The notes under the pieces were generated by a model. It saw only the letters and a program-made list of their open reading frames with translations, ran no database searches and had not been told where the DNA came from. The translations under genes and the position numbers were made by a program. From positions 44,826,001 through 44,890,000 of the forward strand of contig OZ296650.1 in the NCBI GenBank assembly GCA_965655095.1: a DNA stretch of 64,000 nt, in the 5' to 3' direction. The stretch is from Haplodiscus bocki (lineage: Eukaryota). This document shows, in pieces, positions 1 to 64,000 of the stretch. Numbering within the stretch: position 1 is the stretch's first letter; every line of letters begins with the position of its first letter.

Positions 1-3000
1 CAAATATCCCAACAGGTCTCCATAAACATTGTGTTCAAACGAAGAATATAGTACGGTGCAATATCGGATACGGCCCACTAAGAGAACATCCATTCTTGAA
101 AACAGTTTCAATTATGAATATTTGTATAATCCAGTAGAAAGCACCGTCTTGAAAAGCTTGTCAATGTAGCTTAAGAGGCCAACAATTGCTAAGCAAACAC
201 ATCCCACATGGCCTAAAAACATCCTTTCGATCACCTATCGTTAATTTTCTTTGGTACCCAGATTGCGAAAGATATAGTTTAACACCCAACTATAGTAACA
301 TCTAGACTCCGTGTAACCGTTATTGTACTTGTGTCATTCTAGTTTTCTTGTTGTTGCTTCTCGAAACGACGTTAATCGTTAAAAATATTGTTTCACAGTG
401 TTTTGTTTAGAGGCTTTCTGAGCGATTGACTCTCGTCAAAAAGGAAAATAATCCAAATTCATGGGGGAAATGTCGTATGTTGCAACTTTAGGCTGTATTT
501 GTGGGAGTGTTTTTTCTGCTCTGTACGGAGAGTTGTTTTTAGCGTTGGCAACAAGATTGACCATTTAATGTGAACCTGAAAAACAAGTTAAAGACCAGAC
601 TGTGAAAAAATTACGAGTCCTGTTGTCAGACTTTGCATCAGAAATAATAAAACGTATCAAAAATTGAATCAAAAACTTCACAACGTGTCAGATTTTCGAC
701 AAAAATTTTTTTACAGTGTATAAGATTTTGGGTTTATGAAAGATTTTAAAAAGAGATTTTGAACAAGATTGTGAATCCAAGAGATTCACGTTTTGACTCA
801 TTTCACTATGTTCGAACATCAAAAACGCATTTTTCGTGCTTTTTTAAAATGCAAGAGTGCAACGATTTTCTTTTCAGAAATCGGACTGTGAATGGAAAAT
901 TATAAAACGTGACAGATGTAACGAAAACTTCTAAGTGTCTGATTTTGAATTAGAAACTTTACAGCGTCTCAGACTTTGAATCAAAATATGACATGTCAGC
1001 ATTTGAATCTACTTTTTTGAAAGTGCGTCAGGTTTTGAATGAAAAAATTACTTAGTTCAATGTTAAATTCTAACCCAAGTCCATCACATAAACGTTTCAC
1101 GCGTGTTCTTCCACAATACTTACAACGATTGTAGCCTACAATATCATCATGCGATATATAATAGCATTGACTATTCAAACGATAGTTCCTGTACTCATTT
1201 TCCCAAAAGTTTGACTTTTGATTCCACTGTGGTGTCCCACTTTCATGTAGGAGCTCGATATATGCGGGAACTTGCTGCTATTACTAGGATTAACGAAAGA
1301 GAAGCTAGACCTGTTTTTATTTCAAACATGTCTGGCGAGTTTTTTTCGGAACATTATGATGCAATTGTAACGTTTAAAACAGGTGTTTTTATATAATAAC
1401 ATACACGAGAAAATATTCCGGAAAACTCCCATAAAAGATACTGATACATTTTCATTTCTCCTCCCAAAGGGCAACTTCTAAGCAACGTGGGAGGCTCTGT
1501 CGCTCTTTTAGAGACTGGAGTTGTTGGAGAGATTTCTCCCAGTCTTCTTCCCGGTGATATACAATGCGGTTCTCTGCTGAACCCATCTGCAAGTCGTCAA
1601 AGGCTGTTCAGCAGCAGAGGGACAGCGGGCATATCCAACAGAGATTTTTCCCAGTTCAATTCTCTATCCTCCAAATTTCATACCTCAAAACCACTTGCAT
1701 CCATCTCCTGCGCCCAATAGCTTACAGTACTTTGTTCATCATCTCCATAGTTCCTTGCTTGTTGAGTTCTTGGTTATGAAATTGTATATGAAAAGTTATT
1801 GGAGTAAAAACCGATAAGAAATAATTGCAGTTGCAAAGCCGTCAAAACTACGAATTTCGGAAAAAAAAACAAAATTTTTTAATAATCTCATAAAAACAAT
1901 GAAAACACTTTGCACCTCACTGCTAAGAAGTGTTTGATCGATCAGACACCGGGTTATATTGCTACTTAGAAATTAGACGAATTTGGAAAAAGGTTGAGAA
2001 AATATATAGTAATTCGACCAGGACGAATTATTTTCGAAAAAAAACTTGACTTTCAACTTTTTCCCAACTGGAACCAGACCTTGATATATGATAGCTAGTT
2101 GTCTTTGTCCTGTCTAATAATTGAGATGACTTGACTGGAGATTATCTAGGTGTCGAGTTATCGAAATTCAACCAAGCTCTACCGTAATATCTCATTGCAA
2201 TCTCCTCCAGTTCCTAGAAATCGGAACAATATGCTCCAAATGAATCACATTATAATGTCGAAAAGTGGTTAGCTTTTCCCGGATCTACAAAAGAAGAGAA
2301 ATAAAAAAGCTAGCTATTGAAAAAATAATTTGGAAAGCGATCAAACTATCTTCTTCCCAGCCATTTTGAGCTATCAATTCCAAAATTGAAAGGCAAAACT
2401 GTTAGCCCAGATCGTTTTTGATTTTCTGAAGATTCCATTCCAGCACCCGGCTGAAAAAGAGACGATCAAAAATGGCAATATTGACAAAAAACTGGAGATT
2501 CGAACAAAGTCAAAGACCATTTGCCTTTCTCTGAATTTTTTCTCTCCAAAATGAAATTGAAACTAGTGTTTTATATGCTAGAGTATATAGTAGCTTTCTG
2601 AATGCAATTGGAAACCGAATGAGCGCACGATGAACAGAATCGAATGAACAGGTTCTGAGAAAAAGTCTGCAAATCGGCCGGAGTCAATAAATTTCAACTT
2701 TTGAACTCAACCTTGCAAAATCGAACAACGAATGCCAATGGGGTTTGTTCCACTAAAATGCTTTCAAGTACAGCTCGAGATAGGACCCAAAACACAAAAT
2801 CAAACCTTTCGAGGACAATTTTAATGAAAATTGAACAAAATTGAAAATTTCGTAATTTCTCGGAAAAGCAGCAACTGACTGCAAGTGAAGCCAGCTTGAA
2901 TGTGAGGCAGAAGGAAAATGCTTTTTGGCTAAATATTCGATCTTCTAAGTTAGCCCCCTCACGATTTAATTTCCCCACACCACAACGGATATGCGAAACA

Positions 3001-5718
3001 ATAAGTGGCGTGATGGTTTAAGCCACACGCGACTGAACTTGAGTCAATCAGAGAAGAATTCGCTTCCACGCGAGGGGCAGTTAAACCTTTATTTACTAGG
3101 CTGGGGGAAAACAGAAAAGATTCCAAAAATACAAAATGACAAGCACAAATCGAATATTCCATGTAGCCCCCCCCCAGCAACTGTACGTGGTTCTTTCCGG
3201 CTTTGCCACCTTACAATAATGCGATAAAGAATATGGGTTTAAAAAACAGGATTTTTGAATTTTTGTTGTTTTATAGTCAATACAAGCAAATTAATGAGGG
3301 TTTATTTGACTCAAAAACTTGATATTGTTTGCCTTAAAAGATTTATGATAACAAACCTGATCAAAAGGGCTTAAAAATCCAGCTAATAGTGATTTGTGAC
3401 CCCCAGAAAAAAACTGAATTACTCCGTGTAAACTGTAATTGTTGACAATTTTTATTTCTATCTTAATACATGTCAAAGCAAAGTTCTGGCTTCAAACAGT
3501 CGATTTTCTGTAAAACAACAGATTTAAATGAATTAAAAGGCACTTTGTGCACTTTAGAAGTTGAGGAAAATTGGGATTTTAAAAGAAACTTTTGCGGAAC
3601 TTTTTAAAATGTTTTGAAAAAGTCTAAAATGAAAAACTTATGGGTTCAGAAGTAAGCCTCCAGGAATCCCCAAATTCTATAAATTTGAGGTAATTTTTTT
3701 TCAAACAAAAACCATGGTAAGCTTATTAGAACTCGAAAATGTTTATGCTTAAACCTCCCAGCAATTTCCCAAGATTTTTAGTCGGCGCTTCTTCAAAAAC
3801 TGCCCGACTATTAAAATGTCTTTTTTTTTGCTAATTTTGAAGACCTCTGAAATCGACGAAGCTCTACAAAAATTCTACGCACCGAACCCAAACTGATTGG
3901 TACTCTAGAAGGACCCAGTGGTCTAGATCTTAGGACAAAAATAACCTCAAGCCATAGATACAAGTTCGAGACTAACTAATGCCTTTTTTACGGGAACAGG
4001 TCTGATTTTCGGCATGTTTCAATTTTTTGGTGTTTCCTGTATATTTAATATGGTTTAACCACCCAACGCTTTTTCTGGAACCCCCACCCCTTGGTTTAGA
4101 GGGTGGGACAAAAGATTTGTAAGCCATGGATAGGGCCTCAGACTCAGTAACTTCTCTTTTGAAGAAAAACGACCAATTTTAGTTTTCCAACACCTCGAAG
4201 TTTTATGATAAACCATGGATCGTCAAAGTTTATGGTACCCAAAAAGGGATCACCACGCATATTTTGACCCTTGCATGCGGCGTCGACTTTGGCTGTTCCC
4301 TGCTTGTAAGATTTTCAGCTGTCCTACCTCTTTTTCACAGCTCTATGCTCCATTTCTATATCACAGCGCTGTATTGCTTCGCTTGAAATTAAAACTTCGC
4401 TTCCATTTACAGTTTGTCTAACAAATATCATTTTGAGGCTAATACAGGTTTCAAAAACGGTCAAGATATGTCCCAAAGGTATCGAGTATTTTAGGTATCG
4501 ACCTTAAAAACAGATCAGAAACGGCATTATCTAAATGAAATGTTCAAGATGAAACCTACGTTCAAAATTACTCCACATCAATTGTTTTTGTCAATTTTTT
4601 TGGCAATTTTGACTATTTCTCAGAAATCAATCAAAACGGACAAAGCTTTCCTAAATAAAACTTCATATAAAAAGCTGTAAGAAAAACCACGATGAAATTC
4701 GTAGCAAAAATTTCCTTTGGGAAGGTTTTCTAGACAGAAGTGCGGTTGGGAGGAAAAAAACTGTGCTATCTTATTAACACTTCAACAAGAAGCTTTTGGC
4801 AGAAACTTATTCCTTCACGAAAGGGGTATCGAAAGAAGCTTTCCAAGCTCAAGCTTCTCGTTGCTTCAAAAACGTATCAAACAGGCACCCAAGGCTATTT
4901 TGATCTTTCCGAAGGCCGCAGAAGGTCCTGAATAGATTTTCAGAAAAAAGTTCACAAAGGAATAAAGAACGACATAATTCAGAAATTTGGCCTCATAGTC
5001 GATGCTTCTCGTTAATTTCAAAGAGGTACTAAACAGGTTTTATGTTTAAAAAATTGGTATTGACTCGAGAACGACAATAATTCGAGATATTCAGTCCGAA
5101 AATTTTGTGAAAGCTTGTTTTGAAAGAAGACGAAAGTAGGTTTTCTGATACTTTTCACAAGAATTGAAGTTTCGGAATTTTTATTCGGATATAAAAAAAG
5201 GAAAAACGAACTCTGACTTCCGGAAAGAAAATGCGAAACAGACCCATGAAAGCTTCGCAATCTCGAAACAATTGTCTTTGTAGTCATAGTTTTTGGTTAA
5301 CGTTGGAAATGATAGCAAAAAACGGCAAAAATGCTTTTGCATGCGACCGAGGAAACATTTTACTAGCAAGTTACCCCGCTAAAAACTTTACCTAATGTTT
5401 GAAAATGTTCAACTATTCCAAATGAATGGACTTTATTTAAAAAATAGCCTTAAGTATTCGAAGCTTGTACATAAATTCGGTTGAGTCAGAGTCTTCAGAG
5501 TATTCACTAATCATTCTATGAAGATGAGGAGCAGAAATAAAGAATACAGAAAGCAGTCAAACTCAGCAGAAACGTTGAACAAACATTACACTCACGACAG
5601 TCACCCTTCCTCTACTATTCAACTTATAGCGGAAGTTGCGAGCGGAGCATTATTAAAGACCGGTGATCCCCGACGACATAGAACTGAACATATTAGATGA
5701 GCAAAACTGATCTTGATG

Positions 5719-6420
5719 CTAATTTAATAAATGGTGTCTCATCTCTCCTCGTCCTTTTAGCGTAAATTTCTTATCTTCTCGTTGATTAGCGTCACTATGC
5801 AGCTCAGTACTTTCGATGTGGACGGAATAGCACCACTGGATCAAGAGAGAAACAGCGGAATGAAGCTCGTATTTTGGACGCCGATAACGCACTATTGATA
5901 TCTCAGTTTTTGAACTTCCCAAGTTTGACAAGATTCCTAGATGTTATGGGAACAAATTTTAGCCAGGGATTTGCTAAACGTCGATTCCCACAAGCCATTT
6001 GCACAGATATGCAAAGGCACATCCTCTTGTTTTTGTTGATTTTCCATTAAAGGTCTCGTCGGTTTGCAAAACTTGTAGAGATGGCCCGATTTGAAGGTCG
6101 TAGCATATTTTATCCATGAGATCGGCAAAAGTGTATCGAATTTCATTGTCTGTTATGCATGTATAGCCGCATGTACAGTGTAATGCATGTATAGTATCAA
6201 AGAGCAATTCTCTTTCTGAATTCTGATTTGGTCAAGCAATGTTACCTGGTTTTAATAGCATTGGAATTCAACCGCTCAATAATCGCTCTTCACGTATCGA
6301 ATCTAGTTTCTTTTTCATCTGGATAGTTTTCACTTTTCATGCTGGTGATGATTCCGGGTTGCTTAACTTCGTTCGGCGTTCAATGTCCGAAAAAATATTC
6401 ACTTGATCTTTCAGTAGTGG
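5719..6420 (-). pseudogene. Possible degenerate integrase remnant (Ginger/Gypsy-like)
   Basis: Broken frames give IHALH...G, ...KFCK..., PL...W..VGIDV, which resembles an HHCC region followed by the first DDE Asp. Heavily decayed. Confidence 0.3.
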
Positions 6421-7935
6421 GATATTGGATCCAAAATCTCTAATGGAGAGACTTATCCGAAATTTTCGAAATACGATTGATGGTTTTAAAAGTTCAGTGC
6501 AATTTATGTTGGACCCAAAAAAAACATAAAAATTGTGATAATTGATCCATTAGACCCCCGCCCACTGATGCTACAAATGTCATCTATGAGTGTCTACTGA
6601 ATATTGACATTTGAACCTCTCAAAAGTCCGAAAAGGCACTCAAACATGGGTAAACCGTGAGACAATATTTACTTAACAGGTCAATGATCTAAATATTTGG
6701 CGTAGCCTTATTAATCTGCATGCACTAGCGACCCACCAAGTTTCAGTCAAATCGGAGGCAATCATTTTTCCGTGCAATGGCTCAATTTCCGTTTATTTTT
6801 GAAAAAAAAATTGTGCTAAATTGATGAAATCCTATTCTCTCGTGTTTCACTTTATCGTTGCAGGCGCATCACTGAACCCCTCCAAAGATAGAATTAATTA
6901 TAAATTGATATTCAAAGATGAAAAAATTGAGTCCGTATTTCTGAAAATCCAGTAAATCCGACATCTTATGATTCACCAACCACATTTGGGACTATCATTT
7001 CTAAAAATACTGAAGGAGAACAATTCGAAAAACCAGTCCACTTAAGTCAATCCACAAATAATAACCTTTCCAAATGCCCCTAGTTAAAAGGAATTGAGTA
7101 GCTATTTTTAAAAAATCATCATGAAATTGACTGTAACGGATATCATCAACTTTTTCAAAGAAGTTTGGATCATCATTTCCAGAAAATGAAAAAAAAACTT
7201 CGCAAACTGATGCTCTTAACTTTAATCATTTCACATAAAATAGGCTTTTTTCGAATCTAGATGAAAAAATTGAGCGGATAGTCTTCATGATAAGCATTTT
7301 AAGCAGTGTAACACTTTTAGACCATGAGATCCCTACAATCAAAACTGAACATGGAAACAGCCCCGGTTAAACCAATCTCAATACAATGATTAGGCCCTAG
7401 ACAAGAAAATTGAGAGGGTAGTTTAAGAGTTAACCCTTATTGAAAATTAGACATCATACGTTTTTGACTAATAACTGGAGCTTCATCAGTAGGAATTGAA
7501 GCCAAAAATTGAAAAGTGCTGCAATTGATTCAATGCACATGTAATGAAAGGAGCCCTACATGAAAAAAATTGAGTGGGTAATTTGAGAAAAAGCGTTCTG
7601 AAAATCGATCAAAATTCATTTCAGCATTTCAGGAATTTTATGACGTTCTTGTATGCCTGAAAATTTTTATGCCTTCAAACTAAATTTTCACTACGATGAG
7701 ATTCGAGCTATCGTCTTCGGATCTCGATCCTTCTGTCCAAACCATTGCCTCAAATCGAACCAAATTTAGTTCGAAGTTGCCAATTGAAGTGATAAGTTTA
7801 ACAGTGCACCATTGATTTGAAGATTTTCATTCCGTAATATTTTACAACGAAAATTTTGCATAAATCGTGATAACCTCACTAGCAGCTGCAATTTTAGCCA
7901 AAGTTCTCGGTATTGCTACACTAAATTCGACATGC

Positions 7936-8090
7936 CTGGTCTGAAGTTTCTATTTCGAAGGACAAAACTCTTTCCCGGATTCCATTTTGAGAACGTGAAC
8001 CACAAGTTGCCAGAGACTCCTCATCTGTTGTTTCCCGACGCAGTATCTCCACTGAATGGCATACGGAACTTGCTGGAGACTTCAGATTTT
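7936..8090 (-). CDS. gwl: Putative Greatwall exon with possible GC donor
   Basis: Acceptor ttgtttgcag|AA (phase 1), frame ENLKSPASSVCHSVEILRRETTDEES...ETSDQ, then CAG|GCATGT (non-canonical GC donor) just before an in-frame stop. Confidence 0.4.
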
Positions 8091-9786
8091 CTGCAAACAA
8101 ATTTAGATCTCAGATACAATAATAGGCAAATATGTCTTTGCTAAAAACCTAGGAAACTTTCGCTCAAATTTAACTCCTTGAAACAGGGCGAAACTTCGGG
8201 AAAAATTGAGATTTCTTACAGATGAAAATAATTTAAAAGGTTTCGATTGATGTTTTGTAGTTTTTGCAATTATCGCAAAAAAAACTTTTCTTCAAAAAAT
8301 GAATCAACAACAAATATTTTGTTAATTGGATGAAAAGACAGAAGACTGTCGATTGAGACTTAACAAATTGAGTGAATTCTTCAAGAGAAAATCCATTTTA
8401 AAAAGTGACAATTCAAGCAATTTTTAGCTACATCGAAATGAGATTTCTCAAATAAAAAACAAAAACACAAAAATTGGCTTCACGTTAATCAATCTATATA
8501 AAGTACATTCGAAAGCTAGATGAAACAAATTCAATGAATAGTTCAAGAAAAACATTTTCACGATTGCCCAAAATGGTTAAAATTGCATAATCAATATTGT
8601 ATCAGAAATTTGTAGATTTTGCAACCAAAACCGCGGAAAACGACAACCGTGAGAGTTTGAGTATACACTTCATGCATCAAACTTTTTACGTGTCGTTGTA
8701 ATCTGAATGTTTGCACTTTTTTGGTGAAAAGATGATTGTGCCTTTATCTAAGGTTGTGAAATGAAAAATTACCAAGAAATCAACAATATCCAATCGAACA
8801 CGCATCAGTTTCAGTAGAAGTTCCTGTTTGTCAACAAGACGTCAACACAGTTTCAGAAGTTTCGACTGAATACATTCAAAAGAAGAGGCTAACAATAATC
8901 TTATATCAAATGACTACTTTGGAGGATGGGGAAGTAATTTAAAATGTGATCGCAGTCACGCGAGTCGTCGACTGGTTCCGATTCGAGCTCTTCCATGATT
9001 TTAACCGTTTTTGACTGAGAGAGCGGGTAATTTTTCCTGTAACTACATCTGTTTGGGGTACACGCTGTAACTCCACAACGGACCAGAGCTTTGCTTAATC
9101 ATTTGAAAAGCAAAGTTTGGGGATGTCAAGTTTGTTGCATACTTGAAATTATAATCATATGGCAGACCATGGAGAGAAAAAAAGTGGTCAGTTGTTTTGA
9201 TATCAGATGATGAATTGGGTTAGTTTGTGCAACATGTGGGTAGAATTGTTATTGTAGATTCCCATTAGTTTGACAATGTTGTGATTGCTGTTGCACAATA
9301 AGAATTTTCACAAATTTTCACTGTAATGAGAATAATTTTCATGGAAAAAAACTCAAATTTATCTATAGATAGTACGGTTTCGGAATGATTCTAATTCAAA
9401 ACGAATAACTGTGAGATAAACGATTTTATATACGACTGCGATAGGAAAAACTACAATATCATTCTGTTCAATTTCTTTTGATGGTGGAACAAAATAGTAC
9501 GAATATTTGAAGACGTTCAAATGTTTCGAACACAACACTGGATATCAGGTTAGTTTATTTCTTAACTTTTACAGACATGCGATAACTCGTTTCATGAACG
9601 AAAAAAATGTTTTGAAGAAAATTCATCATTGAATAAAGCACTTTTCTCAATTTAGAGCTCATTTCTTGACTGCATAGCCTTCAAAATTGGTTCAAAAACT
9701 CGCTCAAAGGCAACAAAAGACAAGGTTCTCAGACGTAGTAAAATGAAAAATCGTTCAAAAAGCAGTCAGTTTCAAAACATGCCAAC

Positions 9787-9963
9787 CCAGACTTGAATGA
9801 TGTTGACCTCCATTCTCATCTGTTGTGAAGTTGACTCCAAGTTGTGCTTCGGCGACGAAAACATCTGATGCAATAAAGGGGGCGGAATTATTTTCCTTGT
9901 TCTCTACAAAACCTTGACCATCTTCGTTCAAAGGATCTTCTTTTATCATGTTCTCATCCAAAT
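9787..9963 (-). CDS. gwl: Putative Greatwall exon (non-conserved middle region)
   Basis: Acceptor ggaacag|AT (phase 1), acidic frame LDENMIKEDPLNEDGQGFVENKEN...HHSSL, probable donor G|GTTGGC (phase 1). Confidence 0.5.
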
Positions 9964-12900
9964 CTGTTCCACAGGGACAATGCCGTATTTACTTGACAAT
10001 TTGTTTGAACAAGTCTATATTTGAATATATAGAATATTAATTTATCCTGAGAAAACTTTTCCAGACTAAAAACTCACACTTTCACTTCAAGCTGGGTATT
10101 TTTAATTGGCAAATGAGCAAAAACTTTAATACAAAACTCAAAACTAATCTAAACTTAGTCATGAAAGGGCGCAAAACTTTCAGGTTTTACAAATGAGCAA
10201 GATCAACCACACTGGAAAAAGCCTGCGCCGCCGCCGCCCATACGGCCCAAAATACCCTCATGGGAACCTTTTTGGTATCATAAAATTCGACGATCCAAGA
10301 GGTTATCACAAAATTTGGGGAGGGGATTGAAAAATTCTAGACGTTTTTTAGAAATAAGACTTATATATCTATGGTTTAGACCTACACTCTTAAGACACGG
10401 GCCGGAATAGCAGAAGAATCAGAGGGTGACAGAAACACAGAAAATGCCCAAAAATAAACGTTTTTCCCATTTTTGGGCTAGACTAGTCCTGAACCATCAT
10501 CTATGCTTCAAAAACGTTTTACTCTGCCCTCTAGACAAACAGGCCCGGTTAGCAGAAAAGTCGGTCGCCGGTAGAAACATGGAAAAAATTACACAAAACA
10601 CTCAAAAATTCAAACATACCGAAAAACCCGCAAATTGATAATTGATTGAAAAAATTTTGATGACCAAAACTTCTTTCGATTATTTGTTCAAGTGGCTTCT
10701 TTTATAACTTCTCAACTTTTAATTGATGAGATTTAGTTGCTATTTTTGCATCAGTTGTTGGTTCAAAAGTGGCCCTAGTTCTCACCAATTATGTTTTTTT
10801 TTTGTCAACATGGAAAACCCTTGGTAGAAAAAAACGATGGAAAACGCGTTTTCTATACGCCGCAACGAGCTCAAGTTTCTTCATTCCACATCGCGCATGA
10901 AGATAACATGCGTTGCGAATTACGGCAATTTTGGCACGACATATTTAAAGATTACTGAGGCGCAAATTACAGAGAAATCTACCGCTGATATTAGGACGAC
11001 CAAAATTTTTTCTCCGGAGAACGTCTATCTTTAGTGTTTTCACGTATATTTCTACAACCCCCACTCCGAATTTTATGATACTACCTTGTATAATTTGTGC
11101 CTCGCGGGCAGCGCCGCTCTGAATTTTTCGGTTTACTTTTTTCTCTTTGATGCTTTTTCGGACATTTTGCGACTTCGCCCACTTTGTATCAAAGGCCTTT
11201 TTTGCAAAGGAAGATTGCGTGGGTGTAGAGAGTGACCCTTTGGACCATCGTATTAGCGGCAAGATTGCAAATCTAAAAAATATTCCACGGTGATTAAACG
11301 TATTCCAGAGACTACCTTGGAATATTTTCAACCCTGATTTTCCATTATGCAGAAAGTTCCCCTTTTCGCAGAAGTCATTCAAATGGATATCCCAAAAAAT
11401 TTTTCAAGGTCTTTTCCCGCTCAGACGGCTGTTTATGATAGTTCACGTTGATTCCAGGTCTAAATAATTTTTGCGCAAAATCTACTCCAATACAGAAAAA
11501 AAAGAAACAGAAAGTTTGGTTGATATATTGCGCTACGAAAAGTTTGATTTTGACAGAAACTCCACGTCTTGCCGCCAAGTTCTTCGCAAAAGATATTCAG
11601 AAACTCCACAATTTGATCTGCAATTTTTTTCCGAGCAAGTTTAAATTTTTTCAAGGGGAATGTTTACGTTTTTCAAGAATTTGTTTTTTTAAATGTAAGA
11701 ATAACTAATTGATTGATAATCGATAATTTTCTTGCAGCAATTGATTGAAAGTTAAAACTCATTAATTGCACAGCCCTAGTAATAGTCGAGCTTGCCTCTA
11801 AAAAGCTACTCTAAAAATATAACATTTCTTGAGAAAACACGTAAGATCATGTTGAGAGTCCAAATTTATTTTCGGGTTTATGCACAAAAAGTGTGCGACA
11901 GTTCAAGTAGCCGGACAAACTGCCAAAAAACAGGAACTTTTGTCGAAATTCGGATCTCATACAAAAATTGATATCTTGGCCAAAATTTGAAATACCGGAT
12001 AAATTTCAGTTCTTCGGAGAATTTGTGAGCAAGTACTCAAAAACACCGACTAGAAGCGGAGACTTTTCCCGTAGAAAGTTAATTGGTACTGTCAGAGAGA
12101 ATTAACAAAATTTTCTGGATACTTGTGCAGAAAATGGATTTTTTCTGTGACTTATTCGCCAATTGCGCAAAAAGCGAGTTATCAGAGAAAGGAAAAAAAT
12201 CTAAGAATATCCAAAAGAAGGTCGAAACCTTAGTAATAGAAGATGAAGCTTTTGGCTAGCTTCGATAATTATAATAGAAGCCGCAATAAAAATACGCAAT
12301 TGAAATCTCTCTTGAAGTACTTATCATCTTCGAGCAAGGCTGATTTTTTAAGAATTTCCGACGTTTCCGAAAAACTTAATTTACTGTTTGAACTCAAAAA
12401 TTACAGGCGACTGACTTTCCAGAAGAAAGGAATGAAAATTCAGACTGCCGTAATTGTCAGAAAAGCTTGCAAAAATAGGCCCATTGAAAACTTTAACGTC
12501 AATGTAATCCCAAGCAAAATTTACAGCGGATAAAAACCAAAACCACAAAAATATAGCCGCGTTTTCTCCAAATTTTGAACCAAAAAGGAAGTGAAATGCC
12601 GAGTCTTTCCGATTAATCGTTTATAGTCAACGTAAGCGTTTGATTGAGGGCTCGATGAACACAATTGGATAGTAAACAGGAAAATACTATAGAAAATATT
12701 CCAAAACCTATTTTTTCTCTTAAAAGAGAAAATGAAATTCTTGAAAAGTTCCTTTGGATAGTTTTCATAGAAAATTAGAGTTTAATCGATGGACCGATAA
12801 AAGTCGGAGGGAGTGATGGGTCACTAGAAAACAATCTCCAATAATGACTTTGATCAACTTTCAATGTCCTTTTCAGGCGAACAAAACCAAAACGCAAAAA

Positions 12901-15106
12901 TATGTTCCACTAGATCATTGTCACAGGGTATGTTACATTACTAGAACTTAAACCTAAAAAAATTACCCAAAAAGTAGATCAAAATTTTAAAAAACAATAA
13001 TAAATTTAATACGAAAAGTAAAAGTAAATAGTAAAATATTTTTCTACGGTAAGCTTTTTCCTGCATTGCAAGAAAACCTCAAAATTTTGAAATTACTCTG
13101 AAAAACAAACATTTGAAAACGTGAAAAGCAAAAAAAATCGGCAATTAACAAAAATTAACAGCAAATTATCATTTTCCGCCCATATTTAAATATGGAAAGA
13201 AAATCATCTACTCAAAACGCTAAAATGAAACGTTTTCCACGTTTTTGCCAATTGATAATGTCCGACTTGACGCTAGTGTCAAGCTCTGAGTTTGAAAATT
13301 TTTATCACCAAATTATAGCAAATTTGCCGTAGAATGCGACTGAAATAGTAAGATTTCTCAATACGCTCGAAAGTTGGGTTTTTTCGAAAGAAAACTTGAA
13401 CTTTTACAAAATCGAAAAAAAAATTCTAGAATGCGTCTAAACTGATATTATTTCTGTAAAATATCTTTTCCACCATAATTGTGAAGTATTTAGGCGAACA
13501 ATCAGAAATTTTTTAGATTTGGTGAAATTATAATAAATGACGGAGAGTATTTTGACAAAAAAAACTTTCAACCTTTTACAAGGCATCTTTACCAAAATGG
13601 GAAGGCAAAAATATGCCAGGGGTAGCCGGCAGTCTCGTTCGAAAAGTGCCGGAAATAGTGAAAAATTTTTCATTTGGGGTCTACCCGAAGGCTTCTAGCA
13701 GTTTAACGTCGTCAAGTTGAATGAGTACAACTGAAGGGCTGCACAATGCATATGCTAGTATGCTGAAGTACGCCCTCACTAAACGAAGGGAGGCAGGAGT
13801 GTCCGCGACATAGTTGGTTTGGGAAAAAAGGTCAACATTGTACCTAAAGGATCTTTTGCCTTCGGCTTCCAAAATAGGAAAAGGATGTAGAGATAGAAAC
13901 TTTCGTGTTTTGGAAGGATGTAGAATCGACGTAATAGTGAGTCAAACTTTTGCTTTTGAAAGCGTGTGCCTAGATTAATTCCTAAAATGACACAGAAAAA
14001 AGTTCTTAAGGACCAATTTGAAACTCAGGCAAAAGCAATCGATATTTTTCGAAAAAGTCAGAACTAAAAGGATTTTAAAAATTGACACTTTCTTATCTGA
14101 GAACAATATTGTCTTCTCTTTTTCCAGTAAAAGTTCCAGTAAAATGATTCTCCGCCCCATATTTGAATTGGAAAAAAATCGTGCACTCAACACGTGCGTT
14201 TTTTTACATTTACTAGCCAATTGCATCAAATTGAGTTTATGAGATTGAAAAGTTTAAAAATTTTCAAAACCAAATTAAAGCAGATGCGAATGCAAATGAA
14301 ATAATAGGGTTGCCTAAAAATGTACGAAAATAGGGTTTTTTAGTCGAAAATTTAGACTTTTTAGTGAAAAAAAAACGAAATGTTTAAAAATTGGGGGAAA
14401 GCAGCAAATTTGATGTAGAATGTGGATAAAATTGTAATATTTCGTAAAAATGCCTTTTGGCGACCAAAACTTAGGTACCAAAAAAATTCCGAAATTTTTC
14501 AGAATCGAGAAAAAGCAGCAAATGTGATATAGAACGCAAATACGCTTTCTCCTAAAAATGCATTTTTAACAAAGTTAGAGGACGGAAAATATTCCGGTGG
14601 TGGCCGTGTCTTGTTCAAAATGCGAGTAGAGTCTGATCGTAATAAAAATCGAATTAGAACCATCGTCGCAATTGAACCAAGGGAATTTCTACCATAGCAG
14701 TCAAACATTACACGCTGAAGGCGACACCGATCGAAGTCTGCAACTTGCACATTCAGCATTTCATGGGTGCTTTCCGGAAAAGAGAAGTCAGCCCGAAACA
14801 CCCAATTCGTGTCTCAAAATAATCAAGAAAAATACGTTTTTTCCTACATAAATTTTTCGCAACTTTTCGACAAAAGTGAAAAAAGTGAAGGGAGTATCAG
14901 TAAAGTATTTCAAAGCTGTCCGGAAATTTGAAAGGCACATTAAAACTTGGGATTTACGGCGTCTCGGACTCGAATCCAAGGCTTCAAAACTATAATCTAA
15001 AAACAGTCTTGTTGGTTGCCTCCATAAAAAGTTCTAAATCTACAACGTCAGCACTCTACCTGACAACTTTTCACATTAATTTGACACACAAGTTCCAAGT
15101 ACATAC

Positions 15107-15532
15107 GGTAGCTGTTGACGACGTTTTCAAAACATGGATTTCCAAGAGAGACTTGACTCGAGTTCAGATTGCAAAAATCATTTGATGCCAAGGGATCAAA
15201 AGTACTAGCAAAGACCTTGAGTTCCGCTAACGGCTGGGGTACAACATTGTTCATCGGCATCGCAAATCGTTTTTTCCGGAATCCAGTTTCTTCAAACTTG
15301 GCAATCATTGAAGACATTTCGAACGTCTGGTTTTCCAATTTCACAAGTTTTGTCGATTCAATGGAAGTAGAAACGTCAGAAAAGGAAGACTCATTTGGAT
15401 AATTGTCAAAAGTGGGAGAAGTTTTATGAGATGGGGCAAGGGCGATTGATAGATCGGATCTGTAATCCAAAGACAGAGGGTCGGTTTTCGGAGAAAGGCA
15501 TCGGCGTTTCGTTCCACGTTTCCCCATGAAAC
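15107..15532 (-). CDS. gwl: Putative Greatwall exon (non-conserved middle region)
   Basis: Acceptor ttttattttgtttatag|GT (phase 1), 426-nt open frame FMGKRGTKRRCLSPKT...VVNSY, donor C|GTATGT (phase 1). Confidence 0.62.
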
Positions 15533-16399
15533 CTATAAACAAAATAAAATCAATTTTTTCAAACGCCTATATTTGACATTTATCCTATGAAACGGAGAAA
15601 AAATTCTCAAACTTCCAAGCTGTTCGATTTTTCGACACATTTTGGGAAAAAGAATAAACGAAAAAATGAAATCAGAAACGGAATTGCAGATTGTTTCCAG
15701 CAAAAAAGAATTGAGAAAAAATAAAGGCATATCCGTAAAAAGAAAGCTCGATGGCTGAAATAGAAACAGGCGCACGGCTACTTCCGGGATAGTTTCTGAC
15801 CAGTCTAAAATGAACAAAAATTTTCAATCCTTCACAGACTCGAACCCCCAACCAATGCAGTTCTACACTGTTTACAAACACTATTGCACTAACATCTAAA
15901 CCATCTAGCCCTTACCAACCGTCGATATTTAGGTTATGGCAGAACAATTGTGTGCAATTATTGATACGTTCATTGAGGAAGGCAGATTTCCCAATCATTC
16001 AAAATATGAGCAATTTTCCTGCCAATATATAACCAATAAGCGCAGCGGCACTGCGATATTTCCCGTACAAGATACAAAGAATTGATTGAAAGCTTTCTAA
16101 TATAGCTACAAAAATTAACAAACTGGGCCTCCAGTAAAATTTCAGTTGAGACCATGACTGAACAAAACCAGCAGGTAGTTTTGGAAGAAAATGAGTCCCA
16201 ATATCGAGAAAACTATTTGCACTGTTCCCTTTTGCTAATCAGATTTCTCAAGATGGGAACAAAAATGAAAGTGCTTCTATAGCACAATTCTTCTACAGGT
16301 AGAAAATTGTCAATTTAGACCTTGATGAATAAACCCAGCTAGTTAATTTGAAAAACCACCTTGAAAAAAGATGAATCTCATTAACTGCCCCTTTCGACA

Positions 16400-19300
16400 T
16401 CCGTCCTACAAGACTTTCATGCAAGAACAAAACCAAAGATATAACTATGAAAAGACTTTCACAAGTAAATACCTGTGGGTTGAGGCCTTAAATGAAGAAA
16501 TCCAACTGGTAGTTTCGGAAAGAATTTGGTATGAAATTTGAGAAAAAATCGATGTCTAGAGTTTCAGGCAAAATCGATCCTCAGATTCTCGATGCAAACG
16601 ACAAAACCAAAAAAATACTGCCGAAGAACGTTCAACCCATGGCAACCTGTCGAATGGGACTTTCAGGTGGAAAATCTAACCGCGAGTTACAATGAAAAAA
16701 GGTCGAGAATCAAAAAATAAAAGTTGCAATGTCTGAAAAATTCGACCCGTCACACTTTCCTTGTAACGAACAGATCCGCGGATATTAGCATTGGAAGACT
16801 CTTTGCTGAAAAAATCGGTCAACTGAGACCCTGACTCGTGAGATGGAAGACCGAACCCGTCGTTTCGGAGGAAATTGCGGGTGAAATGTGAGAGAAATCA
16901 TAACTAATTGCATTTATTGGCATCCACGGCCAAAAGGTTAACCACCCAAGAAAAAGTATTAATATATTACTATTACTATCTACCTCCCAGAGACATTACT
17001 ATTCAAAAACCATTTGTAGGTGAACATCGGTCAGTTAGCACGTTGATGGAAGATATGTAGCAGGTAATTGTAAAGAACATTCAGTATCATCTTCGGGAAA
17101 AAAACGTAATTACTTACACTTTGTGGCGTCATCGACCTATCTGACTTTCCATGCCAGGAAAAGAAGAGATTACAAAAAAATAAGCAAGCAGATACTTGTC
17201 GACAGCGGTACCGATAGATGATAGCCAACTGGTAGCTACAGAAAAAAGATTGTTCGAATTTCGAGGAAAATCATTACTAATTTCACTTTCTGAAAACTAG
17301 GACCATCAAACTTCCATGCAGAGAATAGCGCAGACAAAAAATATCCGAAGAAAAAAGAAACAAAAACAATCCTCTGACTAAAAACTTATCGAGTGATCAC
17401 TTGATAGATGATAACCAACCGGTACGCGGAATGATGAAGTGTGCTTAAAGTTCGAGAGAAAAATTACTATTTCTACTTTCCATCTTTATTGTCCGATAAA
17501 ATTTTTCATCTCAGGAACAGAATCGCGGATATTAGTATTGAAGAACGTTTTGCGAGGGAAAATCTGTCAAGTCAGATTCCGATGAAGAATTCAAAGGGGC
17601 GTACGTTTGTTTGATAGTCTAGAAAAAACACAACTACTTACACTTCCTTGAAAACTTATCCAATCAGGTTTACCATGCAAGGAAGAGAAAGGCAGAAATT
17701 AGTATTGAAGACTTCTACCAAGTAAAAATTTGTCGCTTTAAACCTCGATAAACGACGTCCAGCCGGTAGTTGTGCGAGGAAAATTTGCTTGAACTGTCAC
17801 AAAACCAAAAAAAAACTTCAACCAATCAGTTTTCCATCAAGGATGAAAAACGACCATGAAAGCAATCAACACTTTGTGCAAGCGAGTCTGTCGAGTGCCA
17901 TGTTCAAAGAAGATATCAAAACGGCTAGTTCTCGGACAAGGAGATCCTCAGTTTGCAGAAAAAATTAAAACTTGCATTTTTGCATAATCCGGCAATCAAG
18001 TTTAAGATGCAAGAAACAAAATCGGAAGAAAAAGCCTTCGAAAATCATTTAAAAAACAAGCTAATTGACAAGAGGACAGAAGATATCCAACCAATAGTTG
18101 TCGATGAATAATTGTTATACATAGGAGAACAATCATTCCTGCTTGCACTTTCTGGCATACTTGCACTGTCAAGTAGAGGTCTGTTTTGAACTGAAAAGTT
18201 GATGGAAGAGATCCAGTACCTAGTTGTGTGGGAAAGTGTGTTTGAATTTCGAAAAACAGCACTACTGGCAAATTGAGCCTATCAAGCTTTCTAAGCAAGG
18301 AAGAAAAGCTAAAAAGCTATCATTGGAAAAGATCCAGAAAGTAGAAAAACGTGAATAGAGTTTCCGATGGAAGATATTCAACTGGTCCGTGTGGGGAAGG
18401 TCTACTGGAGTTTCGGCACATATCACTACCACCTCAATTTTCCTGAAAACTCATCCAGTCAGGTTTTGTATGCAAGGAACAGAAACGCTGAAACGAGTAA
18501 TGAAGACCTTCTATCCAGTAAATATTTGTCGAGTGATACCTTGATAGACGGTATGCAACAGGTAGTTGGGCGAGGGAATAATTGTTTGAATTTCGAAAAA
18601 AATCACTACTTCCAATTCATTGGAAACTCATATCAAGTTTTCTTTTCAAGGAACAGAACCGCACATACTAGTACTGGAAAACACCCTCCCAGTAGCAATT
18701 TGACGAGTGTTAACATGAAAGACGATGTCCAGCCGGTACATGAATGAGGGAAAATTTGTTTGAACTGTCACGAAATAAATACTATTTGAACTTTCTAGCA
18801 CACTGAACCTGTCAGTTTTTCCCTCAAGGATGATAATCGACCAAGAAACCCTTCAACAACTTCGGCAAACGAAAGCCTGTTGAATGCCATGTTCACAAAT
18901 GATATCGAGACGGCTAGTTCTCGGAGAAGGTGTCTCTCAATTTGCAGAAAAAATCATTACTTGCATTTTTTGCATCAGGTTTAAAATGTAAGAAACAGAA
19001 TCGAACAAAAAGGCTCCAGAAAAATTTTGAAGAAAATTAGCCAGTTGACAGTAGGACATAAGATGTCCACCCAAAAACTGTCGATGAATAATTGTTTTAT
19101 ATTTGAGAATAATCATTACTGCTTGGATTTTCCAGCAAACTTGCATTGTCGAGTAGAAGTCTGTTTTCGACTATGAAGTTGATGGAAGAGATTCAATAGC
19201 TAGTTGTAGGGAAAAGTGTCATTGAACTCTGAGGAAAAATATCACTACTTGCAAGTTTAGTCCAATTGCTTATCAAGATTTCCACGCAAAAGAACTGAAG
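16400..19300. repeat. Highly diverged ~175-bp tandem satellite, block 1
   Basis: Recurring CATGCAAGGAACAG / ATGGAAGA / GTTTGAATTT / ATTACTACTTGCACTTT motifs at ~165-190-bp spacing. 17700-18300 is duplicated at ~18680-19290. Boundaries approximate. Confidence 0.75.
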
Positions 19301-20869
19301 AGAAAAAAATTGCTGAAAAAAACGGCTCGACTGTGCTGGAACATCGACGCATTTGAAAACGTAGAGAACTTGACTCTGCCAAAACAAAACGATCAGAGTT
19401 GACATTTCCCTAACAAAAATTGCTAAATTTGGGAAAACGCTAAGAAGACAGGCCTGTAACGCTCTCGAGTGAAACTGCAGCCCAAAACAAATATTGGATG
19501 ACAAAAAAAACAACCAAAAAAGCCAGAGTACCCATTTCTGGTGGACTTCAAAGCAATCAAAAACTCTAAATTTTGAAAACGTTGGAAAACTGTCTAAACT
19601 AGGCAAAAAGTTCTGCTTCGATTTGAGAGAGTAGTAGCTACAAAATTGACTGAGATGTCGGTAGCAACAATCAGAAACGTAAAATTTATTTTCAGACGAC
19701 TCTTCCATTAAGATTCAGTGTAGCTTCGTAGATGAAAGCTGATTTGAAAGGTGAAAAAGAACTTCTATGAGCAAACGACCACTCTAGTTTTTTGCCTGAC
19801 TGTTAAACACCAAAAGTACCACTCGAGACAAAATTTCCAAACATTTGAAAAACTCGTCAAAAGTTAAAACTTTGGATGAATTCAGTTGCATACGTAATCA
19901 AAAAGGTGATTTGAGAGGAAAAATCAAAAACGTTTCGGATATATCGCGAAACAAATGCTATTTTCGGCGACTCGATAATAGTTTTCTTATTTTTCCTCCT
20001 GCTTTTTCATCGGTAAGTTCTCCAACAATTTTGTTTCGGCTTTCAAAAATTTCATAAATAAAAATTAGAAACTGAAGCAAAAGAGAAGAAACTTCGCTTC
20101 AGTTGAACTTCGAGAAACTTCTCTTATACTCTGAGCCAACAAAATATTCAAGGATATATCATTTTCAAACAATTCCACAGCATTTATTCAGCGATCTGTT
20201 TCTGTATCGTATAAGTTTGACTGTTAATGAAAAACTTGATATGAGCGGTATAAACATTAATTCTGGCAAAGTCATATTCCTAGCGTTTCTTGGTTTACTT
20301 GAAACGCGATTTTCTGACCGAACCTTCAAAATTTCAAAAATGGGTGTAGCGCAATCAACATTTTGTTTTGAAGCATGCTAGTTGCGTAACTAAAGAGACA
20401 ATTCGCAAGGCAGGAAACAAGAAAAACCCGGAAAAATGATGAAATCGGCTAATTTTACAAAACAAAACGCAAAGTTTTGCTATTTATCCCCACAAAAATG
20501 AATAATTTCGATAACTTTACATTTATATGTTATAAGTCTAAAGCAACTAAAAATTGATTTTTCTTCATGGATTTTTTTTCATGGAACGCCAAGAAGAATG
20601 AAACGCGATTTTTGGTTGTTTTAGAAAACACAATACTGCAAAAACGGGGATTTGGAAGGCTCAAGACAGGTATTCTAAGTTTTTGCGGTAGAAAATTGCT
20701 TGTTAGTAAGTACGCATCTTTGAATCTTTCCATATAACAACTGAGGTTCAAATCAAAAAGTGAGGCACACGTGTCCAAAGTTTGTCGACTGAAAAAAGTT
20801 GACGTACTCACTATATTACTTTTCGCGTTCGGTTTCGAAATCAAAAATATTCTCCAACCAACGCCAACC

Positions 20870-23560
20870 TTCAGGATCATTACTTTGAAGGAAGGCTTGT
20901 AGAAGGTAGATAAGGCGTAAAATGAGATTGAGTTTTGAAAAGAACCTGCTATACTTGAAATTTCGGGTATATTTGACTGATCAGTTTTTCCATGCAAGGA
21001 ACAAAAGTGCAGATATTATTTAAAAACCTTTCCGCAAGTACATTTCTAACTACTTAAAAAGTGATGGGAAAGACGCAATCGGCCCTTGTGGGGAGAGAGG
21101 TGGTTGAATTGGAAGAAAAATCATCCTTACCGGCAGTTTCGCCGATAAAGTTTTCCAAGCAAGAAAAAAACATGAGAATTTGAGACCGAAAAACATTCGA
21201 AAACATAAATCTGTGGACTGACGTCCAGATGGAAGACAGTTCTGGAGAATGTGTGTATGAATTTCGAGCTATCACATCACCACTTCCACTTTCTGGCACA
21301 ATCAGACTGTCAAGTAGATGTCTCTTCTCGACTGGGAAGTTAATGGAAGAGATCCAAGACGTACTAGTGGGGGGAAATGTGTTTGAATTTAGAGGCAAAT
21401 CATTAGTACTTTCATCCTCTAGAACATTCGGTCCATCAGGTTTTCCACGCAAGCATAGGAACTGAAGATATCAGTATAGCAAAAAAAACCTGCCAAGTAG
21501 AAATTTTTCGATTAATCATTGGATTGAAGACCTGTAGAAAACAGATCAGGGGGTAAAGGTGTTTGCCCCTGAAGGAAAACTTCCAGTATTCGAAATGCCT
21601 GGCATATTCAACCTATCATTTTTTGAACAAGGAACACGGCGGCAGAAAACAGCACTGAAAAATTATCTGTAACTAGATATCAGTCAATTCAGGCCTGGAG
21701 GGAAAAGAGCAATAAGGTAGTTTAGTTCAAAAGGTTAGAAATCCAAGACACTAGTACTACTGGCACTTTCTGGCACAATCGGACCGTCGAATAGATGTCT
21801 CTTCTCGACAGGCAAGTTAATGAAAGAGATCCCAGACGTACTACTGGGGAAAATGTGTTTGAATTGGGAGGCAAATCATTAGTACTCGCATCCTCTAGAA
21901 TATTCAATCCGTGGTTTTTGGTGCAAGAATCAGAACTCAAGATATTAGTAAGGCAAAAAAACTTCCCAAGCAGAAGTTTTTCGATCAATCGATTGATGGA
22001 AGACCTGTAGAAAACAGATAAGGAGGTAAAAGTGTTTGCCCCTGAAAGAAAATCTTCAGTACTTGAAAATTCTGGCATATTCAACCTAGCATTTTTTTAA
22101 ACAAGGAACACGGCGGCAAACAATAGCACTGAAAAACTATTTGTAAATAGATATGAGTCGATCCAGGCCTGGAGGGAAAAGAGGAATAGGGTAGTTTAGT
22201 TCAAAAGGTTAGAAATACAAGAAACTATTACTACTGGCACTTTCTGGGATATTCGACCTATCAAGTTTTCCAACCAAGGAACAGAATCTTAAAAACTAGT
22301 ATTGGAAATTTGCAAGTAGAAGTCTGTCGACCGAAAAGTTTATGGAAGGGATGCAATCGGCTGTTGTGGGGAAAATGTCTTGGAATTTAGGGGAAAATCG
22401 TCACTACTGGCAGTTGAAGTAAATTTGGCTGATCAAGTTTTCCATTCAAGGAAGAAAACTAAGAATTTAATATTGCAAAACTTTCCGAAGGCGAAAATCT
22501 GAAAAACAATTCGCTTATGGAAGATATCAAACGGTTAGTTGTGAGGAAAGTGTATTCGCATTTCGAGATGCATCATCTCCCAATTGCACTCTCTGTAATA
22601 TTCAGTCTGTCAAGTTTTTCGCACAGGAAACAGAATTTAAAAAATGGTATTGAAAAACATTTTCCGGGAAGAACCTTGTCGATAAATACTTTCGTGGAAG
22701 ATTTGTACTAAGTGGTTGCAGGGTGAAATGTTTTAGCGTTAACAAAAAAAGATCCCACTCATCTTGCATACTCATTCTAGCAGGATTTGAACGCAACAAA
22801 AACAGGAGAGCAGGTATTATTGTCAATTGAGAGCCTGATGGAAGATAAACAAACACACACTAACTGCGGGGGAAAAGTTCACCATGAATTTCGAGAAAGT
22901 TCACCACTACTGGCACTTTTTGCACAATCGTGATCAACTCTTCCGCGCAAATAAAAAAAAGCTGTTGTCTTTGAAACACTTTCTGCTAGTAGCAATTTGT
23001 CGAGACAACTTGATTGAAGGTATCCAACCACTAGGGGAAAGCGTGTTTGAATTCAAAGAAGAATCAAAAATACTTGCATTTTCTCGCCGTTGGGACCTTC
23101 CAGATTTTTCATGCAAGGAACACGACCGCAGATAATAATAATGGAAAAACTTCTGAGAGTGAAAATTTATTGATTGACAACTTCATGGAAGATACGCAAC
23201 GCGTAATTAAGGGGGAAATGCGTTTGAATTTTGAGAAAGACCGTTAAAACTTGCACTTTTGGCATACTCCACCCATCAGTTTCTCCAAACAACAAACAAA
23301 ACGGCAAGCAATAACATTGAAAAAGCTTCCCCGGACAAAACTTTTTCCATTCTCACTTCGTAGAAGACTTGTAAATGGTTATTTTGAAGAAAGTATGTTT
23401 AAATATCGAGCAAATCATTACTACTTGCAAAATGAGTCATATTTGGCCAACAAAGTTTTCGACGCACGCAATGAAACGGAAAACATTATCGTCGAATCAC
23501 TTGCAAGCAAGAATCCGTAAATTGAAAACTTGCAAAAGGATTCCAATCCCGTATTCTTCA
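20870..23560. repeat. Highly diverged ~175-bp tandem satellite, block 2
   Basis: Same motifs at about 22098, 22270, 22443, 22620, 22790, 23110, 23286 and 23463. Higher-order ~477-bp duplication 21285-21760 / 21762-22250. Confidence 0.75.
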
Positions 23561-26500
23561 ACGATATTGAAAATCTAAGACAAATCCCTAAAAGAAATTT
23601 TTGACACTATCGGGTTACAGTATTATCAACAGACTACATTCCAGCTACGTTTATCCCATTTGCTTGTGTGCAAGGTCGGAAGAAGTTAGCATAACGGATG
23701 TTTGAAATATTACGCCAGGAAACAGAAAAGAAATTTTTGCAATGATACCAAATTCTTATGTAAAAACTTTAAATTTTAGATGAAAGATTTCATTTGCAGT
23801 TAAAAGCATATGGAGAACAAACGCTGGGCAATTTCGATTAAAGTCCGTGGAAGCATGCGAAAAATGGGCTAAAAATGCAAAGTGTGCTGTTTTTAGGTAA
23901 AATTTACAAGTTTCGAATAGCATTAGAAACTGCCTGCCTGCCATCACGGTGGTCAAACTTCTGTGACTGCTGCCCGTCGTAATAATCCTCTGGTGTATAG
24001 TGCGCGATGTTTGTCAGTTTCTGAGACAAACGAGCAGCACTGCAGTAAGCGACGGTTCATGCTAGGATGCACGTTTAATTGGCAAAAAAATTTCATGACG
24101 GTATTGATGATTTTTCTGCCGTAATTTCATTACGATATTAAATTTAAAATGTCCACGGACTGAATTCAAAATTTTCCAACCACAATTTCGGTACGGCGGA
24201 AAATAGAAAGGTACTAGCGAATATCCATACAATTATAGAGCTATTTCAATTACCTCAGCTTTGGCAAAATTAAAATAGTCAAATGACGGATTTTATTATC
24301 GAAAATAAATTAGGTCCTCTTTAGTTGGATTTCGTAAACAATTCTCTCAAAAACAGACGCGCCAATACACGCACCGGAAAACTATCGATGACAATTAGAA
24401 GGTAATGAAATAGAAACCGCCGTTTTCTTGGCCATGTCGAAAGTGTTCGATTTCGATAGGGCACAGAAGTATTCCAAAAGCTGAAAGGAACAAACTTTGA
24501 AGATAACACAGTGCATATCAACAACACCTTCCACAATAAACGTATTAAAACTGTGATCATCTCAATTCTTGTGATTCTGATTAGATCGCACTATATCAAA
24601 GTGTTCCACACGGGAACATTCATAGTGCAACAACTGCGTAAACAAAATGAAAGAGTTAGTCAAAAAACTGTTGCGTATGACAGTAAGCCGATGATACAAA
24701 GTTACTTACATCAAACAGTGATGTCACATTTTCACGAAGGACCTCACAAAACAATGTTCAAAATCTCCGGCAGTAGTTAGAGAACATCCCCTAATCATTA
24801 ATGCCAACAAAACGAGTTCCTAGTTTTCTGCAAACGCATCTTAAAAATAGTGAGTAGCACCATTGGAATTGACAAATAGTAATCATTCCGCCAGGGTATC
24901 CGGCAGTATCAAATATTGTCGAGTGTCTGCAGATAGAAGTATCATTTATCAAACTAAAGTGCAGAACATCTTATGTGAAAAGGTTTGTGCAATTAAAAGC
25001 TTGAACTCAGTCCTAGATTCGTATTCACATCGAACAAGCCTTTTTGCTATTGAATGCACTTGTTATACCTTATTTATACCATACCGCTCTTCGTCTAATG
25101 GATCACTTGGTAAAATGCCACAAAAAAACTGAGCTATAAAAGCTGTCTTCAATCGAACGAAGTATTATCTAAAAACACAATATTCATGCTGTTCGAACTC
25201 TTTTAATTAGCAAAAGCAAAATCTATTTTTGGAAATCCATAATGGTTCCATTCCGGCTTTCTCTGGTGACATCAAACTTAAAGATTCGCAAACATGGAAG
25301 AACTGAAACACTTCATTTCAATATTCAATGTCGAGGGGCTTTTAACGCAATTGCTACTCAAAAGAAGGGTCTGATCGTCTGATGAGTAAAGACTGAAAAA
25401 AGCTCTGTAGTTAATGCCTGTCAAAAAAATGAAAAAAATATTGATAAAATGAAATTTGAAATACAAACTACAGAAATTTTTTTTGAGTGAAAACAGATTC
25501 AGATAACTACTTGATTACTCTCAATTTATCTTCATTTCGACTTATACAATCTTGTGTGCCTTATGATGACATTTATTTTAGTCGTAGTTACCTCGCCTTT
25601 TAAAAATGATGACGCTTCGTATGGTTCTAACTACGCAAAATCTGTCTTTATACTGGATTTTTTTGTCTTGTCCTATCAGAAAAGAGCATTCCTCGAGATT
25701 TTACGCGAAGTCGATCGACCAATTGACATACTTTATGCAAAAAAAACGGTATATTGGACGTTTGATCTTCCTTCCATATATGAAAAATGGAAGGAAAATA
25801 GTAAAACTGAACAACCTGTTTTTTGCAAATGTCAAACCGAAGTAATATTCCAAAGTCTTATGGTAGATTTATTTTCACGGTTTTAGTAGGCGCTTTTAAC
25901 TTAAGTTTGAAACGCTCCACTCCTGCAGCGGCTAGTGTTTCCACCATGTATTCGAAAAAAAATGAGTCCATTTCGGGCAAAAGAAGAATGCTCTTTGAAA
26001 AGGCCATACACTAATCGTCACCAATAGAACCAGTAGAGAAAATGTGAAAATAACGTTTTTATATATAAAACATCAGACCTTTGGTCCTTAAAAAAATTTC
26101 ACAGACATTGACCATTAATGTTTTCAATAGAGACAATCTCGGGCAGTAAATATCTTACGAGAGACTCTACTGAACTTTCGGCGCTGTGAGAGTAAATTAA
26201 AAAGAGAAATCTAATTATACCAATATTTATGTCGAAAAGCCCTAACTTCTCAAAACAACGGTCCAAAAAGCATATTTAGTGCCTTACGATCGGTACCAAC
26301 TTGGGCGTTCCCGGCTTACCCCTTGGAGTATTCAACTTAGTATTTTAGAGTACCAATAGTTTGTCGACCAGTCAACTGATTTTCCGACGATACAGAAAAG
26401 TTTGTTTTCCTGTATGCCAAGAGAAAATTCTAACAAAGATTATTGTGTCAAAACGAAGGCTTCTTGCTGGTGACGAAATTATCTTAATTCAATTGACTTA

Positions 26501-27688
26501 CATTATTTGACTCAAAAGTAATCGAATGTTCAACGCTTCTAAGAATTTATTTCAAAGAGAACATTCTTTTCCACAAGCTTTACCAAGTCTTAATTTCAAT
26601 TGAATTTCAACCGGATAAGAGGTGCAGCAACGCTGCGGTAATTTCCGTTGAAGGCTGGTCAGAAATGGCTTAAACCTAAAATTGCTGAAAACTTAAAGAA
26701 AACCACATGCAACTTAGGGTGCGCAGAGGCTCGCTCTTAGCTCAGTGAGTACAATTTTAGACAAAGACTGGTGTTCTCAAAAAAGATTCTACGTGCGAAG
26801 AAACTTTTTGAACGAGAAAACTTGAAGAAGTTCGAAAAATGATAATTACTTTCGGATTTTGAGTGAAAAATTTTGACTGTTGATATCAAAGCTGCATTCT
26901 AAGTGTCCACAGGAACATTTTGAGCGAAAAATGAATTGTGCCCGAATCTTTTTTTACCATCTCTATTTTAAAATTTTAGCAATTACCGATATTTAGTTCC
27001 ACTTGCCACTATGAATGCTTAGTAAAATTAGAAAACTTATCAGCACACCTGGCGGGAAATTTGAAAGAGGCAAGATCGTATTAGTGAGAATGGCGTTAAA
27101 ATTGCAGCCAATGCAAAGGCATTCCAATTAGGTGGAAAAATGCAGTGGTAAATTAAATCACAGAGGCGAAGCGGAACTTCACAGTACATCGGAATTGTCC
27201 GTTGAGACCACAGATCCCAATAGACATTTGAAACCATGACCGTAGATGTGAGTGACACTTTTAGAAATACTACATCAGCTGTGAAATCAAACGTTTGGTA
27301 GAAGTGAAATTGAGAAAAGTAGCTGTGACATGGTCTCAAACTCGCAAATTTGATACGTCAATCATGCCTTTTCAGGTTACACCATTTTACAGCCCAAAGT
27401 TTAGGAAGATACCACAGTAAACAAAATGAACAAGTACCAGCCAAAAATAGGCCGTTTTTGACCGCTCACACTAGATGACTATACTCTTTGATCACGTCAA
27501 AAAATGCAAGTTATAGACTGGATAAACCTAAAAACCATCAGCCGGTTACCAATGCACATTTTTCCTTTCAGTCAGAATGTGGAAGAAAGCGGACTACTGA
27601 ATTTAAGATTTTCTTTTCGTGAAATATTACGAAGGCAAATGACAAAAAGATATTCAGCAGTTTTTATTCGAACAATTGCCGAAAGATT

Positions 27689-28145
27689 GAGCAAGACGGC
27701 CGGTTACCACCGGCATATTTTCTCCGCTCCAATTTTGTCAAATATGGCCTTTAAAAAAATTAAAGCATTTAATTTTTCAAGTAAAAATTTTCTGATTGCC
27801 TTGCAGAAGAAATCTCACGAGTTTGCACAGACATTAGAAAGAAATAATATCATTTGACACGCATTCTACTGCATATTTGTCACTTTTACCAATTTTGAAA
27901 AAAAATCGTTTTCTGTCAAAAATAAGTCAATTATCAATATTTCGAGCATATTTGAGAGATCTTACAATTTCAGTCGCATTCTACAGCAAATTTTCTATAA
28001 TTTGTTAAGGAAAAAATTTCACATTCAGAATCGCCCCGAAATTCGCATTCGGTAATACATTTTCAATTGGCAAGTAAACGTTAAAAGTCCGCGTTGAGTT
28101 GATGATCTTCCTTTCATATTATAAATATGGGCGGAAAATGATAAC
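27689..28145 (+). repeat. ~450-bp interspersed repeat family (other copies ~13165-13640 minus, ~14142-14614 minus, ~32448-33440 plus with insert)
   Basis: Copies share CAAGACGGCCGG(C/T)TACCACC at one end, internal CGCATTCT motifs, and AAATATGGGCGGAAAA at the other end. Confidence 0.6.
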
Positions 28146-28295
28146 ATTCTCAAATACAAACTGAAGCATTGGGATTTACCGATATTGTGTTAGCTTCGGC
28201 CGTTGAGACAATTTTGACTGAGTGGATATTTATGATATTGCATTTTGTTGATGAAAAAAGTGAAACTCAAGAGATCAGAAAAACTCAGAACTTAC

Positions 28296-28537
28296 CTCCC
28301 TCAGAACTTCCTGAGCTCGTTCCAGATGCGCTTTTGGGAGAGGGCGTTCTGCAAGTCCCATGTGAGGTTAGTTTTCCTCTGTATGGCAACATATCATCGA
28401 AAGACGAGGAAGATATGCTCAAATTACCCAAATTGAACCTCACTACTGTCAAAAGTGGCGATTTAATTGGTTCTGTTCCGACACAATTACGTTTTTCAAC
28501 TGATGTTTCTTCTTCGCAATTCAATTTTCGTTTGTCC
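28296..28537 (-). CDS. gwl: Putative Greatwall exon (non-conserved middle region)
   Basis: Acceptor ...cctcgtatcag|G is phase 2, matching the previous donor. Open Ser-rich frame DKRKLNCEEE...SGSSEG, then strong donor G|GTAAGT (phase 1). Assigned by splice phase and strand, not homology. Confidence 0.62.
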
Positions 28538-31483
28538 CTGATACGAGGTTGGAAAAAAATCTGATCTCTCCGAAAAATGGTAGAAATTATTTGCACTTTT
28601 TCAAATATAAATCGTTTGCCTTAAATGAAGATCTAGAGGAAGTCCTCGTTAGATCTCAAGAGCGAAAATCAACTGAAAATTTTTCTTGATAATTTTGATG
28701 AACAAGCAGATAGCTCAATTACTTTATCCATAAAAGCTTCAAAGATATTTCCTCAAAATGGGGCCATGAGTTACAGTAAACCTAGTCGGCGTTCTGGTTC
28801 TAGTAAAAATGTCGATTATTAGTAATTTTTCTTTTATCATGACAACCAAACTCCCTTTGAAGCGATCAACTTCTTAAAGACTTGTTCAAAGTTGGAGCTT
28901 CTGATTATTGTGATCTACCATACCTTCCCAATTTCCAAAATTGGATATTCACCGCCATTTGCATCTACCATAAAACTTTTGTCACAAAGACAAAGCTGTT
29001 TTTCACAACACTTACGCCAGCATGAGTTCAAACGGAATTATTTGAATTTTTAGTTAACAAGAATACTGGTGATCAAACACGCTATGAGAATCAAATAAAA
29101 AAGTTAATGCTTACATATTCGCTGACAAATTAACTGCAGTTTTGTAATTCTGATTTGCTTAATAAATACAATAAAATTGTCCATTATTGATATCAATAAA
29201 GGGTAGTTTATTCGCTGCAGCAGCACCCTAAAAACTTCACCGTGAATCGTGCACCCTGGAAAATAGCCCACGTGAACAAATGTTTGCAACAAAGTTAGAG
29301 CGCATGTACAAAATCTCGGAAAAATGCAAGTTATGAACGCATTGGAAAAAATTGCAGACGCCTGTGATATAACACCTGCTTGAGCAAAAGTAACACAGAG
29401 GTAAAGCGGTGCTCCGCAAAGCTGGCAAAATGAAATCTTTCAAACTTTCGAAAGTTCGGAACAGCAATACCAATCGATACCGGAAAAAACTGTCTATAGG
29501 AACGTGAAATTTTCCAAAAAAACCAAGAGAATTTATAACCCAATTGAATACCGAAATTTTCCAACCTGCGTCTAAAAATGCTTTCTGGGGTTTTCCAAGA
29601 AGTGCGAAGTTCTTCCTTTACGCAACTGCAGAAAAATAGAAAACTACAAAGATGAGATTTTGCTTACGGATGAGGTTTTCAGTTCATCTTTGAAAAATAC
29701 ACCAAACCTAGGCACCCTACACAGCCAGGAGCCTTGCTCTAGGCCAACAAAAGTTGCTAAAAAAATGGAGTTCGAAAAAAAACATTTAGCGCAGTGACGT
29801 GTGATTTCTTAACCTATCTGATGCAATTGTAGCCACAAGGCTGATTTGGAAGGCAAATGAACGAAAAGTCTACAAAAAAATCGCTACTTTGGCAGCTTTC
29901 GGTTGAAACAGGAGTAATAAAAAAACCACTATAAATGAAAATTTCGAAACCTTGAGACATACAACACTTTGAATTAAAATTCACTAGATACGTAGTCACA
30001 AATTCAATTAGGTAGGCAAGAGTGAAAACCATTAAAGGGGCGATTTTTTCCCAAAAAACGCAAAACTGACCACAGTATAACAAAAAAAAACTGAGCATTT
30101 ATGCATAATTGCACAGCGTCTTCTGATGATGGTTTTTAATGCAGCTTAAAAGTTGACTTCGAAGGCAAACGAGCAAAATTATACCAAAAGTCGAAAAATT
30201 AGATTTTACTCCATTAATCCAACTCGTCGGAAAACAACGATAATAAACGATTTCTAATCTTTTCACTGCATTGAGCTACTCTCGCGCTTTTGCATGGTAT
30301 TACATAGACCTCGTAGCGAGTAAGTTGTTATGGAAGGCAAATAGATGAAAGATATGGGAAAAAGGGGGAATCACCTCCTTCTGGCCTACTTCAAAACTCT
30401 GAAAACGGAATTTTCGGATGAAAGTTTTCAGAAACTAGAAAAAGATTTACGTGTCGTATTGATTGTCGGAGAAGTAGTTCAAAAGGATGATTCTTCAGGC
30501 AAAAGTTACAAAAAACAGCAAAACTTGGGGCAAATTATTGCACACCCAAAACACGAAAAATTGCGACTGTTTTCCCATAAAATAGCAATACAATTGAAAA
30601 TTCTACATTCGCATTATTCTTGTCAAATTCAGTTCGACAAAATTGACTAGGTGGAAACAAACGTGGGCGAAAATGGCAAAAATCATGTATAATGGGAGAA
30701 TCGTCAGCTCCATGCTTTAAAAGAACAAAAGATTTTTTACCAATATCAAATGTCTCGGTAAAAATAGTGAATAAATTTCAAAAACTTTCAACTTGAAATG
30801 AATTTAGAAGACATCCTCAAAGCAAAAAATAAATCTCTTCCAATTCAGAAATTGGTTTTTTTTCCAAAAAAAAAAGATACTAAAAATGATAAAAATGGTG
30901 ATATGGAACGCAATTTTTTTCGCCGCGATGGGATCCGAACCCGGATGATCGTAGTAACAGACAAGAGAAGCTCATTGTTATTAATCACTAAGAGACGTGA
31001 CTAACTTCCCACAACTCATATTGTCCGAGTTGTGAACGGTACGACCGTAATAAGTTGCCGGTTTGCCAGCGTAAAAAGCGAATACTAACTATCAAGATAC
31101 CACCGGCTTAGCGTTTTGAATTTTTTTCTGAACACGTGAACACCAATATTTAGCAAGATAAAACCTCCCCGTAAAACCAGAAAAGATAATAGAAAAAATA
31201 ATTTGGAAAAAAAGCCAGCACCAAAAGTCGAGGGATGGATTGGATAAATATGGCAATCACGGTTTGATTATTATTCAAGCTTCAAATGCATTTGAATCCA
31301 AGAAAGTACTCAGTGTTCAATCGGCCTAATTTTTGGTGTTTATAATGAAGTGCCCAATGATTGCGGTAAATAATTGAAGCCTATCGTATAAATTACAAAT
31401 CAGACGTGGAAACAGGACAACTCCGAAAGGCCCTAGAACAGATATAAAAATGTATCAAGAAAAAATGTGCAGACAAGCCTCAC

Positions 31484-31941
31484 TGTTTTCTATGAAAATG
31501 AATTCCAGCATTTTTTCGCAAAATATCTTCCAACCCCGCGTTGATAACAGTTCTCAGGCTGCGAATCTGTCCAGGAGTTCTTCCGCTCTGGATTTTATCA
31601 AGAATCAAATTCACGTCTGATGAAATATCTATCTTGGCCAGCCCAAAATCGGTCAACTTCACATGACCTCGTTTATCAATGAGGCAATTATCAGGCTTGA
31701 TATCTCTGTGAACTATTTTGTGATCACTCAGAAATTTCAAGGCAAGGGCTATTTCGGCAGTGTAGAACGCGATCATATAGTCGCTGAAACATCCGCAAAT
31801 TTCCAGAAGGGATTTCAGGTCGCCTCCTACTAAGTATTCCATGACTAAATATACTTTATTCAAACTCTGCAGGCAGTAAAGTAGCTTCACAACGTGTGGG
31901 TTGTCTTCTAAAATTGCCAACGCATTCTTTTCCTCTTGCGC
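31484..31941 (-). CDS. gwl: Greatwall/MASTL Ser/Thr kinase, internal exon (kinase subdomains III-VII and start of the insert)
   Basis: AQEEKNALAILEDNPHVVKLLYCLQSLNKVYLVMEYLVGGDLKSLL...HRDIKPDN...KLTDFGL...RTPGQIRSL matches Greatwall, including the family RTPGQ motif after DFG. Acceptor tttcatttcag|GCG at 31942/31941 (phase 0). Probable donor CA|GTGAGG at 31484/31483 (phase 2). Confidence 0.9.
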
Positions 31942-33915
31942 CTGAAATGAAACTCTACTTGAGCCACTTCAATATTTTCCATCCCTGGTCAACACAAAAG
32001 TCCAAATTGAGTCGTTTTTGCGACGAGACTTTTATTAAATTCAAAACGTAGGGGCGTCTTTCCAAAATCGCAACAAAACAACATTGTCTGGCCGAAGAGT
32101 TGTTTAATATTGAGGCCGAAGTTTTTGACTACCGTCAGATACGTCTTCTACAATTAGAATATCTCCTATTGAGAAGTCAAGAGAAACAAATTAATATACC
32201 AGACAAAAAACAATGATGAGAATCCATCTAAAAAAATACTATTTGCTTCAGTGTTTGTTACTATGTTAGCTCTTGATGAAATATCTAGATACAGTAAAGG
32301 ACATGAAACAACTTGAAATAGAGAACTATTCAAAATAAAAGAAGTTAATCCAACAATTTCGGTAACTTATACATTAAAAGACAGAGGAGTTATCCGAGGA
32401 AAATATTATAAACCAGACAAGCTACTGAAACATAATTGTAATATTATAAACAAGACGGCCGGCTACCACCAGCAAATTTTCCGCCCTACCATTTTGTAAA
32501 GATGCCTTTTTTAAAAGATGAAAGCGTTATTTGATCAAAATTACTTTTTGGATAGGTATGTCTTTACTATGAATTTCATCAAAAATTTGAACGGTTACCA
32601 CTGATATCGAAAAAAGCGTCGAAATAGGTCACTTCGCAATTTTAAGAGCTGTACAACACTTCGGAAATTTCTAGTTTTCGGATTTTTTTGAATAAGCTGA
32701 AAAATTGATACTCCCTCTCAGCCTTCTAAGTTTCAACAGTACCTGCTTCGTGCGGATGTTCCTAGTCATTGAGACCACAAAAAAGAATCCGAAAAAATTA
32801 AGGAAATATGAAAGCTCTATTATAATTATCCGTTTTTTTTTAAATTTATTTTTTTTCTTTCTTCGAAAATTGTTATTCATACCTTCTAGGCCTCACTTGG
32901 ATTTTGACACGCTATAGCCAGGGCTGGTTGGAAAGCAGATCTGTTGCTCTCGTTACCAGTCCTCTCCGAGTCTCTCCACTAAATATCGAAGTTATATAAT
33001 TTTTGATAACATTCGGAGAAATTAATTTGTCTTATTTTCAAAATACTTTTTCTTCATCGTACTTTCGAATTTTTCCGACTTTGAAAGTTTTCTATTTTAG
33101 CCAAAAAACCTCATATTTAAGGTGGAAAAGAAATTTTTAGGAAGTACTAACATTTGATACGCATTCTGCAGAACAATTGCCACAATTAGCGATTTTGAAA
33201 AATTGAAAGTAGTTCCTCGAAAAAACCAATCTATTTTTTCAAAAAAAAATTCGTTCGTTTTGGGAAATCTTAATTTTTCTAGTCTCATTGTACAAATTTG
33301 CTACAACCTGGTGAATTTTCACAGTCAGAAAGTGTCCCAATATTGGACAATATCAATTGGCAGACATCAGGTTTAAAAAAAAACGTTCCAGTTGAGAGGA
33401 TGATTCTCCTTCCATAGTTTATAAATCGGGCGGAAAAGAACAAGACGAACTACTAAATTCAAATAATATAACCCTAGAGTATGAATATTTTACGTCAATT
33501 AAAAAAGTAATCAGCTGAATAATTTTTCAAAGAAACTTTAAATGACTTTCTTTTTGCCCAATAAAAAAAACGGAAAAGGGTTGAAATTGCCGTTATTGAG
33601 TATAATCGAAAATATCAATCAGAATATGAAAAGAAAAAGCATCTCATGGCTATAAAATTTCCAAAAAACTGTAAATGATGTAATCTTTATTTAGATCTGA
33701 TCAAAAAAGATGTGCATCAAAATTCTACCGTACAAAAACAGAGGTGATGAAAACTAGTGAAGACTGTAAGAAAAACATTGCTGATAAAACTAGACATCTC
33801 CTGAGCGAAACTCATAAGCTTCCCAGGAGCTAACCACGATGAACTTCGTGAGAATCAATAAAGCCATAACACCAATAACAAAGTCCTGGATTAAGAGCAA
33901 ACGATACATCGTTTT

Positions 33916-34062
33916 CAAACAAACAAACCAAACAAACTAAACAAACCAAATGAACCAAACAAACCAAACAAATCTATCAAACCAAACAAACAAACAAACA
34001 AAACAAAGCCAACCAAACAAACAAAACAAACAAAAAAAAACAAACAAAAACAAACAAACAAA
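33916..34062. repeat. (AAAC)n/(AAACC)n microsatellite
   Basis: Directly visible. Confidence 0.95.
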
Positions 34063-35625
34063 TCCTCTCGTGGTTGAGTTAGCGCATGAGAGGAACAATT
34101 TAATGATTATAAAACCGTAGTAAAAAGTAAAAAACCGTAAAAAGAAACACGTGTACAGATAAGAACGTCCGTCTACTCAATGATTATTATATTAAGGAAC
34201 CAATGAACGAGAAAACCAGCCTCACTTATTTCCCCAGGTATTTCAAATTTTGCTCGGTACTTTATGGTTGGGAATCGATTTTTCTAAGCGGATAAATTCT
34301 GATATGATCTATAAGTATGATACGGGTTAATTTCACAATAGTTTGATAAAGCATTGATAACCAACAACTTCAATGAACTGGTTTCGTTTTCGAAGATATA
34401 ACTGACATCAACTTCCGAATCTAAAAAGTAAACGACAAATAAACCTCCTCCGAAGTGCTTTTCCATGTTAAATACAGAAGCAATAAATCAACTACTAAAA
34501 TGCAAAATCATTCTCATTATTGATTCCATTGATCAATACTACCACACATGAGCCTAGTCAAAGAAGAGTCATAAAATACAAAAACAACTCAAAAGCAAAA
34601 AATCCAGAAAACCCTATGAAAATAAAAGATAATCCTTAACTCCTACGAAGAAATGAAAGGATTTGACTGATCAACGATGTTTTTGATTCCCGTCTACATT
34701 AACAAAGCTTATAGTGAGAAGAAAAATGATCGTTGTTTATATCAATTACTGACTTTTGAGAAAAATAACAAAGTTACATAAATTATTATCACGTAATAGA
34801 AATCTGAGATGAATTCGTGAAGGATGGATAAAATATTCTATGGTGAATTAGCTGTGAATGAACATATTGAAAGATGAGAGGAAAAAGAACCTAGAAGAAC
34901 AGTTTTCTCTAACAAGAATAGTTTAATGTTTGAGGATTATCATATGGAACAAGATGTCCCCATAAGAACTTTATTCGGAGTTAGAATGCCCAAACATCTC
35001 AAGAATTAAACAGTCATCAAACGGTAATTCGTAATGCTCTTGGTTATAATTTTACACAGGCTTCAGAGAAATTTTACGATATCATACATAATTTGAAGAT
35101 GTTAAAGCTCCGATAAATTTGTTTTTAGAGCATAGGATGGAATTGGAGAAAGAAGCCAGTGAAAACTGTTACACAACTGTTTTTATTATTATGACTTAGG
35201 AAGTGAAGTATAAAACACATAATAATTGTTAGTTATGAAAAGGCGAGTCGTATGAAGTAAGAGACCACAAATATTCATTTTGCGGGAAAGCACACAGTCA
35301 CAGGGCCTGGTACAGGTAATCTAAACTGAAAACCAAAGAACTTTGTCTCAAAACTCTCTCATAACTTCTGGTGATAGCAATTTCGTATATGAAGAACTTT
35401 CAATACCTTTTTACAATGCACACAGAAAACCAGTGATAACACCCAACTCAATGAAAAAATAGGTATCAGTTCAGGTCGGTCGGTTAAGACTCCTGGATAG
35501 TTCTTTTCTTTTTCCCTGAGTGAACTGATTAAGTTCAGGTAAGTCCCCCCCCATATGGATAAACACGATTTTGAAGATGCAGTGTGCGAGCATATTCTTC
35601 TGAAAAGTTTACTCATTAAATTTTA

Positions 35626-37828
35626 GGTGTCAGGATATTTCACCCCAGGACATTTAACCCCGGCACAATTCACCCCATGGACGTTTCACCCCACAGACAT
35701 TTCACCCCGATTTGAAAAGTAGCTTTAATTGACGCCTATATTAATATACATGGTGAACAATAAGATTCTATCGATAGCACCGTAAATAAAATCAGGTGTA
35801 AATGGCAATAATTATGTGCGAAGGCCCTAAAATTAAGTGTTAATTACAATATTCTCCTGCTAATTCAGTCAATTGAGTGAAAAATATAAGGTGCAGAACA
35901 AAGAACTACAAACAGTTATTTAATTAGACTTCCTAATTAGCATGATCAGATGCTTTCAAAATAGAGGTGAAACGTCCGTACTTACGAAGACAATACGCAG
36001 AAAATGCCGCGAAGCAAAAGATGAAGAAAAAGGAACAAAAATGCCGAGACGTTGAAGACCTTGAAAATAGAAACGAGAATATGAAAATGTATCAACTTGT
36101 CAGACAATTTGCATCAAAAGAAAAAACTAAACAAACAAAGCAATAGCCGATAAAAATGGATCCCTTTTATGCGAAAAAGACAAGATAAACAAACGATGGA
36201 AAGAATACATGGAAGAGCTATATGACAGTAAGCTTGAAAGACCAGAATACAAGACGACTGAAAACGATGAAATATCTCTCGTGCAAATGTGGCAAGGGGA
36301 ATCAGCAACAACCGATCCCCGGGAAGTGACGGCATCCTATAGAATTTCTGAAGTATGGTGGTAACAGAACACTGTCACCAGTCTGAAACAAATTCATCGA
36401 ATCTATCAGCAAGAAGAAATTCTGGAAGAGTGGTTCGAATCAATCTTTGTGGAAATCCCAAAAAAGTCAGGAACAAAAAAGTGTGAAGAGCACAGAACAA
36501 CTGCGCTTATACCTCACGCAATGAAGATATCATGCACAACAATGTACAATCTGATTAGCACCAAAATTAACAGGCAACTAGACCCGCTACAATTTGGTTT
36601 TAGACCAAAGGTTGGAACTGTGGAAAGTATTACAGCTCTAAAAACGATCCTGAATAACAGAATAAATCATGGGAAAAGTTCTTACCTTTGTTTTAATGAC
36701 TTTACAAAAACCTTTGACAGAGTTGAGCACAAAATGCTCATTGACGTCCTGAAGAAGAAATGAGTGAAACAAGCTGAAATTCGTCTGATTTGCGAAATAT
36801 ACAACAAAGAACGAGCATTCATGCGAAACGACAGTGAGCGAGAAAACAAAATGAAAATAAAACGAGGCGTCAGGCAAGGGTGTATCCTTTCACCCATTCT
36901 GTTTAATATCTACGCCGAAGACGCCTTTAGAAGCTGCAAGATTAAAAACAGGATCGAAATATATGAGAAAAAGAAAATATACAAAATCAGTTACGCAGAT
37001 GACACAGTTAAAATGGCCGAAAGCGAGAAGTAACTGAATGACACTCCGAATAAAATAAAAAATAACCTGCAGAAGTGGTCGATTGAAATAAATCCAAAGA
37101 AAACAAAATGCATGGTTGTGACAGACAATGAAACTCAAAAAATAGATATACAAATTGGTGATGACAAGTTAGAACAAGTCAGTAATTTTCAGTACTTGGG
37201 ATGATGGATAATTGAGACGATGAAACATGACGTAGATGTCCGGGCCAAAATTGCGAAATCCAAGCAAGCCTTCTGGAAACACAAAGAACTCATGCGAAAC
37301 AACATTAGATTCAAGACGAAACTGCGATTACTAAAAACTCAAGTATGGTCTATATTGAGATACGGATCGGAATGCTTTGCACTGACGAAATCGCTTCAAA
37401 AGAAAATTACAGCCTTTGAATTCTGGTGCTACAGACGAATATTAAAAGATCAGCTGGAACGACTATGTCTCAAATGAAGAAGTTCTTCTAAAAGTTAAAA
37501 TTGAAAAACCTGAACTCCTGCAATCAGTTATTAAAAGGAAAATCAGATACCTGGGACACATACTTAGACAATCTGCAGGAAAAGATCTGAACAAAATGAC
37601 GATGATTGTTAATGAAAAGAAAGGAAGAGGAAAAAGAAAAACAAATTGGACTTCGATTGTATTCGAGAAAATGAAAAAAAAGGATATGAGAACTGCAGAA
37701 CTAAAAGCAAATGACAAAGAGAAGTGGAAGAAAATGGAAGATGGAACCTAAGATCGCAACGGTCATGGTGAAAAGAAGAAGAAATGTTCGTGGGGTGAAA
37801 TGTTTGTGGGGTGAAATGTCCTGAAACC
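35626..37828. mobile_element. Non-autonomous TIR element (MITE/foldback-like) interrupted by an RTE LINE
   Basis: TIR GGTGTCAGGATATTTCACCCC vs reverse complement GGTTTCAGGACATTTCACCCC; internal GACATTTCACCCC subrepeats. Flanks AAATTTTA / AAAATTTA match 7/8. Confidence 0.7.
35980..37780 (+). mobile_element. 5'-truncated, decayed RTE-clade LINE
   Basis: RT fragments (IPKK...HAMKI, QFGFR, DFTKTFDRV, GVRQGCILSPILFNIY, YADD, LRYGSEC, FEFWCYRRIL) with stops and frameshifts. (GAA)n tail; degenerate TSD GAAACGTCCGT (35969-35979) / GAAATGTTCGT (37781-37791). Confidence 0.88.
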
Positions 37829-38088
37829 AAAATTTACTTCCAACTTTTCATTTATCTTGTAAAAACTTTTTGATCTCTCAATCGAAGATACTCAGCCGAT
37901 GAAGATAAGCAGAAGACAAAAAAGTTAGAAAGTATAAAAACAAAATTGGTGAACATGTCAGTGATATGCATCAACATGGAAAAACGTGGAATTGCAGACA
38001 CAGAGATGAAACTGGGTCACTTTTGTTGACCCTGGACCCATGTGACCCAAATGAACCCTGACCCTGGACCCAGTAAGTTGGATGGAAT

Positions 38089-38259
38089 GGAAGTAAAACA
38101 ACTTTTACAAACAGCCCATCCGAAAAGAATTTTGTCATCTTTCTTTGCCGCGCTGAAATATTTCCAACATTCCGAAACCCCATTTGTCTTCGGGAATAAT
38201 TGAATAGTTCCCTCACTGATGCCTTTTCTTATTTCCTCAGCTGTAAATTGGGAGTTCAT
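38089..38259 (-). pseudogene. N-terminal BED zinc-finger fragment of a hAT transposase
   Basis: MNSQF...SECWKYF...GWAVCKSC, then runs directly into the subterminal repeats (deletion). Confidence 0.7.
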
Positions 38260-38283
38260 AATATGATCATGAACTCCGGCTCA

Positions 38284-38551
38284 AAAACGGAATGAACGAA
38301 CGAAGAATATGATTATGAACGAAATAATATCCGGTTTATAAAACGGAATGAACGAATGATGAATATGAACGATGAATATGATTATGAACGAAATAAAATC
38401 CGGTCCATAAAACGGAATGAACGAACGATGAGTATGAACGATGAATATGATTATGAACGAAATATTATCCGGTTCATAAAATGGAATGAACGAACGATGA
38501 ATATGAACGATGAATATGATTATGAACGAAATAATATCCAGTTCATAAAAC
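38284..38551. repeat. ~69-bp minisatellite in the hAT, split by the MULE (continues 53127-53190)
   Basis: Unit AAAACGGAATGAACGAACGATGAATATGAACGATGAATATGATTATGAACGAAATAATATCCGGTTCAT, starting at about 38284, 38340, 38409 and 38478. Confidence 0.9.
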
Positions 38552-38727
38552 GGTAACGTCTCATAGCTCCGAAATTAGGAAACTAGGTGCATAACTCCGA
38601 ATAAAGTCAGCGTACCTAGAGTTTATTTAGTAGCATTTTCGCAGCAATTAAAAGACCTAATTGAGAGGCGGAAGTAAATACAAAATGAATGAATTGATTA
38701 AAATAAATAAAATCAAGTAGTCCCGAT

Positions 38728-40193
38728 ATGCGAAAAATATCGGAGGTAAATACAAAAATGAAGGGAAAATTGTCAGAAACAAAATTATTGTCTTTCAACA
38801 TGCCTTTACTAGAAGTAATTCAACCAAAAAGAGGAAAAATTGTATTTTTCGATAATTTTCGCTATACCATAAACAAGAAAACTCCTATTTCAATTTATTT
38901 GGAATGTTTCCGGAAATGTGGCGTGAGAATGATCGCAAACGATTCGCGAACAGAAAATACCAAATACCCTGGGCAACACAACCATGAGGAGGAAGTCGAA
39001 GAAGTAAAAAAAGAAAAAATGCGTCAAAAATTGATTTCAGCAGTAAAGAGAGACCCGACAAAAGTTTTGAAAGAAGTTTACGAAAATGTTCTTGAATCTA
39101 ACCCTGCCGATCCTTGTCCCGAATATTTTTCGGTGAAACCAACTTTATATCGCGAAAGAAGTAGAGAAGTGCCGCAGGTGCCAACTTCTGCTGGTACTCC
39201 TATGATAACTGGTAGGTGGGCACGAACTCTTACTGGCTCACGATTTTTGCTGAAAAACGACCAAAATTCGGGCATTGTTGTTTTCGCCACCGAACAATTT
39301 TCACAACTCATTACTGAAACCGCAATTATTATTACTGATGGGACTTTCAAGGCTTGCCCATATTCCTTTGAACAACTTTATTTTTGAACATGTTATTTTC
39401 GGAACTTTTGATGAAAGGAAAATTCCACTAATTTTTTCGTTCTTGGAAGGAAAGACTACTACTCATCATTATAGAAGACTTTTTCAGATTATCAAGCAAA
39501 AAATCGGCCAAAAGTTCAATATTCTCCACTGGGCTCCCGAAAAAATTATATCCGATTTTGAGACAGGATTGATTCCAGCGGTACAAACAGAATTTCCTAA
39601 TGCAATTCATTGGGGCTGTTATTTCCATTTCACGCAGGTTATTTTTCGCAGAATTCAAAATTCGGGCCTCCAAATCCCTTACCGAAGAGACGAACATTTG
39701 AAAAAAAATTTTCCGGAAAATTATGTCTGTGGGTTTCCTACCATTGGGGGAAATTCGAAATGCTATTGTGGATTTATTGGACGAAGAGCCCACCCGGACT
39801 CTTTTCTTCCGATACCCAGAATTACGAGATTTTTTCCAATAATTTCATAATACATGGTTTTTGACTTTTCCCCCAGAAATGTGGAACGTTTTCGAAAGAC
39901 CTTCCAGAATGCGAACAACAAATATTTGCGAAGGCTGGAATAGTTCCTGGAACCGTAGAACCCGTCGTGGGAGGCCCAATTTTTGGTTGGGAATCCGATT
40001 CTTGAAGGTGCAAGAAAGAGTAATTAAGAATACTGTAAATAGAATGCAAGCCGGAGAGATGTCACCCCGCCAACGCCGAAAATGGAGAACCCTAAACTCC
40101 CAAATTGAAGCCCTAAAAATTTCACTAACCAGCGGAAACCGTTCGCTGATGAATTATTGGAAAGCTGTTTCGTATGTTTGTAAATCTATGTAA
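38728..40193 (+). pseudogene. FLYWCH-MULE transposase, frameshifted
   Basis: FLYWCH-like FDNFRY...YLEC...C...HNH; TDGTFK, SDFETGL, CYFHF, TTNICEGWN. Split across at least three frames. Confidence 0.88.
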
Positions 40194-40232
40194 ATGGTTT
40201 TCCAATAATAATGCTCTTTCTTATTTTTGAAT

Positions 40233-40941
40233 TTTAACAACCGTAATTTTATTGGAAAATTGGCAGCAAGAGTTTAGAGTTCTCATTTCTTTCAATATTT
40301 CGGATGCGAGGACGGTTGTTTGTGTTAGGTACTCTTTGGGATTGTTCTAAGAGAAAAATCTAGTTTTTGCTTTAAGACTGAATTTAACTTTAATATTTTA
40401 ACACAGTTCACTTACATTAATGATGATCAGAAGAATAGCAAAGTGTCCAGAGTTTTTCTTTCTTTTTTTCTTCTTTTTCAAGCAGCTTCTTCTCGTTTCG
40501 CTTCTGTGTTCCAATGATCGCTGATTTTTCTTTTTGTTGCTTTTTTTCTTGTTTCGAATTCACGATTATTCAAGTTTTTAAACAGGATAACAATTAACAG
40601 CAGAATGTTGGAGGATTCATGTTTTTAAGATAATTTACAAGTTTAGATTAACATGAAAGTTTATAAATTGAGGCCTGGTTATAAGTTTAGATGCGTATGA
40701 AAATCAACAAGTTAGGACTGGAATATAAGGTAACATATGAAAATGATAGTTTATGATAAGATATTTTGCCACTTCAAGTGTGAGTTTACTTTGCTAATTG
40801 AATACAAACTGAAACATGATTGTTTTAAAAGAGGCCTGTTTATGGGGCTGGGGGACGAAAGATGAAAATATTAATCTCAAGTGGATGACAAGTATTTGCT
40901 TGCAAGAGTTGTTCGTACAGGTTCATACAGGGGCCGCTACA
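40233..40941 (-). repeat. 3' LTR (709 bp)
   Basis: Only one mismatch to the 5' LTR seen by eye (g40659 vs c52698). Preceded by the PPT; AATAAA at 40253-40248. Confidence 0.96.
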
Positions 40942-40954
40942 ACTACTCCCCTTC
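40942..40954 (-). promoter_or_regulatory. Polypurine tract
   Basis: GAAGGGGAGTAGT directly before the TG of the 3' LTR. Confidence 0.8.
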
Positions 40955-40994
40955 GCAGGAAATTGCGTCCGCGCAATTGTAGGGAAGAGAAAAA

Positions 40995-42075
40995 TCAGGA
41001 TGTGGAGAAGAGCATGAATAATTGTGGGAATTCACAGCGGCCTTGCTTGGTAAAATTGTCATCAGCGTCTCGAGGGGTGCAACGGTAGCAACGAAGAGAA
41101 GAATCCAGGAGGCGACGGAATCCGAGAAGACCACAGTGGTCATACACTTTGCGAAGGCCAGGATGTGTTAACACACGTTTGATGTTGGTAAGGAGGGGAA
41201 CAAGACGAGAGGCAGCTACGGCGTGGTCGGTAGTGGGTGAAGCTTTGTCAGGGTGTAGGCAGCGTAGGAGTGTGTTGGCATGACGGACAAGTGTAGACAT
41301 ATCGGCGGAAGGGTTGCAGCAAAGAAAATGATAGAATGTGTCGTCCGGTGTGGCAGGGTCGTTAAAATCAGTGGGAAGAGATAAGAGATGATGTTGAATC
41401 ATAGAAGCCAACGCTTTGGTGTGGGAGCCGTCTAAGGAGGTGAGTTGAGTGCGGAGGGAACTAATTTCGTCAAGATGTCGGAGGGAATCAGCCATCAGGC
41501 TATTGTGAGTACGGTTTAAGTCAGCCAAGGAAGAACGGAGTTGTTGAGATTCAGCTGTGAGCTGTTCAATTTGCTTGCGGGCGGAGGCAGCAGCCAAATC
41601 TGCTTCAGTGTACATATCGTAAAATACTTCAGCCTCACGCCGGGCATCTTGGAAAGCCTTGTCCAGTTGGGTGACAGAAGAGAAGTCGGTAGTAATGGTG
41701 ACCCAATCATTGAGAGCGGTCTCTGTATCCATGTTGGCTTGGGTGGATGTATCCATGACGTCGGGGAGAACGGGAGGAGGCAAGGGTTCTGGGCAGAAAC
41801 AGTTTGTTGTGGGGAGGTCAGCGGAGGCAAAAGTTTCAGAAGTAGTGGGTGGAGGCAACCAGATTTGGCGGATTGAACGCTTAAAAGGACGGTCTCTCGA
41901 ATTGATCTTTTGTAAACAAACGGAATCACTGTCTGGGGACAACTTGGTGATGCGATATTGGATGTCCTCTACCAGATACACATGATCACCGACAGCGACA
42001 GGGTGGATGCGTCCAGAACTTATTAGCACAGGGTGGCGGCGGGCAGGGTGGGTGCTGAAGAAGTTGAAGTTAGAC
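40995..42075 (-). CDS. Accessory ORF: SH3/KOW-like N-terminus, coiled coil, DnaJ J-domain (HPD) and CxxC; predicted 360 aa after splicing
   Basis: Open frame with no in-frame ATG at its 5' end, preceded by a branch/polypyrimidine/acceptor run ctaaac...ttcttgatgtttcag|G. The C-terminal TFYHFLCCNPSADMSTLVRHANTLLRCLHPDK...[15 protein letters not shown] (41342-41130) is in register with the DnaJ consensus. Confidence 0.82.
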
Positions 42076-42174
42076 CTGAAACATCAAGAAGTGAGACAAA
42101 TACAGTTTAGGTAAAAAGTGACAAAAGGGAGAAGAAAAAAAGAAAAAGTGGAGGGGGGAAAAAGGGGAAGGTGG

Positions 42175-42366
42175 CATACGGAAACGTATGACGAGATGAG
42201 AAGGCGCCAATGGCAGCGGGACACGGAAACGTGTCTCAAGGTGTGAGGCGTGGGTGCGGTGCGTACCGCGAGCCCCAGGAAGGAGGCAGAGGCACGGAAA
42301 CATGCCGAAAACGCACACAATTGCAATAGCGGAAGGAATTGGAGAAATGAAACGCGGAAACGCGTT
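42175..42366 (-). other. Array of four 6-bp hairpins with identical UUUC loops
   Basis: Minus strand: AACGCG-TTTC-CGCGTT (42366-42351), GGCATG-TTTC-CGTGCC (42306-42291), GACACG-TTTC-CGTGTC (42235-42220), CATACG-TTTC-CGTATG (42190-42175). Confidence 0.85.
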
Positions 42367-42481
42367 AGAAGGCATCGCTCTGGATGGGAAGAGAATACAT
42401 AGGAACATATAGAGAAGGAATAGATACATAGATTTAGATACATGGAGAAATATATATAACATACGCGAAAAAGGAGGCAAG

Positions 42482-44887
42482 TTAAGTAGTAGATTCGGAG
42501 TACAGAGGCACAGTAACAGTAGGATACACACTAGTGAGTGGGGGGTTAGGGTGAGAGTAGTTAGTAGGAGGGTGAGTGGGTAAGGCGGCAGCCGGAGGGT
42601 TGGGTGAGACTAAGGGTGGGGTCTGGTCACGAAGAGTTGCATGAGCGAGAGCCTGCAGGGCCTGAAACTCTTGCACTGAAAGGTACAAGAAAGAAGAGTC
42701 TGTGTCATGTGAAGTCGGAGGGGCGTCCACAATGTGCAAGAACTTGCCAGATGTACCACGGAAAAACCGTTGAGGGTGGGCAAAGAGACGTTTCCATTGG
42801 CGACGGAAGAGGGTAAAACTGATACTGAAGGTAAGGAGCGAGATAGTAATGGAGACGACCGAAAAACAGATAGCTGTACGGGTGGGGAGATAAGAGGATA
42901 AGGCTGCAGAGGTCGCCGGAGAGACAGAAGAATAATACTGAGCGATGGGTCGTGTTAGCTCAGCAAGGGATTCGCTGGACATGGTTTTAACATTAGGGGG
43001 TTCGGCTAATTCCAACCGAACGCTGCTAAGGACTGAGTGACGGGCTTCCGTCACAGAATATGTGTGGAAGGTACTGGTGGTGCGGGGAACATGCTGAAAG
43101 ATCTGATCCAGAGAAGGAGTAAGTTGTATTTTGGCCAAGAAGGGTTCGGGTTTAGTTTTGCAGAAATCGAGGTCAGGGCGAAGTTCCAAATCACCTTGAT
43201 TGAAAGAGAGGGTGCTACTGCAACTGGGGCGGATCAAGCAAGCTTTACAAGAGAGGGTAGAAATAGAAAAGTCAGAGCCACTGTCATTCTTCATCTGTAT
43301 GTGAGGGTCACGAGAGATAATATGATATAAACCATCGGCTAAATAAAAAGCTTGAGGAGCGTCAGGCAGAAGGACAGATTCTACTTTACAGTTACGAAGA
43401 GCGGGTATATCGTAATTATAGTATAAAGAAGGTAAACAAAGTAAGGTTTCGTCCGTAGTGGTCGAAAAACCTTGACGACAGAGTTTAATGCGGTTATTAC
43501 CAGAACATTGCTGAAGGCTGGCGGCATCGAGCTCAGCAAAACGGGAATTGTCAGTAGATATGGCTAGAAGAGGGTTGGGGAAGTGATACAAGGAAGCGGT
43601 ATCGCCATCATCGTTAGGCTGGTACAAGGGAATGGCGCGATAGACGTTGAAAGGTCTCTTGGAGTTCATCGGAACGCCGAGGACAACCGAAATACCTTTG
43701 GGGAGAAGGGAAACTTCTAAAACCATTTGGAGTTCATAGTAGATGGCTTCCTGGCCCACATGGATGGCAGGCGAGAGTTTGGTGCCACGAAGAATCTCGT
43801 CATGGGCAAGTTCGCTGACAATGGAAGCCAGTTGGGAAGGGAGGAGGAATTGAGGGCTGACATACCCAGCAGCCAGTGACGAAATCGTGGAATAGAGCGC
43901 AATCTGATAGGCGTAAAAAGCGGCTCTGTAGGATTTAACATGTGCGTACAGTGTTCCCAAATGATCAATATAATCCCGAATTTGTTGCAAAAAAGACATA
44001 CTGTGTATAAGTTGTTGATTACAAACCGGAAGGTTGGCTATCACGCCTTTGATTTCCATTAATTCTTTTTCCAGGGCTTTTAACTGTGTGCCCACGAGTT
44101 TTGTTATCTTGACCACACTGTCCTGTGTGTCTTTGATTTCGTTACCAAGCAAGAAAAATTTTTCATCATTTTTCGTTTGAACGCGTTGCAGAACATCTTG
44201 AAACTGATTTTGAGTAGCTAAAATTCCATCAATGTCGTTTTGTAAATCTGTAGTATCTGTGCAAAGGTTAAAAATAGAGAGCGCTGAACATGCAGCCTCT
44301 TTGACCGGGTCACCCAGAGCCAGTCCCGCGGCTCCCGCAGCCGCTGCGATGAGTCCAATTGCCCGTTTGCCTCTTGAAGGCGCGTCATGCGGGTGAATCG
44401 AAGGCGGTAAGAAGGAAGAAGCCATCGTCACCAAATTGTGTTGATCTGTCTGTGCAGCATGAATTTCATTTTCCAATACTTTCAATTTTTCTTCGAGTCG
44501 ATTAAACAAGTTGTCGTATAAGTGTTCCATGTCTGAGGTGTGACACAGCTTAACCGAGGACATGCCTGCGAGGGTATCGGAATGTCCACGTTGTTGGAGG
44601 ATAGTATACGCGTTGGTCAAGTTAATATCAGGGATCCTTGGGAACGGTGAGAACACACGAACCTTACTCTCACTTTCCGGTGTCACGGCTTGAAATTGAA
44701 AGACAAAAGCAGCACCTTTCTTGAAAACAGGGTCGTCCAATGAATCGCTCAAATGTGTTGTGAACTGGACGTCAGCACAGACGTTGAGAAAGGAGGATAA
44801 AAATGGGAGAAAAAAGAAAGGGGTGGGTGACGTCATATAGCTGGGGTGTCTCCTAAATAAAGAGAAGATCATACAATCATTCGGCAT
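42482..44887 (-). CDS. env: Env, class I fusion glycoprotein (F-type)
   Basis: Signal-like FFFLPFLSSFLNVCA, furin site RGKR (44374-44363) and fusion peptide AIGLIAAAAGAAGLALG. Then heptad repeats, a Cys-rich region, TM AICFSVVSITISLLTFSISFTLF and a long Pro-rich tail. Splice acceptor tcttctctttatttag|G at 44853/44852 predicts a 790-aa product. Confidence 0.92.
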   Translation of the reverse strand: MPNDCMIFSLFRRHPSYMTSPTPFFFLPFLSSFLNVCADVQFTTHLSDSLDDPVFKKGAAFVFQFQAVTPESESKVRVFSPFPRIPDINLTNAYTILQQRGHSDTLAGMSSVKLCHTSDMEHLYDNLFNRLEEKLKVLENEIHAAQTDQHNLVTMASSFLPPSIHPHDAPSRGKRAIGLIAAAAGAAGLALGDPVKEAACSALSIFNLCTDTTDLQNDIDGILATQNQFQDVLQRVQTKNDEKFFLLGNEIKDTQDSVVKITKLVGTQLKALEKELMEIKGVIANLPVCNQQLIHSMSFLQQIRDYIDHLGTLYAHVKSYRAAFYAYQIALYSTISSLAAGYVSPQFLLPSQLASIVSELAHDEILRGTKLSPAIHVGQEAIYYELQMVLEVSLLPKGISVVLGVPMNSKRPFNVYRAIPLYQPNDDGDTASLYHFPNPLLAISTDNSRFAELDAASLQQCSGNNRIKLCRQGFSTTTDETLLCLPSLYYNYDIPALRNCKVESVLLPDAPQAFYLADGLYHIISRDPHIQMKNDSGSDFSISTLSCKACLIRPSCSSTLSFNQGDLELRPDLDFCKTKPEPFLAKIQLTPSLDQIFQHVPRTTSTFHTYSVTEARHSVLSSVRLELAEPPNVKTMSSESLAELTRPIAQYYSSVSPATSAALSSYLPTRTAICFSVVSITISLLTFSISFTLFRRQWKRLFAHPQRFFRGTSGKFLHIVDAPPTSHDTDSSFLYLSVQEFQALQALAHATLRDQTPPLVSPNPPAAALPTHPPTNYSHPNPPLTSVYPTVTVPLYSESTT

Positions 44888-44911
44888 TGGTTCATTGGCT
44901 GTGACAGAGTG

Positions 44912-47900
44912 TTAGTGCTGGTTAGACAGAGCAGAAGGCATTGTGTTTGTCAGCCTCCGTGGAGAAAGGAAGTCCGTCAGATCGCGGGGTAAGCGAGAGC
45001 GGAAAAGAGGTTGTGCTTTTCGTTGAGTAACTGTGTTAGGTCGGAGGGTACGTTTGTTGGGGGGACTGCGGCTGTGTAGCTCGCGAGCAGCGCGGCGGAC
45101 AATATTCTCCACCGGGGAGAAAGGGGAGCTCGTAGGCGGGGAGTTGGTAAACGGAATGGTCCTGGGTTGATTGGAAGATGGCGTAATACGGGAAGGAGTT
45201 GAGGGTTGGGATGGCAAGGAGCAGGAGCGAGGCGTTAAATCGTAGGGAAGTGTGGAGGCAGTTATACTCGGTGAAATAGGTGGCGAGATATGAGAATCAA
45301 CGGGGACATTGCTGGCTGGGGTGTTGTCGGTAGGGGTCGGAAGCGGGTGGCTGAACCACGGCGAGGGAGCAAAGAGAGTAGGAGGAGGTAAAAACGAGAC
45401 AACGCAGTCATCGTGGTTGACGGTCTTCGAGGAGGTCTGCGAGTTCATCGGCTGAGCAGGTCCAGGAGGTGAAGGTCGGGTCGGTATTGTCGTGGAGGGA
45501 GGCGGAATGCCATGGTATCGTTTGAGGCGATCATAATGAACAATTTGCTGTTTGCCAGTAGAGAGCTCTTCAATTTTGTAGTTAACGTCATTGATGCACT
45601 TCAGAATGCGGTAGGGACCGCGCCAGGGGCTGGATAGTTTTGGACTTTGGCCAGGTACAGTAACGTCGTAGTGGAGAAGAACAAAATCATCCTCTCTGTA
45701 TGTGGGGCCGTGGACTTTCCTGTTGTAGAGAGCGTTGCGACGGCGTTGTTGAGCTGTAGTATTTCGCCGAACGAGTTCGAAAGCTCGGTGAAATTTCTGT
45801 TGTTGTGTCATCACATATTCATTGATGTTAGTTGGGATGTGGCTTTCGGGAGGCGGATACATCAAGTCAAGAGGAAGCAAAACCTCATGTCCAAGGACCA
45901 GACGGTTCGGAGTGAAACCGGTTGATTCGTGGACGGAGGACCGATATGCCATCAGGACGAAGGGAAGGAAATAAGACCAGTTAGATTGTTGTTTGTCGAT
46001 ACTTTTGGTGAGCATATTCAATAATGTGCGGTTCATGCGCTCAATGACTGAGTTTGACTGTGGGTGGAAAGAAGTGGTCCGTGTCTTATTGATTTCGAGC
46101 AAAGTCATCAGGCGCTGAAACAAGGCTGATTCGAAATTACGGCCTTGGTCCGTGTGAATGCTGTTAGGGCATCCAAAACGGCAAATCCAGTGTTCAAGTA
46201 GCGCATCGGCAGTAGTGGAAGCTTGCTGGTCTGGCAGAGGTATCGCCTCGTACCATTTGGTGAAATGGTCGCCAATCACAAGAATAAAGCGGTTGCCATT
46301 AGAAAGGGGAAGTGGGCCAAGAAAGTCGAGACCAATGTGATGGAAGGGGTAGCTGATCTTCCAGTCAACTAAGGAATGGCGGTGGGTCTTTGGGGGTCCA
46401 GACTTCTTTTGACAAACATCACAACATTGGATGAATTGCTTGACATCTTCTTTAAATCTGGGCCAGTAAAAACGTTGACGCACTTTTTCAATGACTTTGT
46501 GCGTTCCCAAATGACCAGCGGTTTTAGAACTGTGTAAAGCCGTCAAAATTTCTGGTACCATGGATCGCGGAATAATCTTTTGTAGGAAGGGCAAATTACC
46601 GTCAAGTGGTTCAAACTTTCGACAAAGCACGTTGTTTTTGATGTGGAGACTAGTTAATTGGTTGAACATTTGCCATCCTAAACGAGGGAGTCCTTGCAGT
46701 TCATCATTCCGAGGTACACGACTTTGTCGAATCCATTTCCGAACCTGGTGTAAGCTTTCGTCAGCTTCCTGTGCTTGTACCAAGGCGTTGTCATTGAAAT
46801 CGGAGTTACAGTCGTTCTCCTTAGGGTCTACTGGAGTTTTCAGAAAAACAGTAATGTGAACAGGGGAGGTACGAAAAACTTCCTGAATCAGTTGGCGTAC
46901 TTGCTCCCATTCGAGCTTGTCGAGGCCAGAGCCGATACATGGCAAACTAATTTTGTAAACGTGATGCTGTTCGGCGTGCGATCGCATTCTTTCCAAGGAA
47001 GCGCGCAAAGTTCCGTAAGTTGGTTTTTGAGAGAACTTCTGTTTTGTAACTAAATGGTAGATGTATCGTTTGGATTCAGGCAACCATTGGGGCCAAAGGG
47101 GGTTCGTGATGTGATTCCATCCAGTTGGGTAAGTACAAGGGTAGTTACGGCGAATCTTTCTCGCTATACCGGCCGACATTTTGAAGTCAGCGGACACACA
47201 GTGGCCAAAGGAATCGTGGGTATCGAAAAGGTTTCCGACGGTTTCACGGTAAATTCCGATTGCTTCATCTTGCTGTTGAGTTGTTGCATTCGTCATGGGG
47301 GAATCGATGTGATGTTGGTCAGAATAGTAACTATCGTCGTTCACTTGCGCCTGATAGGTGGGCGAGTCATTGGGTCCCAGGTGTTCTTCAAACGGGAATG
47401 AAGGGTTGTTTGTTTCTGCTACTGTATTTACGGAAGATGGAATTCGTGAGAGTCCATCGGCATGTCCAATAGACTTTCCAGGACGATGTCGAACATCGTA
47501 ATCAAAAGGTGCCAACTTTTCCAACCAGCGAGCAGTTATTCCATCAGGGTCTTTGAAATTATGCAACCATTGAAGTGCTCGGTGATCCGTTACAATGGTG
47601 AACTTACGTCCCAGTAAGTAGTGTCTGAAGTGACGGGTGAAAGTTACAATGGCCAAGAGTTCACGGCGAGTTGCTGAGTACTTGCTTTGGGTCTTAGAAA
47701 GAGCCTTGGATGCGTAACAGACTGCTCGTTCCAAACCATTTTGTTCCTGAGCCAAAACAGCGCCCATGGCGAATTGGCTGGCGTCCGTATATAACACAAA
47801 TGGCTTTTGAAGTGACGGGTATGCTAAAATTGGAGTGGTCGTCAAACGATGTTTCAACGAGTCAAAGGAATTTTGTGCTGCGTCGTTCCATTGAAACTCA

Positions 47901-49771
47901 GAAGACGTTTCACTTGCTTTGTGTAAGGGTCGAGCGATTTCAGCAAAATCCTTGACGTAACGGCGATAGTAGGAGGCTAAGCCTAAAAAGGACTTCACTT
48001 GCGTCTGGCTGGTGGGGGTTGGAAATTTAAGTACTGCATTGACTTTCTCGGGGTCCACTTGAAGTCCATCTTTACTGACAATGTGCCCAAGGAACTGTAC
48101 CTTCGTTTGAAAGAAAGCGCATTTCGAAGGATTGATTTTCAAGTTGGCCTGTTGGAAACGTTGAAATACTTGGCGTAAACGTGAAAGGTGTTCCTCCGGG
48201 GTCGTGGAGAAGATGATGCAGTCGTCGAGATAGGGTACACACGTTTTCCACGTAAGGCCAGTAAGGACATGTTCCATTAAGCTTTGGAAAGTGTTTGGGC
48301 TTCCAGTTAGTCCCATCGGCATTCGCAGCCACTTGAATGATCCAAAGGGTGTGCTAAAGGCAGTGTAGTCTTGGCTGTCCCTGTCCATTGGTACTTGATA
48401 AAATCCAGCAGACATATCAATTGTAGAGAAATAACAGCTTCCGCCCAGTGTGTCGAAGATTTCTTCAATAGACGGGATCGGCCAACTAGATTTGATAGTC
48501 TGCTTGTTGAGTTGGCGGTAATCAATAACAAGACGCAACTTTCCATTTTTCTTTGGCACTAGCATAGCAGGAGAACTGTACGGACTATGACAAGGTGCGA
48601 TCAAGTCTTTCTCCAAAAAGACATCAAGTTTGGACTGCAAATCCTCCTTATAGTGCAATGGCATTCGGCGATTAGGAATTTTGATCGGTTTGGAGCCAGG
48701 GTAGACATCAATCTTGTGATTGGTAGCGTCACACTTACCCAAGTCCCATTCTGAGGACGAAAAAACGTGCCTGAATTCTTTGACGAGTGCGGCAAAGTGT
48801 TGATGGTATTGTTGGTGAATGGTTGGATCAACTGAGGTGATCACTGTTTGCAAGTCATATTTCGAGGAGTCTGTCCGATTTTGTAAAGATCCTGCCGCCG
48901 GAGATTCGCTGGGGGCCGGCAATGGGCGACTAACATTATTGATAATGTCATCAGATACAAATTCGGATGACCCAAGAGTTGTGTTTTTGTAGATCGTGAT
49001 CTCGGAGTCCGTTGTGTTAGTCATTATGACAGGGATCATCTCGTCAGAAAAATCAAAAAGTATGTTGAGAGCTGAGATATTTTCACTCATAGTGAATTTC
49101 TCCAAAGGTTCAAAAACGGCATTGAGGTGGAAAGGTGGTCTCTTCCAATTTGGAATGTGTGCTGGAAGAATTGTTGCATGGCCTGCTGGTACGTTAATGG
49201 TTTCGGTCGCAACGACTCGAAAGATAGCATTGTGGTCAATTTCAAAATTTTTGTGGTAGAGGGGGACAGAATGGGTTGAGTCCAATTTTAACTCCATTCG
49301 TGAAAACAAGGGGTCGCATTTATGGCGTTCTAAGAAGTCCAAACCTAAAAGGCAGTCAGCTTCTGATTTCTCCAAAACTCGAAACTCGTGATGGAATAAT
49401 TTGTTTCCCACATATACTGGTACTCTGATGAGGCCTTTCACATCAATCGGCAGTCCATTTGCCGCTCTCAGGTTTTTGTTGCAGGTGTCCAAGGTTATTT
49501 GATAAGTTTTCTTCAATTCGTTGTAAATCTCAGAGCTTAGACAAGACACACTTGCTCCACAATCGCATACTGCTTCCACATCTTTGTCTAAAATTTTCAA
49601 TCGAACAAAGACACTGCGCGAATCAACCATCGAATTTAAACCAAATGTTCGTTGTGGGCCCTTTTTATTGTTCAAGTCTGCGCGAGGACCCTTTTGCGTA
49701 GACTGTTTTAGTTTTCCTGGTTGGATCGTTGCATAGGACAGTCTCGTCGGAAATGTCCAACGCGAAGGCAA
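44912..49771 (-). CDS. pol: Pol polyprotein: protease, dUTPase-like spacer, RT, RNase H, macrodomain, integrase (GPY/F), Pro/Ser-rich tail
   Basis: Motifs: VCDCGAS (PR); LRLVIDYRQLN, MPMGL, YLDD (RT); YTDAS, ELLA, TDH, ADGLSR (RH); H-x6-H...CDVC, LDFLGP, TDQG, ERMN (IN); WRGPY. Probably translated only through the frameshift near 49711. Confidence 0.97.
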   Translation of the reverse strand: MPSRWTFPTRLSYATIQPGKLKQSTQKGPRADLNNKKGPQRTFGLNSMVDSRSVFVRLKILDKDVEAVCDCGASVSCLSSEIYNELKKTYQITLDTCNKNLRAANGLPIDVKGLIRVPVYVGNKLFHHEFRVLEKSEADCLLGLDFLERHKCDPLFSRMELKLDSTHSVPLYHKNFEIDHNAIFRVVATETINVPAGHATILPAHIPNWKRPPFHLNAVFEPLEKFTMSENISALNILFDFSDEMIPVIMTNTTDSEITIYKNTTLGSSEFVSDDIINNVSRPLPAPSESPAAGSLQNRTDSSKYDLQTVITSVDPTIHQQYHQHFAALVKEFRHVFSSSEWDLGKCDATNHKIDVYPGSKPIKIPNRRMPLHYKEDLQSKLDVFLEKDLIAPCHSPYSSPAMLVPKKNGKLRLVIDYRQLNKQTIKSSWPIPSIEEIFDTLGGSCYFSTIDMSAGFYQVPMDRDSQDYTAFSTPFGSFKWLRMPMGLTGSPNTFQSLMEHVLTGLTWKTCVPYLDDCIIFSTTPEEHLSRLRQVFQRFQQANLKINPSKCAFFQTKVQFLGHIVSKDGLQVDPEKVNAVLKFPTPTSQTQVKSFLGLASYYRRYVKDFAEIARPLHKASETSSEFQWNDAAQNSFDSLKHRLTTTPILAYPSLQKPFVLYTDASQFAMGAVLAQEQNGLERAVCYASKALSKTQSKYSATRRELLAIVTFTRHFRHYLLGRKFTIVTDHRALQWLHNFKDPDGITARWLEKLAPFDYDVRHRPGKSIGHADGLSRIPSSVNTVAETNNPSFPFEEHLGPNDSPTYQAQVNDDSYYSDQHHIDSPMTNATTQQQDEAIGIYRETVGNLFDTHDSFGHCVSADFKMSAGIARKIRRNYPCTYPTGWNHITNPLWPQWLPESKRYIYHLVTKQKFSQKPTYGTLRASLERMRSHAEQHHVYKISLPCIGSGLDKLEWEQVRQLIQEVFRTSPVHITVFLKTPVDPKENDCNSDFNDNALVQAQEADESLHQVRKWIRQSRVPRNDELQGLPRLGWQMFNQLTSLHIKNNVLCRKFEPLDGNLPFLQKIIPRSMVPEILTALHSSKTAGHLGTHKVIEKVRQRFYWPRFKEDVKQFIQCCDVCQKKSGPPKTHRHSLVDWKISYPFHHIGLDFLGPLPLSNGNRFILVIGDHFTKWYEAIPLPDQQASTTADALLEHWICRFGCPNSIHTDQGRNFESALFQRLMTLLEINKTRTTSFHPQSNSVIERMNRTLLNMLTKSIDKQQSNWSYFLPFVLMAYRSSVHESTGFTPNRLVLGHEVLLPLDLMYPPPESHIPTNINEYVMTQQQKFHRAFELVRRNTTAQQRRRNALYNRKVHGPTYREDDFVLLHYDVTVPGQSPKLSSPWRGPYRILKCINDVNYKIEELSTGKQQIVHYDRLKRYHGIPPPSTTIPTRPSPPGPAQPMNSQTSSKTVNHDDCVVSFLPPPTLFAPSPWFSHPLPTPTDNTPASNVPVDSHISPPISPSITASTLPYDLTPRSCSLPSQPSTPSRITPSSNQPRTIPFTNSPPTSSPFSPVENIVRRAARELHSRSPPNKRTLRPNTVTQRKAQPLFRSRLPRDLTDFLSPRRLTNTMPSALSNQH
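46841..47254 (-). other. TARG1/OARD1 (DarG-like) macrodomain inside Pol
   Basis: GNLF...FGHCVSADFKMSAGIA...RYIYHLVTKQKFSQKPTYGTLRASLERMRSH...ISLPCIGSGLDKLEWEQVRQLIQEVF...ITVF aligns closely with human OARD1 (GDLF...LAHCISEDCRMGAGIA...[31 protein letters not shown]...[26 protein letters not shown]...ITVY). Confidence 0.92.
49656..49717 (-). promoter_or_regulatory. -1 ribosomal frameshift signal (G GAA AAC plus H-type pseudoknot)
   Basis: GGAAAAC sits directly before the gag stop, and pol is in the -1 frame (CAG GAA AAC TAA vs CCA GGA AAA CTA). After a 6-nt spacer come stem 1 AGUCUACGC/GCGCAGACU and stem 2 GGGUCCU/AGGGCCC. Confidence 0.8.
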
Positions 49772-51123
49772 TTAAAACAGGCTTGACACTCATGAGAAGC
49801 ATGGTTTCTTCGTTTACAATGTCGACATTCTTGATTTTGGGGTTGGTATCTGGGAGATGTCTTGTTGCTGTTGCTATTCATAGGCTGGTGATTTCCGGCA
49901 TTCTTGCTGTGTGTATTGTAACGCATTGATTGATTGTGTCTATAAGGTGATTCACTGTTGTTTGTGCGTCCACGGTCCTCTTCGAATCGAACCGATCGGG
50001 ATTTGAACCCATTTTGTCTGTCATACGAGGTACTCCGGTCATTACGGTGGGTTGCCCTGTTTTCTGATCTGTCTCCTGAATTACTTCTGTTGTCATATCT
50101 GTTGGATCTCCGTTCGTCGTTTCTTGGTTCGAAATTTTGTCGATAATGTTTCTGTTCATTGGATCCGCTTCTATTCCGATTTGGGTCACTAGTGCGATAC
50201 TGATTCCGACCTCTTTCGGGCGAGTTTTGTCTTCTGTGGATCGACGACTTCAATTCATTAATTTCTTTTCTAAGGCTTTTGACGAGTTCATTCATAGGGT
50301 CTGTTTGCAAAGCGTTGGCTGCGATTGAATTAATACTGCTCGGGAACAAGGAGCTAGCCGAAGCATTGTTCTGACGCTCCAGAGCAAGGAAAGAGTCTAG
50401 TTCAATGGCCATTGTCAGGGCTTCATCGGCTGTTGATGGTTTCGTTTTTCTCAGTTCCCATCGGAGAGTGGAACTTTGCAATCCCTCGATGAAACTGGTG
50501 AGGACGATTTGGTCTATCAGATGCGGATGGGCACGGTATGCTCGGCGTGCCAATGTTCGAATATCACAGAGGAAAGTTGCAATATCTTGACTTGGTTGCT
50601 GCTTCGCAGCTTTTAATCGTGCTTTCAAAATGTCCACATTGGTTGTGTAATTTTGTCTGAACGCGTCGACAAGGAGGTCAAAATCATTCTGTTGTTCGGG
50701 TGACAATGTGGTGTAAAAATGAAGTGCATTGTCCCTCAATCGAAGTGCAAAGTACTGGGGACGATTGTCGTGTCGGGAAGAGTGCCATCCCGAGAGCATC
50801 GCGGCCGTGTTGAACTGTTGGAGATAATCTTCAAAGTCTCCTGATCCAGTAAATGAGTCAGGCATCAGGCATGACGGCAGGGTACTAGTGGGGTTGAAAT
50901 AAAAACCACCAGGTCCCATCTGGGCAGTTGGAGCTGCTCCATGGCCCAAGAGTGTCGAAAAATGAGGTCCGGCCGAAGCGGATCCACCTGCTTCGTGTCG
51001 CGCAGCAAATCCCGGGGTTGAGTGAGGGTCATTTGAGTTTGTAACTCTGGATCTTCTTGGCGCGTCTGCATCTCTTTCTTCGAATTCGTTGACATTGATG
51101 TTACTTTCTCCCACTTCAGTCAT
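49708..51123 (-). CDS. gag: Gag (471 aa)
   Basis: Retrotransposon capsid-like region (FTGSGDFEDYLQQF...FIEGL), an Arg/Ser/Asn-rich region, and two CCHC knuckles (CRHCKRRNHASHEC, CFNCLRVGHFRRDC). Confidence 0.95.
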   Translation of the reverse strand: MTEVGESNINVNEFEERDADAPRRSRVTNSNDPHSTPGFAARHEAGGSASAGPHFSTLLGHGAAPTAQMGPGGFYFNPTSTLPSCLMPDSFTGSGDFEDYLQQFNTAAMLSGWHSSRHDNRPQYFALRLRDNALHFYTTLSPEQQNDFDLLVDAFRQNYTTNVDILKARLKAAKQQPSQDIATFLCDIRTLARRAYRAHPHLIDQIVLTSFIEGLQSSTLRWELRKTKPSTADEALTMAIELDSFLALERQNNASASSLFPSSINSIAANALQTDPMNELVKSLRKEINELKSSIHRRQNSPERGRNQYRTSDPNRNRSGSNEQKHYRQNFEPRNDERRSNRYDNRSNSGDRSENRATHRNDRSTSYDRQNGFKSRSVRFEEDRGRTNNSESPYRHNQSMRYNTHSKNAGNHQPMNSNSNKTSPRYQPQNQECRHCKRRNHASHECQACFNCLRVGHFRRDCPMQRSNQEN

Positions 51124-51197
51124 TGTGATTAGTAGTCAGCGTTATCTTTATTTTTGGTAAAAAGGTGCGAATTTGAGGGACTGGTGCAAATTGCAGT

Positions 51198-51566
51198 TCA
51201 AATTTGAGTTTTCTCACTTTTGAGGTACAGATTTGTCAAATATACTTCTATAAGGTGCAAGTTTTCTACCCACTTTCTAGCTAACCGGAAATAAAACAGT
51301 GATTTGGGATGTACTCTCGATAGTTGTTTCCTACTGGAAAGCTTTTCGACGACAATATTAGTACTATGTGCGGTATCGTGGATTTGCAACAAGGTTAAAT
51401 AAATTAGAGACAATTGAGGTGACAATTGACAGGCATGGGCAGAGTATTTCTCCAAATGTTGAAAGAGTCCGAACGATTCGACCTGACAGAAGAAACACGG
51501 GTATTGGGTGGGGGTATGCTGTGGGTCTAAGAGTTTGGCTTCTGATTTAAAGATGAAAGAATGCAT
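51198..51566 (-). CDS. Leader ORF 2: 122-aa putative zinc-binding protein
   Basis: ATG-initiated ORF before gag with YPCFFC-x9-H-x6-H-x-C, resembling a C2H2/C2HC finger. Confidence 0.55.
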   Translation of the reverse strand: MHSFIFKSEAKLLDPQHTPTQYPCFFCQVESFGLFQHLEKYSAHACQLSPQLSLIYLTLLQIHDTAHSTNIVVEKLSSRKQLSRVHPKSLFYFRLARKWVENLHLIEVYLTNLYLKSEKTQI

Positions 51567-51622
51567 CGAATGTTGGGATCAAAAAAAACAGTCGACTTCC
51601 ACTGTGGGCTGTTAGGAATTCT

Positions 51623-51874
51623 TCAGTTTGTTAGCGAAGTGGCTGTGCAACTGGATGCCACGTGATCTAATTGTATGCGCACGAGGACTAATCCTATCAC
51701 TATCAAAAAGAGGAGTGCTAGTACACAGAATGCGAAAAGCGCCCAAAGAAAAACAGAGCTGCTATCGTAGCGTAGTCTCCTGGAGTCGCTCCGTGAATAA
51801 CGGGGTGGGGGGTCAACGGGGTGGTTTGGGTTGAAAAAGTACAGGGGTAATTGATTAGTGTGGTTAGAGAACAT
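51623..51874 (-). CDS. Leader ORF 1: 83-aa single-pass membrane protein with PPxY motif
   Basis: ATG-initiated ORF between PBS and gag. DPPPRY is followed by a ~24-aa hydrophobic stretch VFLWALFAFCVLALLFLIVIGLVLV. Confidence 0.6.
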   Translation of the reverse strand: MFSNHTNQLPLYFFNPNHPVDPPPRYSRSDSRRLRYDSSSVFLWALFAFCVLALLFLIVIGLVLVRIQLDHVASSCTATSLTN

Positions 51875-52251
51875 TTAGATAATTTTGAAGAAGGAAAAAA
51901 TTTCTCTGGAAACAGGTCATTTTAATAAAAATTTGCGTTATTTATGAAATCAGTTGGAGAAAACAAGCTAAAGTTAGTATTGGAGGTTATCTACAAGTTA
52001 ATCATTTAAGGAAGAACTAAACTAACCGTTCTAAAGAGTGGTTCGTTTTACAAAATTCCAATTTCCTAATTGCCCGTGCTCATTTCAATTTTCCTACCTA
52101 TGGGCCTTAGCTGCCGTCTACGGTGGTTTTCGCTAGTAGAGCACAAACTAGCGTTAGCGCGGGACAAGTCCCGGGAAAGAGATCTTAAGGCAGTTTTTGG
52201 AAAGCTATGATCACGCTAGGTTAAGAAATTTTATCCTAATTTGCTTAAAAC

Positions 52252-52270
52252 AATCCCACTCCTGTCACCA
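52252..52270 (-). promoter_or_regulatory. Primer-binding site, probably tRNA-Leu
   Basis: TGGTGACAGGAGTGGGATT lies 1 nt after the 5' LTR. It is complementary to a tRNA 3' end AAUCCCACUCCUGUCACCA, 18/19 identical to the animal tRNA-Leu(CAG) 3' end (…AATCCCACTCCTGACACCA). Confidence 0.85.
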
Positions 52271-52271
52271 A

Positions 52272-52980
52272 TTTAACAACCGTAATTTTATTGGAAAATT
52301 GGCAGCAAGAGTTTAGAGTTCTCATTTCTTTCAATATTTCGGATGCGAGGACGGTTGTTTGTGTTAGGTACTCTTTGGGATTGTTCTAAGAGAAAAATCT
52401 AGTTTTTGCTTTAAGACTGAATTTAACTTTAATATTTTAACACAGTTCACTTACATTAATGATGATCAGAAGAATAGCAAAGTGTCCAGAGTTTTTCTTT
52501 CTTTTTTTCTTCTTTTTCAAGCAGCTTCTTCTCGTTTCGCTTCTGTGTTCCAATGATCGCTGATTTTTCTTTTTGTTGCTTTTTTTCTTGTTTCGAATTC
52601 ACGATTATTCAAGTTTTTAAACAGGATAACAATTAACAGCAGAATGTTGGAGGATTCATGTTTTTAAGATAATTTACAAGTTTAGATTAACATGAAACTT
52701 TATAAATTGAGGCCTGGTTATAAGTTTAGATGCGTATGAAAATCAACAAGTTAGGACTGGAATATAAGGTAACATATGAAAATGATAGTTTATGATAAGA
52801 TATTTTGCCACTTCAAGTGTGAGTTTACTTTGCTAATTGAATACAAACTGAAACATGATTGTTTTAAAAGAGGCCTGTTTATGGGGCTGGGGGACGAAAG
52901 ATGAAAATATTAATCTCAAGTGGATGACAAGTATTTGCTTGCAAGAGTTGTTCGTACAGGTTCATACAGGGGCCGCTACA
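52272..52980 (-). repeat. 5' LTR (709 bp)
   Basis: Direct repeat of 40233-40941. Reads TGTAGCGGCC...GTTGTTAAA on the minus strand. Candidate TATAAA 52704-52699, AATAAA 52292-52287; followed by the PBS. Confidence 0.96.
52449..52457 (-). promoter_or_regulatory. Putative major splice donor AAT|GTAAGT inside the 5' LTR
   Basis: Perfect GTAAGT donor at 52454, preceded by AT. Joining it to the G that follows the acceptors at 44852 or 42075 creates an in-frame ATG for env and for the J-domain ORF. Confidence 0.7.
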
Positions 52981-54376
52981 GAATAAAAAATTCGGAGCTA
53001 TGAGATTCAATTTTCAATTCGGAGTTATGTATGATACCAAAATACAAATTCGGAGTTATGATACCAAAATAATAAATTCGGAGTTATGATACCAAGATAA
53101 TAAATTCGGAGCTAAGAATAGCCACCTCATAAAACGGAATGAACGAACGATGAATATGATTATGAACGAAATAATATCCGGTTCATAAAACGAATGAGCC
53201 GGATAACACAAATAAAAACTTAGCTTGCTGTATTTAGTTTAATTTCAACGCCTCTGATTGGTTCATTAGTTTGCGGATTGAATTTGATTTAAATCGAGAA
53301 GGAATTATTGCACCGCTGAGCGGTGCTGAAATGTTACTACGGCGAGCTCGCTGTGATTGGTCGAACGGTCCACAGCTCACTCGATAATAATTTTAATTAT
53401 TACAGTTGAAATTAATATTTCAACTGGGACCCTGGACCCAGTTGACCCATGCTTAGATTTTGAATGGGTTGACCCAATGACCCTGGACCCTTTTTCATCT
53501 CTGTGCAGATACATTCGGAAACTTTGTAGAAACAGCTACTAGACTAAAAAATGAAATTTTCAATTTATTACAGCTCATCCGTTTATACCCGGAAAGCTGC
53601 TTCAAATTTAGTATTCAGATTCAAAAATAGATTTTCTCAGGAATAAAGATGTTACTCTTTTTAGAGAATAACACTAGAGGTGGGGGGTCAGTAGTTTTAT
53701 GGGTGCTCGTTATTTACAACGTGAGAATGAAAATAAGTTGATCTACATTGAAGGTAATAATAAATGAGTCAATATCTTCCAACAGGAGACTTTGTAAGAG
53801 TTCCATAAATCTATGAGAATGATGAGGGAAGGAGAAATTGAACTTATTCCATGGGACAGTATATACGCCGGATGATAATCCAAGTCGGTCAACGTGACTT
53901 TTTTAGCCACCTGGATCAAAAAAAAAACCGAAAAATTTTCATTTTGTCTAGAAAACAAAACATTTCCCCAACTATTCAGAGAATATACAAACCGGGAAAA
54001 TAGAAAAAATATGAACCAACTTCGATGTTGATCTATGATTAGATGGTTAAGATTAAACATAAGCTAGAAGAAAGAATGCATTCATTTTGAAGAAAAAATC
54101 ATAATTATCAAGGAATGATAGTTACAAAGATTGTTCGAAGATGCTGAAGATCAGCATGGTTACAAAAATGAAGACAGCGTTTTTACAGAAATTAGGTCGA
54201 ACGCAAAAAACTCAAGTTTTGAAGAAGATCTACAAAAACTAGAAGAAGTCATATTGTGGAAAGACAAAGCAGATGGCTAGAGATAGAGTAGCGATCGCGT
54301 CCACTTAGGTTTTAGTCCCAATAACGACATATCGCAGACTATTGAGATGCAGTCTTAATTATTATTCGACGGTATC

Positions 54377-55315
54377 CAGGGGTGCGTAAAAAATAATTTA
54401 TTTATAAATTATTGTCAATAAATAAAATAAAATAATTTATTTACAGTGAAAAACAATACAAATAATTTATTGTTTTGGTGACAATTATTTTTTTTCGGGG
54501 AATTTCAACACGCTTGCGCTGCAACACTACTTGCAGGATCTACGTATTACATGTAACCGGGAGAGCTGCGGCTGCGTGTTTGCGGTTAAAATTCTTTTGT
54601 TTACATGTAAGTTATTTAATCCGCCTAATTGCCACGAGTCAGTGAGTCAGTCTGCGTGCGTTCACATTACAGTGCACTTGAGAAAGAGTATGCCTTTCAC
54701 TAACAAATTGTTGAATTTTACTTCAAAACACAAACTGATGGATCGTTTAAGTGCCGATGCGGCAAATTGCGCAACCGTCTTTAGAATATTTTCTTGGATT
54801 GTCGAGCAACTCAGTATCCGAGTTTCAAGAATTCGAACGAGCCCTTTTAAAAAAACAAGAAGGCAAAGAATTGTGCGACCTTGAACAAAGCTTCATACGC
54901 AGTTTTTACGTAGAAGAAACAGTGGAGGGGCGTTCGCCATCTACTGAGAGCGTTTCTTTTGCTGATCGAATTTTAGCTTCAAAAAGACCGAAACTTGAAT
55001 TATCTCTCAAGTGGATACCAGCTACATCAGACATTGCTGAGCAGCTTTTCAGCTCTGCACGCCACATTTTTTCCGATAACCGCAAAAAAATGACACCTGT
55101 CAATTTGGAGGCAATCTTGTTCCTGAAAGCGAATAAGAAGCTATGGGACGCACAAGTGGTAAAACAGGCGACTGAAAAAATTTCCGAAGATCAACAATAA
55201 TTTTTTTTCACAAAAATTCTTGATTAATCACAATAATTTATTGTTTCGTTTCAACAATAAAAATAATTTATTGTGGAGCCACAATAATATTGCAATACAA
55301 TATTACGCACCCCTG
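54377..55315 (+). mobile_element. Internally deleted hAT element retaining the C-terminal dimerisation domain
   Basis: 13-bp TIR CAGGGGTGCGTAA; perfect 8-bp TSD ACGGTATC (54369-54376 / 55316-55323). ORF 54751-55200 ends IPATSDIAEQLFSSARHIFSDNRKKMTPVNLEAILFLKAN (hATC). Confidence 0.9.
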
Positions 55316-56489
55316 ACGGTATCCAATCCCAATATTGCACGTGTTTAGAAAGAAAAAACAACTTGCCGACTGCACTATTTTTGCTACACAGTAGCGGAAT
55401 TAAGTAGATTACTAATGTATGGATTCTATTACAACAAATGGCAACCTTATTGGTTTTAAAACAATGTCCCTATAAAAAAACCTGCTTTAAATAGGCATTT
55501 CTATTATTTCAACCATGACTTTGAAATTGTTGAAATGGATAAAATGATAGCTTAGTTGATCCAGTAAAAAAAGTGAAGTGTAAAATGAAATAAAAATATC
55601 GCCTGCGATACAAATTGATAAATTATTAGCATGCAGATTAAAAATTTATAAAGAAAAAAAGGCAAAGGGCATTCAGAAAGCTCCGGCAATTAATACTCAA
55701 TTGATTCATTATTAAACATTTCAACAACAGTTTTTGACAACTGTCCTAAGCGTCCTGATAATCAGAAATTGCTGGTTAAAAGGCAGAGTAAAATGGAAGT
55801 TAATCCATTTGATGACAAACTGAGTGAAGTCATTGCTGTGTGAGAGACATATCCAACAAGAAAAGTGCCCATGTAATCTCCCATAATATAATCCAATAAA
55901 TTTTATATAAAAATTTATTGGATAATATCATCAGCAATTTCTCAATTATAATTTCGATCCAATATTCAATTGTAGAGCATAAAGAAAAATTCAAATCAAC
56001 AAAAACTACAAAAACTATGAGAATTAGTATCACGAACTTCCAAAACAAAGCTTCATACAAAGTCGAACTGCTGTTGACCATCATGAACTGATCGATTAGT
56101 TAGAACCACAGCACGATCTGCACAGATAACTCTACAAAACTTTACTTTATTTTTTGGTTGGAATGCTTTATGTTCTTTTAATTTACATATTTCGAGAACA
56201 TAGAAGTTGCAAGCAGCTTTAAATGAATCTAAATCGATTTAAGAAATAATTAATTCATTTCGTGCGTGGTTGAAAACAAATTTCTTATCCCACAGTATGA
56301 TTCATGATATTTGTCCCTCCTATAATCACAGGTTATCTCTTTTCTGGGTAAAACTCTGAAACTGTCTTACAAACAGCAGAAGTTACAGGGACTCTCGAAA
56401 AACGAATTATCCTGAGTTTGGATATAAAACTTATCTTCAAGCATAAACAAAAATATTACCGAGGTTGGAACACTACAGCCACTTTCTGT

Positions 56490-59400
56490 ATGAATGAATG
56501 AACGAATGAATAATTTGACATATTTTTTGTTGCCCGAGGGCGTACAAACAACAATTTAAAAATTTACATCAACATCAGTAATAGAGCACTGAGTGACAAT
56601 AAAATGCAAAAATAAAGCAAGATTTTGCAATAAGTTTTCATCAATCACATTCATCAGCTGGCCATACTTGATGTCTTTTGGGTAAGTATTGTAGTGTTTA
56701 GGCAACAGTTCTTTCCGCTTTTAATTGAAACTTTCACATTCCAATGACAAATGATACTCATCCGGTGTACATCGGGTCTCACAGAAGGGGCAATATTCGA
56801 CTGGACAATTTAGAAATGTTAATTTTACAGTCGGTAAAGCAAATCAAGGACACCTAAAGTTCGCTAATTTTACTTTGTGTGATCCTAACAGACTTTCCAA
56901 AAAGGATTCAAAATCAAGTCGATGTTCATATAGACGGTAGTTATCGCACAGAGAGTTGGTTTGAAGCATAGTCTGCCATGACTGAAATGCTCAATCTTGA
57001 CATTGAACCCAGAATCGGATACTGAAGAGGCGTATTCTTCTGCCATCGGAAATCCAAAATTTATCAGAATCTGTTTCATTGCTAAATGCCAGACTTCATA
57101 TTTATAATTTAACCAACGAAAAACAATACATGACAGCTTATCATTTGATTTATTGAGTTTTTTCCAGAAAAACATCATTCCTTTCCATACAGTAAACTTA
57201 AGTTCATGAGGGCCGGATTCTCCGTACACCATAACCGTTGGGCGCGCTTTAACGTATTTTCAGCAACCGCCTCAAAAAAGTTCTGTGAGAAACTTCAATT
57301 TGTTCCTTGTTCTCATTAGCCCAAAGTTCATACCATACAACAGAATTGATAAAATCAGGTTGTCGAAGAGATGGAGCCTGGTTTTCACTTGAAGATCCAC
57401 TCTACTCAACAGAATTTCGATTTTGGAAAGAGCCTTTTTCGCCTTATCAATAATATGCTTCTTTGCGGCTTGAGAAGTAATATTATATCTAAAAACAATC
57501 CATAGGTAACAAAATGTGTCCACTCCCTCAATTAGTTGGCCACACGCAGTGATTGCTTCATATCACCGAATTTTACCTCATGAACATATCAAGTATTTAG
57601 TTTTACCAATATTTATACTCATAGTCTTCTCGCAGTAGCTTAATGCTCCATTAACAGCGTTTCGCATATCTTTTGCAGTTTCATTGAAAAGTAAGGTGTC
57701 ATCAGCATACAAAAGCACGTAGAGCTTTAAAAATACTTGCACATTCATGTCATCATAATTGAGACTTATACCAGTGAACTTTGAGCTAACATACTTCCGG
57801 AAATTGTTCATGAAAATTATGAAAAGCACAGGCGAGAGGTTATCACCCCGTCTAACTCTTACGCGGCAGTCAACAACATCTGTTAGGGATCCACTGACAT
57901 CAACACAAGCTTTCGTTTTCCGGTAAATATTTTCGATCAGTGAAAAGATTTTTCCATTATTATCATACTAGCTAAGTATTTTCCATAGAAGGGAGCGATC
58001 AGCTCCGTCAAAAGCTTTCTCATAGTCAACGAACGTCACGAATAGTCTTTTCTTTTCAGCTAGATATCTCAAAATTATAGCGTATAAGACCAAAGCGTGA
58101 TCACAAGAACTCACATTTTTCCTGAATCCAGCTTGTTCCTGTCCTAGAAGCTTTCTATTTCCCAACTCTTTTTGAATCCTTTCAGTGACAAGACAAGTGA
58201 AAAGCTTACACAAGCAACTGGCACGGGAGATACCCCTGTAAATATTTGGATTTTTCTTATCTCTTTTCTCATAAAGGGGGCGATATATGGAAAGGGCCCG
58301 GTCATCCGGTACAACTCCACTCTCCAGTATCTTGTTGGAAAAACGTGTTATCAAAGTAATCACACATTCATTGGCATATTTTAGAAATTCTGGAAAACCA
58401 TCATCATGACCAGCTGACTTACCGTTCTGGATATTCCTCAGAAAAGAAATGACTTCTTCAAGCGAAAAGTTTGGACTACAATTAAGGTTCTCAACTGTTT
58501 CGCACGAAAAGTTTTCGCTATTATGGCGGTGAGGGCTCGTGGTACTGTTGAGATTTTCGAAATGTTCAAAAAGTACAGATTTTGCTACTAGTATTTTTCC
58601 TTGCTCTTGGTAGAAGCTTTTCAGTAGATTCCAATTATCCTCGGGATCTTTTAGCTTTTTACTTCGGAATTCGGTAATAAATCTCTCAGAGGGAAAAAGT
58701 TTCGTTTCAAAAAATTTTTATTGATCTTGAAGGCTGATTTACGCTCCTCGTCGTTATTTTCCCTCAAAACCTTCCTGAGTTTACGGTGATAAAATGTTCG
58801 TTGCGCTTGACATTCACAAGCAAACAACGATTTTGCTTTCCTTTCACTCCTCTTCACCTCATGCAACGCACCAGTTTTGGTTGCAGCATCTTCAATGGCC
58901 TGGACTATTGTGGAATTCATTTCATTCAGAGTTTCCGACGAATTTGGTTCAATTTGCAAGATATTTTCAATTTCCGTCAGTTATTCAAAGTTCATTTCCG
59001 AGCTGTAAAGTTCTTTTAGTTCCCGATTCCATTTTCTTCGTAGTTTTGGTACCGCCGCTGCATCGTCCAACGAAACTTCTGTCGACGCAACTAATTCTAT
59101 TACAACAGTACAATGCACATCAGATAAACAATCATCGAAATTCCAAACAATTAGATCCTTCATTAAATTCAAAGACGAGCTATCTATGAAGTAATCAATA
59201 AGACTTTTGCCAATGTGAGTTACACAAGTGAAATCTCTGATCCTATCCTTCCGTTAACGATACTCACTTCTATTGTTTTAGCCAAGTCAAGCAGGAAACG
59301 CCCATTCGTGTTGGTGATTTTATCCCGATTACTCCTATAAGGAATGTCATATTGCTCGTCGTCGAAATCAACGAAATCGTCACTCACCCCAGTATGTGCA

Positions 59401-60990
59401 TTCAAATCGCCTAACAAATTCATATTTGAGTCAATTTTTTTGAAATTCAAAACATCATTCTGAATTTTTTCAAAAATTCCAACATCACAGTGCCTCGAGC
59501 GTTCACCAGGAACATAGTATATTCCAAATCACTAGTCAATAGCCTCTAGTTGTACTTTGAGCCAGAGTGCTAAATCAATTTCAGTGAATTGGTAGTTCAG
59601 CGATTTACGCACTACGGAAGCTAGTCCACTATATCCTTTCAAGATCAATTTGTCGTTTCCTGTGAGAACTTCATGCGTGTCTATGTTGAGATCAAATGCA
59701 TTGGAAAGTGTTTCAGTAAGTCCTATTATATCATGACCATTGACTACGTGTTGGAATTCGTGCATGCTGAGTTTGCTTCTAATACCACGGACGATCAGAA
59801 GAGCTCTAGGTTTTTTTCTGGAGTTCAAGCTTTATTTATTCGAATCTAGTTGCTAATCTTTACAAACTTTTTTCAGATGGGTAGATTGCCATCCCAGTTT
59901 GGTTCTCAGTTCTCTCAAAGCGTTAATTAATCCATTCTCTTGTCCTCGCTGGAACAGAAGTCGACACTCGTAGGTAGTGACTTTATAATAATCTTCATCT
60001 TTCATCCAGTAAAGGGCTCCGGTCCTCTCTTTTGTTCGTTAATCGCGGACAAAGACGCAGTGATTTTCCGAAAATTTCAGGCGGTGCTTCGATTCGTAAA
60101 TCAGGTTCTTAGTGTTTCAGCTAGTGAATTTTGCTATTATGGGTCTGGGTTCATCTGATCTTCGGTTGCGCGCGTGGAGACGATGGCTGACAGAGACATC
60201 ATCGTGCGTAATCGTCACTCCCAGTGCACAGGCAGTTTCAGTTATTTTGTCGACGCAGTCTTCACCTTCACATTCTGTTAGACCAAAGAACAACAAGCAA
60301 TCCCGTCTGTTGTTTTTCTCAATCGCCTCTAATAAGCACTCAGTTGAGAAGCGTGGTACTGACTCTTTTTGTGCGCTAGTAACAGGGTCTGTCTGGGACG
60401 CTAGGGAGAGCTACGCTTGACATCTTTTCTTTCAAGACCGAATCAAGTTTTGCTGACAGAAAATCCGTATGGTCGCGGTTCTTAAGTGCATCGATTTCAC
60501 TTTGCAACTGTAGATTTGCCTCCGTCAATCTGTCGGTGTTTGCTTCTCCTCGCAATAAGCTTTCGGCAGAGCAGCCGGTATCAGACTCCTGGGTGCCTTC
60601 AAGGACTCCCTGACTGGTTTTGAGATCTTCAATTGACTGGGATATACTTGTCAGTTCCAATTGGATGGTGTCGTGCCGCTCACTGAAGGAAGTGAGCTTC
60701 CCGTTGATACTCCCGAGGTTAGTTTCGAAGCAGGTATACACTTTGGCAAGCTGATCTTCAATGTTTTTGACGATAGCTTCTTGAACACTTCCATTCAGTG
60801 ACGGGAAAATAGCTTCTGCCAGTTCTCCGCGATTGAGACCTGACATCGCAAGAGCGTTGTTGGTTGACGTTGATTTGCGGGGAGCGGTTTTCGTAACATA
60901 AGGTGACTTTTTTTGACTTCGTGATCTCAACATTCTGTCCGACGGCATTGACTAAATTGAGTTTCCTAACACGGTAGGCCAGCAAGAAAA
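56490..60990 (-). mobile_element. Decayed near-full-length APE-type LINE (CR1/L2/RTEX group)
   Basis: ORF1 is coiled coil then RRDCLLFFGLTE...HRL...PRPIIAKF (60948 to ~59850). ORF2 has APE motifs (IIGLTET, GDLNAHTG, NGR), RT motifs (YRGIS, QAGFR, FVDYEKAFD, LLYADD), VYGESG and a C-terminal CPFC...DEYH...C, all broken. GCCC-TC-GGGC hairpin and (TTCA)n tail near 56490-56540. 5' boundary uncertain. Confidence 0.85.
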
Positions 60991-61078
60991 TAATCTCCGA
61001 AGGCCAGACCGTATCAGAAAAAAAACAACACACGAGCACATAAAATACAAAAGATCGAACTCCTAATTTATGGAGTCC

Positions 61079-61775
61079 TTACCCGTTGTCTCGGTCACCT
61101 TTTTTTTGGGATACTCGAGTCTTTTTTGCTCTTGTATTCCGCGTTAAACTTTTCAGCGCAGCACCGTTCTTGAAAACAGTGTTGAAAGACTTCAGTTCTA
61201 AGAGGAAACTCTGGTGGATAGCTGAATACTTGAATCCAAGAACTTTGTCCCTCTGCTTCGCTTGGAGACCACGTTCTTTTTCAGGCTGCTGACAAGAATG
61301 CCTGCACTTTCAATTTTGTGATATTCGTCAGGAGTCCCCAGCCGTTGGGAATATACAATTGTGCCGACTTTATTTCTGAACGTTTTCAAAATTTCAACTA
61401 ACGTTGGACTTGAAATCGCTAGTGTTTTATTGAAAGGATGCTCCGAGAGTATATTATTGATTACATCATGCCAAATCACGAGATTTTTCACATTTGGAAA
61501 GTTTTCCAGTTAAAAGATTCTGGAGGCTTTTGAGGTAGTCATGCTAGGTGCCATCTGATTGTTGTTTTAAACTCAGTCCAGGTATTGCAGTTAACAACCG
61601 GTGAGTAGGACTTTGTGTGTTGGTAATTCAATGATTTCAAAGCCTGTGATAGAGAGCTGGCAGCCACCACGTGAATCATAGGGGTATCAGCTGCAGATGG
61701 AATATTACAGAGCTTTCGTTGTTTGATCCCTTCCGCCAAATGAAGACCTGTCCGATACCGCTTAGTGCTCGTCAC
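61079..61775 (-). pseudogene. Frameshifted ORF with SGNH/esterase-like motif spacing upstream of LINE ORF1
   Basis: Joined frames read HVVAASSL...AIPGLSL...NLVIWHDVINN...Y..IHQ...LELK, reminiscent of SGNH blocks I, II, III and V. Weak similarity. Confidence 0.35.
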
Positions 61776-64000
61776 TTTTGATCATCACAGTCCCTAGGGG
61801 TCACTCCCAGATGATCTCGCTGATCGCCGGACTTTCTAAAATCCCAAAGGCTACCCAGTCGTCGCATGCCGGCACACTATTTTCTCTGAAATGACTTATT
61901 AAATAGCAATGACTTGCTATTCAATAAGTTTGTCACAACAATTAGGCTATATCGAATTTCCATTCATTATTGTTTACATCTTTACTGAGAACCGACCTAA
62001 CTAAAATAGTTGTAGTGGTGATTTATGCAGGCGCTGTACTTCAACCAACTGACTTTCTGGGATGGTGTAAAGTGGTCGATAAACAAACCAATTTCTTTGT
62101 TAATATATTTGGTTGATCTGAAGCTGCGGTACGGAAAAAAGGTTCATTCTTAAAAATCCTCTCCAACGTAAATTGATAGTCGAGTCCATTAATGTTATTT
62201 TATTTCGACCAGCAAATCTAAAATGATCTCTCAATCTTATCATCGCGAAAAATGTTCTTTTCTCCGTATTCTTTGTTGTCAAAAGTAGTCTTCTGATATC
62301 TTGATCACCGCAACCATAGCTAAGTTCACCAGGGGTTGTTTCGAGTTTCTTGGTAGTTTACCCAACAAACGTATGGGGTGTAGGGATTCCACTGTCTTCA
62401 GATACGGCATAACTAGCGTTGCTCTAACGAATAATGCAATCGGTTCAAGGTTCATCAAAGCAAATGCAACACCCTCTGCGGATTCTGAATCAGTCCTCAT
62501 AACTTCGAAATCTAACTTTTAAGGAGTGATGTGCAAGCATCTTCACGCGGAAGAGATCACAGTTTTATACTGTTCTAATTGTTTACTGTTGACGGGCTTA
62601 AATGCCCTGTATTTGATCAAAACTGATTATCAGAAAAGTCTGGACCATTGACAAATTATTCAAAAGTGAGAACATATCTATAAATTTAATAAGTGGTGGA
62701 ACGATTATTGAGATAAAACGATTATATTACATTTTTACCATATTGTTATTGACTGACAACATTTGAATTAAAAAAGTATTTCTAAAGATTCATAATTTCT
62801 ACTTACTATGGGGATCAGTAAAACGTTTTTTTAGAATCATCTGGATTCTATTTTATTACCTTCAAGTTGAATATATTACCTTGTTTTAGCTTTTTATTCA
62901 AAATTACATCTACGTTAATATAAAACAAGGAAGCGAAGAAAAAAGATTTTCATCCAGATATTAACAAATTTTAACTGATCCGTTATTGTATACTTTACTT
63001 CAAAATCTGTTGGTCTAATTCTATCTTTTAAATCAACCATATCCAACTTGCCAGTCGATGCACTCATATCTGATAAACCATCAATAAGTTCAGCCCAAAT
63101 CTGATACAACTCAAATGTGAGACTATTAACTCTTGCATTCCCCTTCTGTAGTAATTCAACTCTTAAGCACTTCTGCAAAAGCTAACCGTCAGAGAATGTC
63201 AGACATCGCTGAAATATTTGATACCTGTCACCAAAACTATCAAACGAACTATTATTGTAGGGTAGCTGAATAGCAGTCCCAATAGTGTAAATCTGACAAT
63301 GTTTCAATTCAAACCTACTCCAAGGAATCCTCAATTTTTAGGACAGGTGTTTTGTAGTCACTAAGGTCTAGGTGTCATTCTGTATCAAAGTTAGTGTTTC
63401 AATTTTTATTTCACTTCTTTGTTGTATTAGCTGGTTTTCAAAATCTGGTTCAAGATATGCCAGTTCAATAACAGGATTGCTTAAGTCTGTGAAGTAGAAC
63501 GCTTTCATTCCCATCCTGGATAAAGAGAATCTCTTTCCAGTTTATCAGAGTTTAATTTATCCCAGAGTTAGTTTATTTTCTATTAATATGTTAAACCTGC
63601 TGCCTTTTCATGGGATTCACTCCTAATTAATCTTGTTCGTAACATTTTTTCCGTGCAACCAAATTTATGCAGAGCCCTGATTACAAAACGAAACTAAAGT
63701 TTGTCAAATCCAAAAACTGATACTTCATCCAGAAATTGTTTGCCAATTTTGGTTAAATGTTTCTTACACTTTTCGGAGTGATTCCATCGAAATTTACCCT
63801 GTAGGTGTAGAAATTACTGGGTTATATACTACTTCACAAGTTTTAATTTGTCATCTGTTCATTTATCAAGCTATTTGACTCGATAAAATAGGTTGAAACT
63901 GCATTTTTGAAGCCAATATGCCAATTAAGATACAACATGCGCAAAGAGTAACTTGTGTATAAGGGATCTTCACTCTCAGTTTTGAATTCAAAGTAAATGC

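Follow-up and report, generated by a model that had tools for sequence, protein, structure and literature searches.

Retroviruses and retrotransposons borrow the Hsp70 and Hsp40 chaperones of their hosts. Some viruses carry J-proteins of their own, and those described include the polyomavirus T antigens, the JDP of Molluscum contagiosum and the Rki protein of phage RB43 (PMC3486835). LTR elements with accessory genes have also been described, among them bdelloid elements with an extra ORF3 of the GDSL or DEDDy kind (PMC5408684) and Cer1 of C. elegans, which exports its unspliced RNA by using CERV, a protein made from a spliced mRNA (PMC10309623). In the gypsy element of Drosophila, the start codon of env is formed when an AT at the splice donor is joined to a G at the acceptor (PMC2585583). 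The locus described here, in a 64,000-nucleotide stretch of Haplodiscus bocki DNA (the window), is an LTR element whose fourth gene, ORF4, encodes a divergent J-domain.

An env-bearing Ty3/gypsy element with a fourth gene

A complete LTR element occupies positions 40233-52980 of the window on the minus strand, which also carries all of its features listed below, in the order LTR, primer site, gag, pol, env-like ORF, ORF4, polypurine tract and LTR. The 5′ LTR (52272..52980; 709 bp) and the 3′ LTR (40233..40941) differ at 1 of 709 bases, and a 4-bp target-site duplication, ATTC, borders the element at 52981-52984 and 40229-40232; the insertion is therefore young. The primer-binding site (52253..52270) is complementary to tRNA-Leu(CAG). 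Matches to the complementary pattern are present in the host genome, and two of the three host loci scanned were identified as tRNA-Leu(CAG). The 3′ end of the primer tRNA has 566 genome matches, most of them in a long tandem array with 424-bp spacing that starts at about 161.07 Mb of G000:C1.

The gag gene (49708..51135) gives Retrotrans_gag and zf-CCHC matches above the Pfam cut-off, and pol (44912..49771) encodes protease, reverse transcriptase (RT), RNase H, a Macro domain and integrase. The env-like ORF (42482..44911; 809 codons) has two weak Pfam matches, to Baculo_F and to the torovirus spike, each with E=0.002 and under the cut-off. The polypurine tract (40942..40954) was read directly in the sequence. 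With its LTRs, primer site, polypurine tract, gag, and Pfam hits in pol in the gypsy order PR-RT-RH-IN, the element belongs to Ty3/gypsy (Metaviridae). It is an env-bearing member with ORF4 as the fourth gene, located after env, which confirms the retroelement origin proposed in an earlier sequence-only reading of this region.

The Macro domain lies between RNase H and integrase at 46889-47071 (minus strand), scores 23.3 bits against a Pfam cut-off of 22, and is a second captured host-type domain of this element. The element itself is inserted in a Mutator-like DNA transposon (38284-40193 and 53048-53197), as indicated by FLYWCH and MULE ORF pieces on one side and by matching 69-bp repeats, together with imperfect inverted repeats, on either side. 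Elsewhere in the window are an exon of a host Ser/Thr protein kinase (31480-31968, minus strand), a decayed non-LTR RT piece read by eye (36365-37751, plus strand), another with a sub-cut-off RVT_1 hit (57968-58717, minus strand) and a coiled-coil ORF (60376-60951, minus strand).

ORF4 (40995..42083) extends over 362 codons from stop to stop. The small beta-barrel, Pro-rich linker and long coiled coil that the sequence-only reading placed upstream of the J-domain, and the Cys motif that it placed downstream, are all present. Residues 17-77 (41853..42035) are predicted to fold as an SH3-like beta-barrel of the KOW/Tudor kind, which in structure comparison resembles Tudor and Spt5 KOW domains and is basic in the subfamilies F1-F4 defined below. 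The linker that follows (41724..41852) is poorly ordered, as judged by low pLDDT, and includes a conserved Cys/Pro patch in which P103 is invariant and C95 nearly so. Residues 121-235 (41379..41723) form a long helix or coiled coil, with a helix at 135-216 for which pLDDT is mostly >90 and with many weak coiled-coil Pfam hits. The J-domain (residues 249-318; 41130..41339) is followed by a CG...CxxC motif (41079..41135). Neither a signal peptide nor a membrane segment was found in ORF4, so its partner would be a cytosolic or nuclear Hsp70, for example an EEVD-ended Hsc70, which the host genome encodes.

A divergent J-domain retained across the clade

The J-domain of the window copy matches the Pfam DnaJ profile (PF00226) with E=0.0056 and 17.2 bits, below the curated cut-off of 27.8, and for this reason we file it as a divergent J-domain homologue. 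All 37 close relatives likewise score below this value, the best of them at 24.8 bits. Moreover, the HPD tripeptide occurs five times in the six frames of the window, and at such a score one HPD alone is weak evidence. However, the gene recurs at the same place in five distant subfamilies of the genome, and all five of their ORF4s that were tested score above the cut-off (33.1-54.5 bits), although these came from a DnaJ search and were thus selected for high score. Fold, profile hit and HPD conservation, three grounds on which the sequence-only reading could have been refuted, all turned out to support it, with the window copy itself below the profile cut-off.

The predicted four-helix fold, on which that reading had staked its claim beforehand, matches J-domains. 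The HPD motif is located where it had been placed, at 41255-41247 (residues 277-279; 41247..41255), in the loop between helices II and III. An exact register with DnaJ had also been claimed; this holds for Y3, L6, A12, L24 and HPD, which are identical, while L17 pairs with an I and is similar only. The fold match, the relatives above the cut-off and an HPD that is invariant across subfamilies place the J likeness beyond chance. ORF4 thus encodes a divergent HPD-containing J-domain of the class C J-protein type, and the best cellular sequence match of the element J-domain is DNAJC5.

Conservation was examined among copies in the 1.5-Gb assembly of the same genome, where ORF4 has at least 113 matches. 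Eighty loci were inspected; 61 have intact full-length frames, and the other 19, which carry stops or are truncated, were excluded. The intact copies form four subfamilies (F1-F4) that are 52-67% identical. HPD is retained in 59 of the 61, with synonymous variation at all three of its codons. Within subfamilies, pooled pN/pS (from pairs that are not independent) is 0.11-0.17 over the whole of ORF4 and 0.06-0.16 over the J region. Comparisons between subfamilies give a saturated pS of near 0.8, with about half of the residues in the J-domain and barrel still identical. ORF4 is under purifying selection, which is strong within subfamilies. One ORF4 copy lies beside a Six3/6-like homeobox exon, read by eye.

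More distant sequences show the same pattern. Among 17 relatives with 24-54% identity, only eight columns are invariant (P103, H277, P278, D279, C317, G318, C332 and C335), and these include the entire HPD motif, as the sequence-only reading had asked of homologous elements, and all four named residues of the CG...CxxC motif. Word searches found 94-107 database relatives of ORF4, and a full profile search found 210. Every relative with a stated source comes from ENA, and some have no close copy in the genome examined here. In a set of 262 database proteins that includes decayed copies, 126 cover the region, and HPD is present in 70 of the 81 that keep the three Cys residues and in 28 of the 45 that do not.

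To avoid selection bias, 20 loci were picked by env alone. ORF4 follows env in 19 of these, and the 20th is a broken copy. HPD is present in the match at 15 of the 19; of the other four, two are truncated, one is ridden with stops and one is full-length and lacks HPD. This sampling also revealed two further subfamilies. Trees of RT/RNase H, env and ORF4 for 11 copies all separate F5, F6 and F8 from the rest, and F1-F4 group together in all three. The presence of ORF4 at 19 of 20 env-chosen loci and the shared tree splits fit a single capture in the ancestor of the clade followed by retention. ORF4 is clade-wide and is co-inherited with pol and env.

A tree of J-domains places the element domains on one side of a branch with 87/90 support; branches are long, including the one leading to F1-F4, F7 and F9, and the tree names no donor. 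The nearest host row is the J-domain at L114 (G000:C10:62676344-62679526), which has an eight-residue stretch of helix II in common with the F5 element J-domain, a weak hint that L114 may represent the donor lineage. One copy, L031 (G000:C4:75111500-75121400), is a recombinant: its env is 92% identical to that of the window element, its pol 64% and its ORF4 55%, and the env tree places it with F1, whereas the RT/RNase H and ORF4 trees place it with F2. At L153 (G000:C10:69549500-69559400), a tandem array of ∼2.7-kb units carries in each unit an N-terminally broken F8-type ORF4 that keeps the J-domain. Elements of F2-F4 have a fifth ORF of ∼205 codons between ORF4 and the 3′ LTR that is absent from the window element. 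It is 59-66% identical between subfamilies and occurs at L086 (4897-5511, minus strand), L084, L088, L090, L091, L093 and L095. Pfam, PDB and Atlas yielded no match for this ORF; visual inspection suggests a resemblance to a GDSL/SGNH hydrolase with a basic tail.

Predicted expression and proposed function of ORF4

In the window copy a stop lies just upstream of ORF4 and the first Met is at residue 111. The 5′ LTR contains a single GTRAG site, a predicted splice donor AT/GTAAGT (52449..52456; slashes mark predicted splice junctions), and a predicted acceptor with a T-rich tract and YAG/G lies at 42075..42100, such that the exon starts at 42075. The upper limit of the region given by the sequence-only reading, 42075, is exactly the first base after this site. 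Joining the AT of the donor to the G of the acceptor would create the ORF4 start codon by splicing. Among 15 intact F1 copies, 14 have the donor AT/GTAAG in their 3′ LTR, as do all eight F2-F4 elements in their LTR; AT/GTGAG is found in the LTR of F5 and F6, and the F7 donor lies in the leader; no such donor was found in F8. The acceptor is present in 57 of the 61 intact F1-F4 copies, and TTCAG/G also occurs in F6-F9. Homology among subfamilies starts at this acceptor, and the length of the T-rich tract varies in F2. A predicted env acceptor, with its exon starting at 44852, has the same phase as that of ORF4, and the phase agrees in F1, F3, F4 and F7; one LTR donor is predicted to serve two acceptors. 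Two observations count against a splice-made start codon: in 24 of the 61 copies there is also an ATG in frame just upstream, and in the F5 copy that was examined the acceptor is followed by an ATG of its own.

Our preferred interpretation, which we hold tentatively, is that ORF4 is a divergent J-protein, likely produced from a spliced mRNA, that likely recruits cytosolic host Hsp70 to the RNP or particle of the element itself. The start codon would arise when the LTR donor is joined to the ORF4 acceptor, the acceptor of env being the alternative. The barrel would bind element RNA or Gag, the coiled coil would oligomerise ORF4, and the J-domain would trigger ATP hydrolysis by Hsc70 on that client, while the CG...CxxC motif possibly binds metal. 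Three points favour an RNP or particle of the element as the client: ORF4 shows no clean loss, its conservation within subfamilies is strong, and it is predicted to use the same donor as env.

In the main rival reading, ORF4 is an active J-protein that would act on a host complex in the manner of the polyomavirus T antigen, with the barrel docking on a silencing or transcription factor. Targets could include the PIWI/Argonaute loading machinery or a chromatin or elongation complex, with Hsc70 either dismantling the target or being diverted from it. Counter-defence genes often diverge fast, and branch lengths indicate that between subfamilies ORF4 diverges ∼3-4 times faster than RT and env do. 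The resemblance of the barrel to Tudor and Spt5 KOW domains can be read in the same direction, although this fold also fits an action on the element RNP. Moreover, chaperones act in piRNA biogenesis (10.1101/423210), which is in keeping with a host target of this kind. However, a core life-cycle role fits the strong purifying selection seen within subfamilies, the lack of any sign that the clade has lost ORF4, and the predicted co-expression with env by splicing. An aromatic cage for methylated residues is typical of Tudor methyl-readers, and the conserved barrel aromatics, which are only Y44, F67 and mostly W76 (2-3 in the 17-sequence alignment), appear to fall short of it. We regard a host target as unlikely.

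The main doubt on function concerns helix II, whose charge is reduced, as the sequence-only reading had noticed. In the 12 positions before HPD there are 2 K/R residues in the window copy, 1 in F2-F4 and 3-4 in F5, F6 and F8, whereas helix II carries at least 4 K/R in 18 of 19 host J-domains. The window copy thus lacks the typical, if variable, basic face, and the sister branch of F5, F6 and F8 has a near-canonical one. In the Hsc20-Ssq1 pair, binding is driven by basic residues of helix II. Interfaces are variable, however, and auxilin and polyomavirus T antigen make their main contact through helix III (10.1101/2020.01.13.901538). We consider that ORF4 proteins of the clade very probably use Hsp70 in an HPD-dependent manner, and that the window copy probably does so.

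The same charge difference, together with the long J-tree branch leading to F1-F4, F7 and F9, could mean that the J-domain of that branch is now a poor Hsp70 stimulator (a weak binder, decoy or scaffold), with F5, F6 and F8 keeping a working one. This seems to us a rather slim prospect, since HPD is invariant throughout the branch despite its loop position, and the end of helix III is basic there, in the helix used as main contact by the proteins named above. A role like that of Rev or CERV, in which ORF4 would export unspliced element RNA or protect it and would recruit Hsp70 to recycle its own oligomers, is improbable. An element with an LTR donor must export unspliced RNA, Cer1 with its CERV protein may be analogous (PMC10309623), and the coiled coil and the basic barrel of F1-F4 would suit such a role; yet by eye no localisation signal is conserved across subfamilies, and this proposal overlaps with action on the element RNP. 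Finally, a chance likeness or a captured host fragment carried without function accords with the sub-threshold Pfam score of the window copy but is highly improbable given the profile, fold, selection and clade-wide retention, and is refuted by pN/pS near 0.1 and an HPD invariant over saturated synonymous divergence.

A more ambitious synthesis, which we consider doubtful, is that this is the first known reverse-transcribing element encoding a working Hsp70 co-chaperone. Its J-domain would have been captured once in an old env-bearing gypsy clade and wired to the env donor, the barrel would aim Hsc70 at the small-RNA silencing machinery or at the capsid of the element, and one branch would be evolving an engagement of Hsp70 based on helix III.

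Comparison with known systems

Searches of the openly accessible literature found no retroelement-encoded J-protein. The main text of a survey of 280,000 J-protein sequences (PMC10410713) has no mention of transpos, retro or integrase, and "DnaJ" has 0 occurrences in the main text of the paper on bdelloid extra ORFs (PMC5408684). Similarly, the main text of a metazoan errantivirus survey (PMC13524379) has no mention of DnaJ, J-domain, macro, accessory or chaperone, although its element table could still list this clade. A J-domain accessory gene is a known viral strategy that is apparently new for retroelements. That an LTR clade has kept one while synonymous sites diverged to saturation suggests that some step of the life cycle strictly requires targeted Hsp70 action, and ORF4 offers a small, assayable handle on such a step. 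In addition, helix II ranges naturally from basic to nearly neutral among these elements while HPD stays unchanged, which directly tests how far J-domain function rests on helix II charge.

Like cellular J-domains, of which that of DNAJC5 is closest, the element domain has the four-helix fold, HPD and a similar segment after helix IV, but database searches found no cellular protein with the whole architecture of ORF4. The bdelloid ORF3 (PMC5408684) and CERV of Cer1 (PMC10309623) are, as described, likewise captured or novel accessory genes at the 3′ end or on a spliced mRNA, yet neither is a chaperone cofactor.

With errantiviruses, as presented in the survey cited above (PMC13524379), the window element shares the order LTR-gag-pol-env and a tRNA-Leu primer site; its env-like ORF has a weak, sub-cut-off match of the F type, and its predicted start codon from donor AT and acceptor G recalls that reported for Drosophila gypsy env (PMC2585583). 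The differences are that a fourth gene follows env (F2-F4 have yet another), that pol includes a Macro domain and that a predicted LTR donor serves two acceptors. The closest functional parallel is with the virus-encoded class C J-proteins (PMC3486835), in which a mobile element likewise has its own HPD J-domain fused to unrelated domains and presumably hijacks host Hsp70. The carriers of those proteins are DNA viruses, whereas here the carrier is a reverse-transcribing LTR element, the J-domain lies towards the C terminus, with a barrel and coiled coil ahead of it and a Cys motif after it, and the branch to which the window element belongs has an under-charged helix II.

Follow-up and report, generated by a model that had tools for sequence, protein, structure and literature searches.

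A conserved hairpin array between env and an accessory J-domain gene in env-bearing Ty3/gypsy elements of Haplodiscus bocki

A row of four short hairpins, found in the 398-nt non-coding gap between env and a fourth open reading frame (ORF4) of a minus-strand LTR element in Haplodiscus bocki, is a conserved cis-acting RNA array that is apparently undescribed. It is almost certain that the array is a real structure and that it has been selected on the sense RNA. The window in which it was found is a stretch of 64,000 nucleotides (assembly GCA_965655095.1, contig OZ296650.1, positions 44,826,001 to 44,890,000), and it was analysed together with related loci. Positions in the text and in Table 1 are those of the window.

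Results

The host element

The LTR element is flanked by an ATTC target duplication, and its two 709-nt LTRs differ by a single base. At least 14 near-identical copies (93–100%) are present in the 1.5-Gb assembly. The open frames are gag, pol, an F-type env and ORF4. The features of Ty3/gypsy elements were all found, i.e., LTRs, gag, the order PR-RT-RH-IN and an env-like third ORF. The host of the array is a young, intact env-bearing Ty3/gypsy element, and it fits the F-env "ancient errantivirus" class as set out in the main text of PMC13524379.

Several other features of the element and its surroundings were observed. Both LTRs end in TG...AA, not in TG...CA. The Macro domain of pol (~46890–47070, minus strand) lies between RNase H and integrase and was detected by Pfam with an E of 6e-5, above the cut-off. 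An A/U-G-C-G hairpin on the minus strand at 40962–40979, after the ORF4 stop and before the purine tract, recurs in distant families (L054, L067, and L103) and might serve in plus-strand priming or as a signal for the 3' end. A 69-nt tandem repeat is found on both sides of the element (38284–38553 and 53131–53192), and the element may have been inserted into a repeat tract. Host DNA at 16700–23300 contains degenerate repeats with a period of ~170–480 nt.

Table 1. Features of the element and of its hairpin array, in window coordinates
Feature	Position	Strand	Remarks
LTR element	52980-40233	minus	
5' LTR	52272..52980	(-)	709 nt; 99.86% identity to 3' LTR
3' LTR	40233..40941	(-)	preceded by purine tract
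5' LTR signals	TATA-like site 52704; AATAAA 52292	(-)	
Predicted splice donor AT/GTAAGT	52449..52456	(-)	in LTR; slash marks the splice junction
gag	49708..51123	(-)	double zinc knuckle
pol	44912..49771	(-)	protease, RT, RNase H, Macro domain, integrase
Predicted env acceptor	AG 44854-44853	(-)	phase equals that of ORF4
env	42482..44852	(-)	F-type fusion protein; RGKR furin-like site; Baculo_F E 0.002, below cut-off
H1	42351..42366	(-)	AACGCG-UUUC-CGCGUU
H2	42291..42306	(-)	GGCAUG-UUUC-CGUGCC; one U·G pair; most conserved unit
H3	42220..42235	(-)	GACACG-UUUC-CGUGUC; outer pair G-C, A-U or C-G in other families
H4	42175..42190	(-)	CAUACG-UUUC-CGUAUG; loop start 109 nt before ORF4 acceptor
Polypyrimidine tract and predicted ORF4 3' splice site	42076..42174	(-)	AG 42077-42076; first exon base G 42075
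ORF4	40995..42075	(-)	359 codons after junction; first internal Met ~107 codons in; also CxC motif and C-terminal Cys motif
ORF4 KOW/Tudor-like barrel	~42029-41841	(-)	
ORF4 coiled coil	~41684-41436	(-)	
ORF4 J domain	~41336-41139	(-)	with HPD

Four hairpins in the window

The env stop is 116 nt before H1. H1–H4 all possess perfect 6-bp stems and a G-UUUC-C apex, with loop spacings of 60, 71, and 45 nt. This is exactly what the first-pass annotation had described, i.e., four 16-nt hairpins with different stems and a common apex, 45–71 nt apart, and the description also held against shuffled sequences. More than one same-loop hairpin was found in none of 5000 dinucleotide shuffles of the 398-nt gap, and more than one within 250 nt in none of 300 shuffles of the whole element. 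As shuffling gave no second same-loop hairpin, chance is excluded, and the four hairpins are not accidental. The 8-mer count alone is a weak indicator, its 4 matches being reached by 5 of 100 shuffles.

All four hairpins were present in the MFE and centroid structures, and their pair probabilities were 0.93–0.95 on the sense strand in a 620-nt context. Folding energy alone does not separate the two strands (z of -4.26 for sense vs. -3.71 for antisense). On the antisense strand, three of the hairpins form and H2 does not form fully.

Conservation of the array

At least one hairpin was kept in all 30 loci gathered by DNA similarity (71–100%). In an alignment of 17 loci, the hairpin columns were 89% identical and the spacer columns 56%, and the U·G pair of H2 was found in 16 of the 17. 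Loci were also sampled without regard to hairpins, 20 from an env search and 20 from a distant-ORF4 search. The 20 env-picked loci all contained at least two hairpins; 18 of the 20 ORF4-picked loci contained at least three, and the remaining two had one each.

A 14-base pattern of H2 matched the genome 606 times, compared with 13 matches for the reversed control. From the first 100 matches listed, 60 loci were taken, those already in the sample being left out. Among these 60, env was upstream and ORF4 downstream in 56, two had ORF4 only, one had env only and one had neither; ORF4 was directly downstream in 58.

Recognisable acceptors were found in 81 of the loci L001–L090, and the other nine were dropped. 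The 81 loci comprised six multi-locus families and two singletons, and an intact copy typically contained 3–6 hairpins. The first-pass annotation had staked its proposal on the presence of the hairpins in related elements, and the array was found to recur in six multi-copy families, with ORF4 identity to the window down to ~28%. The array always precedes the phase-conserved acceptor of ORF4. In ten natural full-length elements, such hairpins were single elsewhere and clustered solely in the env-ORF4 gap. In one family (L054, L062, L065, L067, L086, L087, L089, and L090), a G-UUUC-C hairpin with a C/U wobble change was also observed ~178 nt inside the ORF4 coding sequence.

The ORF4 profile recovered 193 representatives at E up to 0.001. 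The metagenome scan returned one locus, L162, whose env identity was 98% and in which the array was present; L162 is probably of the same lineage. No array locus was found in the viral contigs scanned, and no P0030-like family above 49% identity was found in this assembly. A hidden coding function of the gap was also considered. Open frames do exist there in the window; however, each family examined has its own stops and indels. With no frame conserved along the gap, coding constraint was rejected.

Covariation and strand

Instances for the covariation analysis were chosen on the core YG-NNNC-CGY alone, and further positions were then checked for pairing. Stem positions 3, 4, and 5 were paired in 90, 84, and 87% of 91 distinct instances, respectively, vs. 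33, 53, and 35% of 43 ORF4 controls. All three pairs were formed in 66 of the 91 instances, compared with one of the 43 ORF4 controls and one of 20 instances from host DNA. The pair types included A-U/G-C, C-G/U-A, and G-C/A-U. Mutual information was highest on the pairing diagonal (p=0.0005 each), with one off-diagonal cell at p=0.006. The first-pass annotation had called the hairpins covarying, and this is true between hairpin copies and between families, but not of orthologous stems, which are mostly invariant. At orthologous positions 97% of cells pair, and two-sided change was found in 3 of 24 pairs, no more than shuffling gives (219 of 500), and the alignment of helix 3 includes some non-orthologous units.

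The stems in the families were often 5 bp in length. The loops of the 91 instances were UUUC in 45, UAUC in 8, UGUC in 8, UCUC in 7 and others, of which the final C was fixed by the way in which the instances were selected. The apex consensus over the families was YG-NNNC-CGY. The common UUUC apex proposed earlier holds in the window, but family-wide only G-NNNC-C and the adjacent C-G/U·G pair are fixed.

The U-G pair of H2 had also been taken as favouring function in the sense RNA, and the present results agree with it. H2 is incomplete on the antisense strand, and wobbles shared by at least three loci of a family were G·U vs. A·C at 7:0 on the sense strand, a count that represents ~5 independent events. 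The private non-Watson-Crick pairs, at 23:19, are as neutral decay predicts.

Predicted splice geometry

The predicted ORF4 acceptor is YAG/G after a pyrimidine tract, and its phase was the same in 34 of the 37 loci whose ORF4 frame is long and open. The env acceptor had the same YAG/G phase in six of six elements of the apex type (NNNC in the loop). An AT/GTAAG donor was upstream of gag in four of these six elements and was not found in two. In 9 loci the same donor was also found past ORF4, within the region of the 3' LTR; the predicted donor is inside the LTR and upstream of the poly(A) signal, so that it is also present at the 3' end of the element.

Joining of the donor AU to the first exon G would make the start codon of both env and ORF4. 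AU-donor splicing of env that creates a start codon has been reported for the springer subclade (PMC12992720, accessible text). From one LTR donor and two same-phase acceptors, three RNAs are predicted: genomic, env, and ORF4. Since the LTR donor would be shared and the array precedes the ORF4 acceptor, the array is predicted to stay in the genomic and env RNAs and to be absent solely from the ORF4 mRNA. The earlier statement that the array is kept in genomic and env RNAs and spliced out of the J-protein mRNA is supported at this level, i.e., by predicted splice geometry only. Four sequence runs from a single study, consisting of contigs of uncertain type, contained no joint at the predicted sites, which speaks neither for nor against such splicing. 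In the apex-type families, the distance between the last hairpin and the acceptor was 79–207 nt. An internal promoter for ORF4 was considered as well and is unsupported, as there is no donor between the array and the acceptor and no early Met.

The ORF4 protein

On comparison of coding sequences, ORF4 is under purifying selection (dN/dS of 0.08–0.21 in six informative pairs; a seventh pair was uninformative). The structure model of ORF4 consists of a beta-barrel, a long helix and a J domain. HPD was found in all 13 aligned ORF4 proteins. The top Foldseek matches of the J domain were J domains, with TMt up to 0.81 and E above 0.001, and the Pfam DnaJ match was below the cut-off. The barrel alone matched the KOW domain of Spt5 with a Z of 7.9 (rmsd 1.9, 55 aligned) and the Tudor domain of SMN with a Z of 7.5, a generic likeness that is tied with protein-binding Tudor domains. 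No sequence match to the barrel was found in Pfam or PDB. Its atlas matches, which included integrase C-terminal SH3 clusters, were all under 0.9 and are a lead only. An R-x-F-x-R motif of the barrel was kept in the apex-type families.

Variant arrays in distant families

Three env families of greater distance were chosen, with env as the sole criterion. In two of them ORF4 is complete, and the place of the array is taken by one of another kind, whose units are NNNC[hairpin]AG. The numbers of these units were 10, 8, and 6 in L097, L098, and L103, respectively, vs. shuffle means of 0.2–0.3. When the hairpins were selected without their flanks, 26 of 34 had AG on the 3' side and all 26 had C on the 5' side, L097 and L098 being relatives. 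In L097 and L103, 10 of 16 flanks were among the six commonest apex-type loops vs. a background of 25% (p=0.002, the units of one array not being independent). The form was kept in 11 of 12 further relatives, in which loops have changed and at least one stem shows a compensatory change; the loci of this outgroup form are L097–L108 and L163–L174. The occurrence of NNNC in the loop in one form and at the helix base in the other is likely a circular permutation; alternatively, the NNNC[hairpin]AG unit could be a stem with a bulged A. One similar unit was flagged by script in L162 and seen by eye in the env of the window (42953–42979, minus strand), possibly by chance.

Both families with NNNC[hairpin]AG have lost the R-x-F-x-R of the barrel, and the Gag zinc knuckle differs little among the 10 elements. 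This joint change of ORF4 and motif is a single branch of the pol tree, which shared descent explains equally well, and co-evolution is not proven.

The third family was nested among the apex-type families by pol (97/97), and its short accessory genes are without coil or J domain. In this multi-gene lineage (L094/L096, L118–L119; G000:C2, ~9108700–9111000), up to four short post-env genes replace ORF4: a Cys-rich ORF of RING-like type, a barrel-like ORF, another Cys-rich ORF and an ORF4 homologue that consists of the barrel only. Each of these genes has its own predicted acceptor. Copies that are 99% alike in env differ in their post-env gene content. Single GC-rich hairpins were 15–32 nt before three of four acceptors in one element and two of two in another, the hairpin-less fourth acceptor of the former being found by eye. 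The env acceptors had no hairpin motif.

Discussion

A possible role in ORF4 feedback

The array is quite possibly, though short of probably, a multivalent site on which ORF4 would dock so as to restrain splicing or license export. Once ORF4 was made, its binding to the array would repress splicing to the ORF4 acceptor or license export, and genomic and env RNAs would accumulate. The barrel would read the unpaired NNNC beside a short helix, the coil would make the binding multivalent, and the J domain would bring Hsp70 for remodelling of the RNP. The outcome would be a Rev-like negative feedback made of unrelated parts. The first-pass annotation had likewise suggested an analogue of a Rev/Rex response element, possibly bound by the accessory protein of the element itself, and this reading is preferred here too. 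ORF4 feedback is favoured because the hairpins accompany accessory acceptors, are predicted only in intron-retaining RNAs, and are multiple where the coil is present and single where it is absent.

The pairing of the H2 pattern with both env and ORF4 in 56 of the 60 sampled matches is consistent with docking of ORF4, and so are the hairpins before accessory acceptors (3/4 and 2/2) in multi-gene elements whose env acceptors are without the motif. Moreover, the type of array and the loss of R-x-F-x-R change together while the Gag zinc knuckle is similar throughout, and a barrel gene without coil and J domain goes with single hairpins, not arrays. The modelled likeness of the barrel to KOW and Tudor folds may point in the same direction, and RNA-binding J proteins act in splicing, such as Cwf23 (10.1101/2024.06.27.600868, accessible text). 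However, the barrel match is generic, the co-change with the motif is one branch, the wobble count of 7:0 is only ~5 independent events, and the two-sided changes in orthologous pairs (3/24) are not above shuffles. In addition, the G-UUUC-C hairpin inside the ORF4 of one family would remain in the ORF4 mRNA, the AU donor was found in four of six apex-type elements and not in two, and a distance of 79–207 nt between hairpin and acceptor is too far for a direct block.

A wider proposal is a Rev-like circuit of Ty3/gypsy elements, in which a spliced KOW-barrel/coil/J protein would bind the array before its own acceptor, Hsp70 would switch output from accessory to env and genomic RNA, and the RNA code would be permuted between families, giving family-specific RNA-protein pairs in one genome. 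We doubt this proposal in so complete a form and put it forward as speculation.

Other explanations of the array

A host protein might instead bind the array in the same role, i.e., control of splicing or export in the manner of a CTE or an intronic splicing silencer, with UUUC as a possible decoy of the TTTCAG acceptor. This fits all of the positional and structural evidence. An NNNC tetramer that stays constant although the ORF4 barrels differ strongly is what one unchanging host reader would be expected to leave, and the NNNC[hairpin]AG unit of the outgroup resembles an acceptor split by a hairpin. Nevertheless, a switch of architecture among families of one genome is easier with a reader encoded by the element, no matching Rfam family was found, and a host binder appears unlikely. 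A role as a 3'-UTR control of env and genomic RNA, whether in localisation, in translation or in shielding the RNA from nonsense-mediated decay downstream of the env stop, would suit an array that begins ~100 nt past that stop, within a pyrimidine-rich stretch, and is predicted to stay in the env mRNA; each hairpin of the multi-gene lineage is also downstream of a stop codon. These latter hairpins, however, are 15–32 nt from the next acceptor and at least 100 nt from the previous stop, and we consider such a control improbable.

Retroviral packaging signals are typically arrays of short tetraloop hairpins, and the leader of the element is without such a cluster, both of which would suit a packaging or dimerisation signal for the Gag nucleocapsid. 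The first-pass annotation had listed packaging among the possible functions of the array, and it is now disfavoured because the env mRNA is predicted to carry the array as well. The Gag knuckle, moreover, is similar in families with different array motifs, and the 60 sampled matches, of which one had neither gene, contained no class of env-less, ORF4-less derivatives that keep the array. A packaging role is thus decidedly improbable. It is very unlikely that the array acts as DNA or as antisense, whether as palindromic CpG-rich protein sites or as GNNA-loop hairpins (antisense loop GAAA) in minus-strand DNA or antisense RNA. Three of the four hairpins are equally or more stable in antisense, and the antisense loops of the commonest variants would be GAAA, GAUA, GACA, and GAGA. 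Yet the half-sites covary, which double-stranded sites need not do, the shared wobbles all favour the sense strand, H2 fails in antisense, 25 of the 91 loops break GNRA, and the outgroup arrays have the tetramer outside the loop.

The first-pass annotation had also likened the hairpins to the histone mRNA 3' stem-loop, and mimicry of the latter could recruit SLBP or 3'hExo. The resemblance lies in the 6-bp stem and the 4-nt U-rich loop. As far as the accessible parts of bioRxiv 10.64898/2026.10.14.759114 and PMC10388802 describe it, the histone stem-loop carries a U as its third loop nucleotide, a G-C as its second stem pair, and two flanking A on the 5' side and one on the 3' side; it lies 25–60 nt past the stop codon and has a purine-rich element downstream of it. 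U at loop position 3 was found in all four hairpins of the window and in 76 of the 91 distinct family instances. The G-C at stem position 2 was present in H2 only and missing in the other three, and the adenine flanks, including the two 5' adenines, were found in none of the four. The array is 116 nt past the env stop and is followed by pyrimidine tracts, with no purine-rich element after any hairpin. Unlike the histone structure, the hairpins form an internal array; stems in the families are often 5 bp, and there is no Rfam match. With most of the defining features failing, the likeness does not hold, and recruitment of the histone factors is barely credible.

Comparison with known systems

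The CTE of MPMV/SRV is located after env. It is a cis RNA structure needed by unspliced RNA (PMC3856414, accessible text), as the array may be, but the hairpin units here have no internal loops and no Rfam match, and a spliced accessory gene follows them. Similar to the Rev/RRE, Rex/RxRE, Rem and Rej systems (PMC3856414), a structured cis element is predicted to be present in RNAs that retain an intron, together with an accessory protein that is here predicted from the most spliced RNA, whose mRNA is without the element, and with multivalent binding that is here putative. Different from those systems, the element is Ty3/gypsy and not a member of Retroviridae, the array is a dispersed row of independent hairpins of 14–18 nt and not one branched structure, and the candidate protein is of the barrel/coil/J-domain kind, with no demonstrated CRM1 export signal. 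By analogy, the array may resemble a Rev/Rex response element or a CTE in its role, and by sequence or structure it is a member of neither. No match above the gathering score was found with Rfam, including its models of response elements and CTEs, in the element or eight related loci.

The order gag-pol-env and the F-type env are shared with the "ancient errantiviruses" (PMC13524379), and a start codon made from an AU donor, which is a prediction here, with the springer subclade (PMC12992720). The Macro domain in pol, the fourth, spliced J-domain gene and the hairpin array set the present element apart from these. The main text of PMC13524379 makes no mention of a Macro domain, DnaJ, stem-loops or splicing; its supplements may include relatives. 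It is known in general that env can be followed by additional ORFs (PMC6431247, accessible text). Similar to the spliceosomal J proteins Cwc23/Cwf23/DNAJC17 (10.1101/2024.06.27.600868, PMC13388955), ORF4 combines a J domain with a candidate RNA-binding domain. The latter, however, is a KOW/Tudor-like barrel and not an RRM, and homology is seen in the J domain only. No description of the array or of a J-domain gene after env was found in the open-access literature, which is limited evidence of novelty.

Significance

Even with a host reader, the results would comprise an RNA motif without an Rfam match and a retroelement J-domain gene not found in the open-access literature. Rev, Rex, and Rem are self-encoded post-transcriptional switches that are regarded as a mark of complex vertebrate retroviruses, and little is understood of the way in which env-bearing Ty3/gypsy elements set the balance of genomic, env and accessory RNAs when these come from a single donor. 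The system found here is compact, with units of 16 nt and a candidate binding domain of 60 residues, and it comes with natural variants in which the stems are changed, the copy number is changed, the motif is permuted, or the coil and the J domain are lost.
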